Virus record (IMG/VR): IMGVR_UViG_3300045988_140747 | Strand: one strand, 5' to 3' | Source of the DNA: a virus | Length of the DNA: 64,000 nt | In this document: positions 1 through 64,000 of the stretch, one piece after another | Layout: each line of letters starts with the position of its first letter | Position numbering within the stretch: the first letter of the stretch is position 1 | Program-made: the position numbers and the translations under genes | Notes under the pieces: model-generated | Told to the model about the DNA's origin: nothing | What the model saw: the letters and a program-made list of their open reading frames with translations, nothing else | Databases searched by the model: none

Positions 1-1
1 T

Positions 2-283
2 GTAAGCAAGTATTTCCAGAAAGGTAGTCTGATTGCCATTGAAGGCAGTCTTCAGACCCGAAACTATCAAGACAAGAATGGCAACAAGCGTACAGCAGTA
101 GAGGTCGTTGCAAACAACATTAACTTCGCTGGCCCCAAGAACAACGGCTCTGGCGGAGGCAATGATTATCAAAACGCATCCTCTAACACGAGCTATGACG
201 CTGCGGATCCTGCGCCCGCAGAGGATGCAACAGCGGCTGACGATTTCGCTGTCATTGACGATACAGATGACCTGCCATTCTAG
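2..283 (+). CDS. ssb: Single-stranded DNA-binding protein, C-terminal part (5' end outside window)
   Basis: Frame 2 is open from the window edge to TAG 281-283. It shows an OB-fold end (IAIEGSLQTRNYQDKNGNKRTAVEVVANNINF), a Gly/Asn-rich linker and the canonical acidic tail ending DDLPF. Confidence 0.85.
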   Translation, partial: VSKYFQKGSLIAIEGSLQTRNYQDKNGNKRTAVEVVANNINFAGPKNNGSGGGNDYQNASSNTSYDAADPAPAEDATAADDFAVIDDTDDLPF

Positions 284-296
284 CGAGGTGTGAAAA

Positions 297-704
297 ATGA
301 GTCTTGCCCGTAAAATGATTCGTTGCAGTCTGCGTACTGGCGGAAAGAGCATAGAGCAAATCCGAGAGATGTTCAAAGGGCAGGGGCTGACTTACCGGGA
401 CTTTGAAAACCTTCAGAAAATGTATGAAGAGTTTGACGGCGCGGAAGTTGTCCTGTCGCTGTGGGACTGGGATCGGAGAGAAAGCTATCATCTTGATAGT
501 TGGTCAGCTGCTGATGATGAGAAGGTGATGCGCGGCGTATACTTCGCCGAGCAGACTCATCCGTTCCCGCGGTACAAAGACAATTTTGAAAAGTTCCAAT
601 GCGACTGGAAGGCTGGAAAATATGACTTCGGAGGAGCTTCTTTGACATTTTCACCCGAGGACGTTGAAGAAATCGAAGAGGTTATCGGAATGGAGATGCC
701 CTGA
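297..704 (+). CDS. Hypothetical early protein (135 aa)
   Basis: ORF packed tightly after ssb; no motif recognised. Confidence 0.5.
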   Translation: MSLARKMIRCSLRTGGKSIEQIREMFKGQGLTYRDFENLQKMYEEFDGAEVVLSLWDWDRRESYHLDSWSAADDEKVMRGVYFAEQTHPFPRYKDNFEKFQCDWKAGKYDFGGASLTFSPEDVEEIEEVIGMEMP

Positions 705-707
705 AAT

Positions 708-1124
708 TTGAACAAGAGCTGTGCTATCTGGCTTGACGGGCGCTCTTTTTCTATGAAAGATGAAATTTTACTGCAATTGGGTAATGATGGAAATCTCAAA
801 AAGTACAATGATGAGTTTGACATCATCATTCATTGCGAAACCGAAAAGGATAGGGAAGATACCATAAGGCTCCTCAAGAGAGCCGATAGGCTTAGATGGC
901 ACGATGTCAACAAGGAAATGCCTAAAGATGACGTGGATCCTTTGGCCAAAGATTGTAGCGTTGAGGTGTATGTTGTAACCAATGATGGATGGACGGGCAT
1001 TGCCTTTCATGTCAAAGGTGATCCGGCAGACGAATGGATGTTCGCCGAAGGCTCTGCAAGCTTCGGAACGTCTTTTGACGGCGTGACCCATTGGATGTAT
1101 CAACCTGATGCGCCAGACAAATGA
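708..1124 (+). CDS. DUF551-like phage protein
   Basis: C-terminal pattern W-H-D-V..MPKDD..VEVYVV...THWMYQPDAP resembles DUF551. Start uncertain (TTG 708 or ATG 753). Confidence 0.45.
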   Translation: MNKSCAIWLDGRSFSMKDEILLQLGNDGNLKKYNDEFDIIIHCETEKDREDTIRLLKRADRLRWHDVNKEMPKDDVDPLAKDCSVEVYVVTNDGWTGIAFHVKGDPADEWMFAEGSASFGTSFDGVTHWMYQPDAPDK

Positions 1125-1142
1125 AAGGAATAGACAAGATAT

Positions 1143-1640
1143 ATGAGCGTAGTAGCAGCAAAGGTATATACCGACCACATCGAAGTGGCAGCGGATTCTA
1201 TCATTGTCCAAGGCGACATGAAGAGATCTGGCTTTTTTTCAAAGCTTGAATGCATCAACGATATGATTATTGGAGCTTGTGGGACTGCGAGAGAGGCTTC
1301 TTTAATGTGGCAATTTGCAAAGACCCACAAGCCAGAATCTGCCACTGAGAGAGATGTTCTTGCGTACATGGTCGAATTTCTTAAATGGAAAAAGGATTTC
1401 GGAGGAGACGCCGAAATTGAGAATGATTACGTTATTGCTTACCAAGGGCGTCTTTTTGAAATCGAGGAAACGTTTGTGAATCGAGTGAAAGACTACGTTG
1501 CGATCGGAGCCGGCATGTACTTTGCAACTGCAGCTCTTTACCTCGGCCAGAGTCCCAAAAATGCGGTTAAGGTGGCGTGCGATCTTAACTGCTATGTGGC
1601 CGAACCTATTGTGTCTTATGAGATGAAAACAGTTGACTAA
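1143..1640 (+). CDS. HslV/proteasome-beta-like Ntn-hydrolase peptidase
   Basis: After Met removal the residues Ser1, Asp17 (AADS) and Lys33 (FFSKL) fall at proteasome/HslV catalytic positions. IIGACGTAREASL aligns with HslV VIAGFAGGTADAF. Confidence 0.55.
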   Translation: MSVVAAKVYTDHIEVAADSIIVQGDMKRSGFFSKLECINDMIIGACGTAREASLMWQFAKTHKPESATERDVLAYMVEFLKWKKDFGGDAEIENDYVIAYQGRLFEIEETFVNRVKDYVAIGAGMYFATAALYLGQSPKNAVKVACDLNCYVAEPIVSYEMKTVD

Positions 1641-1652
1641 GGAGGTTTTAGT

Positions 1653-2069
1653 ATGAAAGTCATTATCAATACCCACGGAAACCCGCTTCCCGCGTCTTAC
1701 GGCGAGTGGGTCGATCTTTACACCGCAGAAGATGCAACCCTCGAACCGCTGGAGTTTAAGATCATCTCTCTTGGCGTGTCCATGCAGTTGCCCAAAGGAA
1801 AGTATGCCGTCGTGGTCCCACGCTCTTCTGCCTGCAAGAACTATGGTGTCATCATGGCGAACAGCATTGGCATCATTGAGAACAGCTATTGCGGCAACAA
1901 TGACATCTGGGGATTTCCTGCTGTTGCCATCCGGCACACTGAGATTCCGAAGGGAACACGGCTGTGCCAGTTCCGGCTTGTTGACCAGTCCGAAGCGATC
2001 GTGTTTGAACCCGTTGATGACCTCGGGAACCCTGACCGTGGCGGGTTTGGAAGCACTGGCAGCAAGTAA
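1653..2069 (+). CDS. dut: dUTP diphosphatase (trimeric dUTPase)
   Basis: Motifs PRSS, GIIENSYCG, RLCQF and the C-terminal RGGFGSTG; 138 aa. Confidence 0.9.
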   Translation: MKVIINTHGNPLPASYGEWVDLYTAEDATLEPLEFKIISLGVSMQLPKGKYAVVVPRSSACKNYGVIMANSIGIIENSYCGNNDIWGFPAVAIRHTEIPKGTRLCQFRLVDQSEAIVFEPVDDLGNPDRGGFGSTGSK

Positions 2070-2149
2070 ACCTCTCTGTTGGGACATTTTCATTCCATTA
2101 TCTGCCCCTGCTAAAGGATAGAGTGATGACGATGTAGGAGGAAATCAAA

Positions 2150-2686
2150 GTGAGAAGCCCGGAAATCGAGATAAAAGAAAGACGGTATGACGTTGATGCC
2201 GTAAAGAATCGGCTCAACGCATACCGCGATAAAGAGCGGGAAATCGACGTCAAGGTCGAACGGCTTGAAACTTTGATTTCCAAAATGAAAAGCATAGAAT
2301 CCCAGAGGATGTCCGATATGCCTAAAGCTGCCGGAGCCGGAAGTGACAGAATGGCGCGTGATCTTGAGCATAAGGAAGACCTAGAAAATGCTATCAATGA
2401 AGCAATAATGTCGCAGAAGGTCGAAAAGGCCGCTATCAAGGAAGAACTCGAGCAGCTGAAACTTTCAGATGAAAGAGAAGTTATCCAGATTCGGTATTTT
2501 GATTGCAACGGGTGGAGCGATGTTGCCCGGATCATGTTTGGTATGAAACCTGACTATGAGCGAAAGCAAGATAGCTATCTTCGACGAGTGTTCAAAATAC
2601 ACGGCTCTGCACTCCTGCACATTGCGATGATCGAAGAGGAAGGAACAATGAATCCGTCCGAGAAGACTTCGGAAATTGCGAATTAA
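2150..2686 (+). CDS. Sigma-70 region-4-like phage transcriptional regulator (DUF1492/DUF722/ArpU-like)
   Basis: GTG start after GGAGGA. A coiled-coil N-terminus carries MSDMPKAAGAGSD, followed by IQIRYFDCNGWSDVARIMF...YLRRVFKIHGSALLHI (HTH). Confidence 0.5.
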   Translation: MRSPEIEIKERRYDVDAVKNRLNAYRDKEREIDVKVERLETLISKMKSIESQRMSDMPKAAGAGSDRMARDLEHKEDLENAINEAIMSQKVEKAAIKEELEQLKLSDEREVIQIRYFDCNGWSDVARIMFGMKPDYERKQDSYLRRVFKIHGSALLHIAMIEEEGTMNPSEKTSEIAN

Positions 2687-2696
2687 CGCAATTTAT

Positions 2697-2724
2697 TTGA
2701 CATGGACGGTAGTTGTGGTACGAT
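2697..2724 (+). promoter_or_regulatory. Sigma-70-type promoter, copy A of a conserved phage promoter
   Basis: TTGACA (2697-2702), 16-nt spacer, TACGAT (2719-2724), then a TTGTAAAAA box. It lies in the intergenic gap before the 2766 gene. Confidence 0.6.
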
Positions 2725-2765
2725 AACGTTGTAAAAACAAACCCACAACAAACGGAGGAAATACA

Positions 2766-2996
2766 ATGAAGGCCAAAATGAAGAAGTATTTCGCTGTCAA
2801 GAACGTTGAGCTTCCCGATTGCACTTATGTTCCCGGGTACTTCGGAAAGGAGCATTTTGCCTCAACACATCCGACCCCGAAGGAGATTGAGACGTTTGGC
2901 TTTGACACCAGAAATCAGGCGATCGATGAACTTTGCAACCTTGCGAAGATCTTCGGAACCGGGAACGTACACGGATACGCTGTTGTTGAACTATGA
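2766..2996 (+). CDS. Hypothetical protein (76 aa)
   Basis: GGAGGA RBS; downstream of promoter A. Confidence 0.5.
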   Translation: MKAKMKKYFAVKNVELPDCTYVPGYFGKEHFASTHPTPKEIETFGFDTRNQAIDELCNLAKIFGTGNVHGYAVVEL

Positions 2997-3019
2997 TTAC
3001 CGAAAAGGAGGCTGTTTGG

Positions 3020-3247
3020 ATGACCAAGATTGACGCTTTCAAGGAAACTATCAATATCGATATCGCAATGAAGCGCGGTATGATGAATCGCGACGTTGAA
3101 AGCATCAGGAACTGCATTGACAGTGATCCTGTTGCGTTCGCCGATCAGATTCTCAGCTACGCTGAGGATCTTTCAAGACTTAAGAACGAGATTATCAATC
3201 TGAAATCCACCTTGTCTATGCTTGATGCTATCAAAGTATCTGAATGA
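3020..3247 (+). CDS. Hypothetical protein (75 aa)
   Basis: ATG 3020 lies 8 nt after GGAGG and is in frame with track ORF 2993-3247. Confidence 0.45.
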   Translation: MTKIDAFKETINIDIAMKRGMMNRDVESIRNCIDSDPVAFADQILSYAEDLSRLKNEIINLKSTLSMLDAIKVSE

Positions 3248-3264
3248 TCGCGGAGGAAAAGAAT

Positions 3265-3678
3265 ATGAACATCAGCTTTGAAGAAAAGAAGACGGAAGCC
3301 ATCAACCGCATGAAGATGCTCGGAATCTTCCCGGAGACCATCAAGCAGTTCAAGCAGGGGGGCTATGTTAGCCGGAGTGATCCTCCCTTTGGAGCGTACT
3401 ACTGGGTAGAAGGCGATGAACTTGATGCCCTTAGAAAGTTTGAGCAAGCGCACAACTGCCTTGTCTACACTGTCGTTCGAGCTTACACAAGCATCGGCAT
3501 GATGGACAGCTACCTGTTTGTAAGCGACTGCAAGGATGACTGGGATTCCGATCGAGAGGATCTCAAGGAAGGGTATGCCTTCTCCTACACAGTCAACTAC
3601 GATGCCCCTGACTGCTCCGAGTTTGGCACTATTGGGATCAAGCTTGCCGCTGCCGCAGGACTCGTACGGACAGCGTGA
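3265..3678 (+). CDS. Hypothetical protein (137 aa)
   Basis: ATG 3265 follows GGAGGA and is in frame with track ORF 3244-3678. Confidence 0.5.
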   Translation: MNISFEEKKTEAINRMKMLGIFPETIKQFKQGGYVSRSDPPFGAYYWVEGDELDALRKFEQAHNCLVYTVVRAYTSIGMMDSYLFVSDCKDDWDSDREDLKEGYAFSYTVNYDAPDCSEFGTIGIKLAAAAGLVRTA

Positions 3679-3805
3679 TGGCTGTTTATCAATAAAAAGG
3701 AGGAGCGTCTTATGAACGGAAAACCGCCGAGAGATCCGAAGTATCCATACAAATTGCCTATTTGGTGGTGAAGTTCCAATCCATGCCGGGAGCACCCGGC
3801 TTTAT

Positions 3806-3881
3806 CGGGTATTGGCGCAGACGGTAGCGCGCCAGATTTGGGATCTGGAGGCCGTCAGTTCGAATCTGACATATCCGACCA
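3806..3881 (+). tRNA. tRNA-Pro (anticodon TGG), CCA encoded
   Basis: Hand-folded cloverleaf: acceptor cgggtat/atatccg, D stem gcgc/gcgc, anticodon stem ccaga/tctgg with loop tTTGGga, T arm gtcag-ttcgaat-ctgac. Confidence 0.85.
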
Positions 3882-3932
3882 GCGGATCATCTCCGCATCG
3901 ATTGTCAACACATATAGTCTGGAGGAAATGAA

Positions 3933-4100
3933 ATGCCTACGCAGAGAGAATTTTCTGAAGCTTTCAGGTGGATGTTCGGAAGCACTTGGAGAGGAGCTGT
4001 TGAGACGTACAAGGAAATGAAACGGAAGGATCCACAGTATATCGAAACAGTCGTGGCCGTCTACCGGAAAAATAGCCGAGATGCGTTTTATAACGACTGA
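3933..4100 (+). CDS. Small hypothetical protein (55 aa) between two tRNAs
   Basis: ATG follows GGAGGAAATGA. It translates to MPTQREFSEAFRWMFG...YRKNSRDAFYND and is below the ORF-track cutoff. Confidence 0.35.
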   Translation: MPTQREFSEAFRWMFGSTWRGAVETYKEMKRKDPQYIETVVAVYRKNSRDAFYND

Positions 4101-4110
4101 TTATCAATAC

Positions 4111-4187
4111 GGGCTAGTAGCTCAGTCGGTCAGAGCCGGCAGCTCATAACTGCTTGGTCGCGGGTTCAAGTCCTGCCTGGCCCACCA
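4111..4187 (+). tRNA. tRNA-Met (or Ile2) anticodon CAT, CCA encoded
   Basis: Acceptor gggctag/ctggccc, D arm gctc-agtcggtca-gagc, anticodon loop ctCATaa, T arm gcggg-ttcaagt-cctgc. Not initiator-like: there is no GGG/CCC anticodon stem. Confidence 0.85.
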
Positions 4188-4224
4188 TTTTTTTGAATAC
4201 TACCCCAAAAAGGAGAGATGGATA

Positions 4225-4470
4225 ATGAAAAATTCGAGCGTCAAGGAAATCGTTGAATGGGTTATTGCGAAGGGGAAAGAGAAGGCTTCGTCTCGTGTCG
4301 CGGTTATCCACGAAAGCGAGATTATCAAAGAGTTCGGTGTGGAACCTGGATGGCTTCAGAGCCATGGTCCCGAAATCTATCATGAGTGCGATCGGCACAC
4401 AGAAGTTTCGGATTCTCTGATCTACACCGGAAATGACAGGGACTATTGGTCTATTCAGCTCACTTTTTGA
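4225..4470 (+). CDS. Hypothetical protein (81 aa)
   Basis: ORF with AGGAGAGA RBS. Confidence 0.45.
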   Translation: MKNSSVKEIVEWVIAKGKEKASSRVAVIHESEIIKEFGVEPGWLQSHGPEIYHECDRHTEVSDSLIYTGNDRDYWSIQLTF

Positions 4471-4507
4471 GCAAATAATAAGTCAAACGTGAAGGAAGGT
4501 TTTCATT

Positions 4508-4879
4508 ATGTTTTATTCGTTCTGCTTCTTGAACGGCAAGATCGGCGTTACTCTTGATCGCTACACCACCATCTCACCGAAGTTCCGCTCTTGCATTACC
4601 GGAATGATCGTTTCCGAAGATGATACTGAGGCGCTTGGCGATATGATCGGTGAAGAGGGCATTCATCTCCTTGTTGAGAACGGCTTTCTGATCGAAGAAG
4701 GCGAATGGAAAAAGACTCCTGACACCAGATCGTGGCAGGAGCTTTGTGAGTATGGCGAGGTTATCAAAGCGGTAAGGAAATTCAGGGAAGATCACGATTC
4801 CACCCTGAGAGAAGCTCGTGATGCCATTGAGAACTACAAGGCGTTTCTGAAGAACAAGTACGGCAGGAAGGGAAAGTAA
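4508..4879 (+). CDS. Hypothetical protein (123 aa)
   Basis: The C-terminal VIKAVRKFREDHDSTLREARDAIENY is faintly reminiscent of the ribosomal L7/L12 C-terminal domain (weak). Confidence 0.45.
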   Translation: MFYSFCFLNGKIGVTLDRYTTISPKFRSCITGMIVSEDDTEALGDMIGEEGIHLLVENGFLIEEGEWKKTPDTRSWQELCEYGEVIKAVRKFREDHDSTLREARDAIENYKAFLKNKYGRKGK

Positions 4880-5145
4880 TGATGCATCCCAATTATTTCA
4901 CGGTTCTTGGTTACAACAAGGACGATGGCAGTTACACTCATTTTACGGACTGCTCAAGTTTTCCAAATGCAGAAAGGTATGCAAGGTACTTGCTTCGGAC
5001 GGCTCAGGCAAAGCCGGCTGGCGGAAGCTTTGACCAGTTCGAAGTATGGGATATCAACAAGAACCGGGTTGCAGTGCTATCCCCCGACGGGGGGAAGCGA
5101 ATCTGTGAGGGCGTGACAAATGCGGATCGAGAAGATTTTCTGTGA
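4879..5145 (+). CDS. Hypothetical protein (88 aa)
   Basis: Start overlaps the previous stop (TAATGATG). Confidence 0.45.
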   Translation: MMHPNYFTVLGYNKDDGSYTHFTDCSSFPNAERYARYLLRTAQAKPAGGSFDQFEVWDINKNRVAVLSPDGGKRICEGVTNADREDFL

Positions 5146-5374
5146 TCGTTGCGGCAAGGAGATTCCAAAGGTTACAGAGATGAACATTTTGGGCCATGAA
5201 GTAGAGAGATATCGGCTTGGGAAGCTAGATTTTGGATTTCCATTCCACGACATCGACCTTAGCCGGTATGGCACAGACGTTTGCGAGAAATGCGCTTTTG
5301 AAGTAAGCATATTGATGCGCGACCAGAAAGCTAAAATGATTGGAGGCAACGGCTATGGAACACTCAAGGAATGA
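5120..5374 (+). CDS. Small zinc-ribbon-like protein (84 aa)
   Basis: CDRCGKEI ... CEKCAF gives two CxxC pairs. Confidence 0.45.
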   Translation: MRIEKIFCDRCGKEIPKVTEMNILGHEVERYRLGKLDFGFPFHDIDLSRYGTDVCEKCAFEVSILMRDQKAKMIGGNGYGTLKE

Positions 5375-5837
5375 CGCCTACAATGCACTGGATACTCTGG
5401 CAAGCAACGTCAGAGAAACAGACAACTACGGCATGTTCTGCAGGGACGAGCTGAAAAGCCTGATTGATGACTATTTTTCAATTGTAGATCACCTCAAGCA
5501 AACGACACTCTGGGATGTCCTGACATATGAAGATCGGCTTGAAAGTCCGGTGCGAATCCTCACAGCAGACAATGAGCGGCTGAAGAATGAAAACAACGAG
5601 CTTCTTTGCAAGCTCAAACAGTCTGAAAAGTACATAGCTTACGAAGACATCGATGAACAGCTCCGCATTGGTGATGTAGTTTACTCGAAGATTTTGAAAA
5701 CGGCTGGAACGGTTCTCCGAGCCGATCCTGATGACTATATTATCGCAGACTTTGATATGAGAAATGGATCGTCAAAGAGATATGCGTGCAGATGGAATGA
5801 TATTGTTCTTATAGAACGGAAGGGGGAGCAAAAATGA
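5355..5837 (+). CDS. Hypothetical coiled-coil protein
   Basis: ATG 5355 lies 8 nt after GGAGG and is in frame with track ORF 5340-5837. Confidence 0.45.
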   Translation: MEHSRNDAYNALDTLASNVRETDNYGMFCRDELKSLIDDYFSIVDHLKQTTLWDVLTYEDRLESPVRILTADNERLKNENNELLCKLKQSEKYIAYEDIDEQLRIGDVVYSKILKTAGTVLRADPDDYIIADFDMRNGSSKRYACRWNDIVLIERKGEQK

Positions 5838-6076
5838 AGTATTTTGTTGAAGCGAACGTTAAGTACCCTTACATGAGCACGACTGCCACGTTTATCATTG
5901 ATTGCGATTGTACGATCGAATCTGTTGATGGCATCACGTGGCTTGAATCTCAAGCAAAAAGGGCTTTCGATGAAGAGCCATCCAACCGCAAAGACTACGA
6001 TGAGTTCATTATTATCTCGTTTTCTCCGCTTGACACACCTACGGGCCCCATTTGCGGAGGTGCAGCTTTGTTATGA
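5834..6076 (+). CDS. Hypothetical protein (80 aa)
   Basis: ATGA overlap with the upstream gene. Confidence 0.4.
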   Translation: MKYFVEANVKYPYMSTTATFIIDCDCTIESVDGITWLESQAKRAFDEEPSNRKDYDEFIIISFSPLDTPTGPICGGAALL

Positions 6077-6258
6077 AAAAGAAAGAAAAAACATGCGATC
6101 CTGGCACCTGCGACTATTGCCAGTACATTGGCGAAGGTGACTTTTTGTGCGACAAATATCTCGAAGTCGTCGTAGAGGACTGGGAACCCACCAAAAACTT
6201 TTTGATGTGTGCCAAGAAAAAACGGAGGATTTCAAATGACTTTTCTGTGCGTCCCTGA
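6073..6258 (+). CDS. Small Cys-rich protein (61 aa)
   Basis: ATGA overlap with the upstream gene; CDPGTCDYC...FLCD. Confidence 0.4.
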   Translation: MKKKEKTCDPGTCDYCQYIGEGDFLCDKYLEVVVEDWEPTKNFLMCAKKKRRISNDFSVRP

Positions 6259-6475
6259 AAAGTGCGATATCAGTATTATCACACCTGCAGACAAAGAGAC
6301 TCCAATTCTCTGCACTGCCCACAATTGCGAGAGAAGAGTCTCTCCTACATGTGGAAGCTGTAAGTTCTATGCGGAACATGAAGGCGTGTGCTGCTACTAC
6401 AAGTCGGAACATGTGGCGGATTTTACCGCTCCTGATGATGAATGCCGCTGTTGGAGGAAGAAAGAAGATGCTTGA
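6236..6475 (+). CDS. Small Cys-rich protein (79 aa)
   Basis: ATG follows GGAGGA. Contains 10 Cys (CTAHNC...CGSC...CC...CRC). Confidence 0.4.
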   Translation: MTFLCVPEKCDISIITPADKETPILCTAHNCERRVSPTCGSCKFYAEHEGVCCYYKSEHVADFTAPDDECRCWRKKEDA

Positions 6476-6713
6476 TATCGTTCTGAAGATTTCGCAGATC
6501 GCTGCCGCCGGCGCTGCGATTTTTATGATTTATCAAAGCGTTAAGCCAAGACCGCTTTGTGATAGATGCAAACATCTGATCTGCAAAAGGACGGATGACT
6601 ACTTCAAATATGTGTGCGGAGCTGGCTCTTTTAGAGAGTTCTATCATAAAGCCCCTGAGATCTGTAACTGTTTTGAGAAAAAAGTGGAAGGCAATACGTC
6701 CCATTTTCAATAA
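6468..6713 (+). CDS. Small membrane-anchored Cys-containing protein (81 aa)
   Basis: ATG overlaps the upstream stop. Hydrophobic N-terminus IAAAGAAIFMIY, then CDRCKHLIC...C..C. Confidence 0.4.
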   Translation: MLDIVLKISQIAAAGAAIFMIYQSVKPRPLCDRCKHLICKRTDDYFKYVCGAGSFREFYHKAPEICNCFEKKVEGNTSHFQ

Positions 6714-6746
6714 TGACAGGAGATAATCTTTAGGAGGAGCTTGTGG

Positions 6747-6944
6747 ATGAAAAAAGCAAACGGCAGGTATATGGATGTAGTGTGCGACCGTTGTGGGCGC
6801 GATATCCGAGTGGATGACACAAGCAGGGCGCTACTACACGGATGGGGATGGCGAAAAGACACTGGAGACTTATGCCCGGGGTGTTATAGCGACTACAGAA
6901 AAATGATCTCTGAATTCAAATCCGAGAAGCGCAAAATCCGATAA
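6747..6944 (+). CDS. Small zinc-ribbon protein (65 aa)
   Basis: AGGAGG RBS; CDRCGR ... CPGC. Confidence 0.45.
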   Translation: MKKANGRYMDVVCDRCGRDIRVDDTSRALLHGWGWRKDTGDLCPGCYSDYRKMISEFKSEKRKIR

Positions 6945-6970
6945 ATGTTAAGATTTAGGAGGAACTAAGC

Positions 6971-7198
6971 ATGGAAGAATGCAGATTAAAACCATGTCCC
7001 TTTTGTGGTGGCGAGGTCACCATCGCTGAAGGCGGCGATGATTTAACTAAGTGGATGTTTGTCACAAGAGGAAACAAAGAAAACGCTTGCAAGTGCCGCG
7101 TATTTATGGAAAGTAAACCGTACTATTCTGATTGCGAAGAAAATGATAAACAAAGTATCAAGCGGAAGCTTATCAATGAGTGGAATAAGAGGATTTGA
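6971..7198 (+). CDS. Lar-family restriction-alleviation-like zinc-ribbon protein
   Basis: N-terminal LKPCPFCGG signature plus a second Cys pair (CKC); 75 aa. Confidence 0.6.
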   Translation: MEECRLKPCPFCGGEVTIAEGGDDLTKWMFVTRGNKENACKCRVFMESKPYYSDCEENDKQSIKRKLINEWNKRI

Positions 7199-7227
7199 TA
7201 AAAGCTGAGATTTAAGGGAGATACATT

Positions 7228-7425
7228 ATGAAAAAGTTCGTTGTTCTTTTTGAAGGTTGGAATGATAAGCACGACCGTGAATGTATGCGCTATGTTGTTG
7301 ATGCAGATGATGGCTTTGAAAGTATTTTGAGTGTTGAAGAACGGGCGGAAAAGATGGCTCGAAGCAAACATCCTAATCTGAAAAATTTTAAGACGCTTTA
7401 CATCAAAGAACTGCTTAACAGATAA
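7228..7425 (+). CDS. Hypothetical protein (65 aa)
   Basis: ORF with GGGAGA RBS. Confidence 0.4.
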   Translation: MKKFVVLFEGWNDKHDRECMRYVVDADDGFESILSVEERAEKMARSKHPNLKNFKTLYIKELLNR

Positions 7426-7450
7426 AAACTAAGTTTTAATTAGAGTTGTG

Positions 7451-7630
7451 ATGGAAGAACATGAACTGAAACCATGCCCGTTTTGCGCATCGGAGTATCC
7501 TCATGTCATGCTAAACGATAGAGGAGCGAAGGCTGGAATGTGGAGATACTTTGTAGAATGCCTTAACTGCGAAAGCAAAACTGGCATCTATAAAACAAAG
7601 GAAGGCGCAATGCAGGCATGGGAGCTGTGA
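7451..7630 (+). CDS. Lar-family restriction-alleviation-like zinc-ribbon protein (second paralog)
   Basis: ELKPCPFCAS ... CLNC; 59 aa. Confidence 0.6.
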   Translation: MEEHELKPCPFCASEYPHVMLNDRGAKAGMWRYFVECLNCESKTGIYKTKEGAMQAWEL

Positions 7631-7665
7631 GCATATAAAAAATAGGTTCTATGGAGGTTTGTCTC

Positions 7666-7983
7666 ATGGAGAAAATTAAATTGGTTGATGCAATTTCCAT
7701 TTCTGATGGATTCAAGAAGGCTGGACTGGAGAAAAAATCTGAGGCAAAGAGGCTTATGGATTCAAAAGATATCTATAAGCAACGGAAGGGGATAGTCAAG
7801 GACTGTGGAGCTGATATGATCATTGGCCTTGCTGAAGACCTCGCTACATTTCGAGGAATTGATATTGTTGCACTCCTCACCGAATATGAGTCGATAAAGA
7901 CATATACAGATTGTGAAGAATACAGAAAGCAGGGTGCCATTGAGGTTCTCGAGAGGATGATCGACATGCTCTCTTCAAATTAA
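7666..7983 (+). CDS. Hypothetical protein (105 aa)
   Basis: ATG lies 7 nt after GGAGG and is in frame with track ORF 7651-7983. Confidence 0.45.
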   Translation: MEKIKLVDAISISDGFKKAGLEKKSEAKRLMDSKDIYKQRKGIVKDCGADMIIGLAEDLATFRGIDIVALLTEYESIKTYTDCEEYRKQGAIEVLERMIDMLSSN

Positions 7984-8006
7984 ATCTGTAATCGGAGGTT
8001 CAATTT

Positions 8007-8306
8007 ATGCCATATTTTGTATGTGAGGAATGCAAAGCTGGCCATTGCGCACGAAGGTCTCCCGGACCGAATATCGTAGTGGATAGAATGTGCGATTTTT
8101 TCATTGGATGGTGCGATATCGAAAAATACAAACCGCCGGAATGTACGGAGATTGTAGTCAAGGATTCAAAAGGCAAAATGCATCTTGCTTTTTATCAGCC
8201 TGGTTGGGATGTTGGCTACGCTCATAAGGATCCTGTAGTTATGGACAGCAATACGGGAGAAAAAATCGAGGATCCGGCAAAATGGCTCAAAGGAATGCAG
8301 CTATAG
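8007..8306 (+). CDS. Hypothetical Cys-containing protein (99 aa)
   Basis: CEECKAGHC at the N-terminus; GGAGG RBS. Confidence 0.45.
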   Translation: MPYFVCEECKAGHCARRSPGPNIVVDRMCDFFIGWCDIEKYKPPECTEIVVKDSKGKMHLAFYQPGWDVGYAHKDPVVMDSNTGEKIEDPAKWLKGMQL

Positions 8307-8317
8307 GAGGAATAAAG

Positions 8318-8836
8318 ATGAACGAAGCAAAGATTTTCAAATTTTCCGGGTACGCGGTCGATTCGATTGATCCGTACTCAAAAGATCAGGTTAAGGATAG
8401 CCTTTACGACTGGGCTGACGATCAGTCTTTCCAGTTCCTGCAGCATGTACATGTCGAGGAGGCTGTGTTGCAAGATGATGATCTGGATGATCTGAGCGTC
8501 AAGAACTGCGACTTGTCGCACTGCGAGAAACATTTTCAAAAGCAAGCAAGCGCAGCTGAGTATGACCGGCCCATTCCTAAGCCGGGCGAGCACTGGATGC
8601 ACTTCAAGGCAGGAAAGATGGTCGAGATCGTTGCGGTCAGCCGATGCAGCGAAAGCCCCGATTCTTTCAGCGTGATCTATCGAGATCCAAACGGCATCGT
8701 GTGGGACCGCCCTCTTGATATGTTTATGAGTGAAGTGGATCGCGAGAAATATCCGAATGCTCTCACGAAATACCGTTTCGAGAAAGTTGTTGCAAGCTAT
8801 ACGGCGTATTCTGATACCGTTGAACACTACGAATAA
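8318..8836 (+). CDS. DUF1653-domain protein
   Basis: C-terminal HFKAGKMVEIVAVSRCSESPDSFSVIYRDPNGIVWDRPLDMFMSEV matches the DUF1653 pattern. Confidence 0.55.
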   Translation: MNEAKIFKFSGYAVDSIDPYSKDQVKDSLYDWADDQSFQFLQHVHVEEAVLQDDDLDDLSVKNCDLSHCEKHFQKQASAAEYDRPIPKPGEHWMHFKAGKMVEIVAVSRCSESPDSFSVIYRDPNGIVWDRPLDMFMSEVDREKYPNALTKYRFEKVVASYTAYSDTVEHYE

Positions 8837-8846
8837 GGAGGATCGC

Positions 8847-9119
8847 ATGAAAACCATTTTTTACCCGGCTATCTTTCACCCGGAAACAACAGGCTATTCC
8901 GTTTCCGTCCCTGATATTGAAGGCTGCTTCACTCAGGGAGAGAACATGGAAGATGCCATGTCTATGGCAAAAGAGGCTGTTAGCCTTATGCTCGAAGAGG
9001 CGAGCATATTTCCAAAACCGTCACTCGCCGCTACGATTCGGCTCCACCGTGGAGACTTCATTTCCATGATCCCATTTGAGCCAAAGGATGCTAAAGCTAA
9101 AGGAGATTCTCTGCGATGA
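8847..9119 (+). CDS. HicB-like (UPF0150) antitoxin-fold protein, no adjacent HicA
   Basis: MKTIFYPAIFHPETTGYSVSVPDIEGCFTQGENMEDAMSMAKEAVSLMLE is a typical HicB N-terminal domain. AGGAGG RBS. Confidence 0.6.
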   Translation: MKTIFYPAIFHPETTGYSVSVPDIEGCFTQGENMEDAMSMAKEAVSLMLEEASIFPKPSLAATIRLHRGDFISMIPFEPKDAKAKGDSLR

Positions 9120-9415
9120 ATGAAAAAATTGTCGGCCTTTTCAAGTGCCGTAACTGTGGGTCAATCTTTAATGAAAAAGTGGAAGTGACGCAGTCTGTAA
9201 GTTGGGCAATCAAAGACATGTCCAAGGAAGTTGAATATACCACGACCGCGGCATTCCACGGAACTTCTCTCCCGGGGCGCTTTATCATTCACCGGTGCAA
9301 AAAAGGATGGTTCTGCATTTGCGACCTTGTTGGATGGAAGATTGGAGAGGAGGCGCAGGACGGTTGTGAATTTGGATGGAATATTGGAGAGGAGACGCAG
9401 GACGGTGGTGAATGA
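9116..9415 (+). CDS. Hypothetical zinc-ribbon protein with duplicated C-terminal 14-aa unit
   Basis: CRNCGS...HRC. The C-terminus GWKIGEEAQDGCEF/GWNIGEETQDGGE is encoded by the 42-bp tandem repeat. Confidence 0.45.
   Translation: MNEKIVGLFKCRNCGSIFNEKVEVTQSVSWAIKDMSKEVEYTTTAAFHGTSLPGRFIIHRCKKGWFCICDLVGWKIGEEAQDGCEFGWNIGEETQDGGE
9329..9412 (+). repeat. Tandem direct repeat, 2 x 42 bp
   Basis: gttggatggaagattggagaggaggcgcaggacggttgtgaa / tttggatggaatattggagaggagacgcaggacggtggtgaa, with about 36/42 identical positions. Confidence 0.9.
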
Positions 9416-9758
9416 GGTTAGGCCTGTAGATGCCAATGAGCTGCTGAAGCAGTCTGTCTACTGTAAAGGCGAGGACGGGACTATGTTTTATGCTGTACCC
9501 GCTAGTTCTATTATCAAAGCTTCAACACTGACACCGAAATACATATGGAACACACCAGACAAGAAGCCAACCGAGGCGGATGTTGATCGAAGCGGTTACG
9601 TTTTGGCAATCCACAAGAACGATACCCATATTGAGAGGTGGCTCGCATACATAGTTGCGGAGCACCCGGAAAAATTTTATTGCTGGTATCCGTTGCCGGA
9701 GCCCAAACTGGAGGTTTTCGATCATGAGCAAAATGAAAAAGCTGATTCTTGCAGATGA
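9405..9758 (+). CDS. DUF551-like protein (start uncertain)
   Basis: The frame is open from 9231. Candidate starts are GTG 9405/9408 inside the repeat, or ATG 9483. C-terminal YIWNTPDKKP...VLAIHKND...FYCWYPLPEP. Confidence 0.4.
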   Translation: MVNEVRPVDANELLKQSVYCKGEDGTMFYAVPASSIIKASTLTPKYIWNTPDKKPTEADVDRSGYVLAIHKNDTHIERWLAYIVAEHPEKFYCWYPLPEPKLEVFDHEQNEKADSCR

Positions 9759-10149
9759 CCTGTACGACAAGGTCTCAAGCATGGGTTTGCAGAATGGCTC
9801 TGCTCTTGGTCATCACAGCGGCACCGCTGATGTCATTGCGGAGATGATTTGGCGTGCCCCTGCTGTTGACCCTGCAAGCTGCCTGAACTGGCACACCGGA
9901 ATGCCGCCCGAGCATGATTCTCAATCAGCAAAGCTGAAAGGAACAGAAAAGTGGCATCCATGGATGTTTGAAAAAATATCCGACAAGGTTCTTGTGACCA
10001 TTGAAGATGCAGAAGGCAATCGATGCACCGATGTGTCGCAGACGTTTGACGGGAAATGGAAGGGGTACTACCAGATGGATGCTTTGAAACTCAAAATCGT
10101 TGCATGGACCGAATTTCCATCACCTGCAAAGGAGGCCGACAATGACTGA
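9724..10149 (+). CDS. DUF551-like protein
   Basis: WHTGMPPE...KVLVTIED...IVAWTEFPSP; the ATG overlaps the upstream gene end. Confidence 0.45.
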   Translation: MSKMKKLILADDLYDKVSSMGLQNGSALGHHSGTADVIAEMIWRAPAVDPASCLNWHTGMPPEHDSQSAKLKGTEKWHPWMFEKISDKVLVTIEDAEGNRCTDVSQTFDGKWKGYYQMDALKLKIVAWTEFPSPAKEADND

Positions 10150-10426
10150 AATAGAAAAGCTGGATGCCGCTCTTACCGAAATGAACATCGGCCACGAGCA
10201 CGTCATTCAGCCTATTGGTGGTGGCGATATGATAATCGCTTACGGTGGAAGATTCGGAACAAAGTATCTGTTTGACGCGATCTGCAATGAATTTTCATAC
10301 GGCGGAAGGCAGGGCCTTTTGGAAGTCATGGGCAAATGGCTTATCGGAAACAGGGATGTTATGGGGGGGCTCACTGCCGATGAGGTCGTCAAACTCATCA
10401 ACAAGAAGTTGGAGGAAAAGAAATGA
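10142..10426 (+). CDS. Hypothetical protein (94 aa)
   Basis: ATGA overlap; RBS AGGAGG. Confidence 0.45.
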   Translation: MTEIEKLDAALTEMNIGHEHVIQPIGGGDMIIAYGGRFGTKYLFDAICNEFSYGGRQGLLEVMGKWLIGNRDVMGGLTADEVVKLINKKLEEKK

Positions 10427-10674
10427 CAGAAAAGATATATGGGCTCACTGAAAAAAGGCGAGGACTCTACGAAGTTCCCATCGAATATACAAAGCGAGGG
10501 AAGATGATAGTTCATGCTGATTCTTATGAAGAGGCCATCCAGAATGCGCTGGATCCGATGTCTGGATCACTTCCGGTTGATGATGAGGTTGTAATGGGGA
10601 GCCTACACATTCCGTTCGAAAAGGAAAATGCTCCATTACACATCAGATTCAAAGAATTGCCAAAATGGCTATGA
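10423..10674 (+). CDS. Hypothetical protein (83 aa)
   Basis: ATGA overlap with the upstream gene. Confidence 0.45.
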   Translation: MTEKIYGLTEKRRGLYEVPIEYTKRGKMIVHADSYEEAIQNALDPMSGSLPVDDEVVMGSLHIPFEKENAPLHIRFKELPKWL

Positions 10675-10894
10675 GATGCAACAGCTGCATTTTGTATCGC
10701 AAACCATTGCTTTCGTGCATTTTGCATAAAAAATCATATAATCGCATAAAAAGTCATTGTAGTACATTATCGACCTATGGTATCCTGTATCCTGTCAAGA
10801 ATGAGCGAGAGGCAAACAGCATCTTGCGATTTCCGATCGGCAACAGCAGGAAACCGATCCGACATGTTCCCGACATTTTGCCGGGAACATTCAT

Positions 10895-10970
10895 GCAGCT
10901 GTAGTTCAATTGGCAGAGCATCGGATTTCCAATCCGAGTGTTGCGGGTTCGATCCCCGTCAGCTGCTCCA
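10895..10970 (+). tRNA. tRNA-Gly (anticodon TCC), CCA encoded
   Basis: Acceptor gcagctg/cagctgc, anticodon stem tcgga/tccga with loop ttTCCaa, T arm gcggg-ttcgatc-cccgt. Confidence 0.85.
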
Positions 10971-11397
10971 CCTGCGTAATGCAGGCCATGAATTGACCAA
11001 CCTTCACACTGCCATGCTCGGCTCTCCATCACGGTGGAGCGGCAGGCTGCAAGCCGAGCGCTTTATATGCGGATAATGGATGCCTTAAATGCGAGGCCCG
11101 GTTCGATACCGGAAATCCGCGCGAAAGGGGTGGATGAGATGCTGGAGCTATATTATGTGAAAGGCACTGACCTTGTATACGTCCGTCTCATCTGTCCGAA
11201 AGTGCGATCGATTTCGGCTAAAGGCAACGGAATCCACTCCAATCGTATCAACCGTTCAGCAAAGGCTGAGACTGGAGGCGGAGGTTGTAGATACTCTAGG
11301 GGCCGACCTGCAACTCGGTTTGAAAGCGGATGTTAAGTAAAGTGGAAGATTATCATTCCCATTGCTGCTGATACCAGCTGATAGTCTTCCACTTTTA
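10971..11397 (+). ncRNA. Candidate structured non-coding RNA, unclassified, ending in a 15-bp terminator-like hairpin
   Basis: No credible ORF. Hairpins and helices seen: cctgc-gtaat-gcagg, nested gctcggc...gccgagc, a T-arm/acceptor-like fragment ccgg-ttcgata-ccgg + tccgc (about 11069-11116), and a long-range 9-bp helix 11127-11135/11232-11240. The terminal hairpin is 11341-11355/11379-11393 followed by TTTT. Confidence 0.35.
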
Positions 11398-11400
11398 TAA

Positions 11401-11486
11401 GGGCGTGTAGCTCAGAAGGTAGAGCACGCGTGAGTCCAAAAGGTCTCCGCCAGAAGAAGTCGTCGGTTCGATTCCGACCACGCCAA
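11401..11486 (+). ncRNA. tRNA-like RNA without an anticodon loop (pseudo-tRNA or tRNA mimic)
   Basis: Canonical acceptor (gggcgtg/cacgcc), D arm (gctc-agaaggta-gagc) and T arm (gtcgg-ttcgatt-ccgac). The anticodon-arm position is occupied by a closed hairpin GCG(t)GAG-t-CC-aaaa-GG-t-CTCCGC. No CCA is encoded. Confidence 0.45.
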
Positions 11487-11590
11487 GACCGAAAGTATTG
11501 AAAGATCATGTGTGGTGCGCAACATACGCGGTCTGGAGACACATAGTAGGCAACAAGGCTCGTGTTAGGTACAAGCACGGGTCAAATGCA

Positions 11591-11624
11591 AGAGAGCTGA
11601 AGACGTTCAGCTCTCTTTCTTTAT
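11591..11624 (+). terminator. Rho-independent terminator
   Basis: 11-bp stem agagagctgaa/ttcagctctct, loop gacg, then TTCTTT. Confidence 0.7.
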
Positions 11625-11714
11625 GCAGTCGTACTCAAGTCTGGTTTAAGAGGGCTGTTTTGAAAACAGCTAGGTGGGTAACACGCGCGGGTTCGAATCC
11701 TGCCGGCTGCGCCA
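11625..11714 (+). tRNA. tRNA-Ser (anticodon TGA), type II, CCA encoded
   Basis: Acceptor gcagtcg/cggctgc, anticodon stem gctgt/acagc with loop ttTGAaa, long variable arm taggtgggtaacacgc, T arm gcggg-ttcgaat-cctgc. Confidence 0.8.
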
Positions 11715-11743
11715 TGAAAATAAAAATGAAGGAAGGCCATTTT

Positions 11744-12418
11744 ATGAAAGTTGAAAGACCCAGTTATCAAATCCTTACTGAGATCTCAAAAGACGGCATC
11801 GAAGAGCTGCAGCGAATTGAACGCGTAGCACGAGTCTGCTATAAGAGCGAGGATAAGATCGTCCCGGATGGCTCATCGGCGAAGAAGCTGGTGAGCTTTC
11901 TTATTAAGCAGGAGCATGAGGCCATGCTGGAGCACTCCCAGCTGTCTGTGCTGTTCACCTGTGACAGGGCCATTGCAAATGAACTGGTACGTCACCGCAT
12001 TGCATCCTTCGCGCAGGAGAGCACCCGCTACTGCAACTATGCAGGGGAGAAATTCGGATGGGAGACTACGGTTATCAAACCGTACTACATTCCCGGCGAT
12101 GGGTCTGACGCATATAAAGCTTGGTTCGATGCCTGCTGGGAAGCAGAGCAAAGCTATCTGAAGCTCATTCGGAGTGGTCTTCGTCCTGAACAAGCACGCT
12201 GCGTATTGCCGTTGTGCCTGAAGACAGAGATCGTGGTGACTGCCAACTACCGTGAGTGGCGTAACATTTTCAAATTGCGTACACATATCGCCGCTCACCC
12301 TCAGATGCGCCAGCTTATGTGCCCGCTTCTTCTCGAGCTGCAGAAGAAGATCCCGGTTGTGTTTGATGATATCTACACCTACTGGCCGAATGATGACCAG
12401 ACCGGTAAGAAAGCTTAA
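11744..12418 (+). CDS. thyX: Flavin-dependent thymidylate synthase ThyX
   Basis: ThyX signature RHRIASFAQESTRY (RHRxxSxxxxSxRY). ATG 11744 follows GAAGGAAGG. The upstream part of the track ORF runs through tRNA-Ser. Confidence 0.85.
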   Translation: MKVERPSYQILTEISKDGIEELQRIERVARVCYKSEDKIVPDGSSAKKLVSFLIKQEHEAMLEHSQLSVLFTCDRAIANELVRHRIASFAQESTRYCNYAGEKFGWETTVIKPYYIPGDGSDAYKAWFDACWEAEQSYLKLIRSGLRPEQARCVLPLCLKTEIVVTANYREWRNIFKLRTHIAAHPQMRQLMCPLLLELQKKIPVVFDDIYTYWPNDDQTGKKA

Positions 12419-12444
12419 CCCAAAGCCGTGGAAACACGGCACAT

Positions 12445-12534
12445 CGAGGATTCGCCAAGATGGTAATGCAGCGGAATTTGACTCCGCCAGTGCTGAATAA
12501 GCGATCGCAGGTTCGAGCCCTGCATCCTCGGCCA
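12445..12534 (+). tRNA. Atypical tRNA, anticodon TTG (Gln) with a 19-nt variable region
   Basis: Acceptor cgaggat/atcctcg, Gln-like D arm tcgccaagatggtaatgca, anticodon stem gcgga/tccgc with loop atTTGac, extra segment cagtgctgaataagcgatc, T arm gcagg-ttcgagc-cctgc, G73 and CCA. Confidence 0.5.
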
Positions 12535-12557
12535 TAAAAGCAATCTGGAGGTCGTTC

Positions 12558-13187
12558 ATGGAAAGCAAAGAACAGCTGGTGATTTTCGGTGCCGGCCAGC
12601 AGGGGCGCGTATGTAAGCGCCTTGCCATTGAAAACGGTTATGATGTGGCAGCATTCATTGATGACTTTGCCGCAGGATTAGTAGAGGATGTCCCCGTTTA
12701 TCAAACCATCTATGATATCCCGGACTTCCGAAAATACAAATATTTCGTTGCCATTGGGGATGTCAAGGCAAGACGGAAGTTCGTTGACCAGATCTACTCT
12801 CAGAAACTTGAATCTGTCAATTTGATCGACAAAGCCGCCTATATCGAAGATGGAGCGCAGCTCGGTACAGGAAACTACATCTGCAAGCTTGCGATCATCT
12901 ACGCATCTGCAAAGATCGGAAGCCACAACATTATCAACTGTAAGGCAGTTCTCGCCACGGATACGGTGGTAGGCACCAACAATAACATCTCAATGGGATG
13001 CAACCTATGCGGAAGCGTCCGTGTCGGGAACAACTGCTACATAGGATGTCAGGCGTCCATTGTGAGCGAACGAACTATTGGAAACGGCTCTACTGTCGCA
13101 GCTGGCGCTGTTGTCCTGAAGAATGTCCCTGAGAATTCTTTCGTTGCTGGTGTACCTGCCATTCCGAAGGAGAGGAAAAGACGATGA
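12558..13187 (+). CDS. NeuD/PglD-family sugar O/N-acetyltransferase (hexapeptide-repeat), copy 1
   Basis: N-terminal LVIFGAGQQGR Rossmann-like domain followed by left-handed beta-helix repeats (IGSHNIINCKAVLATDTVVGTNNNISMG...). Confidence 0.7.
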   Translation: MESKEQLVIFGAGQQGRVCKRLAIENGYDVAAFIDDFAAGLVEDVPVYQTIYDIPDFRKYKYFVAIGDVKARRKFVDQIYSQKLESVNLIDKAAYIEDGAQLGTGNYICKLAIIYASAKIGSHNIINCKAVLATDTVVGTNNNISMGCNLCGSVRVGNNCYIGCQASIVSERTIGNGSTVAAGAVVLKNVPENSFVAGVPAIPKERKRR

Positions 13188-13846
13188 AAGTTCTTGTTAT
13201 CGCACCTCACCCTGATGACGAGATTCTCGGTGTTGGCGGAACGATAGCAAAAAGGGCTGCTGTCGGCGATGAAGTTACCGTGTGCATCTGTACAAAGGGC
13301 GTACACCCTATGTTCGATCAAAAGATTATTAAAGCTGGACGTGATGAAGCCAGAAAGGCTCACACATACCTTGGTGTCTCAGAAACCATATTTCTGGATC
13401 TTCCTGCTGCAGAGCTTGATAGTCTGCCTATGACTGATATCGTGGGAAGGCTCGAGAATGTGGTTTGCGAAACACGTCCAGATGAGATTTTCATTCCTCA
13501 TCATGGTGACATCCACAATGACCATAAGGCTATCTCTGCTGCCGCGATGGTTGCTTTGAGGCCGAAACGGTTCAAGAAGCCTGTTCGCATTCTCAGCTAT
13601 GAGGTTCCGTCTGAGACAGGATGGGATACTCCTACTCCAGAAAATGCATTTAGCCCGAATGTATATGAGGATATCACCGACACAATCGGAAAGAAGCTCG
13701 ACGCTGTTCTTATATACAGATCGCAAGCTGAACAGTGGCCGGGCGCTCGTTCCGCGGGCGCTGTTGAAGCTCTTGCAAAATATCGGGGATCTACCGTCTG
13801 CATCCCTTACGCCGAGGCATTTCAGCTTGTAAGGCAGACACTGTGA
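13184..13846 (+). CDS. PIG-L/LmbE-family de-N-acetylase
   Basis: VLVIAPHPDDEILGVGGTI and the HGDIHNDH metal-site motifs. Confidence 0.75.
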   Translation: MKVLVIAPHPDDEILGVGGTIAKRAAVGDEVTVCICTKGVHPMFDQKIIKAGRDEARKAHTYLGVSETIFLDLPAAELDSLPMTDIVGRLENVVCETRPDEIFIPHHGDIHNDHKAISAAAMVALRPKRFKKPVRILSYEVPSETGWDTPTPENAFSPNVYEDITDTIGKKLDAVLIYRSQAEQWPGARSAGAVEALAKYRGSTVCIPYAEAFQLVRQTL

Positions 13847-13873
13847 CCAACATCTAAAGAAGAGGGTTCGTCA

Positions 13874-14527
13874 ATGGAAAAACGAATTGAAGTTTGCAAG
13901 ATGAGAGCTGGAGATATCAAAACCGGCTTCGGGAATCCCAGAAAGATCAGCAACAAAAAAATGGATGAGCTCGAGCAGAGCATGAGCACCTTCGGAGATT
14001 TCGGGATTTTCCTCATCGACGAAAAGAACAACGTCATCGGCGGAAACCAGCGGTTGAAAGTTGTCAAGAAGCTTTATGGCGAAGATGCCATGATTGATTG
14101 CAAACGGCTCATCGGATATTCTCAATCCGAGCTCAAGGCGATCAACATCAAGGACAACACACACTCTGGTGAATGGGACCTTGACTTGTTGGCTGACTGG
14201 ACTTCTGAACTCGTCATGGACTTCAGCGTTGAGGCCGAGGAGAAGAAGCAGATCGAAGAGCGCGAGATCCCGGAGATGGAGCTTATCCACTACGAAAAGT
14301 ACGATTATGTCATGATCGTATGCAACAACGAGCTGGATTACAACAATCTGGTGAGAGCACTTGGCATCGAAGGCAAGAAAGTTCGGATTTCCAAACGCAA
14401 GATCAACGCGCGTGCGGTCTGGTATCACAAGATGAAGGCGAAGGTCATTCCTTACGATGAACTTCCTGAAGAACTTCTTGATGATTCTGACATCAAGGCA
14501 AGGGATGGCGGTGGCGAAGATGAGTAA
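13874..14527 (+). CDS. ParB/Srx-like N-terminal-domain protein
   Basis: GFGNPRKIS (box I-like) and VIGGNQRLKV (GxxR box II-like). Embedded between sugar-modifying enzyme genes. Confidence 0.5.
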   Translation: MEKRIEVCKMRAGDIKTGFGNPRKISNKKMDELEQSMSTFGDFGIFLIDEKNNVIGGNQRLKVVKKLYGEDAMIDCKRLIGYSQSELKAINIKDNTHSGEWDLDLLADWTSELVMDFSVEAEEKKQIEEREIPEMELIHYEKYDYVMIVCNNELDYNNLVRALGIEGKKVRISKRKINARAVWYHKMKAKVIPYDELPEELLDDSDIKARDGGGEDE

Positions 14528-15143
14528 CAATACTCTCGTTATCCTTGGTGCCGGCCAGCAGGGAAGAAACTGCCATAGACTGGCTCCCATCAACGGTTAT
14601 CAAACGGTTGCCTTCGTCGATGATTTCATCACTGACCCAGTGGAAGACATCCGGGTGTATAGCAAGATCGAAGATATTCCGGATTTCATGGATCATAAGT
14701 ACATCGTTGCTGTTGGGGATCTTGCGGTCAGAAAAAAGTTCATTGAGCAGATCAATCTGCTTGGCCTTGAGTGCGCAAACCTGATTGATCCCACCGCTGA
14801 TATCGAACCCGGAGCCAAGATTGGAACTGGCAACTACATCTACAAGTTCGCCAGCGTGTATGCTTCGGCCACAATCGGAGACCACAACATTATCAATTGC
14901 AAAGCTGTACTTGCTACCGACAGCGTTATTGGCAACAACTGCAATATCTGCATGGGAAGCAACATCTGTGGCGCGGTTCATGTAGGAGACAATAGCTATA
15001 TTGGGTACAACGCAACGGTCGTCAGCGGGAACAACGTGGGGGCGAACGCCACAGTGGAGGCTGGATCTGTGGTTATGGAGGATGTGCCGGACTGGCTCCG
15101 CGTTTCTGGTATTCCGGCTCGAGACGCCGAAGAACTGTGGTAA
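14520..15143 (+). CDS. NeuD/PglD-family acetyltransferase, copy 2 (paralog of 12558-13187)
   Basis: LVILGAGQQGR plus hexapeptide repeats. Roughly half the residues are identical to copy 1 by eye. Confidence 0.7.
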   Translation: MSNNTLVILGAGQQGRNCHRLAPINGYQTVAFVDDFITDPVEDIRVYSKIEDIPDFMDHKYIVAVGDLAVRKKFIEQINLLGLECANLIDPTADIEPGAKIGTGNYIYKFASVYASATIGDHNIINCKAVLATDSVIGNNCNICMGSNICGAVHVGDNSYIGYNATVVSGNNVGANATVEAGSVVMEDVPDWLRVSGIPARDAEELW

Positions 15144-15158
15144 ACGTAGAGGTGTAAT

Positions 15159-15875
15159 ATGGAAAAGCCAGATATTTTCGGAATCTACATTCCGAGCTAT
15201 AAGAGATCTGATACGATTACCACTCATAAGCTTCTCGAATACTACAAGGTTGTTATTCGCCAGAGCGAATATGAAGACTACCTCAAGACCATCCCTGCAG
15301 AAAACATCATTGCCGTTCAGGACGATCTTATCGATAGCGTTCCGAAGGTGTGGAACTGGATCATCGACAATGCAGAGGAGGACTACTTCTGCATTATCGG
15401 TGATGATGTTCCAAGGTTCTACTACCGGCTTGAGAAGAGCGAGGCCATCACAGATCCTGAGATTATCACTTCTGAGATAGAGCGAATCGGCCAGCTTATG
15501 ATCGATCTCAATATCGGATGGGGATGTGATGATGCCACCAACGTGCCTTGGGGATACGATGCTGAGTTCACGTTCAAGGGGACTACCGGCGGAATCAACT
15601 GGATTAACAGGAAGAAGCTCAAGGGAAGGTTCAATGCGGAAATCGGATACTGCTGCGATACCGATGTCGTTATGCAGGAACTTCTGGTAAACCGGATTAT
15701 TCTCAAACCCAAGTATTTGTGTCCCGGCGGTGGAGCTGACAAAAACAAAGGCGGCAACTCAAAGAAGAGCCGAGAGAGTATGATTGCCAGCTTCGAACTT
15801 ATGAAAACGAAGTGGGGCAAGTATTTCGACTACGACCTGAAGACCAACAAGATCTATGTGAGGGTTCCGCGATGA
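15159..15875 (+). CDS. Putative GT-A-like glycosyltransferase
   Basis: N-terminal beta-strand motif GIYIPSYKRSD and a DxD-like CIIGDDV about 80 aa later. No closer family recognised. Confidence 0.35.
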   Translation: MEKPDIFGIYIPSYKRSDTITTHKLLEYYKVVIRQSEYEDYLKTIPAENIIAVQDDLIDSVPKVWNWIIDNAEEDYFCIIGDDVPRFYYRLEKSEAITDPEIITSEIERIGQLMIDLNIGWGCDDATNVPWGYDAEFTFKGTTGGINWINRKKLKGRFNAEIGYCCDTDVVMQELLVNRIILKPKYLCPGGGADKNKGGNSKKSRESMIASFELMKTKWGKYFDYDLKTNKIYVRVPR

Positions 15876-16555
15876 CCGATGTAAGAGTGTTCTCAGGCCA
15901 TCAGCCAAACTTCCTTCCATACATGGGCGTGTTCTACAAGATGTACCGTTCCAACGTGTTTGTCTTGGATGACGATGTGCAGTATTCTAGGGATGGACTT
16001 CACAACGCCAACTTTATCAAAGTGAATGGGTCTAAGCACAGGATTACCGTGCCGGTCAAATACAACTTTGGAGATCCGATCAACAAGGTTGAGATATGCA
16101 ACGACATGGATTGGGCTGGCAAGATGCTCAAGACTATGAAGTGCGCTTATGCAAAGGCTCCGCATTTTGAAGAAGGATATGGGCTCTTGGAAAGGCATTT
16201 TCAAAACATGCCAACCCGCTTGTCGGACTTGAACATTGGCCTCATCCGCGAAATCGCAGATAGATTCGGGATGACGTGCAAAATTGTCGTTGCCAGCGAA
16301 TCTGTTCCTACGGATCTCAAGAAGAACGAAAGAAACCTCTACCAATGCATCACCCTCGGGGGAAGTGAGTACCTGTCAGGAGAGGGAGGAAGGGTATACA
16401 ACGACGAAGAGCTGTTTGCTGGGCACGGGATCGACGTGAAGTACTCCGATTATCATCCACTCCATTACAGGCAAGTCGGTAGGGAGTTCATCGAGAACTT
16501 ATCCGTTATTGACTACATTTTTAATGTTGGATTTGCGATTCCTGAAGAATGGTGA
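15872..16555 (+). CDS. WbqC-family protein
   Basis: HQPNFLPYMGVFYKM at the N-terminus and LSVIDYIFNVG at the C-terminus match the WbqC-like pattern. ATGA overlap with the upstream gene. Confidence 0.6.
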   Translation: MTDVRVFSGHQPNFLPYMGVFYKMYRSNVFVLDDDVQYSRDGLHNANFIKVNGSKHRITVPVKYNFGDPINKVEICNDMDWAGKMLKTMKCAYAKAPHFEEGYGLLERHFQNMPTRLSDLNIGLIREIADRFGMTCKIVVASESVPTDLKKNERNLYQCITLGGSEYLSGEGGRVYNDEELFAGHGIDVKYSDYHPLHYRQVGREFIENLSVIDYIFNVGFAIPEEW

Positions 16556-16584
16556 AATAATTCTCGGTGATACGTCAAAAATAC

Positions 16585-16612
16585 TTTACAAATGGAATGG
16601 TTGTGTTACGAT
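16585..16612 (+). promoter_or_regulatory. Sigma-70-type promoter, copy B of the conserved phage promoter
   Basis: TTTACA, 16-nt spacer, (tgt)TACGAT, then TTATATAAAAA. Confidence 0.55.
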
Positions 16613-16646
16613 ATAGTTATATAAAAACCACATCAGGAGGTTAAAT

Positions 16647-17807
16647 ATGGCTTATCCGTACACAGAGAATGGCTACAACATGTTCGACATGCTCAGCCTG
16701 ATTCAGAAATCCATCCGCCGTTCCGACTACAATCATGCAAGCTTCGCAGCAAAACAACTCAAGGGGCGATACCGCAGTACAATGTGGAATCGCCTTTTTG
16801 TCACCGCATCGGAAGACTGTTTTGGCGTATTATCAAAAGAACTCGTCGAGCTGAGGAAATGTGATGAAGTGCATCCCAGCGACCAGAACCTCAGTGATGC
16901 ACTCGCTCTGATGTGCAGAGCAAAGAAAAGCCGGGATGCCTGCTACTTTGCCTGCAATTTCGTCCTTGCAAACAGAAAGCCGCGCAACTTCGAGTTTTCG
17001 GAATCGGAGATGTACGGTTTTCATTTGCAGTTGAATAGAATCCATGATCGTATTGCCGGGAAGATCAATCCTGATGGATGCGATCAGCTCTCTATCGAAG
17101 AGAACGGATTCAAAGAAGCTGACATTGACTACTGCGATCTGTTCTGTGAACTCAGCGAGGGAGAAGCCGCAGTGGCATACAATGGCCTTGCTCTCCAGAA
17201 GGCTATGAAACACCGCGACATGGATATGATCGGCTATCACACCAACTTCTTCCGGGAAAATTGCCGAGAGAAGTTTTGGGAGACACTGCTCGATTACACC
17301 CTGACCAATGCGCTGGATCTCTATAGTGAGATTGACGCCCTGCGGATCTGCGATGAAGTTGTCAACAAGAGGAGAGCACCTCTCGATAAGGACAACATCT
17401 TCGTGGCGAAGGCGGTCATGCTGCTGTGCTACTACGAAGATGACCGGTTCGACTCCGTATTATCAAACAAGATTGTCAAGTTCGATGAGCTTATCGACTG
17501 GTCGCAGTGGGACATTCCTTCCATTGAGCGGGCAAGGCTCGTGAATGGTGAAATCCCTGAGTGGGTATATGACTGCCACACCCTGAAGGGAAAGAAAGCG
17601 GGGAAAACCGACTGGGATATGACCGTTAGTGAGCAGGCAGCTCTTACACCTCTCCAGCCGGCATACTTCGATGAAGCAAGCTGGCTGTACACCTACGAGC
17701 AGGACGTGGAGATGGGAGTTCTCGATGAGGTGGGGATGAAGCCCATCCGGGAATTCGCAAAAACGCATCCAGTGAATCCCGTGGAGGTAATCCCCTATGA
17801 GGAGTGA
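16647..17807 (+). CDS. Stand-alone MgsA/RarA C-terminal-like helical-domain protein (386 aa)
   Basis: MLSLIQKSIRRSD..A...A.QL...WNRLFVTASEDCFG ... ALMCRAKKSRDACY parallels the MgsA_C pattern (SAfiKSiRGSD...RRl.i.AsEDiG...KSNa.Y). No AAA+ module is present. Confidence 0.45.
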   Translation: MAYPYTENGYNMFDMLSLIQKSIRRSDYNHASFAAKQLKGRYRSTMWNRLFVTASEDCFGVLSKELVELRKCDEVHPSDQNLSDALALMCRAKKSRDACYFACNFVLANRKPRNFEFSESEMYGFHLQLNRIHDRIAGKINPDGCDQLSIEENGFKEADIDYCDLFCELSEGEAAVAYNGLALQKAMKHRDMDMIGYHTNFFRENCREKFWETLLDYTLTNALDLYSEIDALRICDEVVNKRRAPLDKDNIFVAKAVMLLCYYEDDRFDSVLSNKIVKFDELIDWSQWDIPSIERARLVNGEIPEWVYDCHTLKGKKAGKTDWDMTVSEQAALTPLQPAYFDEASWLYTYEQDVEMGVLDEVGMKPIREFAKTHPVNPVEVIPYEE

Positions 17808-18048
17808 GCCTGAAAGAAAGTCCGATAAGGTCCGGAGGTTGGTGGCAGAGGGAAGATACAAGGAAGCCCTGAGAATTGCCAAGGATTTCCATTTTGGCAT
17901 ATCCAAGGAAGACTCCGACACCATGAAGCGGGGATATGAATGTATGGTATGGCCGGACTTTTACAGGCAGATAGGGAAGATGCCCTCTGAAATCTCACAA
18001 AAAGCCATAGAAACCGTGCAACGGCTGTATGGAATAAAATCAATCTAA
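17797..18048 (+). CDS. Hypothetical protein (83 aa)
   Basis: Overlaps the upstream stop and is followed by a terminator. Confidence 0.4.
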   Translation: MRSEPERKSDKVRRLVAEGRYKEALRIAKDFHFGISKEDSDTMKRGYECMVWPDFYRQIGKMPSEISQKAIETVQRLYGIKSI

Positions 18049-18070
18049 GAAGATAAAAAACGCTCATAAA

Positions 18071-18107
18071 CAGCCTCTACGATCAATGCGTAGGGGCTGT
18101 AATTTTT
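18071..18107 (+). terminator. Rho-independent terminator
   Basis: 11-bp stem cagcctctacg/cgtaggggctg, 7-nt loop, then TAATTTTT. Confidence 0.7.
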
Positions 18108-18115
18108 GAAAAAGG

Positions 18116-18727
18116 TTGGTGAAACTAGTGGACGAAAACAAGGAACGGAATGACGCTCCCGAAACGGCGCTTAAAAGCGCGAAGAAAACGCGAAGAAAAC
18201 TTTCCCCTCAACTGAAGGAAAATCAATACACCAAGGGGTCCGAAAAGGCAAGAGAGAATGGTCGGAAGGGCGGGATCAAATCCGGCGAGTCCAAACGGAA
18301 CAAGAAGGATGCCAGAGAGTCTATCCGGTATATGCTTCAGTTGTCCGCCAAGAAGGGCTGGGAAGCAAACCTCAAGGAGTTTGGCGTTGCTACGGAAGAG
18401 CTGACCAACATGAACGCCCTTAGCGCCAGGCTGTTTTCAATGGCTTTGAGCGGAAACCTTGATGCCTATCTGACCCTCATGAAGATGGGAGGATATGATC
18501 CCGAAGAAATCCGTAGAGAGCGCGAGAGCATTGCATCCGATGCCCGCCGGGATAAGGAAGTCAATGCTAAGGTGGAAGCTCTCGGTAATGGGCCGGATGG
18601 ATCCAGCGCCGCGCTCAACATGAATGACGAGGAAGGCCACAGCGATGTCGTAATCTACATGCCGCAGGTAGAAAAGTTCGAGGATCTTGAGGAAAAAGAC
18701 CAAGAGGGCGGCAAGACTGAGGAATAA
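18116..18727 (+). CDS. Putative terminase small subunit
   Basis: Lies immediately upstream of the large terminase. Basic N-terminus and helical core; 203 aa. Assigned by position and composition only. Confidence 0.5.
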   Translation: MVKLVDENKERNDAPETALKSAKKTRRKLSPQLKENQYTKGSEKARENGRKGGIKSGESKRNKKDARESIRYMLQLSAKKGWEANLKEFGVATEELTNMNALSARLFSMALSGNLDAYLTLMKMGGYDPEEIRRERESIASDARRDKEVNAKVEALGNGPDGSSAALNMNDEEGHSDVVIYMPQVEKFEDLEEKDQEGGKTEE

Positions 18728-18760
18728 TTTTCCAAATTCCGTTCGGAAGGGGTGATGAGT

Positions 18761-20163
18761 ATGCCACAGATCCTGAAGCCGCAGGAAGGACCTCAGACAC
18801 GGTTCATGTCTACCCCCGCGAGCATTTGTATCTATGGCGGCTAGGAGCAGCCGGCGGAGGGAAAAGCTTTGGATTGCTCATGTCTGCCCTTCGGTACAAG
18901 AACGTGCCCGGGTTTGGCTGCACCATATTCCGAAAGAACTTCAACCAGATATTTGCACAGGGCGGTCTGTGGGATGAATCCATGCAGATCTACCAAGACG
19001 TCAAGGGAGCTTGTCCCAAGTTCGCTCGAGGGCAATGGTTGTTCTGCAATGACAAAGGTGAGGTTTTATCAAAGGTCACGTTTGCTCATATTGAGAAGGA
19101 TGAGGACGTCCATAAATGGCAAGGCTCTCAGATCTGCGAATTGGGATTTGACGAGCTAACTCATTTTACCGAGAAAACGTTCTTCTATATGCTATCCCGT
19201 AACCGATCTGCCTGTGGTGTTGAGCCATTTGTCAGGGCTACATGCAACCCTGATGCGAATTCATGGGTGGCAAAGTTCATTGAGTGGTGGATCGATCAGG
19301 ATACTGGATACCCAATCCCTGAACGGAGTGGGAAGATTCGATGGTTTATCCGCCGGGATGAAGTGCTCTACTGGGCTAATACCCGGCAAGAGCTCTGGAA
19401 AAGATTCAATCTCACTACAGAAGAGGAGAAAAGTGAGCCAAGGTCTGTCACGTTCATAATGTCTAAGTTGAGCGACAACAAGGAACTTATGAAGGTGAAC
19501 CCGGGCTACCTTGCAAACCTAAAGGCGCTGTCTCAGATCGAGAGAGAGCGCCTTCTTTATGGAAACTGGAAGATCAAGGCCGCTGCTGGTCTCTACTTCA
19601 AGAGATCACAGCTTGGAGAGATTCTCAATAGTGTCCCTGCGGATGTCATCCAGTGGGTAAGATGCTGGGACTTGGCTGCTACGGAAAAGGACGACAAGGG
19701 AGACCCGGCATATACTGCTGGCGTCCTTATGGGAAAGCGGAAGAATGGACGATATGTCATTGCCAACGTTGTCAACAAGCAGATGTCCGCATCTGATGTC
19801 CGAAAGACCATCAAGCTCACGGCACAGTCTGATAGAGCTGCCTATAAGCGAGTCCGAGTTCGATTGCCACAGGATCCCGGACAGGCCGGTAAGGAACAGG
19901 CGGAGTCCTACATAAAGTTCTTGGCCGGCTTTGATGTTACGACTGTGGCAGAAAGCGGAACCAAAGAGGCAAGAGCGGAGCCAATGGCTGCACAATGGCA
20001 GGCTGGAAACTTCGACATTGTATACGGCGAGTGGAATGAAGAGTACCTGCTTCAGCTTGAAAACTTCCCAGATGGAAAGTTCAAGGATATGGTCGATGCT
20101 TCCGCAAATGCTTTTGCAGAGATCGAATCCAGATGCGCATTCAACCTCAGCAACCTGATTTGA
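18761..20163 (+). CDS. Terminase large subunit, apparently split by a frameshift at ~18842
   Basis: RBS plus ATG 18761 gives MPQILKPQEGPQTRFMSTPASICIYGG and then TAG. The -1 frame continues (L)GAAGGGKSFGLL (Walker A), LGFDE (Walker B) and nuclease-domain acidic residues through to 20163. Confidence 0.8.
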
Positions 20164-20189
20164 TTACCATACCGGAAGGAGATATAAGC

Positions 20190-23100
20190 GTGGATAAGAT
20201 GACACAAGAGGATCGCATCAAGCACTATGCGCATCTGATTCAGCGTCAGACTGGCAAGGCTGTGCGACCGTACCGTGCTGACGGATACGTCAACATGGTT
20301 AACCGGTATGGCACATCGAAAGATTCGTCCGAGCAGTACAACTTCGTACCGGATGCGCCGGTTGCTGACGATGTGCTTGAAATGCACTATGAAAACAACG
20401 GCCTGTTTTCCAAAATCATCGATATGCCGGCAGAGGAAGCCATCAAGCACGGCTTTACCATCGAAGACGTAGAGGACGGAAAGCTGGCTGACTTCTACAG
20501 CGAAGCTCTCGACGAACTCAACTGGGAAGAGAACGCCATGACCGCCGTTAAGTGGGCAAGACTGTTCGGCGGCTCCATTGCCATTATGCTTGTGAACGAT
20601 GGTCGTGGGCTCGAGGAACCTCTCGATTGGAAGAACATTCAATCCATTGACGATATCCGAGTGTACGACAGATCGCTCATTAGCCCTGACTACAGTAGCG
20701 TGTTCAACTACGATCCGCAGGATCCATTCCGAGTTCGCGGCAGTCGGCTTGGTATGCCCGAATACTATGATGTCTATAGCAAGTATGGATCATTCCGAGT
20801 ACACGACAGCAGATGCCTTGTTTTCCAAAACGGCGTCCTGCCTGAAAATGCAACTAACTCCATCTACCAGTTTTGGGGAATCCCGGAGTACATCAGGCTG
20901 AACAAGGCCATCCGGGATGCGGACATTGCACACCGCAGCGCACCCAAGTTGCTGGAACGGTCTGTGCAGCCCATCTATAAGATGAAGGATCTCGCGGCTG
21001 AGTTGGCTACAGAACAGGGCGAAGACCGCATTCTCAAACGTCTGCAGGTTATCGACACTGCACGAGGAATCCTCAACAGCCTTGTCATCGATGCCGATGG
21101 CGAAGACTATGACTTCAAGACGTTCCAGTACAACGGTATCACTGACGTTATCAGTGCATCCTGCAATATGCTCGCTGCCCTGTCCAATATTCCACAGATC
21201 ATTCTGTTTGGGCAGACCATCAGCGGAATGAGCAGCACTGATGACACCAGCATGGAGAACTACTACAACTACGTTGAGCGCATTCAGAAAAGGATGCTGC
21301 GGAGTAATCTCCGATATCTACTGTCTGTTGTTTTTCAAGCCGGCCTTGCAACCGGAGAGGTTGATGAAGTCCCAAAGCTGAAGGTTCAGTTCAATCCTCT
21401 GTGGTCTGTCAGCGATTCCGACCAAGCAACTCTGGATCAGCAGAAGGCCCAGACCGAGCAGATCAAGGCGCAGACTGCCCAGATCTATGTCGGTATGGAA
21501 GCCATTGATCCCAGCGAGGTTCGTTCCAAGCTTGCAGATAGCGATGACTTTGATGTCGAGAATATGCTTGATGAGTATACTGAAGAGGAACTCGAAGCTG
21601 GAATGCCAAGCAATGATGAGAGCCAAGAGCAAACGCCTGATGATGGACAGCCTGCTACTCCTGATTCTCAACCTACTGGAAATGATGAAAAAGCCGGACC
21701 TGGTCAGCTCCTGAACGAAAAGACTCTCTCTGCTGTTGGAAACAATGCAAAAGATCCTGCCACCATGGAGACTAAGGTTAGCTCCGATCCTCATGAAAAC
21801 AAGGAAGGCACTGAAGGTGATGCCCCTGCATCCGCCCCTGCTGCGACGAAAAAGCCTTCCGACATGGACCCTGAAGAAAAGGCCAAAGCTGCACAATCGC
21901 GCCAAAACAAGGCAAAAGACCGGGAGGACTCACTTCGTACCGATGACAACAATTCTCACTCCGAAGATCAAAAAGGCTCGGTGGGCGTTATTGTGGTCAA
22001 TGGGGGCAGAGTCCTGAATGGTACTCGGCACAACGATTTTGGCTACGGCCTTGTCTGTGGCCCCGGCGGTCACATTGAAGAAGGTGAAACTCCGGAACAG
22101 GCTGCATTCCGAGAGACCAAAGAAGAATTCGGTATTACGCCCAAAAGCCTTATGTGCCTTGGACAAGGGCCTAAAGAAAAAGATACCGGCCTGAAGCCGT
22201 ACCTGTTCCTGTGCACCGAATACTACGGCACTCCGAACTGCGAAGATCTCGAGATGACCGGCGCCAAGTTCAGTACCATTGAGGAATTGAACGAAAAGGC
22301 CGAATCCTTGTTCGGCCCGTTCGCAGACGGCCTGAACATCCTGATGGACTGCCTTGAAACCGGCATCTTCTATACAGACCCAGCGGAAGGCGTAACTGGC
22401 GAGAAACTGAATTCTCATCTGGAAAAGGCTATGAATGCCGATGGAGGTCAAGGATCTGGCAATTTTGGACACGAAGGAAGGCCAGGAAAAGTAGGAGGAA
22501 GCGCCGAGTCGCACAACTTTGGAGGGCTCAAAAACAGCGAGCTTTCATCTAAGATGAATGGCGTGTTCGATGATGCAAAGATAGGAACTCGCTTTTCCGT
22601 AAAGATGAACGGCGTTGCCGGAAAAGATGATTATGAAATCTATAAAGTTTCAGATGGATTCTACGTTCGGAGCAAAAAAGGCGGAAACGATATTGTCAAA
22701 TCAGTTGACAAGCTCGTCGAGAATTGCGGTGTATACGTCACAAATCTGACCTCTGACAAGGTCATGTATAAGGAAGCCAACATTGAAGTTGGTGAACCCG
22801 AAACAGAAGAAGCACAAAGTTTTACTAGAGCATACGAATCTTGCAGAAAGGAAAGAGAGCGACTTGCATCTGGGAATTATAAAATCACTGAAGTTGATGA
22901 TGCTACCGCAAAAAAGTATGCTGACACTTTGAACAAAGCAAGCAAGGCAAAAATCGCAAAACTTGCTATTGATGACCCACAGTTCAAGGCTGTTGTTGAT
23001 AACATTTCTGCGTATACACAGGGAGAATATGTATATCAGCGAAAAGCGACTGAAAAATTCATCAGCAACGGATATGACCCATCTAACGATGCAATCCTCG

Positions 23101-26100
23101 GAGATCGACTTACCGATTCTTTGTATTTATGCAAAGACATGTACAAGGGACAAAATCTTTCCGTTTCCAGTGCAAGTGTAACGGAAGGCATGGCGAACTT
23201 GACAAAGGCTGTGAATTGCTCCGATCCGTTTGACGGAGAGCTGTACCGAGTTGCTCAGGACAGAAGCCTGATGAAAACTGCAGACTCTGGAAACCAGGGA
23301 GTATACACTCCGCCAAAACCCGGAGAAACAATATCCATAGTTGCTCCTACTTCGTTCTCAAAGGACAAAGCGGCTATTGATAAGATTGCCAAAGATAAGT
23401 CCGGTGATATCATCTATTACACTGTTCAACCGGGTGCTCATGCCGTAGATGTATCAAAGCTGTCACCGTATAAGCAAGCTGAACTCCTTACCTGCGGAGA
23501 ATATGAGGTTGTCAGTGTTGATTCCAAGCCTCAGAGAGTTGTTATGACTCAGATCGATCGTTTCACAAGTGAAACAATCGATTCGCTGAAGGCCAACAGA
23601 GGGGCAACAGTTGACGACGGTTTTGTTAAATTTCCAATCCTTGAAACTCATGTGACTCTTCGCCAGAAAGAACCTATTCACATGGATTCTTGCGATGATA
23701 GCATCCACAGATACAGACCCGACGATTTTTCCGAACGGATGGTCTATGATGACGAGATTGATCTCGATGGTGGCCCAGGGTCTGGGAACTATGGGCACGA
23801 GGGCGTTCCGGGGCAAGTGGGCGGAAGCGCCCCTAGCACAAGCGGTCCGATTTCCAAAAGTAGCTTTCAGAAGGGCTCTGGTCACTTTGAAGTAACTGGT
23901 GACGTGAAAGATATGTATCTCACAAAGCCGGCAAGAACCAGAATTGAAGGGGCTATTAAAACGGTGAAAACCGCTAATGACCTCAAGAAATATCTTGAAA
24001 ATCAAGGAATCAAGCTTGAAACGTCTTATGAACCACTCAAGAAAGCGATGGATAGAGAGATCCCGTCCATCAAGGAGCAGGCTGATTATGTGATTGCCGC
24101 TATTGAGCAGTACAAGGATCTCGGTGGGCTTAAAGCGCTTAAAGCGGTTCACATCTATGACCATGATATTGATGCACAGGCGCAGTACAGCTATCGCGCA
24201 AAAGGGGAAGGTGATGTTCCAGACGAGGGACATTTGTATATCAGCTACATGGCTAATGGAGAGCAAATTATGCATGAGTTTGCTCACGCCTATGCTGACT
24301 CCACAAAGCCTGATGGAATGGATGTTGTCGAATGGTCAGCGAAGCTCAACCAAGAAGCAGGCCTTTCGAAAAACGTAAAATCATACTTCGGCGCGGACAG
24401 CGATGCTAAAGAAGCTGAGCGTTTTGCCAATGCGATTGGGTACGCAATTGCGGATGGAGATGGACCGGATGGCCGACTTGCATTTGCTGCAAATGTTGCG
24501 AATATCGTAAGAAATTCCAATGGATCGTCCGCAGGAATGTCCGGCGGAAACCTTGCATTTAGAAGCATGATTCCGAAAGACAGCTACTTCAACTCTCCAT
24601 CCTACAAGAAGGCTGTTGAAGCCTACCGCGGAGCCATCAGAAAGCATGACGATGCATGGAAGAAATATAGCGACCTCAAGGAAGATCTCAAAGCAGAGTC
24701 CGCTCCGAAGCCTGAATCTGAATGGGATGATAACGACATCTTCGAAGATCTCATTGGCCATCGTCCCATGACCTACACAGAAAAAGGCAAGAAGATCAAG
24801 TCTGAGATGGACAAAGCCTTCAAGGATTCACAGGAATATGACCATGAGCAGACCGAGACTGGCGACAAGCTTCGCGAGATCAAGAAAAAAGAGCATGACA
24901 AGCAGGTGAAGGGCATCCATTTCCAACCGCCTGCTGATGCCTCCTCCGATGATTATGAGGGCTTTACCACTAAGACCACCGGAACGTCCGCCTATGATGA
25001 CTACATCAACGGAGAAAGGAACGGAGGCCGAATTGCAGAGATGTCCCCGGCGGAATATCTTCAAAGATGCGCCTATCAGGTCTTTGAAGATGCTACCATT
25101 GAGTCCACTCTGGCTGCTATCGATGAGTCCAACGTTAAGAAGTATGCCGATATGATGAAGAATGGCACAAAGTTTGACATGCCGTATCTCAATTTCATGT
25201 CTGGTCAGCAGGAAGGACGGCATCGAGCCGCTGCTGCCATGCAAGCTGGTATCGATAAGATCCCTGTGCTTGTGGTCGGAGAAAGGTTTGCCAAGTATGA
25301 CGGAGGAAAAGGCTCTGGCAACTGGGGCCATGAAGGCCGAAAAGGGAAGCTCGGTGGATCGGCCCCCGGCGGAGGCGTGCACAACCGGATTTCCGAAGAG
25401 GGCGGATCCTACACCTCATTCTCAAAGAAGCAGAAGAAACTTGCCACAACGCACTTTGCCGGCAAGGGGGAATTTCACAATCTCCCGGACAAGACTAAGA
25501 TTGTTGCCGATCTTGTGTTTGGACCGTACTCTATGGTCTATAACGCCAAGCATGGCATGTTCATCGGCGAAGACGGTGCCGAAATGAACCCGGATGATGT
25601 GACAGACGCTTGCGACAAAGACACTCCTGTTCGAGTGTTCATTCCGAATGAGGCGAGCACGAACTACAACAAGCTCAAGCAGTCCTTTGATGTTTCCCCG
25701 TCCAGAATGGCTGAAGCAAAAGCCTATTCACAGCCAAAGCAAGCCGACAAAGACCTCCGAAAGAAAACCGGAGAGGTGTGGAAAACGCTTACTGATGGTC
25801 AGAAAAAGTCACTTTATGATTATACCGGCGGCTTTTTTATGGACATCAACCACTCCCTGAGAAGTGGTCATGGAACTGTGCAGAACCAGTCCAAGGCCTC
25901 TGACATCACGACCGCCATAGCTAAGAGCAAAACTCAAGAGGATATGTGGCTGTATCGAGGAGTTGGCTTGGAGGCTGTTCCTAAGATGTTTGGTATTGAC
26001 TGGGGAAAAATACAGAAGAATGACATTGGTTCTATTGTTGGAATGTCCGGCTCTGACGACGGCTTTATGTCGTGCGGTACAACTGCTGGCACTGGATATG

Positions 26101-26369
26101 GAGACGTAACCGATGTCAACATGAAGATTTTCGTTCCGAAGGGGTCTGAGGCTCTATACGCAGAGCCGTTCTCAAAGTATGGAAGCAACCCGGATGCCAA
26201 GAACTGGAACGGCGAAAGCGATCAGACCTATTTTTCCTCCGAAATGGAGACTATCTTGCAAAGAGGGTCTCATTTCCAATGCACAAAAGCCTACTACGAT
26301 GAGGACAAAAAGAAATACAGTATCGAAGTGGCTGTCACCGGACAAGAATACAAGGAGCTCAATTGGTGA
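20190..26369 (+). CDS. Portal protein (DUF1073-type) fused to a polyvalent effector array: Nudix, ART-like, zincin, ParB-like, C-terminal ADP-ribosyltransferase
   Basis: A single ORF is open 20133-26369, with a likely GTG start at 20190 after GGAAGGAG. It carries the Nudix box GGHIEEGETPEQAAFRETKEEFG, HEFAH, QQEGRHRAAAA, and the ART triad LYRG / FMSCGTT / SEMETILQRG. Confidence 0.75.
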   Translation: MDKMTQEDRIKHYAHLIQRQTGKAVRPYRADGYVNMVNRYGTSKDSSEQYNFVPDAPVADDVLEMHYENNGLFSKIIDMPAEEAIKHGFTIEDVEDGKLADFYSEALDELNWEENAMTAVKWARLFGGSIAIMLVNDGRGLEEPLDWKNIQSIDDIRVYDRSLISPDYSSVFNYDPQDPFRVRGSRLGMPEYYDVYSKYGSFRVHDSRCLVFQNGVLPENATNSIYQFWGIPEYIRLNKAIRDADIAHRSAPKLLERSVQPIYKMKDLAAELATEQGEDRILKRLQVIDTARGILNSLVIDADGEDYDFKTFQYNGITDVISASCNMLAALSNIPQIILFGQTISGMSSTDDTSMENYYNYVERIQKRMLRSNLRYLLSVVFQAGLATGEVDEVPKLKVQFNPLWSVSDSDQATLDQQKAQTEQIKAQTAQIYVGMEAIDPSEVRSKLADSDDFDVENMLDEYTEEELEAGMPSNDESQEQTPDDGQPATPDSQPTGNDEKAGPGQLLNEKTLSAVGNNAKDPATMETKVSSDPHENKEGTEGDAPASAPAATKKPSDMDPEEKAKAAQSRQNKAKDREDSLRTDDNNSHSEDQKGSVGVIVVNGGRVLNGTRHNDFGYGLVCGPGGHIEEGETPEQAAFRETKEEFGITPKSLMCLGQGPKEKDTGLKPYLFLCTEYYGTPNCEDLEMTGAKFSTIEELNEKAESLFGPFADGLNILMDCLETGIFYTDPAEGVTGEKLNSHLEKAMNADGGQGSGNFGHEGRPGKVGGSAESHNFGGLKNSELSSKMNGVFDDAKIGTRFSVKMNGVAGKDDYEIYKVSDGFYVRSKKGGNDIVKSVDKLVENCGVYVTNLTSDKVMYKEANIEVGEPETEEAQSFTRAYESCRKERERLASGNYKITEVDDATAKKYADTLNKASKAKIAKLAIDDPQFKAVVDNISAYTQGEYVYQRKATEKFISNGYDPSNDAILGDRLTDSLYLCKDMYKGQNLSVSSASVTEGMANLTKAVNCSDPFDGELYRVAQDRSLMKTADSGNQGVYTPPKPGETISIVAPTSFSKDKAAIDKIAKDKSGDIIYYTVQPGAHAVDVSKLSPYKQAELLTCGEYEVVSVDSKPQRVVMTQIDRFTSETIDSLKANRGATVDDGFVKFPILETHVTLRQKEPIHMDSCDDSIHRYRPDDFSERMVYDDEIDLDGGPGSGNYGHEGVPGQVGGSAPSTSGPISKSSFQKGSGHFEVTGDVKDMYLTKPARTRIEGAIKTVKTANDLKKYLENQGIKLETSYEPLKKAMDREIPSIKEQADYVIAAIEQYKDLGGLKALKAVHIYDHDIDAQAQYSYRAKGEGDVPDEGHLYISYMANGEQIMHEFAHAYADSTKPDGMDVVEWSAKLNQEAGLSKNVKSYFGADSDAKEAERFANAIGYAIADGDGPDGRLAFAANVANIVRNSNGSSAGMSGGNLAFRSMIPKDSYFNSPSYKKAVEAYRGAIRKHDDAWKKYSDLKEDLKAESAPKPESEWDDNDIFEDLIGHRPMTYTEKGKKIKSEMDKAFKDSQEYDHEQTETGDKLREIKKKEHDKQVKGIHFQPPADASSDDYEGFTTKTTGTSAYDDYINGERNGGRIAEMSPAEYLQRCAYQVFEDATIESTLAAIDESNVKKYADMMKNGTKFDMPYLNFMSGQQEGRHRAAAAMQAGIDKIPVLVVGERFAKYDGGKGSGNWGHEGRKGKLGGSAPGGGVHNRISEEGGSYTSFSKKQKKLATTHFAGKGEFHNLPDKTKIVADLVFGPYSMVYNAKHGMFIGEDGAEMNPDDVTDACDKDTPVRVFIPNEASTNYNKLKQSFDVSPSRMAEAKAYSQPKQADKDLRKKTGEVWKTLTDGQKKSLYDYTGGFFMDINHSLRSGHGTVQNQSKASDITTAIAKSKTQEDMWLYRGVGLEAVPKMFGIDWGKIQKNDIGSIVGMSGSDDGFMSCGTTAGTGYGDVTDVNMKIFVPKGSEALYAEPFSKYGSNPDAKNWNGESDQTYFSSEMETILQRGSHFQCTKAYYDEDKKKYSIEVAVTGQEYKELNW

Positions 26370-26401
26370 TTCTTGCAATATTCTGAAATGTTTGTTGTTA
26401 T

Positions 26402-26430
26402 TTGACAAAACAGAATGTATCTGTTACGAT
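26402..26430 (+). promoter_or_regulatory. Sigma-70-type promoter, copy C of the conserved phage promoter
   Basis: TTGACA, 17-nt spacer, (tgt)TACGAT, then TTTGTAAAAAA. Confidence 0.6.
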
Positions 26431-26467
26431 ACGTTTGTAAAAAACATCATGTTCTAGGAGGGATAAA

Positions 26468-26695
26468 ATGGCGAAATGGGACAATGAAGAACTGTCGTGG
26501 GTACGGCCTGACAAGAATAAAATCCAATGTTCAAAGTGCATGCTGCGAGAGAAGGACCGACTGGACGGAGAAATCGACGGGGCCACACTTGGTGTGTGTG
26601 AAGCCTTCCAATTTAAGCCGACGGAGATTCTTTTCAACGGCGCTGAGTGTCCGTATTTCATTGACGAGAACACGCCAGACGACGAAGAAGAGTGA
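26468..26695 (+). CDS. Hypothetical small protein (75 aa), acidic tail
   Basis: AGGAGGG RBS; CSKC...C...C. Confidence 0.45.
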   Translation: MAKWDNEELSWVRPDKNKIQCSKCMLREKDRLDGEIDGATLGVCEAFQFKPTEILFNGAECPYFIDENTPDDEEE

Positions 26696-26710
26696 CTTGA
26701 AAGGGAACAG

Positions 26711-27529
26711 GTGGCAGGATTGAAGAACACCAATCGAATCATCGGAGGAATCGTTGGCGATATCGTCGGATCTGTATATGAGTTCGACAATATCAAGTCC
26801 AAGGACTTCGTTCTGTTTGGGGATCATCACGGTCAGAAATGCTTCGCAACCGATGACAGCATAATGACTCTGGCGGTTTGCGATGCGTTCACCAAGAGTG
26901 CTCCGTACTACGAATTCCTTTACGAAAACCTCATGAAGTCCATGCAGGAAATCGGAAGACCGTATCCGGATTGCGGATACGGAGGAAGATTTTATAGCTG
27001 GATGTACTCTGATAACCCACAGCCGTATAACAGCTTTGGGAATGGCGCTGCGATGCGCGTAAGTGCTGCAGCATACGCTGCGAATACGCTCTCTGAAGCT
27101 CTCGACTTCGCAAGAATCACTGCAGAAGTCACCCATAATCACCCTGAAGGCATCAAGGGCGCACAGGCTACTGCTGGATGCATTTACCTTGCGCTTCATG
27201 GATATGACTTCCGAAAGATCCTGCGATTTGCCGATCACTACTATGACCTAGACTTCACCCTTCACGGTATCCGTGACAGCTATCGGTTCAATGAGTCCTG
27301 CCAGGAAACAGTTCCACAGGCTATTGTCGCTTTCCTTGAATCCACTGATTTTGAGGATTCAATCCGCAACGCGATTTCCATTGGCGGGGACAGCGACACA
27401 CTGGCCTGTATTACTGGATCTATTGCCGGAGCCTACTATGGTGTTCCCGTAAACATCGCAGATAAGGCCATCGGATATTTGGATCCTCGCCTCCGTGAAA
27501 TCTACGATCGGTTTGTTGAAGAGTTCTGA
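26711..27529 (+). CDS. ADP-ribosylglycohydrolase (ARH/DraG family)
   Basis: GGIVGDIVGSVYEF, TDDSIMT, FGNGAAMRV, THNHPEGIKGA and GGDSDTLACITGSIAGAYYG. GTG start. Confidence 0.8.
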   Translation: MAGLKNTNRIIGGIVGDIVGSVYEFDNIKSKDFVLFGDHHGQKCFATDDSIMTLAVCDAFTKSAPYYEFLYENLMKSMQEIGRPYPDCGYGGRFYSWMYSDNPQPYNSFGNGAAMRVSAAAYAANTLSEALDFARITAEVTHNHPEGIKGAQATAGCIYLALHGYDFRKILRFADHYYDLDFTLHGIRDSYRFNESCQETVPQAIVAFLESTDFEDSIRNAISIGGDSDTLACITGSIAGAYYGVPVNIADKAIGYLDPRLREIYDRFVEEF

Positions 27530-27556
27530 TCTGCTACAATTCCATAAGCACCTGTG

Positions 27557-27590
27557 AGCAGGGCCATCTTTTTGATGGTCCTGCTTTTTT
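27557..27590 (+). terminator. Rho-independent terminator
   Basis: 12-bp stem agcagggccatc/gatggtcctgct, loop TTTTT, then TTTTT. Confidence 0.75.
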
Positions 27591-27666
27591 GCTAGTGTAG
27601 CTCAACCGGAAGAGCAGACGTCTTGTAATCGTCAGGTTGCGGGTTCAAGTCCCGCCGTTAGCTCCA
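27591..27666 (+). tRNA. tRNA-Thr (anticodon TGT), CCA encoded
   Basis: Acceptor gctagtg/cgttagc (two G-U pairs), D arm gctc-aaccggaa-gagc, anticodon loop ctTGTaa, T arm gcggg-ttcaagt-cccgc. Confidence 0.75.
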
Positions 27667-27920
27667 ATAGCCGTACACCGTAATCGGCACGTCGAATGGC
27701 ACATGGATCATCGCAACGTTTTTGTTTGCGCGTTACGGTTTCCAACAGAAGCTGGCAATGGGAGCAAGTTTGTCCATAACGCCTCCGCCCATTGTCTGTC
27801 GGATGCGCTGTAAGCAATCAGCTGTGTGCCATAAAGCTCTGTACTCGTAAAAAGGTGCAGGGCTTCTTTTATGAACACTTCACCAAATCTAAATAAAAGG
27901 CCGGGAAAGGGGACATCTCT

Positions 27921-28856
27921 GTGAACAATAAAATTCACCAAGAAGCTGTCAAACAGGCCACACAGGCCAAATTCCGCGGCAAAAAGACCATCAAGTGCAA
28001 AACCAAACCATTATACCCGGAATCTGCCGAACGAGAGTATGCCCGAGTTACAAACGGCTACATGAAAATCCTCGACGATACTGTCAAGAAGCACATGCCA
28101 GCTATCATGAAAGCATACAAGGCAGATCTCGATGCAAGCATCCGAGAAGATGACATCCATGATGTTTTCGACAAAACCCGCCGGGAATTCCAAAGAATGG
28201 CTGAAGAGCTTGAACGGAAACTTGCAAAGTATGGGCTGCAGAACCTCGTTGGCAAAGTCGCTCGCGTCGCAAGAAAGAGCTCATATAGGCAGTGGAAACG
28301 GGCCTGCAAGCAAACTCTCGGCATCGACCTTATGGACGATTACTACAACGGAGACTTCTATCGGCAAGCTGTTCAGAAATGGGTTGACGACAATGTCTTG
28401 AAGATTAAGAGCCTTCCGAATGACTCTCTCGGGTCAATGCAGCAGATTGTCTATAAGGGTTTTCAAAGTGGTGCAAGCGTCAGAGACATCTCGAAGGAGA
28501 TTCAGGACGAGTACCAAACATCCAAGCATCAGGCACAAATGCTTGCTAGGGATCAGCTGTCCACCCTGAATTCTCAAATCACCCGACTTCAGCAAGAGGA
28601 TGCCGGCTGTAAGCGATATAGGTGGTCAACGTCCAAAGACTCCCGAGTCCGGGACTGCCACAAGTCCTTCGAAGGAAAAGTGTTCAGCTGGGACGACCCA
28701 CCTGAAGGATGGTATAAGACCAAGAACGGAATCAAGTACACTGGACGAAGATGCCACCCCGGGGAGGACTACATGTGTAGATGCGTAGCGATCCCCGTTT
28801 TCGACTGGGAAACCATAGACGTCCCTATGCAGACTGATGGTGAAAAGGAGAGCTGA
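27921..28856 (+). CDS. MuF / SPP1 gp7-like head morphogenesis protein
   Basis: C-terminal YRWSTSKDSRVRDCHKSFEGKVFSWDDPP...HPGEDYMCRCVAIPV matches the Phage_Mu_F pattern. GTG start. Confidence 0.7.
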   Translation: MNNKIHQEAVKQATQAKFRGKKTIKCKTKPLYPESAEREYARVTNGYMKILDDTVKKHMPAIMKAYKADLDASIREDDIHDVFDKTRREFQRMAEELERKLAKYGLQNLVGKVARVARKSSYRQWKRACKQTLGIDLMDDYYNGDFYRQAVQKWVDDNVLKIKSLPNDSLGSMQQIVYKGFQSGASVRDISKEIQDEYQTSKHQAQMLARDQLSTLNSQITRLQQEDAGCKRYRWSTSKDSRVRDCHKSFEGKVFSWDDPPEGWYKTKNGIKYTGRRCHPGEDYMCRCVAIPVFDWETIDVPMQTDGEKES

Positions 28857-28861
28857 TTTCA

Positions 28862-29050
28862 ATGGAAACCAAAGAAAAGATCGAAGTTTTCATTGACATT
28901 GAGAACGGGAACACGGTCTGCATCTGCAAACGCACTCGAAAAGGATGCAAAAAGTTCTGCGAAGCAGCTGTTGTTGAGAGGGATAAGTACCTCGGCTGGG
29001 AAAAGACGTTCCGACAGAACCGATACGGAAAATGCGATGGAATAGACTGA
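28862..29050 (+). CDS. Hypothetical small protein (62 aa)
   Basis: ORF packed between MuF and the next gene. Confidence 0.35.
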   Translation: METKEKIEVFIDIENGNTVCICKRTRKGCKKFCEAAVVERDKYLGWEKTFRQNRYGKCDGID

Positions 29051-29138
29051 AGGGGTGGCAGACTTGAGGTCGAGATCGCGATCACTGGTCAGAATACCAA
29101 GAAGCTCAACTGGTAGATCATAGAAAGGAACTTTTTAC

Positions 29139-30038
29139 ATGAAAAACACAATACAAGATATTCGAGAGAGACAGATGCTTCGAAGGAAAGCGATGGACAG
29201 CCGAAAGCTTGTTATTTTTCGAAAAGACGGTTTGCCGGTTGTTGTTAGCGAGGATGGAGGCCCGGGGTCCGGTAATTTCGGACATGGAGGGCGTCCTGGA
29301 AAGGTTGGCGGTTCATCTGGCGGAGAAGGCTCTAAAAGCGCATCTGCTCCCAGCAGTAAAGCACCAAAAGCCAAGACTTACAACAATGAGATATCAAAAG
29401 CGTATAAGTCGAAGAACTACGCAGATGTTGGCAAAGCAATTAGAAAATGCGTTACGGATGCACCTATCGGCTCGAAATTCACCTCAAACGGAAACTCCTA
29501 CACCAAAACAGGAGACGATACATTCGAGTATACAATCGCTTCGTTTCCGAATAAAAAGTTTCCTGCCAATACGAACATGGTTGTAAATAACGCCGACTTG
29601 TTCAAATCCGAAAACGCTCTGAAGTTTGAAGAAAGTGAAGAAAAAGCATCGAAAGCCAGTGAAGAACAGGCATCCGCTCCGCAGAAAAAAACTTCAGATA
29701 AAGAAACTTCGTCCCGAAAGCCGACCTTTAGCGGAAGCAAAAAGACCGAAGGAATTCGTTCTTTTGGTGGCATCAAGTGGAACGAAAGAAATGAAATTCT
29801 CGAGAAAGCCCCAGTTGGAGCTAAAATCGAAGGAATTGTCAGCAATTCCGGGCGCCCGGTTGTCATTGAAAAGACGAGCGGTATTGTTTCCAAAACGTCT
29901 TATTTCGGAGACATCTTCAAAGAGAAGGAGGATTACTGGGAAGTCAACGGAGAAAGGGCTAACGGAAGCTCGCAGATTGCTGAGATTATTGGTCAGACTC
30001 TGAAGGGCACGAGCAAGTACTACAAGCTGAAGGAATAA
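29139..30038 (+). CDS. Lys-rich hypothetical head-module protein carrying the DGGPGSGNFGHGGRPGKVGGS motif
   Basis: This is the fourth copy of the 21-aa motif (29253-29315), placed 38 aa from the N-terminus. The remainder is unrecognised. Confidence 0.5.
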   Translation: MKNTIQDIRERQMLRRKAMDSRKLVIFRKDGLPVVVSEDGGPGSGNFGHGGRPGKVGGSSGGEGSKSASAPSSKAPKAKTYNNEISKAYKSKNYADVGKAIRKCVTDAPIGSKFTSNGNSYTKTGDDTFEYTIASFPNKKFPANTNMVVNNADLFKSENALKFEESEEKASKASEEQASAPQKKTSDKETSSRKPTFSGSKKTEGIRSFGGIKWNERNEILEKAPVGAKIEGIVSNSGRPVVIEKTSGIVSKTSYFGDIFKEKEDYWEVNGERANGSSQIAEIIGQTLKGTSKYYKLKE

Positions 30039-30083
30039 CGGCTATAGTCGTGCCATCACTTGATTGAATGAAAGGTGTTGTTT

Positions 30084-30368
30084 ATGCAAAATTCTGCGGC
30101 TGTAGGTAGTATCTGCGCACAACTTATCAAGTCGTGCGAGAAGGTTCAAACGATCACATCGGCTATGGATGCTTTTGAGCAGACTAACGAGAAGCTCGTT
30201 GAATCTTATGGGAACATTCGGTTTGACGAACTCGAGCACATCCAGATTCTCACGCTGATGCTCACGGAGCTTGTCTCCGTTGAGAACGAGGAGAACATGG
30301 ATGGAGAGGGGAGCGTATTTGCCCCCGGAGATCTCAACGACGTAAAGAAATGTGAGGGCGAGGAATGA
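30084..30368 (+). CDS. Hypothetical protein (94 aa)
   Basis: In frame with track ORF 30075-30368. ATGA overlap with the downstream gene. Confidence 0.4.
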   Translation: MQNSAAVGSICAQLIKSCEKVQTITSAMDAFEQTNEKLVESYGNIRFDELEHIQILTLMLTELVSVENEENMDGEGSVFAPGDLNDVKKCEGEE

Positions 30369-31924
30369 CAAGAAATACCGAAAATGCACCGCCCAAGCTT
30401 TCTAGGGTCTACCGGCTCGATAGCTCTCCTGTGAATTCCACCTATTTCACTGAGGAAGGTTATCTGATCGACCACCCGATTCTGACAAGCATCGGAATCT
30501 TCGAATACACGAACCCTGACGGAACCACTCGCAGGGAACTGCGAATTCCTGAAGAGGTTTTTAAGCCTGAAAGCCTCAAGTCCTATAAGGGTAAGCCTAT
30601 CATCGTGACTCATGATGCCGGGCTTATCACCAAGGATAACGTTGGCGAAGAGGCAATCGGAACAATCCTGTCTGAAGGATACCAGGACAAGGATGACGTC
30701 CGAGCCGAAATCATCATCCATGATACGGATGAGATGAAATCTGTTGGGTTGAAGGAGCTGTCGCTCGGCTATAACCTCACGCTCGATGAAACGCCGGGCG
30801 TGTGGGAAGGCAAGCCGTATGACGCTATTCAGCGAGATATTACCATCAATCACCTTGCGCTGGTTCTTCAAGCGAGAGCTGGCGACCAAGCACGGCTTAA
30901 CATCGATAGCCGTGACCGCACTACGAAAGGAGTAAAAACCACCATGAGCAAGAAGATCAAAAAGTTCGGCTCTCGCGCCGACGGTGTTCTGAGCCCCGAA
31001 GAGCTGCAGAAGGCAATCGCCGACTACAAGAAGCGCCGCGCAGAGCGCATCGAGGGTCAGAAGGATGCAGATGACGTTGCTCCTGCAGAAGCAGAGAACA
31101 AAAAGCCTGCTGCTGTCGAGACCGACGGAGATGAGACTGCTCCAACTGGCGCTGACGACCAGAAGAACGCAGTTCAGGCTGTCAAGGACCGCCGCGATCG
31201 TCGCGATGAGGAAGGCGACCCGAAAGATAAGGATGCCGCAATGGGCGTTATTGCCCAGCAGGATAGCGACATGGATATCCTGTTTGACATCATCGACACC
31301 CTGCTGGCCGAGCGCGACATGAAGACTTCCGCCACCGATGGAGAGGAATGCGATCCCGAGGATCCCAACACCGACGCCGATGACGAGGAGAACAAGCCCG
31401 CATCTGCACTGGCTGCGGTCAACGGCGATGAGGACGAGGACGAGGATGAGGATCTCAACTCCGACGAGGATGATGAAGAGGAAGTCAATGCCGATGAGGA
31501 CGACGATGAGGTGCCTTCCACGAACGAGGGAGATGTCGGCAGCGCTGTCGTCAAGGAACCCACTTCCAATATGGACTCTATCGATGCCATCGTTCGCCAG
31601 CGCGTCCAGCTCGGCATCGCAGGATCCAAGCTCGGCATCAAGGGCCTTGAGAACATGAAGCTGTCAAAGGCCAAGAAGACCGTCATTCGCGCAGTCAACC
31701 CCGGCATTCGTCTGGATGGCAAGAGCGATGCCTACATCAACGGCGCGTTCAGCTGCGCAATGGCTGCAATCAATGCTCCTGCAAAGAAGGGCATTGCCTA
31801 TCAGAAGAAGCAGATGTTCAACGGCGATTCCCGCGACTTTGCTTCTCGCACCACCAAGATGACTTCTGCTGATGCAGCACGCGCTCGCATGATCGAGCGC
31901 CGTATGAACAAGGAGGTAAAGTAA
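30365..31924 (+). CDS. DUF2213-type capsid scaffolding / prohead-core protein with long D/E-rich segment
   Basis: SIGIFEYTNPDGTTRRELRIPEEVFKPESLKSYKGKPIIVTHD...LSLGYNLTLDE...INHLALV matches the DUF2213 pattern. There is an acidic run GDEDEDEDEDLNSDEDDEEE. Confidence 0.6.
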   Translation: MTRNTENAPPKLSRVYRLDSSPVNSTYFTEEGYLIDHPILTSIGIFEYTNPDGTTRRELRIPEEVFKPESLKSYKGKPIIVTHDAGLITKDNVGEEAIGTILSEGYQDKDDVRAEIIIHDTDEMKSVGLKELSLGYNLTLDETPGVWEGKPYDAIQRDITINHLALVLQARAGDQARLNIDSRDRTTKGVKTTMSKKIKKFGSRADGVLSPEELQKAIADYKKRRAERIEGQKDADDVAPAEAENKKPAAVETDGDETAPTGADDQKNAVQAVKDRRDRRDEEGDPKDKDAAMGVIAQQDSDMDILFDIIDTLLAERDMKTSATDGEECDPEDPNTDADDEENKPASALAAVNGDEDEDEDEDLNSDEDDEEEVNADEDDDEVPSTNEGDVGSAVVKEPTSNMDSIDAIVRQRVQLGIAGSKLGIKGLENMKLSKAKKTVIRAVNPGIRLDGKSDAYINGAFSCAMAAINAPAKKGIAYQKKQMFNGDSRDFASRTTKMTSADAARARMIERRMNKEVK

Positions 31925-31925
31925 C

Positions 31926-32432
31926 ATGAGCGCACAGATCAATTACGGATTTTCTACCCCGATCGGCTCTGCTGGCGGCATTGTCGATCTGGCTCCCTAT
32001 GCCATTGACAGCTTCCTGAACGATGAGGATAACGGCAAGCTGAAGTTCGGCATCGGCGTTGTCCGCGGAGAGAAGCCCGGCGTTGGCATTAAGCTGCCTG
32101 CCACCGATTCCACCGCTGCCAAGTTTGAAGGCATCACCACAAACAACCGTACCACTGAGTACAATATGGACGGTGACCTGTCCATCCGTAAGGGCGCATC
32201 CGTTGGTGTCATGCGTTATGGTCGCATCTATGCTCGCGTTGCAGATGGTGTGACGGTCAAGTATGGTGATGCACTGTATCTGCTGACCGATGGCGAAAAT
32301 GCCGGCATGTTTACCAACGCTGCATCTGCTACCACTCCCAAAGCTGTGGCTGTCAAGGGACGCTTCCTTGGCGCAGCTGATCTCAGCACCAAGGTCGCCG
32401 CCGTCGAGCTGTTCGATCAGGCACAGGCTTAA
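31926..32432 (+). CDS. Putative capsid decoration/cement protein
   Basis: Lies between the scaffold and major capsid genes; beta-rich, 168 aa. Assigned by position. Confidence 0.35.
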   Translation: MSAQINYGFSTPIGSAGGIVDLAPYAIDSFLNDEDNGKLKFGIGVVRGEKPGVGIKLPATDSTAAKFEGITTNNRTTEYNMDGDLSIRKGASVGVMRYGRIYARVADGVTVKYGDALYLLTDGENAGMFTNAASATTPKAVAVKGRFLGAADLSTKVAAVELFDQAQA

Positions 32433-32452
32433 ACAGAAAGGAGAAAATCACA

Positions 32453-33496
32453 ATGGCTATTAAGAAAGCTTCTTACAACAAGGATGAAGCAAAGGCTCTG
32501 CGCAACTCTGCCATTCCCGCAGCCGTCATGGCCTCCGAGGGTACTCGCTTCGACAGCGCTGATGACGCTTCCGTCTTTTTTGCCCGCGAGCTGGATCACG
32601 TCAAGGCTGAGTCCTACGACGTTGAGTACCCGGAGTTCACGGCTCTGAACCTTTTCCCGGTCAGCAACGAGACTGATCCTGGCGCAGAGACCGTCACCTA
32701 CTACACCTACGACAAGACCGGTCTGGCAAAGGTCATCGACAACTACAGCACCGACCTGCCCCGTGCTGATGTGACCGGCAAGCCCAGCTATGCTCAGGTG
32801 AAGTCCATCGGCGACAGCTATGGCTACTCCGCACAGGAGATGCGTGCATCCCGCATGGCCGGCAAGTCTCTGGACTCCCGCAAGGCTGAGTCTGCTCGCT
32901 ACCAGATCGACAACCTGACCAACCGCATTGCATGGGCTGGTGATGAAAACTCCGGCCTGATGGGTGTTCTGTCTACTGGTCAGAATGTCCCTCTGTACAC
33001 CATCGGAAATGGTGCTGGAAACAAGGCTGACTGGGCAAGTAAGACTGCCGATGAGATTCTGGCCGATGTCAACGGTATGCAGAAGCAGGTCGCCCGCGTC
33101 ACCAAGAACGTTGAGCGTCCTGATACTCTGTGCGTGCCTTCTGATGTCTACATGGATATCAGCACCCGCCGCATTCCCGATACCGCTACCACCGTCAAGG
33201 CTTTCCTGCTGGAGAACGCTCCCTACCTGAAGGATATCGTTTCCGCCGCAGAGCTGGATGCTGACTCCGTTGATACCAACCCCTATGCAAAGGCCGCCAC
33301 TGGCGGCAAGGGCGTTGCGTTCCTGTTCAAGAATGACAAGCGCAAGATGTCTCTGGAGAACCCCATGCCCTTTATGCAGTACCCGCTGCAGGTCAAGGGC
33401 CTGGAAACCGTCATTCCCTGTGAGGCTCGTACCGCCGGTGTCATTTTCTACTACCCGCTGTCCGCTCTGATCGCCGTTGGCGTTTCCGTGAACTGA
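32453..33496 (+). CDS. Major capsid protein (DUF2184/HK97-fold type)
   Basis: FFARELDHVKAESYDVEYPEFTALNLFPVS...; 347 aa. High-codon-bias gene followed by a strong terminator. Confidence 0.7.
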   Translation: MAIKKASYNKDEAKALRNSAIPAAVMASEGTRFDSADDASVFFARELDHVKAESYDVEYPEFTALNLFPVSNETDPGAETVTYYTYDKTGLAKVIDNYSTDLPRADVTGKPSYAQVKSIGDSYGYSAQEMRASRMAGKSLDSRKAESARYQIDNLTNRIAWAGDENSGLMGVLSTGQNVPLYTIGNGAGNKADWASKTADEILADVNGMQKQVARVTKNVERPDTLCVPSDVYMDISTRRIPDTATTVKAFLLENAPYLKDIVSAAELDADSVDTNPYAKAATGGKGVAFLFKNDKRKMSLENPMPFMQYPLQVKGLETVIPCEARTAGVIFYYPLSALIAVGVSVN

Positions 33497-33520
33497 TCTT
33501 TAACGACTATAAGATTCTCG

Positions 33521-33556
33521 AAGAGGTTGTCCATGAGGGCAACCTCTTTGTTTTTT
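33521..33556 (+). terminator. Rho-independent terminator after capsid gene
   Basis: Stem aagaggttg/caacctctt, 10-nt loop, then TGTTTTTT. Confidence 0.7.
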
Positions 33557-33578
33557 ATGAAAGTGAAAGGACGAGACT

Positions 33579-33842
33579 ATGATTCTCTCTAATATTGGCA
33601 CGAAGATTATCAATGTTGGCTCTACTGTTCTCATGCCTGGTGACAATATGAAGATCGATGCAGAAATTGCCACTCTGCCCGCCATCGAGGCATTCAAGGA
33701 AATGGGGTTTGTGGCTGTCATCGGTGAAGAGCCTGAGCACACCTCTGAACCTAATACAGCAGATGAAAACGTTGCTGACGAGGCGGCAACCGTTAAGCGC
33801 CGTGGCCGCAAGCCTGCTGCTGAGGAAGCTCCACAGGAGTAA
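33579..33842 (+). CDS. Hypothetical protein (87 aa)
   Basis: ORF in the head module. Confidence 0.4.
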   Translation: MILSNIGTKIINVGSTVLMPGDNMKIDAEIATLPAIEAFKEMGFVAVIGEEPEHTSEPNTADENVADEAATVKRRGRKPAAEEAPQE

Positions 33843-33854
33843 CGGAGGAATTTC

Positions 33855-34244
33855 ATGCCCGCCATCGAGATTATTCGGCTCATCGGAGCGGAGTTTAGCG
33901 AAGTTGATGAAGATACCATTTTGAAATGGATCGAGCTGGTCAAACCGATGGTCAGCAAAAAGCAGTTTGGAGATCTCTATGAACAGGCTATTGCTTATCT
34001 GGTGTGTCACAAGCTGAAGATGTCCGGCAATGGTCAGAACCCCCTCGGAGAAATTGGCGCCATTGGCGTTGGGTTTTCCATCAGCAGCGTATCTGAAGGT
34101 GGAACCAGTGTTAGCTTTGGAGCTGGACAGAGTTCAAACCTCGCTACGGATGCAGAGCTCACGCTCACCGCCTATGGCCTGCAGTATCTGTCTCTCCGTC
34201 GGCTTGTAATTATTCCTATTCGATGCAGTGGAGAAAACCAGTAA
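33855..34244 (+). CDS. Head-tail connector (DUF4054/gp6-like)
   Basis: [18 protein letters not shown]...[17 protein letters not shown] matches the DUF4054 pattern. Confidence 0.5.
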
Positions 34245-34254
34245 GGAGGACTTC

Positions 34255-34734
34255 ATGGGTGAGATTGCAAACGCTCTCGGACTTAATCTGACTCCAGAAG
34301 GCGCTGTTGCTATCGCAAGACTCGAAGAGCTGAACGGACTCACCATCGAGGTCGGCTATCACGAAGATCAGATTGCTGATGATGGAAAGACTCCACTCGC
34401 AGCTATCGCCTACTGGAACCACTTCGGAACTGTATCTGAAAATGGTTCCGTTGCTATACCAGCTAGACCGTTCATGGACGCGCTTAATACGCATAAGGAT
34501 CAAGTTCAACAAATTGCGCAAAGTGCCCTTTCATCTGCGGCATCTGGACAAGAAACAGCCTCGATTATCGGAGCTGCTGCCGTTGGCATCATACAGAAAG
34601 AAATTGTTGATGGAAAGTGGGTTCCGAATGCTCCTTCCACCATCAAGAAAAAGGGAAGTGCTCAACCCCTGATCGATACAGGTCATATGCGCCAGTCCTG
34701 CCATTTCGTAGTCAAGAATAAGGAGGAGCAGTAA
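34255..34734 (+). CDS. Head-tail joining protein (hypothetical)
   Basis: ATG follows AAGGAGGA; assigned by position. Confidence 0.4.
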   Translation: MGEIANALGLNLTPEGAVAIARLEELNGLTIEVGYHEDQIADDGKTPLAAIAYWNHFGTVSENGSVAIPARPFMDALNTHKDQVQQIAQSALSSAASGQETASIIGAAAVGIIQKEIVDGKWVPNAPSTIKKKGSAQPLIDTGHMRQSCHFVVKNKEEQ

Positions 34735-34739
34735 CTGCT

Positions 34740-35111
34740 ATGGTTTTCTTCAAAAAGCCGTACAAGGTAAGACGGTACGGAAAAACAGAGTGGACAAACG
34801 GCTATGCAGCTGCTCCGTATGAAGATATTACGCTGCATCTTGATGTTCAAGGAACCACTCGCACAAATCAAGATGATCCTGCCGGCAGATATCCAACTGG
34901 ATCTCTTACAGTGTACAGCGATGAAGCACTTCACCCTGCCGAGCCAGACAATCAGGAAACTGGCGACCGTCTTGAAATGATGGGGCGATGGTATATCTGC
35001 AAAAGTTCAGTGTACTGGGGGAACACAATACTCAAGCACTGGGTTTCCCAGTTTGAAGCTATCGATGGCGAACCGACCGGAGGTGAAAAAGGTGATAGCA
35101 TCAGCATGTAG
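34740..35111 (+). CDS. Head-tail joining protein (hypothetical)
   Basis: Assigned by position. Confidence 0.4.
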   Translation: MVFFKKPYKVRRYGKTEWTNGYAAAPYEDITLHLDVQGTTRTNQDDPAGRYPTGSLTVYSDEALHPAEPDNQETGDRLEMMGRWYICKSSVYWGNTILKHWVSQFEAIDGEPTGGEKGDSISM

Positions 35112-35682
35112 GGAGTACATAAGAAAACTCTTTTCTGATCTGTACCCCGGCTGCACCGTTATCTATTCGTATCCCGGGATCTCTCCAAGACCACCGCTTC
35201 CATATATCGTGCTTGACTTTGGAAAGGTGCAAACATCCAAAGTTAATGCCGCTATCGAAGACGGCATTCTTCAGCAAGCATGGTACAAAACCATTCCGTT
35301 TACTGCTGAGCTTGTCGCATCAAGCAAAGTGACCCACTCTGATGGAAGCATGAGCGTTTCTGCCTCTACTGTTGTAGATGATCTCGATAGGTCAATTCAG
35401 TTTCTGAGGAGTGATTACGTTGCAGATCAGTCCAGAGCTGTCAACATTGCAATCTCGGTCGCCGGAGACCCCGAGCCTGTTTACAATGCTGCACCCAGCG
35501 TTGAACGAGCAAAGTGTTCCTACTCCGTTGATTTTATTGAATCTACAGATGAATATGCTGCGCTCCATCCGGCAGATGGCGTCTATTCTGCAGATCATCC
35601 GAGTGCCGCATCCGAAAAGCTCACAAATATGCAAGCGGGTTGGTTCAACGAAGCTGAAATCATCCCAAAGGTTAATGAATAA
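35065..35682 (+). CDS. Tail completion/neck protein (hypothetical; start uncertain)
   Basis: Frame is open from 35053. Candidate starts are ATG 35065 or GTG 35095. Confidence 0.4.
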   Translation: MANRPEVKKVIASACREYIRKLFSDLYPGCTVIYSYPGISPRPPLPYIVLDFGKVQTSKVNAAIEDGILQQAWYKTIPFTAELVASSKVTHSDGSMSVSASTVVDDLDRSIQFLRSDYVADQSRAVNIAISVAGDPEPVYNAAPSVERAKCSYSVDFIESTDEYAALHPADGVYSADHPSAASEKLTNMQAGWFNEAEIIPKVNE

Positions 35683-35696
35683 AGGAGCGATTACGT

Positions 35697-36743
35697 ATGA
35701 ATATCGACAAGATCGTACAGTGCGATATTGCTATTTCTGAAGCGGTTTCCATCGATGGAGGATACGATACCATCCTGCTTATTGGTCCGCTTCCCAAGAA
35801 TCCCGGGGGACGGAGCACTCCCGATATTGCTGGATACTCCAGCACTCAGGAACTCAAAGAGGCTGGATTCGATACCGAAGATCCTATCTATATCGCAGCC
35901 TCAAAGGCTTTTTCCCAAACGCCGAAGCCCACAATGGTCATGGTCGCGGTACAGAAACTGATTTCTGGCTCGACAGAAAAGGTCGATGTCACTCTCGAAC
36001 GTGCCATGGGTGTTCCTGGCTGGTATTGCGTATGCCCTGCAGGAATCAAGGAAGACTTCTACCAGTCCATTGCTGACTGGGTTGAAGCCAATGAAAAACT
36101 TTGCGTTTGTGAAACCACCGGCATCTCCGCATCTCCTGTCACAGACTCTATGATGCGAACAGCTGTTATTCACGCATCTGCTGAAAACGACTGTATCAAT
36201 GTCGCATTTGCCGCAAAGTTCTTGGCCTATGACCCCGGTTCTGAGCAGTGGTCTTTCAAGACCCTGAATGCTATTTCCGCGCAGAGCCTGTCTTCTTCTG
36301 ACACGACAAAGCTCGAAGAGCGTAACATTTCCTACTACATCAGAATTGGGAATATGGCTATGGTTCAGGGCGGCAAGGTCTCTGGCGGAGAATGGATCGA
36401 TACTATCCGGTTCCGTGACTGGCTAAAGGCCACAATTCAGCAGAAGGTCTTGAACCTGATCGTGTCCGTTCCCAAAATTCCGTACACTGACCCGGGCATT
36501 GGCCTTGTTTATAACGCCGTCAAGGATGCACTTGAAGCCGGCGTTGCAGCTGGCGGTATCGCCGCCCCGTCTGCTTCTGAAGACAATTCGGCTCTTGTAC
36601 CAGCATACACCATTGAAGTTCCCCGCGCTGCTGACCTCGACGCATCTGAGCGCAAGTCTCGTAGGCTTCCCAGTGTCAAATGGTCCGCACAGCTTGCTGG
36701 CGCTATCATTGCTGTAAAGATCAGCGGCGTGCTGAACTATTGA
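35697..36743 (+). CDS. Tail sheath protein (DUF3383-type)
   Basis: 348 aa, immediately upstream of the tube, chaperone and tape-measure genes. The N-terminal pattern is typical of DUF3383 structural proteins. Confidence 0.55.
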   Translation: MNIDKIVQCDIAISEAVSIDGGYDTILLIGPLPKNPGGRSTPDIAGYSSTQELKEAGFDTEDPIYIAASKAFSQTPKPTMVMVAVQKLISGSTEKVDVTLERAMGVPGWYCVCPAGIKEDFYQSIADWVEANEKLCVCETTGISASPVTDSMMRTAVIHASAENDCINVAFAAKFLAYDPGSEQWSFKTLNAISAQSLSSSDTTKLEERNISYYIRIGNMAMVQGGKVSGGEWIDTIRFRDWLKATIQQKVLNLIVSVPKIPYTDPGIGLVYNAVKDALEAGVAAGGIAAPSASEDNSALVPAYTIEVPRAADLDASERKSRRLPSVKWSAQLAGAIIAVKISGVLNY

Positions 36744-36758
36744 GAAGGGAGAAGTTAA

Positions 36759-37178
36759 ATGCGAAACGATATCCACGTTTACAGCCCCGATAATGTTATT
36801 ACCGCTCTTGGCAACCATATGCCGAGCGGTTTCGCCCCGGACAGCTTCATCACCATTACTGAGCTTGGTGATGGTGTCACTGATGAGGCTGGTGCTGACG
36901 GAGAGGTCGTTGTGAATGTTTCCAACGATCCTCGATATGAGGTTAAGATGGTGTTCCTGTACGGCTCTCAAACGAACCAGTGGCTGCTGAATCGATACAA
37001 TCTGCTCAAGAACAATCCGAACAGCGGATTTTTCTCTATGCTGATTACCGATCTCGGCGATAACCCTAAGTTCACTGCGACTCAGGCATGGATCACAAAG
37101 CCTGCAGGCATTGCTTACGGAAAGGCCGGCAACAATCAGGAGTGGACACTGCACTGCATTGGCAAGCTTGGTGAGTAA
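36759..37178 (+). CDS. Tail tube protein (DUF3277-type)
   Basis: 139 aa, lying between sheath and chaperone. Confidence 0.55.
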   Translation: MRNDIHVYSPDNVITALGNHMPSGFAPDSFITITELGDGVTDEAGADGEVVVNVSNDPRYEVKMVFLYGSQTNQWLLNRYNLLKNNPNSGFFSMLITDLGDNPKFTATQAWITKPAGIAYGKAGNNQEWTLHCIGKLGE

Positions 37179-37195
37179 CAGGAGGGCAACTACCA

Positions 37196-37714
37196 ATGAA
37201 AATGAAGCGAATGTCCGTTAAAGAAGTTGACATCGGCGGTTTTTCCTTTAAAATCCGCCCGTTCGGTGCTATGGATGCAAGCTATATCTTTGGTGATGTT
37301 GTTTCCATTGTTCTGCCGATCATAGGAACAGTTGCCTTATCTTCTAACGATAGTGAAAAGGCATCCATTGCTGTCTCCGATAACATGAAGCTTGATGCCG
37401 AGTCGATTGCAACCTCTCTTGGAAAGCTGAACGGTAAAGAGCTTACGAATCTTATCCGCGAGCTGCTGCTCGATCACAACAATGTTTCCTTCAGAGACAA
37501 TGAAGCCGGCGGAGAGTTTCAGCGGCTCACACGGGACGATTTCGACGAGATCTTCTGTATGTACTTTGCCGGAGCTTTAAAGCTTTGCGCGGAGGTGCTG
37601 ATTCAGAACTACGGAAATTTTTTCGGAGATGCCAACACCCTCTTTGGAAGCCTGCTCGATCGTTTTCTGGCGGAGAAATCAAAGAGTACGGCCAGTTTGA
37701 CAACGAACGCCTAA
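37196..37714 (+). CDS. Tail assembly chaperone (G-like, short product)
   Basis: Lies upstream of the tape measure and contains the slippery site. Confidence 0.6.
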   Translation: MKMKRMSVKEVDIGGFSFKIRPFGAMDASYIFGDVVSIVLPIIGTVALSSNDSEKASIAVSDNMKLDAESIATSLGKLNGKELTNLIRELLLDHNNVSFRDNEAGGEFQRLTRDDFDEIFCMYFAGALKLCAEVLIQNYGNFFGDANTLFGSLLDRFLAEKSKSTASLTTNA

Positions 37715-37887
37715 GCGACCTGGAATGGCGTATGTATGCGCTCATCATGGATCATTCTGCATCCATGCAGGAGCTGAAGTACGTTTATACGTTGGATGAA
37801 GCTCTCATGCTCTATGATCTGCTTGAAATGCGCCAAGATCAGCAAAGAATCGAGTACGAACGTCAATCGGAGAAGGGAGGTGAGTAG
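37196..37887 (+). CDS. Tail assembly chaperone, -1 frameshift fusion product (GT-like)
   Basis: The -1 frame is open from 37585 to 37887. After a slip at T_TTT_TTC it reads NFFRRCQHPLW... Confidence 0.5.
37618..37624 (+). promoter_or_regulatory. Programmed -1 ribosomal frameshift slippery heptamer T TTT TTC
   Basis: An X_XXY_YYZ heptamer in the 0 frame (aaT TTT TTC) inside the chaperone gene. Confidence 0.5.
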
Positions 37888-37889
37888 CT

Positions 37890-39707
37890 TTGGCAGAAAC
37901 GATTATCAGTAAGTTCGTCAGCCTTATACAGACCAAGGTTGACCCTAAGAGCGTTCAGCAGACGCAAGCAACCCTGAAAAGTGTAAGGAGCTTTGCCGCT
38001 AAAACGCTTGGAGTCCTTGGTATTGGATTTTCTTTGTCATGGTTAAAGAACATTACAGAGGAGTTCAAAGGCGCCAATGACCAAATCCGTGGGGCTACAG
38101 AAGGATTGGGAGAGCAAGCAGAAATCCAGAAGAAAATTCTGGCTGCGGCAAACTCATGCCGTGAGTCTTACAGCGATATGGCCGGCTATGTTACCAGCCT
38201 GACGAGCAACAGTTCAAAAATCTTCCCAGTTGATGATGCAACGCGGTTTGCATCTATTGTGGCAAAGCTTGAAAAAGCTTCCGGCAAATCTGGAAACACG
38301 AATGCAACCATGACTGCCATGACAAAGATGGCGTCTACCGGAAATATTGACAAAACGAGTTTTGCTTCGCTTTCTCCTGAAGTTCTGAGCGTTCTTGAAA
38401 AGTCCCTCGGAAAGAGCAAGAAGCAGCTTGAATCAATGGCTGCGGCAGGCACACTCACCGCCAAAACGATAAAGAGTGCCTTCTTTGCAGCTGAAGAAGA
38501 TATCCAGAAAAAGTTCAACAATCTGGATCTGACGATTACGGATGCTACAAAGCATATTCGAAATAGTTGGGGTTTCTGGTTTGAAGATCTGGGCTCCACC
38601 TATAAGATCACTGATAAAATTGCGCGATTTCTCGTGGATGTCAGTGATAGGTTGATGTCCAAAGCCCAGAAAATCACAAGCTGGCTAAAAATCCTTGGCG
38701 ACAAGCTAGAAGGAACCGATAAGGTGTTGAAACTTATTGCGTTCTCTGCTGCAGCCATATTCCTCGCGATGAACGCCCAGAAAATCACGGCATTCCTTCT
38801 TACGGCCGTGAATTTTCTGAAAAGCTTTAACATTCAGACGGCGCTTGCTGCAGCTAAGTGGTTGCTTCTGTTCCTTGTGCTTGAAGATATCTGGACCTTT
38901 TTCCAAGGCGGGGACAGCGTTTTGGGCCGATTGCTTAAAGACGCTGGTGTTGATGTTGATGCTCTGCGAGAAAAAATCAGCACATTCTTTGATAATGCAA
39001 AGCAATGGTGCCAAGATACACTCTCCTCTATTGGCTCATGGTGGCAAGAACATAAAGACACTGTGCTCGCCGTCCTTCAATGGATTTGGCAAGGCTTTGT
39101 TGATTTGACCGCTGACATCATTACCCTCGGAGAACATTTGTTTGATCTTTTGGCCGGCCTTATCACTGGATTTCAAACTGGTGACTGGACTCAGTTCCTT
39201 ACTGGATGCAAAGAGCTGTGGCAAGATTTCCTTGATGTATTGAATAGACTTGGCGAGATTTGCTTTGGCGAGACATGGGAACCAATGAAGGAAAGTGCCA
39301 AGGAAATCTGGGACTATCTGACCGGATTTTTCGACTGGTTCGGAGACAAAATCAAGTGGGCAAAAGATCTTTGGAGTGGAGCTAAGGACATCTTGAACAA
39401 AGTCACCGGGAAGGATCAGGATGATCCTAAGCCAATGGGTGGTGGAAGCACATCCTCTGGAAATGGCTCTGGACGAAAAGGTGTCAGTGATTTCTTGGCT
39501 GGTGGACAAGGTGTATCTGGAAGGACCGCCGCAACAGCTCCCGTGTCCAACAACACTACGAACACCACTATAAAGCAGGAGAACAATCAGCAGTATACCT
39601 TCCATGTGTCTGAACGGGATGCTGCGGATAAGCTCCAACGGGAGGCCTATGCTCAAGGCAACAATTCTGCCATTCAGCTTTCACATGCTTTGAATTACGG
39701 GAGGTGA
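37890..39707 (+). CDS. Tail tape measure protein
   Basis: 605 aa, helical, with hydrophobic segments. TTG start 2 nt after the GT stop. Confidence 0.7.
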   Translation: MAETIISKFVSLIQTKVDPKSVQQTQATLKSVRSFAAKTLGVLGIGFSLSWLKNITEEFKGANDQIRGATEGLGEQAEIQKKILAAANSCRESYSDMAGYVTSLTSNSSKIFPVDDATRFASIVAKLEKASGKSGNTNATMTAMTKMASTGNIDKTSFASLSPEVLSVLEKSLGKSKKQLESMAAAGTLTAKTIKSAFFAAEEDIQKKFNNLDLTITDATKHIRNSWGFWFEDLGSTYKITDKIARFLVDVSDRLMSKAQKITSWLKILGDKLEGTDKVLKLIAFSAAAIFLAMNAQKITAFLLTAVNFLKSFNIQTALAAAKWLLLFLVLEDIWTFFQGGDSVLGRLLKDAGVDVDALREKISTFFDNAKQWCQDTLSSIGSWWQEHKDTVLAVLQWIWQGFVDLTADIITLGEHLFDLLAGLITGFQTGDWTQFLTGCKELWQDFLDVLNRLGEICFGETWEPMKESAKEIWDYLTGFFDWFGDKIKWAKDLWSGAKDILNKVTGKDQDDPKPMGGGSTSSGNGSGRKGVSDFLAGGQGVSGRTAATAPVSNNTTNTTIKQENNQQYTFHVSERDAADKLQREAYAQGNNSAIQLSHALNYGR

Positions 39708-39713
39708 CACGGA

Positions 39714-40295
39714 ATGACTGCTGCCAAGCCTGCCACTCTCGGAACGCTCGAATTCGATGCTGTCGTCTCAAGATCTGAAACTATGGATGCAGATATTCCT
39801 GAGTACGCCACCGAAGCTGGTTATTCTGTTAGCGATAACATCTGCCTCAAGGCATTAACACTTGATGTTGAAGCGGTTATAAGCAACACTCCCGTGACAT
39901 GGGCGAACATTCACTCCCCGTCGCAATCTCGTGTTGAAACGCTGTGCGATGAATTCCGAAAGCTGTGGAAAGAAAAGAAAACCCTCACTTTTTCCGCTGG
40001 CAGCGATGTATATGAGAACATGTGCATCGAAAGCCTGACACTGCCAAGAAAGGCCGAAAACGGAAGCAGCGTCTACATTTCTCTTACCTTGAAACAGGTC
40101 ACTGTTGCACAAAGTGATACCGCTGCTATTTCTATCAACTATGCCCGTGGCGGAAAATCTGGACAGAACACAGGATCAGGACAGCGTAAAACCACCTCTA
40201 CATCATCCGGGAAAAGTCAAGGGACAAAGAAAAGTCAAGGGACAAAATCTAGTATTTTGTGCTCTGGAGCAAAAGCGCTCGGCTTATTCAAGTAA
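39714..40295 (+). CDS. Tail/baseplate-associated protein
   Basis: Assigned by position after the tape measure. Has an S/G/K-rich C-terminus. Confidence 0.4.
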   Translation: MTAAKPATLGTLEFDAVVSRSETMDADIPEYATEAGYSVSDNICLKALTLDVEAVISNTPVTWANIHSPSQSRVETLCDEFRKLWKEKKTLTFSAGSDVYENMCIESLTLPRKAENGSSVYISLTLKQVTVAQSDTAAISINYARGGKSGQNTGSGQRKTTSTSSGKSQGTKKSQGTKSSILCSGAKALGLFK

Positions 40296-40304
40296 GGAGA
40301 AGAC

Positions 40305-40622
40305 ATGCAGTATTATGAAATATCTGTCCCTGACAGAAACGATTCTATTATGCGTGTTAGCTTCGATGGCGCGTATTACTACCTGCGAACGACTTGGAAT
40401 GAACACGGAGGATTCTGGCTACTCAGTATTTACGATGCTGACATGAATCTGCTTATCGGCATGGCAAAGCTTGTGTCCGGTGTGATATGGAACTTTTACG
40501 AAATTGAAAGTGTAGGTCCTCCTGGCATAATTGGCGTTCTTACGGACAATGAGAGAATCGGAAGAAACGACTTTGTTTCTGGCACAGCAAAGCTGGTTTA
40601 TCTTCCGTCGGATCAAATGTAA
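40305..40622 (+). CDS. Small baseplate-module protein
   Basis: Assigned by position. Confidence 0.4.
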   Translation: MQYYEISVPDRNDSIMRVSFDGAYYYLRTTWNEHGGFWLLSIYDADMNLLIGMAKLVSGVIWNFYEIESVGPPGIIGVLTDNERIGRNDFVSGTAKLVYLPSDQM

Positions 40623-40654
40623 GTTGCTCTGCACAAACTGGAACGGATGATTAC

Positions 40655-41533
40655 ATGGAATACTTCAATCGACAGTACCGTGTCCAAATCGGAAAGAACG
40701 GTACGATGGGCAAAGAAATCGGCAAGCCGGATCCTGAAACAGGTAGGTCAATTAGATGCCAATTCTCTTGTGAAATCGGAGATTCTTCCGCATCGAATAC
40801 GGGCAAGATCACTCTGTGGAATCTTTCCGACGAGACTCTCCGCCTTCTGGATCAAGAAGCTTGTCTCATTGAGCTTCGAGCTGGATATGGAGATGATCTC
40901 CCTGTAATAATGGGCGGCTCCTTGGTATCGTGCGTTACGTCTCCCGATGGAGCTGACTCTCAAACAGAAATTGAGTTCGTTGACGGATTCAAAAGCGCCC
41001 GTGACAACACCTTGAGCCTAAGCTACTCCGGTTCTGTAAACGGAAAGAAAATCGTTGAGGACGCTGCTAAAAAAATCGGCTGTGAAGTTCGCTATTCCAA
41101 CAGCGTAAAATTTTCTGATCTCAAAAATTTTGCGTTTGTTGGAAACGGAAAAACGCTCATAGGGAAAATATGCAACAAGTCCGGCCTCCGATGGAGCGTT
41201 CAGAATGGAATTGTCCAGATATGCACGCTTGATGAGCCGATCACGACAGCTGCATATCGCCTTGCCGCCGATACAGGACTTATTGGTTCTCCAAAGCCTG
41301 TCTATGAATCATCCCAAACCAGCAATAATAAGGGAAAGAACTCAACTAAGCGAAAGGCAAAAAAGGGTCTTGAAATTGAATACCTTTTGAACGGCCATAT
41401 CCTGATTGATGACTACATCAAGTTGGAATCTCGCAAATATAGCGGTAATTACCGAATGTCAAAAATAGCCTTTGATGGTGATACCGAAGGCGGAGACTGG
41501 ATCTGTAAAGCCCAGATTGTGGAGGTGAAGTGA
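40655..41533 (+). CDS. Baseplate hub protein (XkdQ / gpD-like)
   Basis: 292 aa; N-terminal YRVQIG...ITLWNLSDETLRLL...IELRAGYGDD pattern. Confidence 0.45.
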   Translation: MEYFNRQYRVQIGKNGTMGKEIGKPDPETGRSIRCQFSCEIGDSSASNTGKITLWNLSDETLRLLDQEACLIELRAGYGDDLPVIMGGSLVSCVTSPDGADSQTEIEFVDGFKSARDNTLSLSYSGSVNGKKIVEDAAKKIGCEVRYSNSVKFSDLKNFAFVGNGKTLIGKICNKSGLRWSVQNGIVQICTLDEPITTAAYRLAADTGLIGSPKPVYESSQTSNNKGKNSTKRKAKKGLEIEYLLNGHILIDDYIKLESRKYSGNYRMSKIAFDGDTEGGDWICKAQIVEVK

Positions 41534-41534
41534 G

Positions 41535-42176
41535 GTGAAGGATCGAGACTTCAAACAAGATGTTTATGAAGCACTGGATGAATTGATCTCATCGAAGATC
41601 AATGAAAGCATCCATACTTCAGCTCCCGGAAAGATCGGAAATATTACGGATAACTTCACCGCTGAAGTAAAGCCTGATCTCGAAGTTACAACTGACGATG
41701 GAGAGAAAATCCCGTATCCGAATCTTTCAGGAGCAAAGGTACTTATGCCATGTGGAGCAGGCGGCACAATCGGATTTGCATTTCCCGTCAAAAGCGGCGA
41801 TGGGTGTATTTCGCTGTTTAGCGAAGGGGGTACCGGATCCGATCTTAAGTTCGATCTTTCAAATTCTCTTTTGCTTCCCGGCCTATGTGGATCTTCTGGA
41901 GAACAGACAAAAAGATCTGGTACGGAGGATGCTGCCATTATGTATGCTCCCACCGCAACCATTACGGTAAAAAAAGACTGCATAGAGCTGAAGAAGAATG
42001 GAACCACGGTCAAAATTACTGACAGTTCTATTGATATCACCGGAGATGTAGCGGTCAAAGGGACCGTTCAGGTTAATGGAAATGTTACGATCTCTGGAAC
42101 ATTGACACTTGGCGGCATTGTGATGAACTCTCATACCCATGCCGGAGTGCACGGCCCGACAAGCGGTCCGCAGTGA
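41535..42176 (+). CDS. Baseplate central spike (gpV / Mu gp45-like)
   Basis: C-terminal beta-helix with the terminal NSHTHAGVHGPTSGP (HxH apex). Confidence 0.5.
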   Translation: MKDRDFKQDVYEALDELISSKINESIHTSAPGKIGNITDNFTAEVKPDLEVTTDDGEKIPYPNLSGAKVLMPCGAGGTIGFAFPVKSGDGCISLFSEGGTGSDLKFDLSNSLLLPGLCGSSGEQTKRSGTEDAAIMYAPTATITVKKDCIELKKNGTTVKITDSSIDITGDVAVKGTVQVNGNVTISGTLTLGGIVMNSHTHAGVHGPTSGPQ

Positions 42177-42571
42177 TTGGAGATTCAATTATGGCATTGA
42201 AAGATCTTGCCCTCAACTCGCAAGGAGATTTGTTCATCAATGAAAAAGGTGACTTTGAAATCATTGACTCAGTTCGCCAAGCTGTATCCATAAAGCTGAG
42301 ATGGATAAAAGGCGAATGGATCTTCAACAAAGCGCTCGGAACCCCGTACTTTGAATCCATCCTCATAAAAAATCCAAGTGAGCATTTGATTGAGAAGCTC
42401 ATCAAAGATCAAATCTTGAGCGTTGATGGGATTATCGGCGTTAGCTATATCAACTTGGTCAATGATCGCTCGAAGCGAACACTGACAGTCAAATTTGCGG
42501 CGAAAACTTCTGAAGAAGAAATAGAGAGCGAGGTGGAATTGTCTCATGCCGGATCTTGGAATAACACCTAA
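42173..42571 (+). CDS. Baseplate wedge protein (gpW/gp25-like)
   Basis: 132 aa, directly upstream of the Baseplate_J gene. Confidence 0.45.
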   Translation: MIGDSIMALKDLALNSQGDLFINEKGDFEIIDSVRQAVSIKLRWIKGEWIFNKALGTPYFESILIKNPSEHLIEKLIKDQILSVDGIIGVSYINLVNDRSKRTLTVKFAAKTSEEEIESEVELSHAGSWNNT

Positions 42572-44063
42572 AGGCTTTGTCATGCGCCGTTTGGACGAAA
42601 TCTATGATACTGCCTGCAAAAGGTTCAAAACAGAAGTTGGAATAGACCCGTCCGAGAATCCTCAGAGCTTTATGAATGTGCTCTTCACCATCTTTTCTGA
42701 TGAGCCTTCAATGCTTTGGGAGATATTCGCAGCCGGATATCAAAACCTTTTTCCTAATACTGCCGAAGGGATTGCGCTTGACAACTGTATGCAGCTTGGC
42801 GGAGTCAGCCGTATTGGACAGTCAAAAACAAAATACACTCTTGCCTGCACAGGGCGAGAAGGAACCACTATTCCCGTTGGCGCTATCGTTCAGACAAGCT
42901 CTTTTCCTCAAAGGCAGTTCCAAGCATCAGAAGTCTCTCAGATTTCAAGTGTAAATTGGAATGTCCTTGATATCGCTCCAATTGAGAGCATTTCTGGAGA
43001 CATTACTTTCACATTTGGCGTTGTGCGAAGCTCAACATCTGGCGAGGTTGGAGCCTACGACGAGTCAATATCTGTTACTAAAGATCTTTCGGTGTCCTCT
43101 TATGACGATGCCTTCAGTCAGATTTTTAGTGTGCTCCAAAATTTTAGCGATCTGAAAAAATACGGAATCTCCGTTTCAAAGATCGCTGATGATAGTGGAG
43201 GATCCGTTATCCGGTTCAAGTCCTCTGGTTCTTCTGATAGCTTTTCCGCCACGCTCTGCCGCTACATAACGGTGGTCTCGGTCACAAGCAATATTGCCTT
43301 TGAGAGCGTCGATTATGGAAGCGTCGTTTTGGCAAACGGAACCATAACAGATATCGTTACTACAGTAGATGGATGGAGCTCTTGCACCAATTGCATCGCT
43401 CCGATAAAGGGAAGACTTGTTCAGACTGATGCTGAAGCAAGATCCAGCTACACAAATCGAGTTGCCATGCGCGGAACCGGAACGGTTCTTAGCATCGCTT
43501 CTCTGCTGTACAACGATGTTGATGGGGTCACATTTTCCACTGGATACCAAAACGATGGTGATGAACCCGATTCTGCCGGAAGACCGCCTCATAGCATTGA
43601 AATGATCGTTCAGGGCGGAAGCGACGATGACGTTGCAAAAGTAATCTGGGAAAACAAGTCTGCTGGTATTCGGGCGTATGGATCTCATTATGCCTACGCT
43701 GTTGATTCCAACGGCCAAAAACAGTATGTGGAATTTACTCGCGTTCTGGATGTCTACTTGCTTGTGTCTGTTAAGATCACAAGTTCTGATGGACTGGATG
43801 ATGATTATGTCTCCAGAATTCAGACCCTTCTCCTTGATGAGCAGCTTCATACGGGTCAGGTGATCCGACTGCAAAAATTCATCAGGCCAATTCTCGAATC
43901 TGTTTCTGGAGTTGATTTTGTCGAAATCAGAGGGATGCTCAGTAGAACCCCTGACATTTCTGATGTGTCTGATGATGAGCTGTTGAACGGAGTTGTTCCC
44001 GTCAAAATCAATCAGCAACCGATTCTGACTCCCAAATGCATTAGGGTGGTGAAGACAACTTGA
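42546..44063 (+). CDS. Baseplate J-like protein
   Basis: 505 aa; assigned by position and size. Confidence 0.55.
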   Translation: MPDLGITPKGFVMRRLDEIYDTACKRFKTEVGIDPSENPQSFMNVLFTIFSDEPSMLWEIFAAGYQNLFPNTAEGIALDNCMQLGGVSRIGQSKTKYTLACTGREGTTIPVGAIVQTSSFPQRQFQASEVSQISSVNWNVLDIAPIESISGDITFTFGVVRSSTSGEVGAYDESISVTKDLSVSSYDDAFSQIFSVLQNFSDLKKYGISVSKIADDSGGSVIRFKSSGSSDSFSATLCRYITVVSVTSNIAFESVDYGSVVLANGTITDIVTTVDGWSSCTNCIAPIKGRLVQTDAEARSSYTNRVAMRGTGTVLSIASLLYNDVDGVTFSTGYQNDGDEPDSAGRPPHSIEMIVQGGSDDDVAKVIWENKSAGIRAYGSHYAYAVDSNGQKQYVEFTRVLDVYLLVSVKITSSDGLDDDYVSRIQTLLLDEQLHTGQVIRLQKFIRPILESVSGVDFVEIRGMLSRTPDISDVSDDELLNGVVPVKINQQPILTPKCIRVVKTT

Positions 44064-44299
44064 TATCTGCTTACAACAATATGGTTGAAAAGCTCCCACT
44101 GCAATTTCGTCTGGAAGCTTGTGACGAATCTTATTTCGGAGACTTTATTTGTGATACGAAAGACGATCTTAAAAGCTTGCCAACCGATTGTGCAATGGGA
44201 AGCATCGCCAGAGTTATCGAGCCGCCATCTATTTATAGAAAAAGTGCATCTGGCACTTGGGTTCTGCAAAAAAGCGTCGGGGAGGATGAAGAAATTTGA
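44060..44299 (+). CDS. Hypothetical tail protein (79 aa)
   Basis: TTG start. The motif DLKSLPTDCAMGSIARV is shared with the N-terminus of the 49177 fibre protein. Confidence 0.4.
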   Translation: MISAYNNMVEKLPLQFRLEACDESYFGDFICDTKDDLKSLPTDCAMGSIARVIEPPSIYRKSASGTWVLQKSVGEDEEI

Positions 44300-44877
44300 G
44301 CTACGAAATCATCGAAACCACCCCCATACGGATAGAAAAAATGTCCGTCATAGATGGTATCCCCTGGGCATTTTCTCCGGCATATGAAGAATTGGAGCTT
44401 GCACTCGGTCAGATTGAAAGTCTGAATGATATTGATTCGTGTTCTGGCGTTCTACTTGATCGCATAGGGCAAATTGTTTGCTTGTCCAGACAGGAAGCGG
44501 GCATCATGATCGGAAGCCGTGAGCTTGCTGACGACGACAGCATCTATAGGGTATGCCTTAAATATAAGGCTTATGTCAACAGCTGTCGCTGTACCCCGGA
44601 TGAAATCATTGAAGCGACAAAAATTATTTTTGGGGCTTCACAGGTTTTGTACAGCGAGCAGCGAGACACACCAGCCACATTTCATCTGTCAATATCTGCG
44701 CCTTTTTCCGATCTAGTTCTTTCGATTCTTGGATCTCACGATCTTATCGTTCATCCTGCCGGCGTAAAGGTCAAAGCGGATTGTTCTACAGTAGATACAG
44801 ATACATTCGGATTTGTTGACATAAATCCAAATGTTGCGGGGTTCGGAAACGGAAAATTCGCGCAATCGATTAACTAA
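44296..44877 (+). CDS. Baseplate/tail-fibre adaptor (XkdT/gpI-like)
   Basis: Assigned by position; TTG start. Confidence 0.4.
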   Translation: MSYEIIETTPIRIEKMSVIDGIPWAFSPAYEELELALGQIESLNDIDSCSGVLLDRIGQIVCLSRQEAGIMIGSRELADDDSIYRVCLKYKAYVNSCRCTPDEIIEATKIIFGASQVLYSEQRDTPATFHLSISAPFSDLVLSILGSHDLIVHPAGVKVKADCSTVDTDTFGFVDINPNVAGFGNGKFAQSIN

Positions 44878-44895
44878 AGGAAAGGAGGATTTTTT

Positions 44896-45930
44896 GTGGC
44901 CGAAACACGATCCGGATTAGTTGTGGATGACTATTCAAAAGTTGCCTTTTCTGTAGATGGCACCAAACAGGAGCTATCTATTGACGAATGGAAGGCCGGC
45001 TGGGCTACCATTGTTGGCGGCATTAACGGAAAGCCGACAAGCCAGCAGTTCAACATGGTTACATACATTCTGTCAAGCTTGCTGAATCAAGCCATTTCAG
45101 ATCTTTCAACTGTTAAAAGCACCGCCAATGACGCACTGCCAAAGACCGAATTCACAGCGGATCAAATTGCAAAGATGCTTGCAGAACTGGATCTGATGAA
45201 TGGATGCAACGCCGATAAGCTTGACGGAAAACATGGCGATGAATATGCGTCTGCAGACCATAAGCATTCTGCAGACGACATTGAAGTCGGAACATTGCCC
45301 ATCGAACGAGGTGGAACATATGCCACTACCGCTCCTGAGGCGTGTGCAAATCTTGGCGCAATGCAGACAGCCGGCGGTACGTTCATTGGTGATGTTTACT
45401 TTGCAAACGGAACTGCGCATTATGTTTTGTCAACAGGCGACGCGCATCTTAAATCTTTGACGGTATCTGGTGATATCAATGCAAAGCGAGTCTACGATGC
45501 AGTTTATAACGACTATGCTGAGTTGATGCCGCGTGGCGAACAAACAGAACCGGGCGACATCGTTGCTCTCGATACCAGCAGTCAGACGGAACGATACATC
45601 AAGGCAACGAATTTGTCTGACCGTATCGCTGGAGTCCACACTGATGAGTTTGCAATGCTTATCGGCGGCAATAAAGTTAGAGAAGGGCAGGATTTCCTTG
45701 CGGAAAACCTGCCCTCTTTTATTCCTGTTTCTCTTGCTGGCCGTGTGCATACCAAAGTGATCGGGCCTGTTCATACGGGTGACTACATTGTTTTGTCTGA
45801 AACGCCAGGAATCGGACGTGCCGTTGGTTCGTGTGAATCCTGCCCGACCGATAAAATTGTTGGCTACGCTTGTGAAGGCGATGACCGAACAGATCTTAGA
45901 CTGGTAAAAGTCAGAGTAGGGGGCAAGTGA
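44896..45930 (+). CDS. Tail fibre protein
   Basis: GTG follows AAAGGAGGA. KLDGKHGDEYASADHKHSADDI...GGT is a fibre motif, and the C-terminal domain resembles the Peptidase_G2/IMC type. Confidence 0.6.
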   Translation: MAETRSGLVVDDYSKVAFSVDGTKQELSIDEWKAGWATIVGGINGKPTSQQFNMVTYILSSLLNQAISDLSTVKSTANDALPKTEFTADQIAKMLAELDLMNGCNADKLDGKHGDEYASADHKHSADDIEVGTLPIERGGTYATTAPEACANLGAMQTAGGTFIGDVYFANGTAHYVLSTGDAHLKSLTVSGDINAKRVYDAVYNDYAELMPRGEQTEPGDIVALDTSSQTERYIKATNLSDRIAGVHTDEFAMLIGGNKVREGQDFLAENLPSFIPVSLAGRVHTKVIGPVHTGDYIVLSETPGIGRAVGSCESCPTDKIVGYACEGDDRTDLRLVKVRVGGK

Positions 45931-46916
45931 TGATAAAAAAGGATTCACGGTGCTATGCTTCTGACTTTTCTGAAATAAAGAAAGCACTTGATGCTGAGCT
46001 TGGCCGTCGCGGAAAAGCTGAGGGAACAGCGCGTGGGCAGAGCGTTGGCAGCATGGCTTCATACAAACAAGAGTTCTCAAATGCTATTGCAGTAGGAGAA
46101 ACTATCAGAAATGAACACATTCAGAAGCTCACTCAGCCTTTGAGCGCCATTACGGGTTCATCCATTGCACCTGAAAATGGAAACAAGGTTACTGCCGATG
46201 TACTGGCTCAAGCTGCATCGATGCTCAGTGAACTCAGTTCGGTCGAGGAGACATCCTCATCAAGCGGATGCGCAGGAGCGTGCTCCGGCCTTTGCGCAAC
46301 TGGTTGCTATTCCTCGTGTTCTGGATGTACCGGTAGCTGCACGGGTGGTTGTTTAGACTCTTGCGTTGCGACTTGCGCAGATGATTGCGTTGGTGGCTGC
46401 AAGACAACATGCTCTGGATTGTGCACCGGGACATGCACTGGAACGTGCACGCAAGCATGTGCAAATACTTGCGGAGGAACATGTACCGGCACTTGCATGG
46501 GCACCTGCGTAAATTCCTGCACTGGCAACTGCGTTGGAAAATGTACAGGTACATGCACAGCAGCCTGTGCCGATAGCTGCACAAGGAACTGTAAGACAAC
46601 CTGTAGTGGCGGATGCTCCGGTTCATGTGATGGTTGTTCAAGTTCCTGCGAGGGAAGCTGCAGCACCAATTGTGCTGATAGCTGCGATAACAATTGCACG
46701 ACTGGGTGCAAATCTTATTGTGCAAATAGCTGTCAGGATAGTTGCGCTGGAACGGGTTGCCTTGCTAACTGCGAAAGCGGCTGCTCGAACTCTTGCAGAG
46801 GCGACTGTAATTCGCACTGCGGTTCACAGTGCACTAGCGGTTGCGATTCAAGCTGCGATGGATGTTCTGGATCGTGTTCCGGTGGCTGCACAAGCTGCTC
46901 TGGATTCTTATTTTAA
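45927..46916 (+). CDS. Cys-x3-repeat (CXXX-repeat) protein, 329 aa
   Basis: A 113-aa non-repetitive N-terminus is followed by about 54 Cys with an almost invariant 4-residue period (GCAGACSGLCATGC...CSGSCSGGCTSC). ATGA overlap with the upstream fibre gene. Confidence 0.75.
   Translation: MMIKKDSRCYASDFSEIKKALDAELGRRGKAEGTARGQSVGSMASYKQEFSNAIAVGETIRNEHIQKLTQPLSAITGSSIAPENGNKVTADVLAQAASMLSELSSVEETSSSSGCAGACSGLCATGCYSSCSGCTGSCTGGCLDSCVATCADDCVGGCKTTCSGLCTGTCTGTCTQACANTCGGTCTGTCMGTCVNSCTGNCVGKCTGTCTAACADSCTRNCKTTCSGGCSGSCDGCSSSCEGSCSTNCADSCDNNCTTGCKSYCANSCQDSCAGTGCLANCESGCSNSCRGDCNSHCGSQCTSGCDSSCDGCSGSCSGGCTSCSGFLF
46269..46913 (+). repeat. Imperfect 12-nt periodic coding repeat (TGY NNN NNN NNN)n
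   Basis: Encodes the Cys-x3 array and generates spurious long ORFs in other frames and on the minus strand. Confidence 0.85.
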
Positions 46917-46934
46917 AAAATACAGGAGGAAAAG

Positions 46935-47519
46935 ATGGACGCTACTATTCATTATGCAAGTAACGGCGACTCAGATGCAGATGCATCGTATCTCAGAAAT
47001 CTGCCGATCATTAAGCTCCTTCAAAAGGCCACCATCGATGTCGATGACTGGAGTGTGCTCTTGTCTGCCGCTCCTAACGGCGAAGATAAGCTTTTCTGGT
47101 GTCTTGGATATGCTGGCGCTCTTTGTGCTATCGACGCAACAGACTTTGATGACTGGTTTATCTACTGCCTTACAGTCGTGGACTCCGCTTTGCAAGCCTG
47201 CAAAATCGAGAGTGCTTCTGATGAGCGCCGAAACCTGCTTGCTCTTGGGCTTGCATCGAGAACTTTTAATTTTGCAGCAAATCCTGTCACCAAAGATCTG
47301 AAATGTAAGGACGCATTACTCGGCGCTGGCGATTACCGTTGTTCTGAAGATGCTGATATCTTTGCCATGTGGTTTGCTCTTCGCATCTTGACTGAATATC
47401 TGAGGCTTGACTTCAACAGCAATCTGCGGGCTTTGACAAATGCCATGGTGTCCATGAACAAAATTCGGGAACGGTACAGCCAGATTGCAGACAGGCTTCC
47501 GAAAATGGATGCCTGCTGA
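46935..47519 (+). CDS. Hypothetical protein (194 aa) within the CXXX/rSAM cassette
   Basis: AGGAGGA RBS; no motif recognised. Confidence 0.45.
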   Translation: MDATIHYASNGDSDADASYLRNLPIIKLLQKATIDVDDWSVLLSAAPNGEDKLFWCLGYAGALCAIDATDFDDWFIYCLTVVDSALQACKIESASDERRNLLALGLASRTFNFAANPVTKDLKCKDALLGAGDYRCSEDADIFAMWFALRILTEYLRLDFNSNLRALTNAMVSMNKIRERYSQIADRLPKMDAC

Positions 47520-47539
47520 GATCTGAAAAGGGGAAGAGT

Positions 47540-47842
47540 ATGAAAATTGTAGAGTTGACTACCATCGAGAGCGAAACTGTAGAGCGTGCTTTTTATGAGG
47601 CACAGTCGTATGAGTCGCTCATGGCGGTTCTCAGCCGACAGCTGAATGCCAATGCGAATCCTGAAACTGCCAAGATCCTTATGCATTATGCAGAGCTGTG
47701 CAGAGCTGCACAAATGAAGCTTAAAATGGCACAGGATACCGTCGTTTCGCGGTATATCGACCTGAACGATCCGCGATATGTCCGATACCAATTCGATTTC
47801 GGCAGGGAGGAGGTCCATCTCCTTGAAAAACAAGAGATTTGA
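47540..47842 (+). CDS. Small helical protein (100 aa) immediately upstream of and overlapping the rSAM gene
   Basis: GGGGAAGAG RBS. Its position resembles the accessory proteins of rSAM peptide-maturation cassettes. Confidence 0.45.
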   Translation: MKIVELTTIESETVERAFYEAQSYESLMAVLSRQLNANANPETAKILMHYAELCRAAQMKLKMAQDTVVSRYIDLNDPRYVRYQFDFGREEVHLLEKQEI

Positions 47843-49172
47843 GGACTACGGAAATACAGTCCAAAGACTGTACTGCCGAGACCTTCCTGAAACCAGCAGT
47901 GCATGCCGCAATATCACATTTCAGGTTACGAACGGCTGCAATCTTCGGTGTTCTTATTGCTATGAGCATCACAAGGGATCGGAGCATATGAGCGTCGAGA
48001 CCGGCAGAAAAATTGTTGATTACTTGCTTGACCAGTACGAACGCAACGATTCGGACTTCATCAACTGGAATACACGGGCTGTCGTTCTCGACTTTATCGG
48101 CGGAGAACCGCTGCTTGAGGCCACTTTGATTGAACAGATCTGTGATTACTGGTTTTCAGAATGCTTCCGTCGCGACATTCCACTGGCTCCGTTCACAAGG
48201 ATCTCTTTTGCTACGAATGGTCAACTCTGGTTTAGCTCTGAAGCGCAGCATTTGATTGAAAAGTATCACGACCTCATGTCAATCACAGTTAGCATTGACG
48301 GTGTTCAGGATCTTCACGATATGTACCGCCTCGATGAACACGGTAACGGGAGCTTTTCAAAAGCATGGGTCGCATTTCAAGATGGAAAGCGCCGCTTTGG
48401 ATGGGCCAACAGCAAAATGACTTTTGTTCCCGGGTCATTCCCGTACATTTCCGATAGTCTCAAGATGATGTTAGATGAAGGATGCTCTGATGTCGCTTGT
48501 AACTACGCATATGAACCTGTGTATACGCCTGCAGATGGACGGTCTCTGTATGAGCAGCTGAAGATTGTGTCCGACTACATTGTAGACAACAAACTGGATG
48601 TTGTTGTCACGATTCTCGATAGTCTGCTCGGCGGAAAAGCTAAAGACGACAAGAATTTCTGCGGTGGCACAGGCGCTATGTTATCGTTTGCGCCGGATGG
48701 GAGCGCCTATCCATGTATTCGATATGCTCCTATTAGCATTGGTGTGGAAAAAGCCAAGAAAGTCCGCTTTGGAAGCGTCTACGATGGACTATATGTCACT
48801 GATGAGCAAAAACGTGTAAAAGCGGATCTTGACGCAATTACTCGTACAACACAGTCTCCAAAAGAATGCTTGGAATGCCCTGTGTCTGCAGGGTGCGGCT
48901 GGTGTTCTGGCATGAATTATGAGGTGTTCGGTACAGCCAATAAGCGTACCACCTCTATTTGCTGGGCACACAAGGCCCGTGTCCTTGCAAGTGCCTATTA
49001 TTACAATCACCGGTATGTTGAGATCGGCGATTGCCTGCCAATCAAGGTCGAACTGCCTGAAACCGATGCGCTGAAGATCCTCTCCAAGCAAGAGTATTCT
49101 AAGTTTCAGAACTTAGAAAAAAAGGCGCTGCTGAAATTTGCTGATGCAGCAGGAATTAGAAGAAAGGAGTGA
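47778..49172 (+). CDS. Radical SAM / SPASM-domain maturase (anSME-like)
   Basis: CNLRCSYCYE (Cx3Cx2C), GGEPLL, and C-terminal auxiliary-cluster cysteines CGGTGAMLSFAPDGSAYPC ... CLECPVSAGCGWCSG ... C. The start may instead be TTG 47823, after GGGAGGAGG. Confidence 0.8.
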   Translation: MSDTNSISAGRRSISLKNKRFEDYGNTVQRLYCRDLPETSSACRNITFQVTNGCNLRCSYCYEHHKGSEHMSVETGRKIVDYLLDQYERNDSDFINWNTRAVVLDFIGGEPLLEATLIEQICDYWFSECFRRDIPLAPFTRISFATNGQLWFSSEAQHLIEKYHDLMSITVSIDGVQDLHDMYRLDEHGNGSFSKAWVAFQDGKRRFGWANSKMTFVPGSFPYISDSLKMMLDEGCSDVACNYAYEPVYTPADGRSLYEQLKIVSDYIVDNKLDVVVTILDSLLGGKAKDDKNFCGGTGAMLSFAPDGSAYPCIRYAPISIGVEKAKKVRFGSVYDGLYVTDEQKRVKADLDAITRTTQSPKECLECPVSAGCGWCSGMNYEVFGTANKRTTSICWAHKARVLASAYYYNHRYVEIGDCLPIKVELPETDALKILSKQEYSKFQNLEKKALLKFADAAGIRRKE

Positions 49173-49176
49173 AAAA

Positions 49177-50781
49177 ATGGCTGTTTTAATTGCAGAAACC
49201 AAGCTCGAAACAATTGATACAGCATGGTACCACTTCTACATTGACAAAGTTGCCGATATAGAGTCACTTCCCACTAGTTGTTCGATTGGCATTGCCTTTT
49301 CTGTAAAAAAATATGCTCGGCCAACCAGCGTTGCCTACTGCATAGAAGACGCGCATGTATATATGCTCGACAGCCATGACAAGTGGCGTCCCATGTACGG
49401 CTTCTCTGATGATGTTCTTGACGCCCTTGATGTCAAAACAAGTGATTTCTTCAAGATCTGCTCCGAGACAAAGAACTATAGGGATGAAGCAGTTTCAAAT
49501 GCTAATTCCTCCGCTAAAAGTGCAGCTGCTGCTCTCGCAAGTCAAAATGCCGCCAAGAACAGCGAGACAAAATCTGCTGCAAGTGAAGCCGTAGCAAAAA
49601 GAAGTGAGCAAAGTGCAGCAGCTGCAGCTGCAGCTGCAAGCAGCAGTAAAACTTCTGCCGCTGCAAGTGAGGCAACAGTCAAAGCATCTGCAACTGCTGC
49701 CGCTGAATCTCAGGCTAAAGCCGCCGAATCAGAGAAAAATGCAAAGGCTAGCGAGACTTTAGCTGGTACAAGCGCCACAAACGCATCCACGTCCGCAAAA
49801 AATGCAGCCTCTTCCGCCACTACAGCAACTGACGCCGCTACGACAGCTTCCGAAAAGGCTACTGCCGCTAGCTCTAGTGCCACCAATGCAGCTGCAAGCG
49901 CAAAAACTGCAGAAAAAAGCGAAGCAAACGCTAAAATTTATGCTGAGAAAGCTCAACTTATCGGCGACAGTTACAAAGGCTGGTACCAAACAGAAAAAGA
50001 ACTGGCCGCAGATCTGACAGAAGCAAAAAACGGTGACTGGGCGATCGTCGGCGAGTCTGACACCATGTGGGTGTGGGATGGCGACACCGGCGCGTGGGTC
50101 AATACCCGCAAAGAGGTGGACCTGTCGGACTACATGACGCAGGACCAGATCATGAAGCTGCTTGAGCAGTACATGCCACTTCGCCCCGCCACCGCAACCA
50201 CACTGGGCGGAATTAAGGTCGGCAGTGGACTTTCTGTGACCGAAGATGGAATGCTGAGCGCCGATGCTCAGGAATACACCCTCCCCGCCGCCACCGCAAC
50301 CACGCTGGGCGGTGTGAAGGTTGGCAGCGGTCTGACGGTCGATGCGGACGGAACACTTTCTGCGGACAGCGCTTTGGCTGCCTACCCCGTTGGCAGTATT
50401 TTTCAAACAGTCAGCACTACCAGTCCCGCCGAACTGTTCGGCGGTACATGGCAGGAGATTGCATTTAACCGCGTGCTGATGGGTGCTGGCACAGGCTACA
50501 CAGCGGGAAGCACGGTGGAGGCCGGACTGCCGAACATCACGGGCAGCTTAATAGAAACAAACGCAGAATCCTCCCCATTCCGTGGTTCAAAAGCGTCTTT
50601 GAAATCATCGGGAGCTTTAAAATTCGTAGAAATCAATACTTCTTGGGGTGGCTACAGTGGTATGTCAGGTTCGACGTATGATGTTTACTTTGATGCTTCC
50701 CGCTCGAACTCAATCTACGGTCGCAGCTATACCGTGCAGCCCGCCGCCTACTATGTGCACATCTGGAAGCGCGTGGCATGA
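49177..50781 (+). CDS. Tail fibre protein with Ala/Ser-rich coiled coil
   Basis: ATG follows AAAGGAG. It has a long SA(A)K/E coiled coil and a duplicated PA(A)TATTLGG(I/V)KVGSGL(S/T)V unit. Confidence 0.6.
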   Translation: MAVLIAETKLETIDTAWYHFYIDKVADIESLPTSCSIGIAFSVKKYARPTSVAYCIEDAHVYMLDSHDKWRPMYGFSDDVLDALDVKTSDFFKICSETKNYRDEAVSNANSSAKSAAAALASQNAAKNSETKSAASEAVAKRSEQSAAAAAAAASSSKTSAAASEATVKASATAAAESQAKAAESEKNAKASETLAGTSATNASTSAKNAASSATTATDAATTASEKATAASSSATNAAASAKTAEKSEANAKIYAEKAQLIGDSYKGWYQTEKELAADLTEAKNGDWAIVGESDTMWVWDGDTGAWVNTRKEVDLSDYMTQDQIMKLLEQYMPLRPATATTLGGIKVGSGLSVTEDGMLSADAQEYTLPAATATTLGGVKVGSGLTVDADGTLSADSALAAYPVGSIFQTVSTTSPAELFGGTWQEIAFNRVLMGAGTGYTAGSTVEAGLPNITGSLIETNAESSPFRGSKASLKSSGALKFVEINTSWGGYSGMSGSTYDVYFDASRSNSIYGRSYTVQPAAYYVHIWKRVA

Positions 50782-50799
50782 GAAAGGAGGTTTTGATCG

Positions 50800-51102
50800 A
50801 TGATCCCTGTGACATTTGATACTGTGGCAACATTGCAGTTTGGCAGTGAGGGTCACCCGACCAGTCTGCACTTTGCCATCCCGGAAGAGTGGAAAACCTG
50901 CAAAATCAGACTCCACCTGCGGCGCAGCGACGGTAGCTTTGTGCCCCCGATGCAGCTGGACGAAAATGGGTGCGTAAAAGTAGACCGCAGTGACTCCGGC
51001 AAGACCGGCGGACAGTGGATGCTGTCGGCTGAAAGTCCTGACGGAAAAGTATCTTACTCGCGAATCGGCAAATATGTGACCCCCATGGAGGTGACACAAT
51101 GA
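50800..51102 (+). CDS. Hypothetical tail-fibre-module protein (100 aa)
   Basis: AAAGGAGG RBS. Confidence 0.4.
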   Translation: MIPVTFDTVATLQFGSEGHPTSLHFAIPEEWKTCKIRLHLRRSDGSFVPPMQLDENGCVKVDRSDSGKTGGQWMLSAESPDGKVSYSRIGKYVTPMEVTQ

Positions 51103-51821
51103 AGATCCTTGACGAGACCGGCGCGGTCGTGGAAAACCCCGACCTGACCCTTGGCTACCTGACCGACGACACCGAAGAAGTTACCCACCCCGCCGTAGAG
51201 GGCGTGGAGGAGCAGTGGCACTGGGAGACCGTGACCGAGTATCCGAACGGCGGCAAGGATGTGCAGAAGGTCATCGACGTGCCGGGCGTGCCTGCGCAGG
51301 CCGCATGGACCGAACAGGTGCCGGTGCAGAGATACATCCGTTACACGGAAGAAGAGCTGGCCGAAATAAAAGAATCTCTACGCACAGAAAAACTAAAAGA
51401 GGTTTCTGCTGATTGTGAAAAGGCAATTTACGCAGGTATCGATGTGATATTTGCAGATGAATCACAAAAACATTTTAGTCTTCAACCCAATGACCAAACT
51501 AATATTGATAGTGTTTTTAATGCAATTGTATTGGGCGCAACAGAATACCCGTACCATGCCGATGGTGAGCCGTGTGTTATGTATAGTGCAGCTGACATTA
51601 TGACTTTGTATGTGGCTTACAAAAGCTTTATCACCAGGCAGACCACGTATTGCAACTTTTTGCGTCAGTGGATTAAGCGCGTTGACAACAAAGAAGCTCT
51701 GAACGCGATTGAGTACGGCGCAACTCTTCCGGATGATTTGGAGGCTGGCGTTGAAAAGATTCTGAGTGCAGCGGAGCAGCAGGTTCAGTCTATCATCGCA
51801 AAGCTTACAGAAGGTAATTGA
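51099..51821 (+). CDS. DUF4376-domain (XkdW-like) tail-fibre-module protein
   Basis: The C-terminal half, CEKAIYAGIDV...FSLQPNDQTNI...LYVAYKSFITRQTTYCNFLRQWI, matches the DUF4376 pattern. Confidence 0.5.
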   Translation: MKILDETGAVVENPDLTLGYLTDDTEEVTHPAVEGVEEQWHWETVTEYPNGGKDVQKVIDVPGVPAQAAWTEQVPVQRYIRYTEEELAEIKESLRTEKLKEVSADCEKAIYAGIDVIFADESQKHFSLQPNDQTNIDSVFNAIVLGATEYPYHADGEPCVMYSAADIMTLYVAYKSFITRQTTYCNFLRQWIKRVDNKEALNAIEYGATLPDDLEAGVEKILSAAEQQVQSIIAKLTEGN

Positions 51822-51936
51822 TATGAGTGCATGGGTAAATGAGTCTCATGGTATTCGTCCAGCGTTTATTGTTACATACGATACAAAACTTAAAGTGGTG
51901 TAAGAATAAAATAAGCTAGAATCGATGTGATGAAAT

Positions 51937-52359
51937 TTGAATAGATTAAAAGAGATTTTGAAGTGTCTTGTTCTATTTTTAATTGGCGGAACTCTTTACT
52001 GCTGCCTCGAAGTTCTATGGCGCGGATATACCCACTGGACGATGGCTGTTGTGGGCGGTTGCTGCTTTATTGTTATCGGTGGATTAAATAACTATATTCC
52101 TTGGGAAATGAAAATCTGGAAGCAAGGAGTTGTTGGCGCGGTATTCGTTACCGCGATGGAACTTGTTGTTGGCGTTCCTCTCAACCTGTTCATGGGCTTA
52201 AATATCTGGGATTACTCTCAGGTGCCTTTTAACTTTCTTGGACAGATTTGTTTGCCGTTTACTGTTCTTTGGTTCTTTCTGTCAATTCTGTGCATTTTTG
52301 TTGATGACTGGCTACGTCATATTTTGTTCAAAGAAGAAAAGCCTAAATATTATTGGTAA
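51937..52359 (+). CDS. Polytopic membrane protein (PF06541-like 'putative ABC-transporter type IV' family)
   Basis: Four hydrophobic segments; LEVLWRGYTHWTM...NIWDYS. An AT-rich gene between GC-richer fibre genes. TTG start. Confidence 0.45.
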   Translation: MNRLKEILKCLVLFLIGGTLYCCLEVLWRGYTHWTMAVVGGCCFIVIGGLNNYIPWEMKIWKQGVVGAVFVTAMELVVGVPLNLFMGLNIWDYSQVPFNFLGQICLPFTVLWFFLSILCIFVDDWLRHILFKEEKPKYYW

Positions 52360-52570
52360 AGGTGGTGAGAAAAATGAGTTGATATATTGAAGTTGGCTGG
52401 ACGACTAGTGACAACAGTAGATTTCCCGAGGATAGCGTTCTGCTGGCGTACTTTGGCAACAGCTCCGGCGGTAACAGCAAGCGTATCGCATACAACGGCG
52501 GCAGCGCTGCAGGCCGCTCTGGCCGACGATGAAACAACTGAAACTGCATGAGCAGAAAGGAAGGAATACT

Positions 52571-52687
52571 ATGGAATTTTATAACGCCTGTAATCTCATG
52601 ATCGAGCGCGGCCAGACCGCGGGCATGGCAAAGAAGCTGGACATCTTATACGCCGCCGTCAAGCTGACCGAAAAGACCAGCGCCTGA
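52571..52687 (+). CDS. Small protein (38 aa), XkdX-position
   Basis: ATG follows AGGAAGGAA. Translates to MEFYNACNLMIERGQTAGMAKKLDILYAAVKLTEKTSA. Confidence 0.35.
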   Translation: MEFYNACNLMIERGQTAGMAKKLDILYAAVKLTEKTSA

Positions 52688-52725
52688 CCGGGCCGGAAAA
52701 GGACGCACCAAGGAGGTGTTGCTTT

Positions 52726-55641
52726 ATGATCGAGTTCCCCATCACGCTGACATCCGGCGGCAGCGTATGCATGCCCGGGTACGTATTTGCGCTGGCCCTC
52801 GGCTACACCAAGAACCTGGGCGTGTACCGCCTGCACGTCGATGCAACCGGCGAGTGGGAAGGGCTGACTATCCGCTGCTTCTGGCACGTGCCGGACGGCA
52901 AAGATCCGTCATCCTCGTTGGTGGTGGACGGCTATGTGGACGTGCCCGCCAGCGTGACCGCACAGCCCGGGAGCGGGTGCATCACCTTTGAGGGCAGCGA
53001 TGACACCAAGAACATCACCAGCGCAGACCTGCACTACCGTGTAAGTGCCAACTCAGGCACAGAGGATGGCACAGAGCCGGAACCGGGCACCCCTGCATGG
53101 CAGCAGCTGGTGGATGCCGTGCACACTGACGCCACCGCCGCAGAGCAGGCCAAGACCGATGCACAGACGGCAGCACAGCAGGCCGGGGCATCTGCCCAAA
53201 AGGCTGGGAATGCCCTTTCTGACACCATTACCGCCAAAGAGGATGCTCTGAAAGCCACCAAAGACGCACAGACCGCTGCTAGTGAAGCCAGTGCATCAGC
53301 CGAAAATGCTGCGCTTGCACAAGTTACAGCATCTCAACTTGCAGGACAGGCAGCGGGCAGTGCGTCTGAAGCTCAAAACAGTGCCACTAAGGCTGCTGCG
53401 AGTCAACAGACCGCCGAAAGCAATGCAGCAGCTGCACAAGGGAGCGCCACAAAGGCCGAGGCATCAGCTTCTACAGCTGTTCAGGGACAACAGCGTGCGG
53501 AGGCGGCAGCAGCCCGTGCCGAAACCGCACAGCAGCAGACTGAAAGTGCCAGCACTGACGCGCTGGATAAAATCAGCTCTGCAAAAACTGATGCACTGAA
53601 AGCCATCGGTAACAAGCAGACTTCTGCCACCACTGCAGTAGAAAGCGCTCAGGGAAAAGCTCTTGACGCTGTGGCTGATGCCAAGAACACCGCCGTAACA
53701 GCCGTGACCGATGCTCAGACCGCCGCCACACAGGCAGTGGGCACTGTCCAAGCTAATGCCATTCAGCAGATGAAATCCACAAAAACAGACGCTCTGAAAG
53801 CCATCGGTGACAAGCAGACCGCCGCCACGCAGGCTGTGGACACGGCCCGGGACAAGGCCCTCCAGCAGGTGGGAGCCTCTACAGAAGCCGCACAGACCGC
53901 AGCCAATAAAGCCGCCACCAGTGCGGGCAATGCAGACCAGAGCGCTCAGAAGGCCGCTGGCAGTCTGCAGGAGCTCAAGAACGGCATCGCAAGCGGTGAC
54001 TTCAAAGGCGAGCCCGGCAACGACGGGAAATCTCCAGTTGTAACTGTACTTGGCATCGAAAATGGCCATCGTGTTAGCATCACTGACAAAGACGGTACCA
54101 AAACAATTGATGTCTTGAATGGCAAAGACGGCAAAGATGCTCCACAAATTGATGACACCACTGTGGGGCTTGACGCATGGAGCAGCAAGCACATCGTGGA
54201 TATGCTCTGTCCGCCGCTTGAGGAGACCGGGAACCCGGTGCAGTGTTATCCTGTGGCGGAATATCCGCTGGGCTGTAAGGTGAGCTGGGAACCCGTGCAG
54301 GAAGGCAGTGGAACACCGTATCCGGCAGGTGGCGGAAAAAACCTGTTTAATCCTGCATGGATGCCAGAAAAAACCTTGAACAATGGATTAACATGGACAA
54401 CGACCTCCGATGGCACTGTAACAGCAAACGGAACGGCAAATGGGACTTCATACTACAATTCTGATTATTTTTCGCTCCCTGCGGGCACATACACGATTAG
54501 CGCAATGCCGTATTCCCGTATGTCAATTCTCAATAGGGATGTAGGCGATACTACAGTTGCTGCCCAACAGGTTGGGCAGCCGTGTACATTTACGGTAGAG
54601 ACTGACATACAAAATGCCTCCTTGTTTTTTGCCACCTCTGGCATACTGGATAATGTTTCGGCAAAACCGCAGATAGAGAAAGGCACGACTGCAACAGCCT
54701 ATGCACCCTACGAAAACATTCGCTCGATTAAGGGCAAGGGCAGCGTGACGGTCGAGCGGTGCGGGGGAAATCTGCTGAATCCAAAAGAGAACGCCAATGA
54801 TACATATACTCCGTATGGCCTAACGATAACTTATATTGGGGATAACAAGGTTCATTTAAGTGGAACTTACCAAGAAAACGGCGGCAGCTTTGCCATCCTT
54901 GACACTCAGCAAAAACTTCTTGCGGGAAAAGGGCTGAAAATCACCGGATTTACGGTAGCCGGAACAAAACAAAGCTACACTCTTTACGGACTACGGACAA
55001 AAAACGAAACCGTTATTGCTATGAGTGCACAGTTTGCAAAAGGCGATGTTATTGATATGACTGTCGCTGTTGTCGTGTCAGGCACCACCGCCCCTACCAC
55101 TTACGCCCCTTACACCGGCCAAACCGCCACCCTCACTCTGCCCCGCACCATCTACGGCGGCACGGTGGATGCAGTGACAGGAGAGGGAAACGAAAACGCA
55201 AAGATTATCACGCTGGACGGCAACGAACTGAAATTTGTCAAAGCCAACATCTATATCAACCTCCCGAATCATTCTGCACCGGGGATTTCAAAAGGTGGAA
55301 TTGTTTGTTGTAGTCACTTTAACAAAAGGCTTTTTGCCGTGAATACGACTTACGAGTTTTGTTTTTTGTTAGAGTCTGATATGACTAGTCTTTTTGCCAG
55401 TGTTGACGACCTGAATGCCTACCTTGCTGCCCAGTACGCAGCCGGAACTCCCGTGCAAATCGCTTACAAGCTGGCAGAGCCTATGCCCTTCACTGCACCT
55501 GGTGCACAGCCCATCCCCGCTCTGAGCGGCGTGAACACAGTCCTGACCGATGCAGACAGTGCAACCGTTACCGGCAAGGCTGACCCCATCAAACGCATTA
55601 CTGACCTTGAGGACGCAGTAGCGTCCATGACAACGACCTAA
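52726..55641 (+). CDS. Large tail fibre / receptor-binding protein (971 aa)
   Basis: AAGGAGG RBS. It contains an Ala/Gln/Thr-rich coiled coil with internal duplicated units (TDALKAIGNKQTSATTAV / TDALKAIGDKQTAATQAV), a short collagen-like GEPGNDGKSP and a beta-rich C-terminal half. Confidence 0.6.
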   Translation: MIEFPITLTSGGSVCMPGYVFALALGYTKNLGVYRLHVDATGEWEGLTIRCFWHVPDGKDPSSSLVVDGYVDVPASVTAQPGSGCITFEGSDDTKNITSADLHYRVSANSGTEDGTEPEPGTPAWQQLVDAVHTDATAAEQAKTDAQTAAQQAGASAQKAGNALSDTITAKEDALKATKDAQTAASEASASAENAALAQVTASQLAGQAAGSASEAQNSATKAAASQQTAESNAAAAQGSATKAEASASTAVQGQQRAEAAAARAETAQQQTESASTDALDKISSAKTDALKAIGNKQTSATTAVESAQGKALDAVADAKNTAVTAVTDAQTAATQAVGTVQANAIQQMKSTKTDALKAIGDKQTAATQAVDTARDKALQQVGASTEAAQTAANKAATSAGNADQSAQKAAGSLQELKNGIASGDFKGEPGNDGKSPVVTVLGIENGHRVSITDKDGTKTIDVLNGKDGKDAPQIDDTTVGLDAWSSKHIVDMLCPPLEETGNPVQCYPVAEYPLGCKVSWEPVQEGSGTPYPAGGGKNLFNPAWMPEKTLNNGLTWTTTSDGTVTANGTANGTSYYNSDYFSLPAGTYTISAMPYSRMSILNRDVGDTTVAAQQVGQPCTFTVETDIQNASLFFATSGILDNVSAKPQIEKGTTATAYAPYENIRSIKGKGSVTVERCGGNLLNPKENANDTYTPYGLTITYIGDNKVHLSGTYQENGGSFAILDTQQKLLAGKGLKITGFTVAGTKQSYTLYGLRTKNETVIAMSAQFAKGDVIDMTVAVVVSGTTAPTTYAPYTGQTATLTLPRTIYGGTVDAVTGEGNENAKIITLDGNELKFVKANIYINLPNHSAPGISKGGIVCCSHFNKRLFAVNTTYEFCFLLESDMTSLFASVDDLNAYLAAQYAAGTPVQIAYKLAEPMPFTAPGAQPIPALSGVNTVLTDADSATVTGKADPIKRITDLEDAVASMTTT

Positions 55642-55654
55642 AGGAGGACTGACT

Positions 55655-55873
55655 ATGGCTATCAAAAGCAAAGCCCGCCATGACCTGACCCTGCGCTCCA
55701 TCAAGCGGGAGATTTCCGCAGGACGTGACGTGGCATACTGGCTGGACAAAGCGTACACCCATCTGGACAGCGGATTGTTGGACGCCGACGACGTCGCAGA
55801 GGTGGAAGCCCTTGCACAGGCGTACTACGATGCACTGGATGCGGCGGACGCTGAGGAAATCACGCAGGAGTAA
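55655..55873 (+). CDS. Hypothetical protein (72 aa)
   Basis: AAAGGAGGA RBS. Confidence 0.4.
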   Translation: MAIKSKARHDLTLRSIKREISAGRDVAYWLDKAYTHLDSGLLDADDVAEVEALAQAYYDALDAADAEEITQE

Positions 55874-56166
55874 AAAATCAGCAGATTGGAAGCAGATTGC
55901 TCTTTTATACCTTATTATAATAGGACAGTCCGCAAAATGTCCGTCGGACAATCCAACGGACATTCCGAAACGGTATTTAAAAATTTGTCGAAAAATTGCC
56001 GTGATTTGTTGCGCTCTCAAAAAAATCGGTCAAATTTTGCTGCCCAGAAGCGCAATATATGTGTCATTTTCTGACAATGAACACAATATTTGCACTATTA
56101 TGGACAGTACTGTGGATTTTCCGCGTGACAATCCACAGCAAATCCAGACATATACCGTAACCGTAA

Positions 56167-56260
56167 CCATATAGTTATATATTATATATATTTTATGATT
56201 ATATATTAAGCTTAGAGTATTAAATATATTATTAGATGGATGTATAGTATAACTATATGG
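56167..56260. repeat. 13-bp inverted repeat flanking a ~68-bp almost pure A/T segment
   Basis: CCATATAGTTATA (56167-56179) and TATAACTATATGG (56248-56260). Confidence 0.8.
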
Positions 56261-56286
56261 ATGGCATCTGTTGATGAACCTTGGCG

Positions 56287-56313
56287 GGCTGATTTTATCG
56301 GCCTTTTTATTTT
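56287..56313 (+). terminator. Rho-independent terminator
   Basis: Stem ggctgat/atcggcc, loop TTT, then TTTTTATTTT. Confidence 0.55.
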
Positions 56314-56364
56314 GCAAAAAATCAGCTAGTGTCTTACGGCTGACCGGATTGGAGGTGAATCGAA

Positions 56365-56823
56365 ATGAGCCTGAAAGCCATCTGGGAAGCATGGGGACCA
56401 GCTATGGTCACGCCTGCCGTCATTGTTCTGCTGTCTCTTGTGGAGATTGCTCCCATCAAACTCAACCCGTGGTCAGCTATTATTGGATTTTTAAGCAAAA
56501 ACCTAAACGCCGATGTAACGCAGCGGCTTTCTGTTTTGCAGCAGCGGTTGGAGGAAATGCAAAAGAAGCTGGACGAACATGTTGTTACCGATGATGACCG
56601 AGAAGCTAGATCGTGGAGAACGCAAATTTTGCGTTTCAACGATGAACTGATACACGGGGTTCGTCACACAAAAGAGCACTTTGACGAAATGCTCGACATC
56701 GTGCATGACTATGAGAACTACTGCCAAAAGCACAAGAATTTCCCGAATGGAAAGTGCGTCCATGCCATCGACAACATCAACCGCGTGTACGACGAGCTGC
56801 TGGAAAGCCATGATTTTCTATGA
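56365..56823 (+). CDS. N-terminally membrane-anchored protein of the lysis cassette (152 aa)
   Basis: One hydrophobic helix (AMVTPAVIVLLSLVEIA), then a coiled coil. Lies directly upstream of the endolysin. Confidence 0.45.
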   Translation: MSLKAIWEAWGPAMVTPAVIVLLSLVEIAPIKLNPWSAIIGFLSKNLNADVTQRLSVLQQRLEEMQKKLDEHVVTDDDREARSWRTQILRFNDELIHGVRHTKEHFDEMLDIVHDYENYCQKHKNFPNGKCVHAIDNINRVYDELLESHDFL

Positions 56824-56838
56824 AAGGAGATGGTGCCG

Positions 56839-57492
56839 ATGAGCATCGTAACGTTTAAGCGTGGAGACCACACAGCACTGACAAGAAACTTCACCCGTAA
56901 CGAATTTGAGTGTCCCTGCGGCTGCGGACAGCAGTCGGTTGATACGGAGCTGGCCGAAAAGCTCCAGCTCATCCGGGACAAGGTAGACCGCCCGCTGAAG
57001 ATCACATCCGGCTACCGTTGTATTCCGCATAATGCGGCGGTTAAAGGAAGTTCGGGCAGTAAGCACCGCTATGGCATGGCGGCGGACTGGAGGACGGAGA
57101 ACCGCAGCATCAACCCGGTGGCACTGGGCATCCTTGCTCAGGCCGTGGGGTTCGGCGGCATCGGTATCTACTGGCACAGCCGTGGGGCTTTTGTTCACGC
57201 CGACACCCGTGGCACGAAAGCGACGTGGCTCTGCACCACACCGGGAAAGTACCCCAGCACGACCTACAACAAGTTCTTGTTGCCCACCATCCGTCGGGGC
57301 TGCACCGGGGACTCGAACCGCAGTGCTACCATCATGCTCCAGAAGCTCCTGAAGCTGAAGGCTGATGGTCTGTTCGGCGAGGCCACCGAAAACGCCCTGC
57401 TGAAGGCGCAGGAGGCGCATGGCCTGACTGTGGACGGCATCTGCGGCCCTGCATCGTGGAAGGCGCTGTCTGGCGCTGACAAGTACCTGTGA
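56839..57492 (+). CDS. Endolysin: peptidase M15A-like domain + PG_binding_1 domain
   Basis: FTRNEFECPCGCG...SGYRC..HN...G.S.S.H..G.AAD...HADTR (Zn ligands H, D, H). C-terminal LQKLLKLKADGLFGEATENALLKAQEAHGLTVDGICGPASW. Confidence 0.8.
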   Translation: MSIVTFKRGDHTALTRNFTRNEFECPCGCGQQSVDTELAEKLQLIRDKVDRPLKITSGYRCIPHNAAVKGSSGSKHRYGMAADWRTENRSINPVALGILAQAVGFGGIGIYWHSRGAFVHADTRGTKATWLCTTPGKYPSTTYNKFLLPTIRRGCTGDSNRSATIMLQKLLKLKADGLFGEATENALLKAQEAHGLTVDGICGPASWKALSGADKYL

Positions 57493-57507
57493 GAGGAGAT
57501 AGGCTCT

Positions 57508-57759
57508 ATGACGAATAGCAAAGTGTCCATCGCTACGCTGGCCCGCACGGCCGCTCTGGCGTTCGCTCTTACGAATCAGGTTTTGAGTGCCTGTGGCAAA
57601 CCGATACTTCCTATCGAGAGCCAGACGGTTGAACAGTTTGTGTCTGCTGGCCTGACTGTCGCTGCCGCTATTCCTGCTTGGTGGAGCAACAACAGCTTTA
57701 CCGCAGCCGCTATCGAAGGCGACAAGCTGATGAACAATCTAAAAAATCGGATTCACTGA
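57508..57759 (+). CDS. Holin (phi LC3 / Phage_holin_4_1-like)
   Basis: Two hydrophobic segments and the AWWSNNSFTAAA signature. Confidence 0.6.
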   Translation: MTNSKVSIATLARTAALAFALTNQVLSACGKPILPIESQTVEQFVSAGLTVAAAIPAWWSNNSFTAAAIEGDKLMNNLKNRIH

Positions 57760-57774
57760 AAGGAGTAAAAAACA

Positions 57775-58179
57775 ATGAATGATCTTCTTCGCAATTTGGT
57801 GTACATTGCACTGCTGGTTTGCATTCCTTTTGCCACAGCATGCGTGAAGAAAGGAATCTCTCTGCTGGTTGAAATGGCAACCGACAAGATCGAGAATGAC
57901 AAGATTGACCGTATCGTCCGAGAAATCGGTAATGCCGTTTCTGATGCTGTTGCCGCTTGCAATCAGACGTACGTTGATGACCTCAAGAAAGTTGGAAAAT
58001 TCGACGAGAAGGCACAGAAGGAGGCACTGCAGCGTGCCCTGTCTGCCGCAATCAAGTCCTTGAGCTCTGATGCAATGAAGTATATTAAGGACAACTACGG
58101 CGACACCACCAGCTATCTGGAAGATAAAATCCATGCAACCATTGGAGAGAATAAGCTGGCAAAGAAAATCTCTGCTTGA
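57775..58179 (+). CDS. LL-H-family holin-like protein
   Basis: A single N-terminal TM (LVYIALLVCIPFATA) followed by a long helical domain. Confidence 0.5.
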   Translation: MNDLLRNLVYIALLVCIPFATACVKKGISLLVEMATDKIENDKIDRIVREIGNAVSDAVAACNQTYVDDLKKVGKFDEKAQKEALQRALSAAIKSLSSDAMKYIKDNYGDTTSYLEDKIHATIGENKLAKKISA

Positions 58180-58223
58180 CGCCTCCTGAAAAACGAATAG
58201 TATCTGAATTTCCCCCGTCTTGG

Positions 58224-58256
58224 CTCCCGCCGAGGCGGGGGATTTTTTGTTTTTTG
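58224..58256 (+). terminator. Rho-independent terminator ending the late operon
   Basis: Stem ctcccgc/gcggggg, loop cgag, then ATTTTTTGTTTTTT. Confidence 0.75.
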
Positions 58257-58465
58257 CAGAAAGTGCTCCAAATACGCAATAGACATAATTAACAAACTTT
58301 AGAACAATTTTTTTACATTTACGTCTCACCGGGTTTTCAGAAAAAACCAATACACACATACCCCGAATCAAAAAACGCCGCAAATAGGCTAAAATTGACC
58401 TCTTACGCAAAATGACCCCGAAAGAAAATACTCTGAACAATATTTTTGAAAATAGCGAAAAATAC

Positions 58466-58493
58466 TTGACTTTACCAATCGGTATGGTATCGT
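58466..58493 (+). promoter_or_regulatory. Sigma-70-type promoter (variant D)
   Basis: TTGACT, 16-nt spacer, TATCGT; upstream of the 58532 gene. Confidence 0.45.
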
Positions 58494-58531
58494 AAAGATA
58501 CGGAAATATTCACAGAATACAGGAGGTCAAC

Positions 58532-58906
58532 ATGGAAGTAAAGAAGTTCAACAAAATCTCGGAACTCGCCGCTTACAGAAAGGACGATAACAGCTTCGAG
58601 AACGGAGAATACATCGCGGTTGTCGATGTCCTTGGGAAGATTGAGCAGGCAGCTGCATTCGTCCAGAAGCACAGCTGGCGGGAGGCCGTGGATGAATTCT
58701 TCGGCTCCCTCACCGATGAGTTCTACGCTGCAAAACTGCACGACCACATTCTCGAATCTTGCGAGAATGGAGTATTCAATAAGCGCGATACGTCTAACGC
58801 CCCTTACGGATTAGACTGGAGCGTTGAGCCGTACGACTACTGCGGTGGCGGCTGCTTCGTCTTTGTTCAGGCTCCGAAAACTATTTCTTCAAAGGCTATT
58901 GCCTGA
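58532..58906 (+). CDS. Hypothetical protein (124 aa)
   Basis: AGGAGG RBS. Confidence 0.45.
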   Translation: MEVKKFNKISELAAYRKDDNSFENGEYIAVVDVLGKIEQAAAFVQKHSWREAVDEFFGSLTDEFYAAKLHDHILESCENGVFNKRDTSNAPYGLDWSVEPYDYCGGGCFVFVQAPKTISSKAIA

Positions 58907-58922
58907 TGGAGGACTGGATTCG

Positions 58923-59186
58923 ATGAAAAGAATCAAAGTGAACTACGAAGCTGCGAAGAATCTGTATACCAGAGATTATGAACACGGAGAAGCCACCACT
59001 GAACTTCTTGTTGATGACTATGTTGCCGCCGAATTGGCGTGGAATGGCAACGGACAGCCTACAGCTGACTCGAATTTGGCATCACTTGAGTTGCTTCTCG
59101 GCCAGCTCGAAAACCTTCGCCATCGGGCATACCTGCATGGAAGCATCAAAAGTGTGAAGATCGTGGAGGACAAAGGCAATGACTGA
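58923..59186 (+). CDS. Hypothetical protein (87 aa)
   Basis: ATG 58923 is in frame with track ORF 58824-59186. Confidence 0.4.
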   Translation: MKRIKVNYEAAKNLYTRDYEHGEATTELLVDDYVAAELAWNGNGQPTADSNLASLELLLGQLENLRHRAYLHGSIKSVKIVEDKGND

Positions 59187-59607
59187 GATTGTAAAAACCG
59201 TTCAGAAGAGACAGTATGTGGCGGATGATGGATCTGTTTTCAATGATCCGGATTCATGTCGGATCCATGAGGAAGAGACAAGGCGAAATGAAGTCGTCGC
59301 TTTGGTGAAGAAAATTCCGTATTTTTGCCATACTCCGGAGTTTGTCGATTCTGACTACACATGGGAGTGGTATCGGGTATCTTCAGATGACGACCTGAAC
59401 ATTGTGAAGGAATATTGTGAGGTCAATGAAGACTCGTTCTCGCATGACTTCAAACCAGGCTCCTACCCTGCATGGGTTGCTGTCTCAAAATGTGATTTCG
59501 ATGGTGCCTGCCAAGTCGAAGGAGCCGTGAAAGACATTGTCGAAAAACTGCATGAATACGAAAATGACCTCATTCAGTTGATTGAAAGCAAAGAAAAGGA
59601 GATTTGA
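59179..59607 (+). CDS. Hypothetical protein (142 aa)
   Basis: Overlapping start. Confidence 0.45.
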   Translation: MTEIVKTVQKRQYVADDGSVFNDPDSCRIHEEETRRNEVVALVKKIPYFCHTPEFVDSDYTWEWYRVSSDDDLNIVKEYCEVNEDSFSHDFKPGSYPAWVAVSKCDFDGACQVEGAVKDIVEKLHEYENDLIQLIESKEKEI

Positions 59608-60230
59608 AAATGGAAGACATGAAAGAAAAGTTCCTCAGTATCTACACGAGCAAAATCGCACGCCCTGGAGCAGATAAGCTCCTTGAGTGGCTGAAGAAGT
59701 CCGATTTCTTCAATGCGCCTGCTTCCACCAGATATCACCTTTCCGAACCCGGCGGGCTGGTTACGCACAGCATCCACGTCTATGAGAGATTGAGAGATCT
59801 GTATATCGCGGAGAAATATCGTGAAGTGAAAAAGAATGGAGCGGATAGAGCTGCATCTACCTGCGAACTGTCCGATCAGGAGGAAGAAACTCTTGCAATC
59901 TGTGGCTTGCTCCACGATGCGTGTAAAATCAACTTCTACGTCCCGGGAACGCGGAACGTCAAGAATGAAAAGACCGGCCAGTGGGAAAAGGTTCCGTGCT
60001 ACACTATCGATGACCAACTGCCATACGGCCACGGTGAAAAGAGCGTCTACATCATCAGTGGATTCATGCGCTTGAGCAGGGAAGAGGCAATGGCTATCCG
60101 CTGGCACATGGGCGGCTTTGGTGAAAACAATACGCAAAATGTTAGCGGTGCATTTAGCAAATACCCGCTTGCTGTATTGACTCACCTTGCTGACATGCAG
60201 GCTACCTATCTTGACGAAAACGAAAGCTGA
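59604..60230 (+). CDS. HD-domain phosphohydrolase
   Basis: THSIHVYERL (H..H) and ICGLLHDACK (HD). Confidence 0.6.
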   Translation: MKMEDMKEKFLSIYTSKIARPGADKLLEWLKKSDFFNAPASTRYHLSEPGGLVTHSIHVYERLRDLYIAEKYREVKKNGADRAASTCELSDQEEETLAICGLLHDACKINFYVPGTRNVKNEKTGQWEKVPCYTIDDQLPYGHGEKSVYIISGFMRLSREEAMAIRWHMGGFGENNTQNVSGAFSKYPLAVLTHLADMQATYLDENES

Positions 60231-60237
60231 GGATAGT

Positions 60238-60756
60238 ATGAAAAAAGCTGTACTTGCGAGGATTGACCCTGATGACATATCCCTGATTTTCAGTGGCCTG
60301 AAGACGGTGGATGTTCACCTCGGCATCCCCGACATAAGTGTTCCGTTCACGGTCTATATGTATGCGTCATCTAAAGACCCTGAATGTCCGGGGAATGTCT
60401 TTGGGGAGTTCAAATGCATTGATATCGACAGGTTTGATTGCTCCGGCCTTGGAGTTAAGTTTAAACGCTTTGGCGCATTGTATCAGAGTCGTATGTCGAT
60501 TGAAAAAATGAAAGGCCTTGCAAATGGTGGCGTTGTCTATGGATGGCAAATCGCAAGCATCTTGACGTACGACAAACCGGTTCCTATCACGCAGTTCTAT
60601 GAGCCCTGTGATAAAAACTGCGGCAAATGCACCTATTCCTGCTATGACCCGCACGATGAAATGCCCGGAATTGGTGAGAGCTACTGTGGCATGGGAGATG
60701 TGGAGTCAAACCTCCAGCCTCCTGAAGACTGGTGCTATGTTGAGCCGCTTTGGTAA
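60238..60756 (+). CDS. ASCH/PUA-like domain protein with C-terminal Cys cluster
   Basis: IFSGLKTVDVH... YGWQIASILTYDKPVPI ... PPEDWCYVEP matches the ASCH pattern. Also CDKNCGKCTYSC. Confidence 0.45.
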   Translation: MKKAVLARIDPDDISLIFSGLKTVDVHLGIPDISVPFTVYMYASSKDPECPGNVFGEFKCIDIDRFDCSGLGVKFKRFGALYQSRMSIEKMKGLANGGVVYGWQIASILTYDKPVPITQFYEPCDKNCGKCTYSCYDPHDEMPGIGESYCGMGDVESNLQPPEDWCYVEPLW

Positions 60757-60771
60757 ATCTATGGAGGAAAC

Positions 60772-60942
60772 ATGGAAAAAGACAACAAGAAGAAAAATCT
60801 GCGTCGGGTGAATGTGGTTATCACTGCACAGACCAAGTACAATCTCGAGCATCTGGCCGCAGCCTGCGGCTACAATGGAATCGGAGAGGTCATCGACAAG
60901 CTCACCCGGGAAAAGATGATTTCCCTTAAAGACTGGCAGTAG
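60772..60942 (+). CDS. Ribbon-helix-helix (CopG/Arc-like) small protein (56 aa)
   Basis: GGAGG RBS. LRRVNVVITAQTKYNLEHLAAACGYN fits a beta-strand plus two helices. Below the ORF-track cutoff. Confidence 0.45.
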   Translation: MEKDNKKKNLRRVNVVITAQTKYNLEHLAAACGYNGIGEVIDKLTREKMISLKDWQ

Positions 60943-60957
60943 AAATGGAGGATACCT

Positions 60958-61173
60958 ATGGATCGGACAATTCATGAATGCGCGGTTGACCTTGCGGAGA
61001 TTTTTGACGATCTTCTTGATGAAAAAGAAATCAATGTACCATGCGAAGACTGGCGTGATGAAGCAGAGCGGCGAAGTAACGCAAGTTCTGCCCGAGTGTA
61101 CGGTAGCGAGTACGGTGATCTCATTGATAAAATTGAGGCTCGTCTTGAAACTCTGAAGGAGGATTTGAAATGA
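60958..61173 (+). CDS. Hypothetical acidic protein (71 aa)
   Basis: GGAGGA RBS. Confidence 0.4.
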   Translation: MDRTIHECAVDLAEIFDDLLDEKEINVPCEDWRDEAERRSNASSARVYGSEYGDLIDKIEARLETLKEDLK

Positions 61174-62807
61174 AAAATGTTATCTCTCTTGGAGAAATGG
61201 ATCCCGCGCGATTCAATGATGGATATCCGCAGCTTCTTGGATCTATCAAAAGCACTTTCGACACTGCTGTTTACAACACCAACGAGCCGTTATTTCTGAC
61301 GGACGCATTCGGCCTTTACGACCTGTTCCTTGCGAATCTCCCTTCCGAAGCGCGTCAGCACTACAACTGCCGTGCGTGTCGGAACTTTGTGGAACGGTAT
61401 GGTGGACTTGTTTGCATCGATAAACACACCGGAGACCTTCATCCGGTTATGTGGAGCGACAAGAAGCGTGAAATTCCTCCGTTTTTTTATGCGGCCGTGT
61501 CTGCCATTCGTAAGCGAGTTCTTGATGCCACTGTTGTTGGCATTTTTGTTCCATCCAAGATGAACCTTGGCGTTGAGCGAACCGGATCGTGGGAGCACAT
61601 GTATGTAAGCATCCCTGCTCATGCGGTGTACTACAACCCGCTCAAAACAGCCGAGCAGAAGTTTGCGGAGAACAAGGAAGATTTCAGATGTCTGTTCGAC
61701 TACGTGAAGAAATACTCCAGAAATTCAAGGCAGTATGTCCAGACGGCGATCAATTACCTTGGAACAGGTGTTTTGTACCGGGGCGATAGATTTACACCGC
61801 AGGCTACATGGTTTCTTGATATCCTCAACGATCTTCTCAAAACGAGAAAGTGGAAAAACATTGTATGGTGGAGGACTGCAACCGCACCTACTGGATGGTG
61901 CCACATTGGGAACAGCGTTCTCGGAGCACTGATTGACGACATTGCTGCTGGATACAGCTTTGAAGATATCAAAGCACGATTCGAGTCTAAGATGGACTCT
62001 GCCCAGTACCAACGCCCACAGGCTGCACCTGCAGAAGGAAACATCGCCAGAGCCGAAAGCATCGTTGCGAAGCTTGGAATTGAAAACTCTTTAAAACGGC
62101 GCTTTGCTCGGCTTGATGAAATTCGGAAGATCTGGACCCCGAAAGGTAATGTCTCACGTTCTGAAAGCGGTGTGTTTCGTAACGTACAGCCAAAACAAAA
62201 GAAGCAGCAAGTTGATCCATGCACTGGCGGCATCGTTACCATGACTTGGGAAAAGTTCCGCAGAAAAGTTCTTCCCGAAGCGCTGAAAATCGAATACCTC
62301 GTTGGCTGCGAAAGGCATCCGTTCGGAGCTATCGTTACAGCGCAAGACCACGATGCCCCACCAATAATAAAATGGGACACCGAGCGGAACAGGAATCCGT
62401 TCTCGTGGTATGTGTACAGAGGCGGGTCGTTCCCAGAGAGTTGGAACCTTCCCAGAAACGCTTATGTTGAAGTTGACGGAATCACTCTCCAGCCTAACCT
62501 CTGGAACGATGAATTTGATCTGTACGGATGCGGGACTTCCGTGATCTTCATTCTTCATGGCGCTAAGGACACTGGGTACAAAGGATCTGGGTCGGCGTTA
62601 TTTCCTGAGCTTCTCAAGTCCGATCTGCGAGAAGTTCGATCCACGATCGAAGCCTTTTCCAAAAAGACTGATCTTGACGGATATGATTCGGCCTCTGCAT
62701 GCGGACTGCGCCTAGAAGGAAACGACAGTCGAACTTGGAACACGGAAATCTTCCGCGTCACTACCCAATATGGGGCTACGCTATACAAACTTGACCGTTG
62801 GGATTGA
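61170..62807 (+). CDS. Large conserved hypothetical early protein (545 aa)
   Basis: HYNCRACRNFVERYGG motif; no family confidently recognised. Confidence 0.5.
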   Translation: MKNVISLGEMDPARFNDGYPQLLGSIKSTFDTAVYNTNEPLFLTDAFGLYDLFLANLPSEARQHYNCRACRNFVERYGGLVCIDKHTGDLHPVMWSDKKREIPPFFYAAVSAIRKRVLDATVVGIFVPSKMNLGVERTGSWEHMYVSIPAHAVYYNPLKTAEQKFAENKEDFRCLFDYVKKYSRNSRQYVQTAINYLGTGVLYRGDRFTPQATWFLDILNDLLKTRKWKNIVWWRTATAPTGWCHIGNSVLGALIDDIAAGYSFEDIKARFESKMDSAQYQRPQAAPAEGNIARAESIVAKLGIENSLKRRFARLDEIRKIWTPKGNVSRSESGVFRNVQPKQKKQQVDPCTGGIVTMTWEKFRRKVLPEALKIEYLVGCERHPFGAIVTAQDHDAPPIIKWDTERNRNPFSWYVYRGGSFPESWNLPRNAYVEVDGITLQPNLWNDEFDLYGCGTSVIFILHGAKDTGYKGSGSALFPELLKSDLREVRSTIEAFSKKTDLDGYDSASACGLRLEGNDSRTWNTEIFRVTTQYGATLYKLDRWD

Positions 62808-62816
62808 GAGGCAAAA

Positions 62817-62990
62817 ATGAAGAAGAAGCTTTGCAAACCGTGCGCAATTAAGCTGACCAGCCTTGGCTACAAGGTTGTTCATGTGTATGGGAAAAATGAA
62901 AAGGTCACCTGTGATGAGTGTGGGAACCGCCGATTCGGATGCACCTACGAAGTTGATCTAAATACGGAGCACGTCAACGAAAAGGCGTGA
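62817..62990 (+). CDS. Small zinc-ribbon protein (57 aa)
   Basis: CKPC...CDECG. Below the ORF-track cutoff. Confidence 0.4.
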   Translation: MKKKLCKPCAIKLTSLGYKVVHVYGKNEKVTCDECGNRRFGCTYEVDLNTEHVNEKA

Positions 62991-63096
62991 AATCGCATCA
63001 AACCTTCATAAAGAACCGGGAGAACGTACATAAATAAGAATCCATCAAACTTCCCATTATCTGCAAAAAAGCCGTTAAACAGGCTTACAATTCGTT

Positions 63097-63137
63097 ATAA
63101 GGCGTAGGGCGAAATGCTCTGCGCCTTATATTTTTTT
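63097..63137 (+). terminator. Rho-independent terminator
   Basis: Stem ataaggcg/cgccttat, then ATTTTTTT. Confidence 0.55.
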
Positions 63138-63373
63138 GCAAACTGTCAATATCTGAACTTCAAGTTTCAGTTTTGAATTATTGCTCTTTACGTCCTGTGA
63201 TTTCCAAATGGTAATTCTTCATTATCTAAACGTCAGGTATTACAAAGAGGCTGACCGGGACGTTCGCAAAGGATGTGGCGAAAATCCCTATGAAAAGCAG
63301 ATCGACTCTATCATCATGGACCTTCTTGAAATGAAACGGAGTATCCAAAACGAAAAGAAATCCGTATAACATA

Positions 63374-63417
63374 AAAAGGCCCGATTTGTCACCGTTTGGC
63401 GACAGCTCGGGCCTTTT
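63374..63417. terminator. Bidirectional terminator between convergent transcription units
   Basis: 11-bp stem aaaaggcccga/tcgggcctttt, with A-run and T-run flanks. Confidence 0.65.
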
Positions 63418-63426
63418 GCATACCTG

Positions 63427-63969
63427 TTAATTTTTATTTCGAGCCTTTATGACCGCAAGAACGCCAGCAATCTCCTCCGCGTTAGCTGCCGCCTTTTTGT
63501 ACTGATCCCATTTCTTGTTGACCTCTGAATTGATGAGGCTTATGTAGATTATCGGTGTGTCGATGTCGTTTACGGATATTTTTATGCCGAGATCGCTGCA
63601 TACACTTGATACCTTACTTGCTGTTGCTCCCAGAAGAGCTCCGGTCAGCCCTCCGCCCATTGCTCCGACTGCCGTCCCGAGCAGACTTCCTCCGACAACA
63701 TCGTCGCCATTTTCCACCACGGAATAGTCGAGAAGCTCTGAAAATGAATACTGCCTAGGACTTACAGATGGAGCACACCATGTTTGGTCGTTTTCGTTCA
63801 CATAGAGATAGTCGCCCACACACTTTGTTGCACTGGACTTTGCCGCAGTTAGTGCTGTCTCTGTTTTCGCACGCTCATCTGCCGCACGCTTTTTGTCGAT
63901 GCTTTTTTTTGCGTTTCCGATAAAAAGAGCGGCAAATAAAAGCCAGATGATCATCCTAGTCAAGTGCAT
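63427..63969 (-). CDS. Membrane/secreted protein with glycine-zipper segment (180 aa)
   Basis: The only convincing minus-strand gene. N-terminal signal/TM MIIWLLFAALFIG and GGSLLGTAVGAMGGGLTGALLGA. Confidence 0.5.
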   Translation of the reverse strand: MHLTRMIIWLLFAALFIGNAKKSIDKKRAADERAKTETALTAAKSSATKCVGDYLYVNENDQTWCAPSVSPRQYSFSELLDYSVVENGDDVVGGSLLGTAVGAMGGGLTGALLGATASKVSSVCSDLGIKISVNDIDTPIIYISLINSEVNKKWDQYKKAAANAEEIAGVLAVIKARNKN

Positions 63970-64000
63970 ATCATCATCTGAAAATCCGGAAATAATTGCA

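Follow-up and report, generated by a model that had tools for sequence, protein, structure and literature searches.

The 64,000 nucleotides of viral DNA analysed here (the window; IMG/VR record IMGVR_UViG_3300045988_140747) contain, between two tail-fibre genes, a protein built of cysteine repeats and a radical SAM (rSAM) enzyme, which raises the question of what a peptide-modifying system is doing in the tail-fibre module of a phage. The original prediction was that the enzyme modifies or cross-links a rod-like component of the virion or fibre. This interpretation is upheld with regard to the rSAM clade, the repeat match, and the linkage to the fibre, and is corrected with regard to the number of genes, which is five, rather than four. 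The reading adopted here, for which the odds appear to be even, is that the locus is a phage-adapted CXXX-repeat radical-SAM peptide-maturation system, located within the operon of late tail genes in a myovirus of the Faecalibacterium type (Table 1), and acting together with the fibre.

Table 1. Features of the cassette and its flanking genes in the window.
Feature	Coordinates (nt)	Strand	Description
Tail fibre A	44896..45930	+	344 aa; weak tail-fibre PHROG match; faint likeness to pyocin/tail-fibre PDB entries
Fibre A Peptidase_G2-type IMC domain	~45469-45927	+	C-terminal ~150 aa (aa ~192-344); PF11962 on orthologs
Cys-repeat ORF	45927-46916	+	maximal ORF, 329 aa from GTG
N-domain of Cys-repeat protein	45930..46268	+	~113 aa; motifs kept in 17 lineages
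CXXX repeat region	46269..46916	+	54 Cys, aa 115-324; 5-aa aromatic tail SGFLF; stop codon
orf194	46935..47519	+	cassette-specific, predicted all-alpha protein; strong AGGAGG ribosome-binding site
orf100	47540..47842	+	candidate TIGR04116 homolog
Radical SAM/SPASM maturase	47823..49172	+	likely start TTG 47823, 449 aa; overlaps orf100 by 20 nt
Tail fibre B	49177..50781 (ORF from 49138)	+	Gp10_C and Phage_head_fibr Pfam; tail-fibre PHROGs

The cysteine-repeat ORF agrees with its first description, which gave it about 54 cysteines at a four-residue spacing and a start overlapping the stop of a fibre gene; the likelier start is the ATG at 45930, which overlaps the TGA stop codon of fibre A (45928-45930) by a single base. 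The repeat opens with the conserved junction GC...C(S/T)GLC...CY..C and covers 210 residues, in which 48 of the 53 gaps between cysteines are of four residues, four are of three, and one is of five, whereas 200,000 shuffles of the same residues yield a mean of 5.6 gaps of four and a maximum of 19. The intervening residues are mainly G, S, T, A, D, and N. No genuine DNA tandem repeat was found in this region by TRF, and the cysteine frame is the real coding frame, under purifying selection. Between the repeats of the window and L034, for example, 92 codon differences are synonymous and 46 are non-synonymous, with 25 cysteine codons switching between TGC and TGT and no cysteine being lost, while four of the five alternative frames present approximately 126-141 non-synonymous versus 7-20 synonymous differences, and the reverse frame with common wobble positions has 85 synonymous versus 61 non-synonymous. 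The long ORFs at 46234-46725 and 46307-46711 (minus strand) and 46534-47301 (plus strand) are by-products of the repeat, rather than genes. The protein scores 28.8 against the TIGR04114 target-repeat model, above the cutoff of 20, and 38 against TIGR04117, below the cutoff of 50; the repeat region also matches phrog_6085, and homologs of the protein are flagged as PF27846 'tSAM_targ_Cxxx_rpt'.

The enzyme (maximal ORF 47778-49172, 464 aa from the ATG at 47778) has the features originally ascribed to it, a CNLRCSYC motif (CX3CX2C) and a cysteine-rich C-terminal region, with the seven invariant cysteines of the SPASM domain, and can be aligned with CteB. The family of 'CXXX-repeat target' maturases, put forward at the outset, exists as TIGR04115. 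The match extends over positions 2-359 of the 359 in the profile, with a score of 316.7 bits, below the cutoff of 350 and 180 bits ahead of the next rSAM family. The fibre-linked relatives and the window enzyme form a sub-clade in which all fall between 295 and 317 bits, also below 350, in comparison with 630 bits for a cellular member, and related phage enzymes in the public virome records are already annotated automatically as 'CXXX-repeat target family'. The next-best families are PapB (134 bits, cutoff 340), CcpM, SCIFF, and QhpD, which are cysteine-thioether formers or maturases of cysteine-rich peptides, while, among solved structures, the thioether synthase CteB is the nearest (E 8e-15); phrog_1802 is also matched. 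Judged by these profiles, the enzyme is a member of the CXXX-repeat-target/PapB thioether clade. A grouping with the sulfatase-maturing enzymes, which had been named at the outset as incompatible with the prediction, is ruled out by the HMM search, in which anSME reaches only 50 bits, versus 317 for TIGR04115.

The two small ORFs between the target and the enzyme, of 194 and 100 aa, the second overlapping the rSAM gene, were originally left unrecognised, and neither has a match in Pfam or NCBIfam. The AF2 model of orf194 (pLDDT 88.5) has eight helices, with no neighbour in the PDB, matches in BFVD only to uncharacterised gut-phage proteins, and no relation to TIGR04119 when the two are compared; orf194 is a confidently modelled, new all-alpha protein without a known relative. 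In the case of orf100, the suggested check against accessory models is negative for the NCBIfam profiles and positive for hhalign, in which the 11-member orf100 family aligns with a bona fide TIGR04116 protein from L002 (104.6 bits) over its full length and collinearly (probability 73.6%, E 2.9e-5). This protein is probably distantly homologous to TIGR04116 (CXXX repeat peptide modification system protein); it is a candidate for the substrate-recognition partner of the rSAM enzyme, which has no fused substrate-recognition domain, with only some 45 residues preceding its core.

To our knowledge, the CXXX system (TIGR04114 target, TIGR04115 rSAM, TIGR04116 partner, and TIGR04119 second maturase) is defined by gene neighbourhood, and its chemistry is uncharacterised. 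The cellular and phage forms share the G/S/T-rich Cys-X-X-X runs that start with C...C.GLC, the full-profile TIGR04115 match, and a probable TIGR04116 partner of about 100 aa. Unlike the cellular system, the phage cassette has no TIGR04119 gene and contains the extra, unrelated orf194, while its target has a phage-specific N-domain of about 110 aa in place of the Tat signal, reaches 380 aa and 64 cysteines, and is tied to a tail-fibre gene. The association between the Cys-repeat protein and the rSAM set is genuine and widespread among gut phages, with Faecalibacterium and Gemmiger as hosts, and it is very probable that the two are substrate and enzyme.

The chemistry of this pairing is less certain, with thioether formation on the repeat having an even chance. 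The closest relatives of known chemistry, PapB, SCIFF/CteB, and QhpD, all form a bond between the sulfur of a cysteine and a carbon atom in a residue close by (PMC11002830). The second-best family, PapB, which belongs to the PapA (freyrasin) ranthipeptide system, acts on repeated CX3 motifs in one substrate, with a cysteine thiolate bound to an auxiliary cluster and a loss of 2 Da per link, and requires an Asp or Glu acceptor in the form CXXXD/E (PMC10739248). In the phage repeat, by contrast with PapA, position i+4 is always a cysteine, most CXXX units have no Asp/Glu acceptor, and acidic residues make up only 13 of 210, so links of the PapB type, from cysteine to carboxylate, would be insufficient for most of the 54 cysteines. 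The PapA peptide is short and has six motifs, whereas the phage target is a 329-aa protein with 54 cysteines. Sactionine-type acceptors have no carboxylate requirement. The rSAM domain and seven SPASM cysteines of CteB align with those of the phage enzyme, although CteB has an RRE domain at its N-terminus, and is aligned from residue 93 onwards. The fact that seven, rather than eight, SPASM cysteines align with the auxiliary-cluster ligands of CteB also argues for a thioether, given that this arrangement leaves an open site in CteB for a substrate cysteine. A precedent is found in QhpD/QhpC, where an rSAM enzyme installs several cysteine thioethers inside the subunit of a protein (PMC11002830), as opposed to a small peptide destined for secretion. 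The substrates of CteB/SCIFF and QhpD/QhpC have 3-6 cysteines, in comparison with the dozens found in the phage, and neither system is viral.

Whatever the role of the protein, the repeat may instead be a rod that binds metal or iron-sulfur clusters through its thiolates, or the substrate of a different rSAM reaction (epimerisation, Cys-to-formylglycine conversion, dehydro chemistry, or C-C links), and the two together are considered improbable. The Tat signal of the cellular target is consistent with this alternative, since such signals are typical of cofactor-loaded proteins, and no characterised TIGR04115 chemistry was found in the literature. The scarcity of carboxylates points in the same direction, given that PapB recognises both thiol and carboxylate (PMC10739248), as does the diversity of the reactions catalysed by SPASM enzymes (PMC11002830).

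The link with the fibre is found in the C-terminal domain of fibre A, a gene of the trimeric-fibre type. This domain is an autoproteolytic intramolecular chaperone (IMC) of the Peptidase_G2 type, with a YN-DYAE motif at aa ~204-209. PF11962 is matched by seven of seven orthologous C-terminal domains (best E 9.4e-6), while the copy in the window is below the threshold, at E 0.042. Fibres of the phi29 gp12 type likewise end in a PF11962-type domain with the D-x-x-E motif (here NDYAE), which we take to be the autocleavage site of gp12. No association with such a cassette has been described for phi29-type appendages, whereas the IMC subfamily of fibre A always precedes the Cys-repeat and rSAM genes. 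The loci retrieved through this domain alone contain both the Cys ORF and the rSAM gene in 61 of 61 complete viral cases, approximately 35 of them on contigs that were not recovered through the enzyme. All five parts are found in 99 of 102 loci (orf194 in 99 and orf100 in 100), and synteny is kept at rSAM identities ranging from 48% to 95%. In 50,697 deposited phage records, this type of fibre occurs only once, in the one with the cassette. The cassette is a five-gene unit that begins with the IMC-bearing fibre, so that the four genes originally proposed are indeed conserved between fibre genes, and form part of a larger unit.

This unit shares an operon with the fibre genes, with starts and stops that overlap or stand 4-20 nt apart, no promoter or terminator found within the cassette, and the Cys-repeat gene translationally coupled to fibre A. 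The downstream boundary is fibre B, which starts 4 nt past the rSAM stop and bears out, through its Gp10_C and tail-fibre PHROG matches, the earlier view that the next gene is again a tail fibre. The block between the C-terminus of the fibre and the end of the rSAM gene passes as a single piece from phage to phage, in genomes with about 65% identity elsewhere. The segment from the IMC domain to the rSAM gene is 91-99% identical between phages with baseplate genes that are 59-67% identical, for example, and the DNA identity of the window with L004 falls from 95% in the rSAM gene to 66% in fibre B. In one other phage, only orf194-orf100-rSAM are held in common (94-99%), with the fibre and Cys protein at 63-76%. 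The possibility of a sporadic moron unrelated to the fibres, raised at the outset, is contradicted by the approximately 100 fibre-linked loci, the common operon, and the block exchange.

Given this, a fibre-related function of the Cys-repeat protein is somewhat favoured, while its presence in the mature virion, as suggested by linkage, is rated at slightly less than even. The IMC domain is normally cleaved off, so co-inheritance with this domain alone cannot assign the protein to the fibre in its mature form. In P2-, Mu-, and lambda-like phages, a fibre gene is typically followed by a tail-fibre assembly gene, and the Cys-repeat protein might be an assembly factor or scaffold that folds, trimerises, or caps fibre A, and is absent from the particle. 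This possibility, which is quite unlikely, is consistent with the translational coupling to the fibre gene directly upstream, and with co-inheritance that involves the IMC domain specifically, and leaves out the fibre's variable N-terminal and central regions. Fibre A already has its own intramolecular chaperone, however, and a 54-cysteine repeat with a dedicated three-gene maturation set would be costly for a transient helper, while the variation from 13 to 64 cysteines across lineages (in products of 190-380 aa) would fit an exposed structure that is free to evolve better than a chaperone.

The N-domain of the protein retains the motifs D(F/Y)..LK.....E..RR, GS...Y, and P....I..EH.K. All the genuine matches in an exhaustive phmmer search have the same architecture, with the N-domain followed by a CXXX repeat, and no fusion with any other C-terminal domain was found, nor any similarity to known structural or attachment modules, so it could equally be a long leader. 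The protein may then have no structural role, being a RiPP-like product simply carried along with the fibre module, with a metal- or redox-active, antimicrobial, or host-manipulating function, made late and either released at lysis or acting inside the cell. This is unlikely, although AF2 yields no usable model of the repeat plus N-domain (pLDDT 38.5), the cellular members are small and exported, as in the Tat-signal target beside TatA/TatC in L002, and the five-gene unit of L043/L044 adjoins thymidylate synthase and DHFR genes, with no recognisable tail module. No leader protease, transporter, or immunity gene was found in the cassette, however, nor a signal peptide in the protein, which is far above the typical size of a RiPP. 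The gene is coupled to a fibre gene in a late structural operon, without its own promoter, and the protein is invariably linked to a single type of fibre C-terminal domain, and co-varies with the fibre, rather than the enzymes.

A RiPP-like product is also suggested by the jumbo phages of Erwinia and Salmonella (for example, vB_EamM_Asesino gp185-gp180), in which Cys-rich repeat proteins with a common N-region lie beside a SPASM rSAM enzyme of the PapB/TIGR04115 clade (130 and 122 bits), approximately 26% identical to that of the window, with a fibre-like 'virion structural protein' directly before the cluster. Unlike the window, this cluster has three short paralogous leader-plus-core precursors (68-133 aa), an arrangement frequent in RiPP loci, with a different leader and a second, SPASM-less rSAM. 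The Cys proteins are annotated as hypothetical, rather than as virion proteins, and the cluster has no counterpart homologous to orf194, to orf100, or to the IMC fibre. It is an analogous, undescribed cluster of cultured phages, and resembles a classical multi-precursor RiPP locus. In agreement with the original prediction, no characterised phage example of such a system was found in the searchable literature.

In the preferred, fibre-associated reading, orf100, perhaps together with orf194, would bind the GC...CSGLC...CY..C junction together with the conserved portion of the N-domain, and would hand the repeat to the rSAM enzyme. This enzyme would act processively along the repeat, with each cysteine thiolate docking on the open auxiliary cluster and a hydrogen atom being abstracted from a neighbouring residue, to form an intramolecular thioether, each link lowering the mass by 2 Da. 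In this way, the glycine- and serine-rich chain would become a ladder of small rings, that is, a stiff rod able to withstand both proteases and reduction. This rod would work with the preceding fibre, most likely as a fibre-associated component of the virion held through the N-domain, as suggested by the fact that it is inherited together with the C-terminal domain of the fibre, and not with the enzymes. The CXXX system is known, with its chemistry uncharacterised, and the phage form, with its link to the fibre, would represent a new variant.

The window phage is contractile-tailed, and its plus strand carries, in order, the genes for the terminase, portal, protease, major head protein, sheath, tape measure, baseplate hub and wedge, followed by several fibre genes. 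Among the latter, the original prediction had placed a 329-aa Cys-repeat protein, two unrecognised ORFs (orf194 and orf100), a 464-aa radical SAM/SPASM enzyme (rSAM) and a further fibre gene (fibre B), all of which are present as it described. The ATG of the Cys-repeat gene at 45930 overlaps the TGA of the upstream 344-aa fibre gene (fibre A) by one base. A tentative reading of the five-gene cassette, which runs from fibre A to the rSAM, is that the rSAM set staples a chain of about 200 residues, with Cys at every fourth position, into a poly-thioether rod that truly belongs to the tail-fibre apparatus of abundant Faecalibacterium/Gemmiger gut phages. A separate oddity of the window is a single 2,078-aa ORF with a portal region (first ~590 aa, phrog_15528, E 7e-182), a NUDIX-like region (aa ~582-725) and an ADP-ribosyltransferase-like region (aa 1853-2075, phrog_16625, E 2.6e-19), which may represent a giant fusion involving the portal or an ejected protein.

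Coordinates of the cassette and of the other features discussed in the text
Feature	Sequence	Coordinates	Strand
Fibre A	Window	44896-45930	+
Cys-repeat gene	Window	45930-46916	+
orf194	Window	46935-47519	+
orf100	Window	47540-47842	+
rSAM (maximal ORF from 47778)	Window	47823-49172	+
Fibre B	Window	49177-50781	+
Fibre B N-terminus	Window	49177-49500	+
79-aa ORF	Window	44060-44299	+
Multi-pass membrane protein	Window	51937-52359	+
Multi-pass membrane protein	L045 (phage)	8440-8799
Overlapping ORF	Window	46234-46725	-
Overlapping ORF	Window	46307-46711	-
Overlapping ORF	Window	46534-47301	+
2,078-aa ORF	Window	20133-26369	+
Split Cys repeat	L021/L050	around 5001-6245
Cys-repeat/rSAM cluster	Asesino (L042), NC_031107.2	137074-146252	complement
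Cluster ORF	L042	1097-1480
Cluster ORF	L042	1489-1890
Cluster ORF	L042	1934-2140
Cluster ORF	L042	3058-3963
Cluster ORF	L042	3956-5296

Residues 115-324 of the Cys-repeat protein contain 54 cysteines, 48 of the 53 intervals between them being exactly four residues. When these residues were shuffled 200,000 times, such spacings numbered 5.6 on average and never more than 19. Within the CXXX units, the chief residues are T/S/A at X1, G at X2, and S/T/G/N at X3. No tandem repeat was detected in the DNA of this region, and the periodicity is therefore maintained at the level of the protein. Relative to an equal-length ortholog (L034), 92 codons of the repeat have changed synonymously and 46 non-synonymously, with TGC/TGT switches at 25 cysteine codons and no loss of a cysteine. 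Of the five other frames, four have far more non-synonymous than synonymous changes, and the fifth, which has common wobble positions, has 85 synonymous changes vs. 61. By this pattern of substitution, the Cys-repeat frame is a genuine coding frame. Long ORFs (134-255 aa) overlap the gene in other frames, and were rejected as genes, given that their substitution patterns mark them as by-products of the composition of the repeat.

The protein matches the TIGR04114 repeat model at 28.8 bits, above the cutoff of 20, as well as one unannotated PHROG. Its architecture is common to 17 lineages, and consists of an N-domain of ~105-120 aa with the motifs D(F/Y)..LK.....E..RR, GS...Y, and P....I..EH.K, a conserved junction, GC...C(S/T)GLC...CY..C, a run of CXXX units that varies in length, and, as a rule, a short aromatic tail. 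When 1.84 billion representatives were searched exhaustively by HMMER with only the N-domain as query, 45 hits were returned, and every genuine one combines this domain with a CXXX repeat, so the N-domain is dedicated to Cys-repeat proteins. The possibility of a generic fibre module was rejected, as the long hits in question, four proteins of 408-2,246 aa, are spurious, being eukaryote-like tandem repeats in which a short motif of the GEHIQRLLQP type is matched many times. A fixed cysteine number acting as a length ruler, suggested by the 54-55 found in three lineages, was also discarded, since the counts span 13 to 64. The AF2 prediction of the entire protein, from a 13-sequence alignment, provided no usable model (pLDDT 38.5), and a tblastn search of deposited phages returned no match, for which the low-complexity filter is the probable cause. 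Public gene calls of the protein are often truncated, chimeric, or frameshifted at or before the repeat (P0009, P0018, P0019, P0025, P0029, and P0022), and in contig L021 the repeat is split across two frames. These defective calls could stem from genuine frameshift variants, or from errors made in sequencing or assembling such Cys/Gly-rich DNA.

The enzyme was expected to belong to the CXXX-repeat target maturases, and TIGR04115 is indeed its best family, covering profile positions 2-359 of 359 and with a lead of some 180 bits over the next best, but the enzyme, at 316.7 bits, stays below the curated cutoff of 350. The families that follow are PapB (134.3 bits), CcpM (83), SCIFF (75), and QhpD (72). 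Scores are 295-313 bits for seven fibre-linked phage orthologs, 376 for an outlier phage enzyme (L039), and 630 for a cellular enzyme (L002). As the fibre-linked phage enzymes fall below the cutoff, they represent a distinct sister or sub-clade, rather than strict members of the family. The gene neighbourhood is that of the family, with a TIGR04114-matching target gene 0.9 kb upstream in the same operon. The three cysteines of the CX3CX2C cluster (C54, C58, and C61) and seven SPASM cysteines (C295, C313, C364, C367, C373, C376, and C395) are invariant in nine phage, cellular, and jumbo-phage enzymes, and those of the phage enzyme align with the cysteines of the thioether synthase CteB, including the auxiliary-cluster ones. 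CteB is the closest solved structure (E 8e-15), with an alignment that begins at its residue 93. Only ~45 residues precede the core of the phage enzyme, which therefore has no fused recognition (RRE) domain. A grouping with sulfatase maturases, which would have undermined the original prediction, was not observed. This reading was rejected, given that TIGR03942, the anaerobic sulfatase-maturing family, matches the rSAM core at the N-terminus alone, with 50.4 bits against a cutoff of 349, and the anSME structure in the PDB gives E 1e-6. No sulfatase gene was found among the scanned genes neighbouring the cassette.

For the predicted pairing of the enzyme with the Cys-repeat protein as its substrate, the support is as strong as genomic data can give. 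By analogy, the likeliest chemistry is thioether formation, because the nearest relatives of known chemistry, PapB, SCIFF/CteB, and QhpD, form thioethers (PMC10739248, PMC11002830). The enzyme is not a member of the PapB family (NF047865, cutoff 340 bits), and whereas PapB substrates present CX3D/E acceptor motifs, position i+4 of every phage unit is a cysteine, the 11 Asp and 2 Glu of the 210-residue repeat being irregularly placed. The PapB-type carboxylate acceptor is absent from most CXXX units, and the acceptor atom is therefore not assignable from PapB. This absence also speaks for a different chemistry, although the chance that the enzyme performs one, or that the repeat binds metal, is judged to be small.

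The phage cassette differs from the cellular CXXX system in a number of respects. The cellular locus L002 (MT837480.1, 6.8 kb) was deposited as 'Bacteriophage sp.', has no phage genes, and looks like a bacterial fragment. It encodes a complete canonical system, made up of a Tat-signal target, the TIGR04115 enzyme, TIGR04119 at 235 bits and TIGR04116 at 105 bits, behind which lie TatA and TatC. The phage Cys-repeat protein, by contrast, has no signal peptide, and the window cassette has no counterpart of TIGR04119, a second SPASM-type maturase. The orf100 of the window has no direct HMM match to TIGR04116, an associated protein of ~90 aa (one ortholog reaches E 0.17), and in hhalign the profile of its family can be aligned along the whole length with a genuine TIGR04116 protein (probability 73.6%, E 2.9e-5). 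The predicted fold of orf194 has eight helices (pLDDT 88.5), with no match in the PDB (best E 0.5), and its viral structure neighbours in BFVD are uncharacterised gut-phage proteins only. The hhalign comparisons rejected orf194 both as a degenerate TIGR04119 (probability 0.1%) and as a relative of gp182 of the Erwinia jumbo phage Asesino. Its frame is intact across the loci, and the seeming disruptions in some of them are an artefact of ORF picking.

The conservation of the cassette in related phages, one of the checks named with the original prediction, is extensive. An enzyme-based search of viral contigs and reference genomes recovered about 40 loci, with enzymes 48-95% identical, in the conserved order baseplate wedge, gpI-like protein, fibre A, Cys-repeat protein, orf194, orf100, rSAM, and fibre B. 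The hosts are Faecalibacterium MAGs, the isolate Gemmiger formicilis DFI.6.10, and one uncultured Clostridia MAG, and the phage collection contains no cultured relative of the group. Fibre A is conserved over its last ~150 residues throughout these loci. Seven of seven orthologous domains match PF11962 (Peptidase_G2) and essentially no other family (best E 9.4e-6), the copy in the window reaches 13.7 bits (E 0.042) against a gathering score of 25 bits, and the PDB offers a weak hint of a tailspike chaperone domain (E 0.25). Peptidase_G2 is the self-cleaving intramolecular chaperone (IMC) of phi29-type appendages. As the sole query, this putative IMC domain retrieved 243 viral relatives, and among the best 80 of these, a Cys-repeat ORF lies directly downstream, with an rSAM/SPASM gene, in all 61 loci with enough downstream sequence, of which about 35 are contigs outside the enzyme-based scan, including phages of 116-148 kb. 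By a profile-HMM census, 99 of the 102 loci have all five parts, and 101 have the target together with the enzyme. The three exceptions are L039, one unrelated RiPP locus, and one jumbo phage. L039 has neither the IMC fibre nor orf194, yet its genes are still placed between fibre genes, and in two other phage loci (L043/L044) the five-gene unit is intact beside nucleotide-metabolism genes.

A multi-pass membrane protein of ~120-140 aa is encoded among the fibre genes of the window and of L045, where it is CmpB-like (PF06541). The window copy is 53% identical to that of a 150-kb phage contig, located there directly after the rSAM gene. The protein shows no consistent linkage to the cassette, and is absent from the flanks of most other loci. 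The N-terminus of fibre B and a 79-aa ORF located between the baseplate wedge and gpI-like genes have a domain in common, with the motif D(L/I)(K/E)SLPT.C..G and 28% identity over 68 aa (pairwise E 5e-7). This domain may be a shared module for docking to the baseplate.

In comparison with the phage locus L004, DNA identity is 59-67% in the baseplate genes, 83% in the N-part of fibre A, 99% in the IMC domain, 91-99% over the Cys-repeat protein, orf194, and orf100, 95% in the rSAM, and 66% in fibre B. In comparison with the phage locus L006, orf194-orf100-rSAM are 94-99% identical, and fibre A and the Cys-repeat protein 63-76%. These patterns indicate a separately exchangeable "substrate side" (IMC domain and Cys-repeat protein) and "maturase side", and the Cys-repeat protein is thus co-inherited with the fibre. 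Near-identical enzyme sets are paired with N-domains only ~62% identical, which suggests that the enzymes read the conserved N-domain motifs, while the variable remainder may co-evolve with the fibre.

A putative fibre-related role of the Cys-repeat protein is supported by translational coupling, the lack of internal promoters or terminators in the cassette, the perfect linkage (61/61), and co-inheritance. A non-structural RiPP-like product, for which the cassette contains no leader protease or transporter gene, is considered unlikely. As IMC domains are normally shed, the linkage to them is also compatible with a role in assembly, and there is a low probability that the protein is a fibre assembly factor.

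An analogous, unannotated cluster is present in cultured phages. In Erwinia phage vB_EamM_Asesino, three paralogous Cys-repeat proteins with a common N-region and a CGGxCSWxCS motif directly follow a fibre-like 'virion structural protein', and two radical SAM genes lie downstream, one of which, gp180, encodes a SPASM enzyme of the PapB/TIGR04115 clade. The first Cys ORF (127 aa), on the complement strand of NC_031107.2 at about 144.77-145.16 kb, is unannotated in RefSeq, where the minus-strand gp186 is called instead. Phage records with an enzyme about 25% identical to that of the window number 34 for Erwinia and 22 for Salmonella, with the neighbourhood known from Asesino alone.

The CXXX system itself is of a known but uncharacterised kind, reportedly first described by Haft & Basu in 2011 in the original TIGRFAMs paper, and to our knowledge its chemistry has been open since that bioinformatic definition. 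A number of phage enzymes already carry the automatic label 'CXXX-repeat target family [Caudoviricetes sp.]', and the searchable literature yielded no publication on a phage CXXX or Cys-repeat rSAM system, in agreement with the earlier statement that no phage example had been characterised. What is new is the five-gene fibre-linked unit, with its dedicated N-domain, orf194, loss of TIGR04119, and modular exchange, as well as the cluster of the Erwinia/Salmonella jumbo phages.

If the poly-thioether rod is real, it would represent the first case of a virion protein matured covalently in the manner of a RiPP, and a protein fibre of a new type, made rigid by dozens of enzyme-installed intramolecular cross-links, rather than by its fold. 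If the product is on the particle, radical-SAM cross-linking would be a new principle of virion maturation in phage structural biology, and might explain how fibres survive in the protease-rich, reducing gut. A processive enzyme that staples a genetically encoded chain dozens of times would also be of interest to biotechnology. The system is abundant, as the enzyme forms 1,267 clusters at E < 1e-20, some of them comprising thousands of sequences, and it is common in phages of Faecalibacterium, which is a keystone commensal of humans. The prophage in the cultured G. formicilis DFI.6.10, at around 402.7-418.1 kb of NZ_JANGCG010000001, and the cultured jumbo phages offer experimental entry points. 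Whatever their role, the phage Cys-repeat proteins are by far the longest natural (predicted) substrates of the CXXX-repeat rSAM family, which makes the chemistry of this family directly testable.
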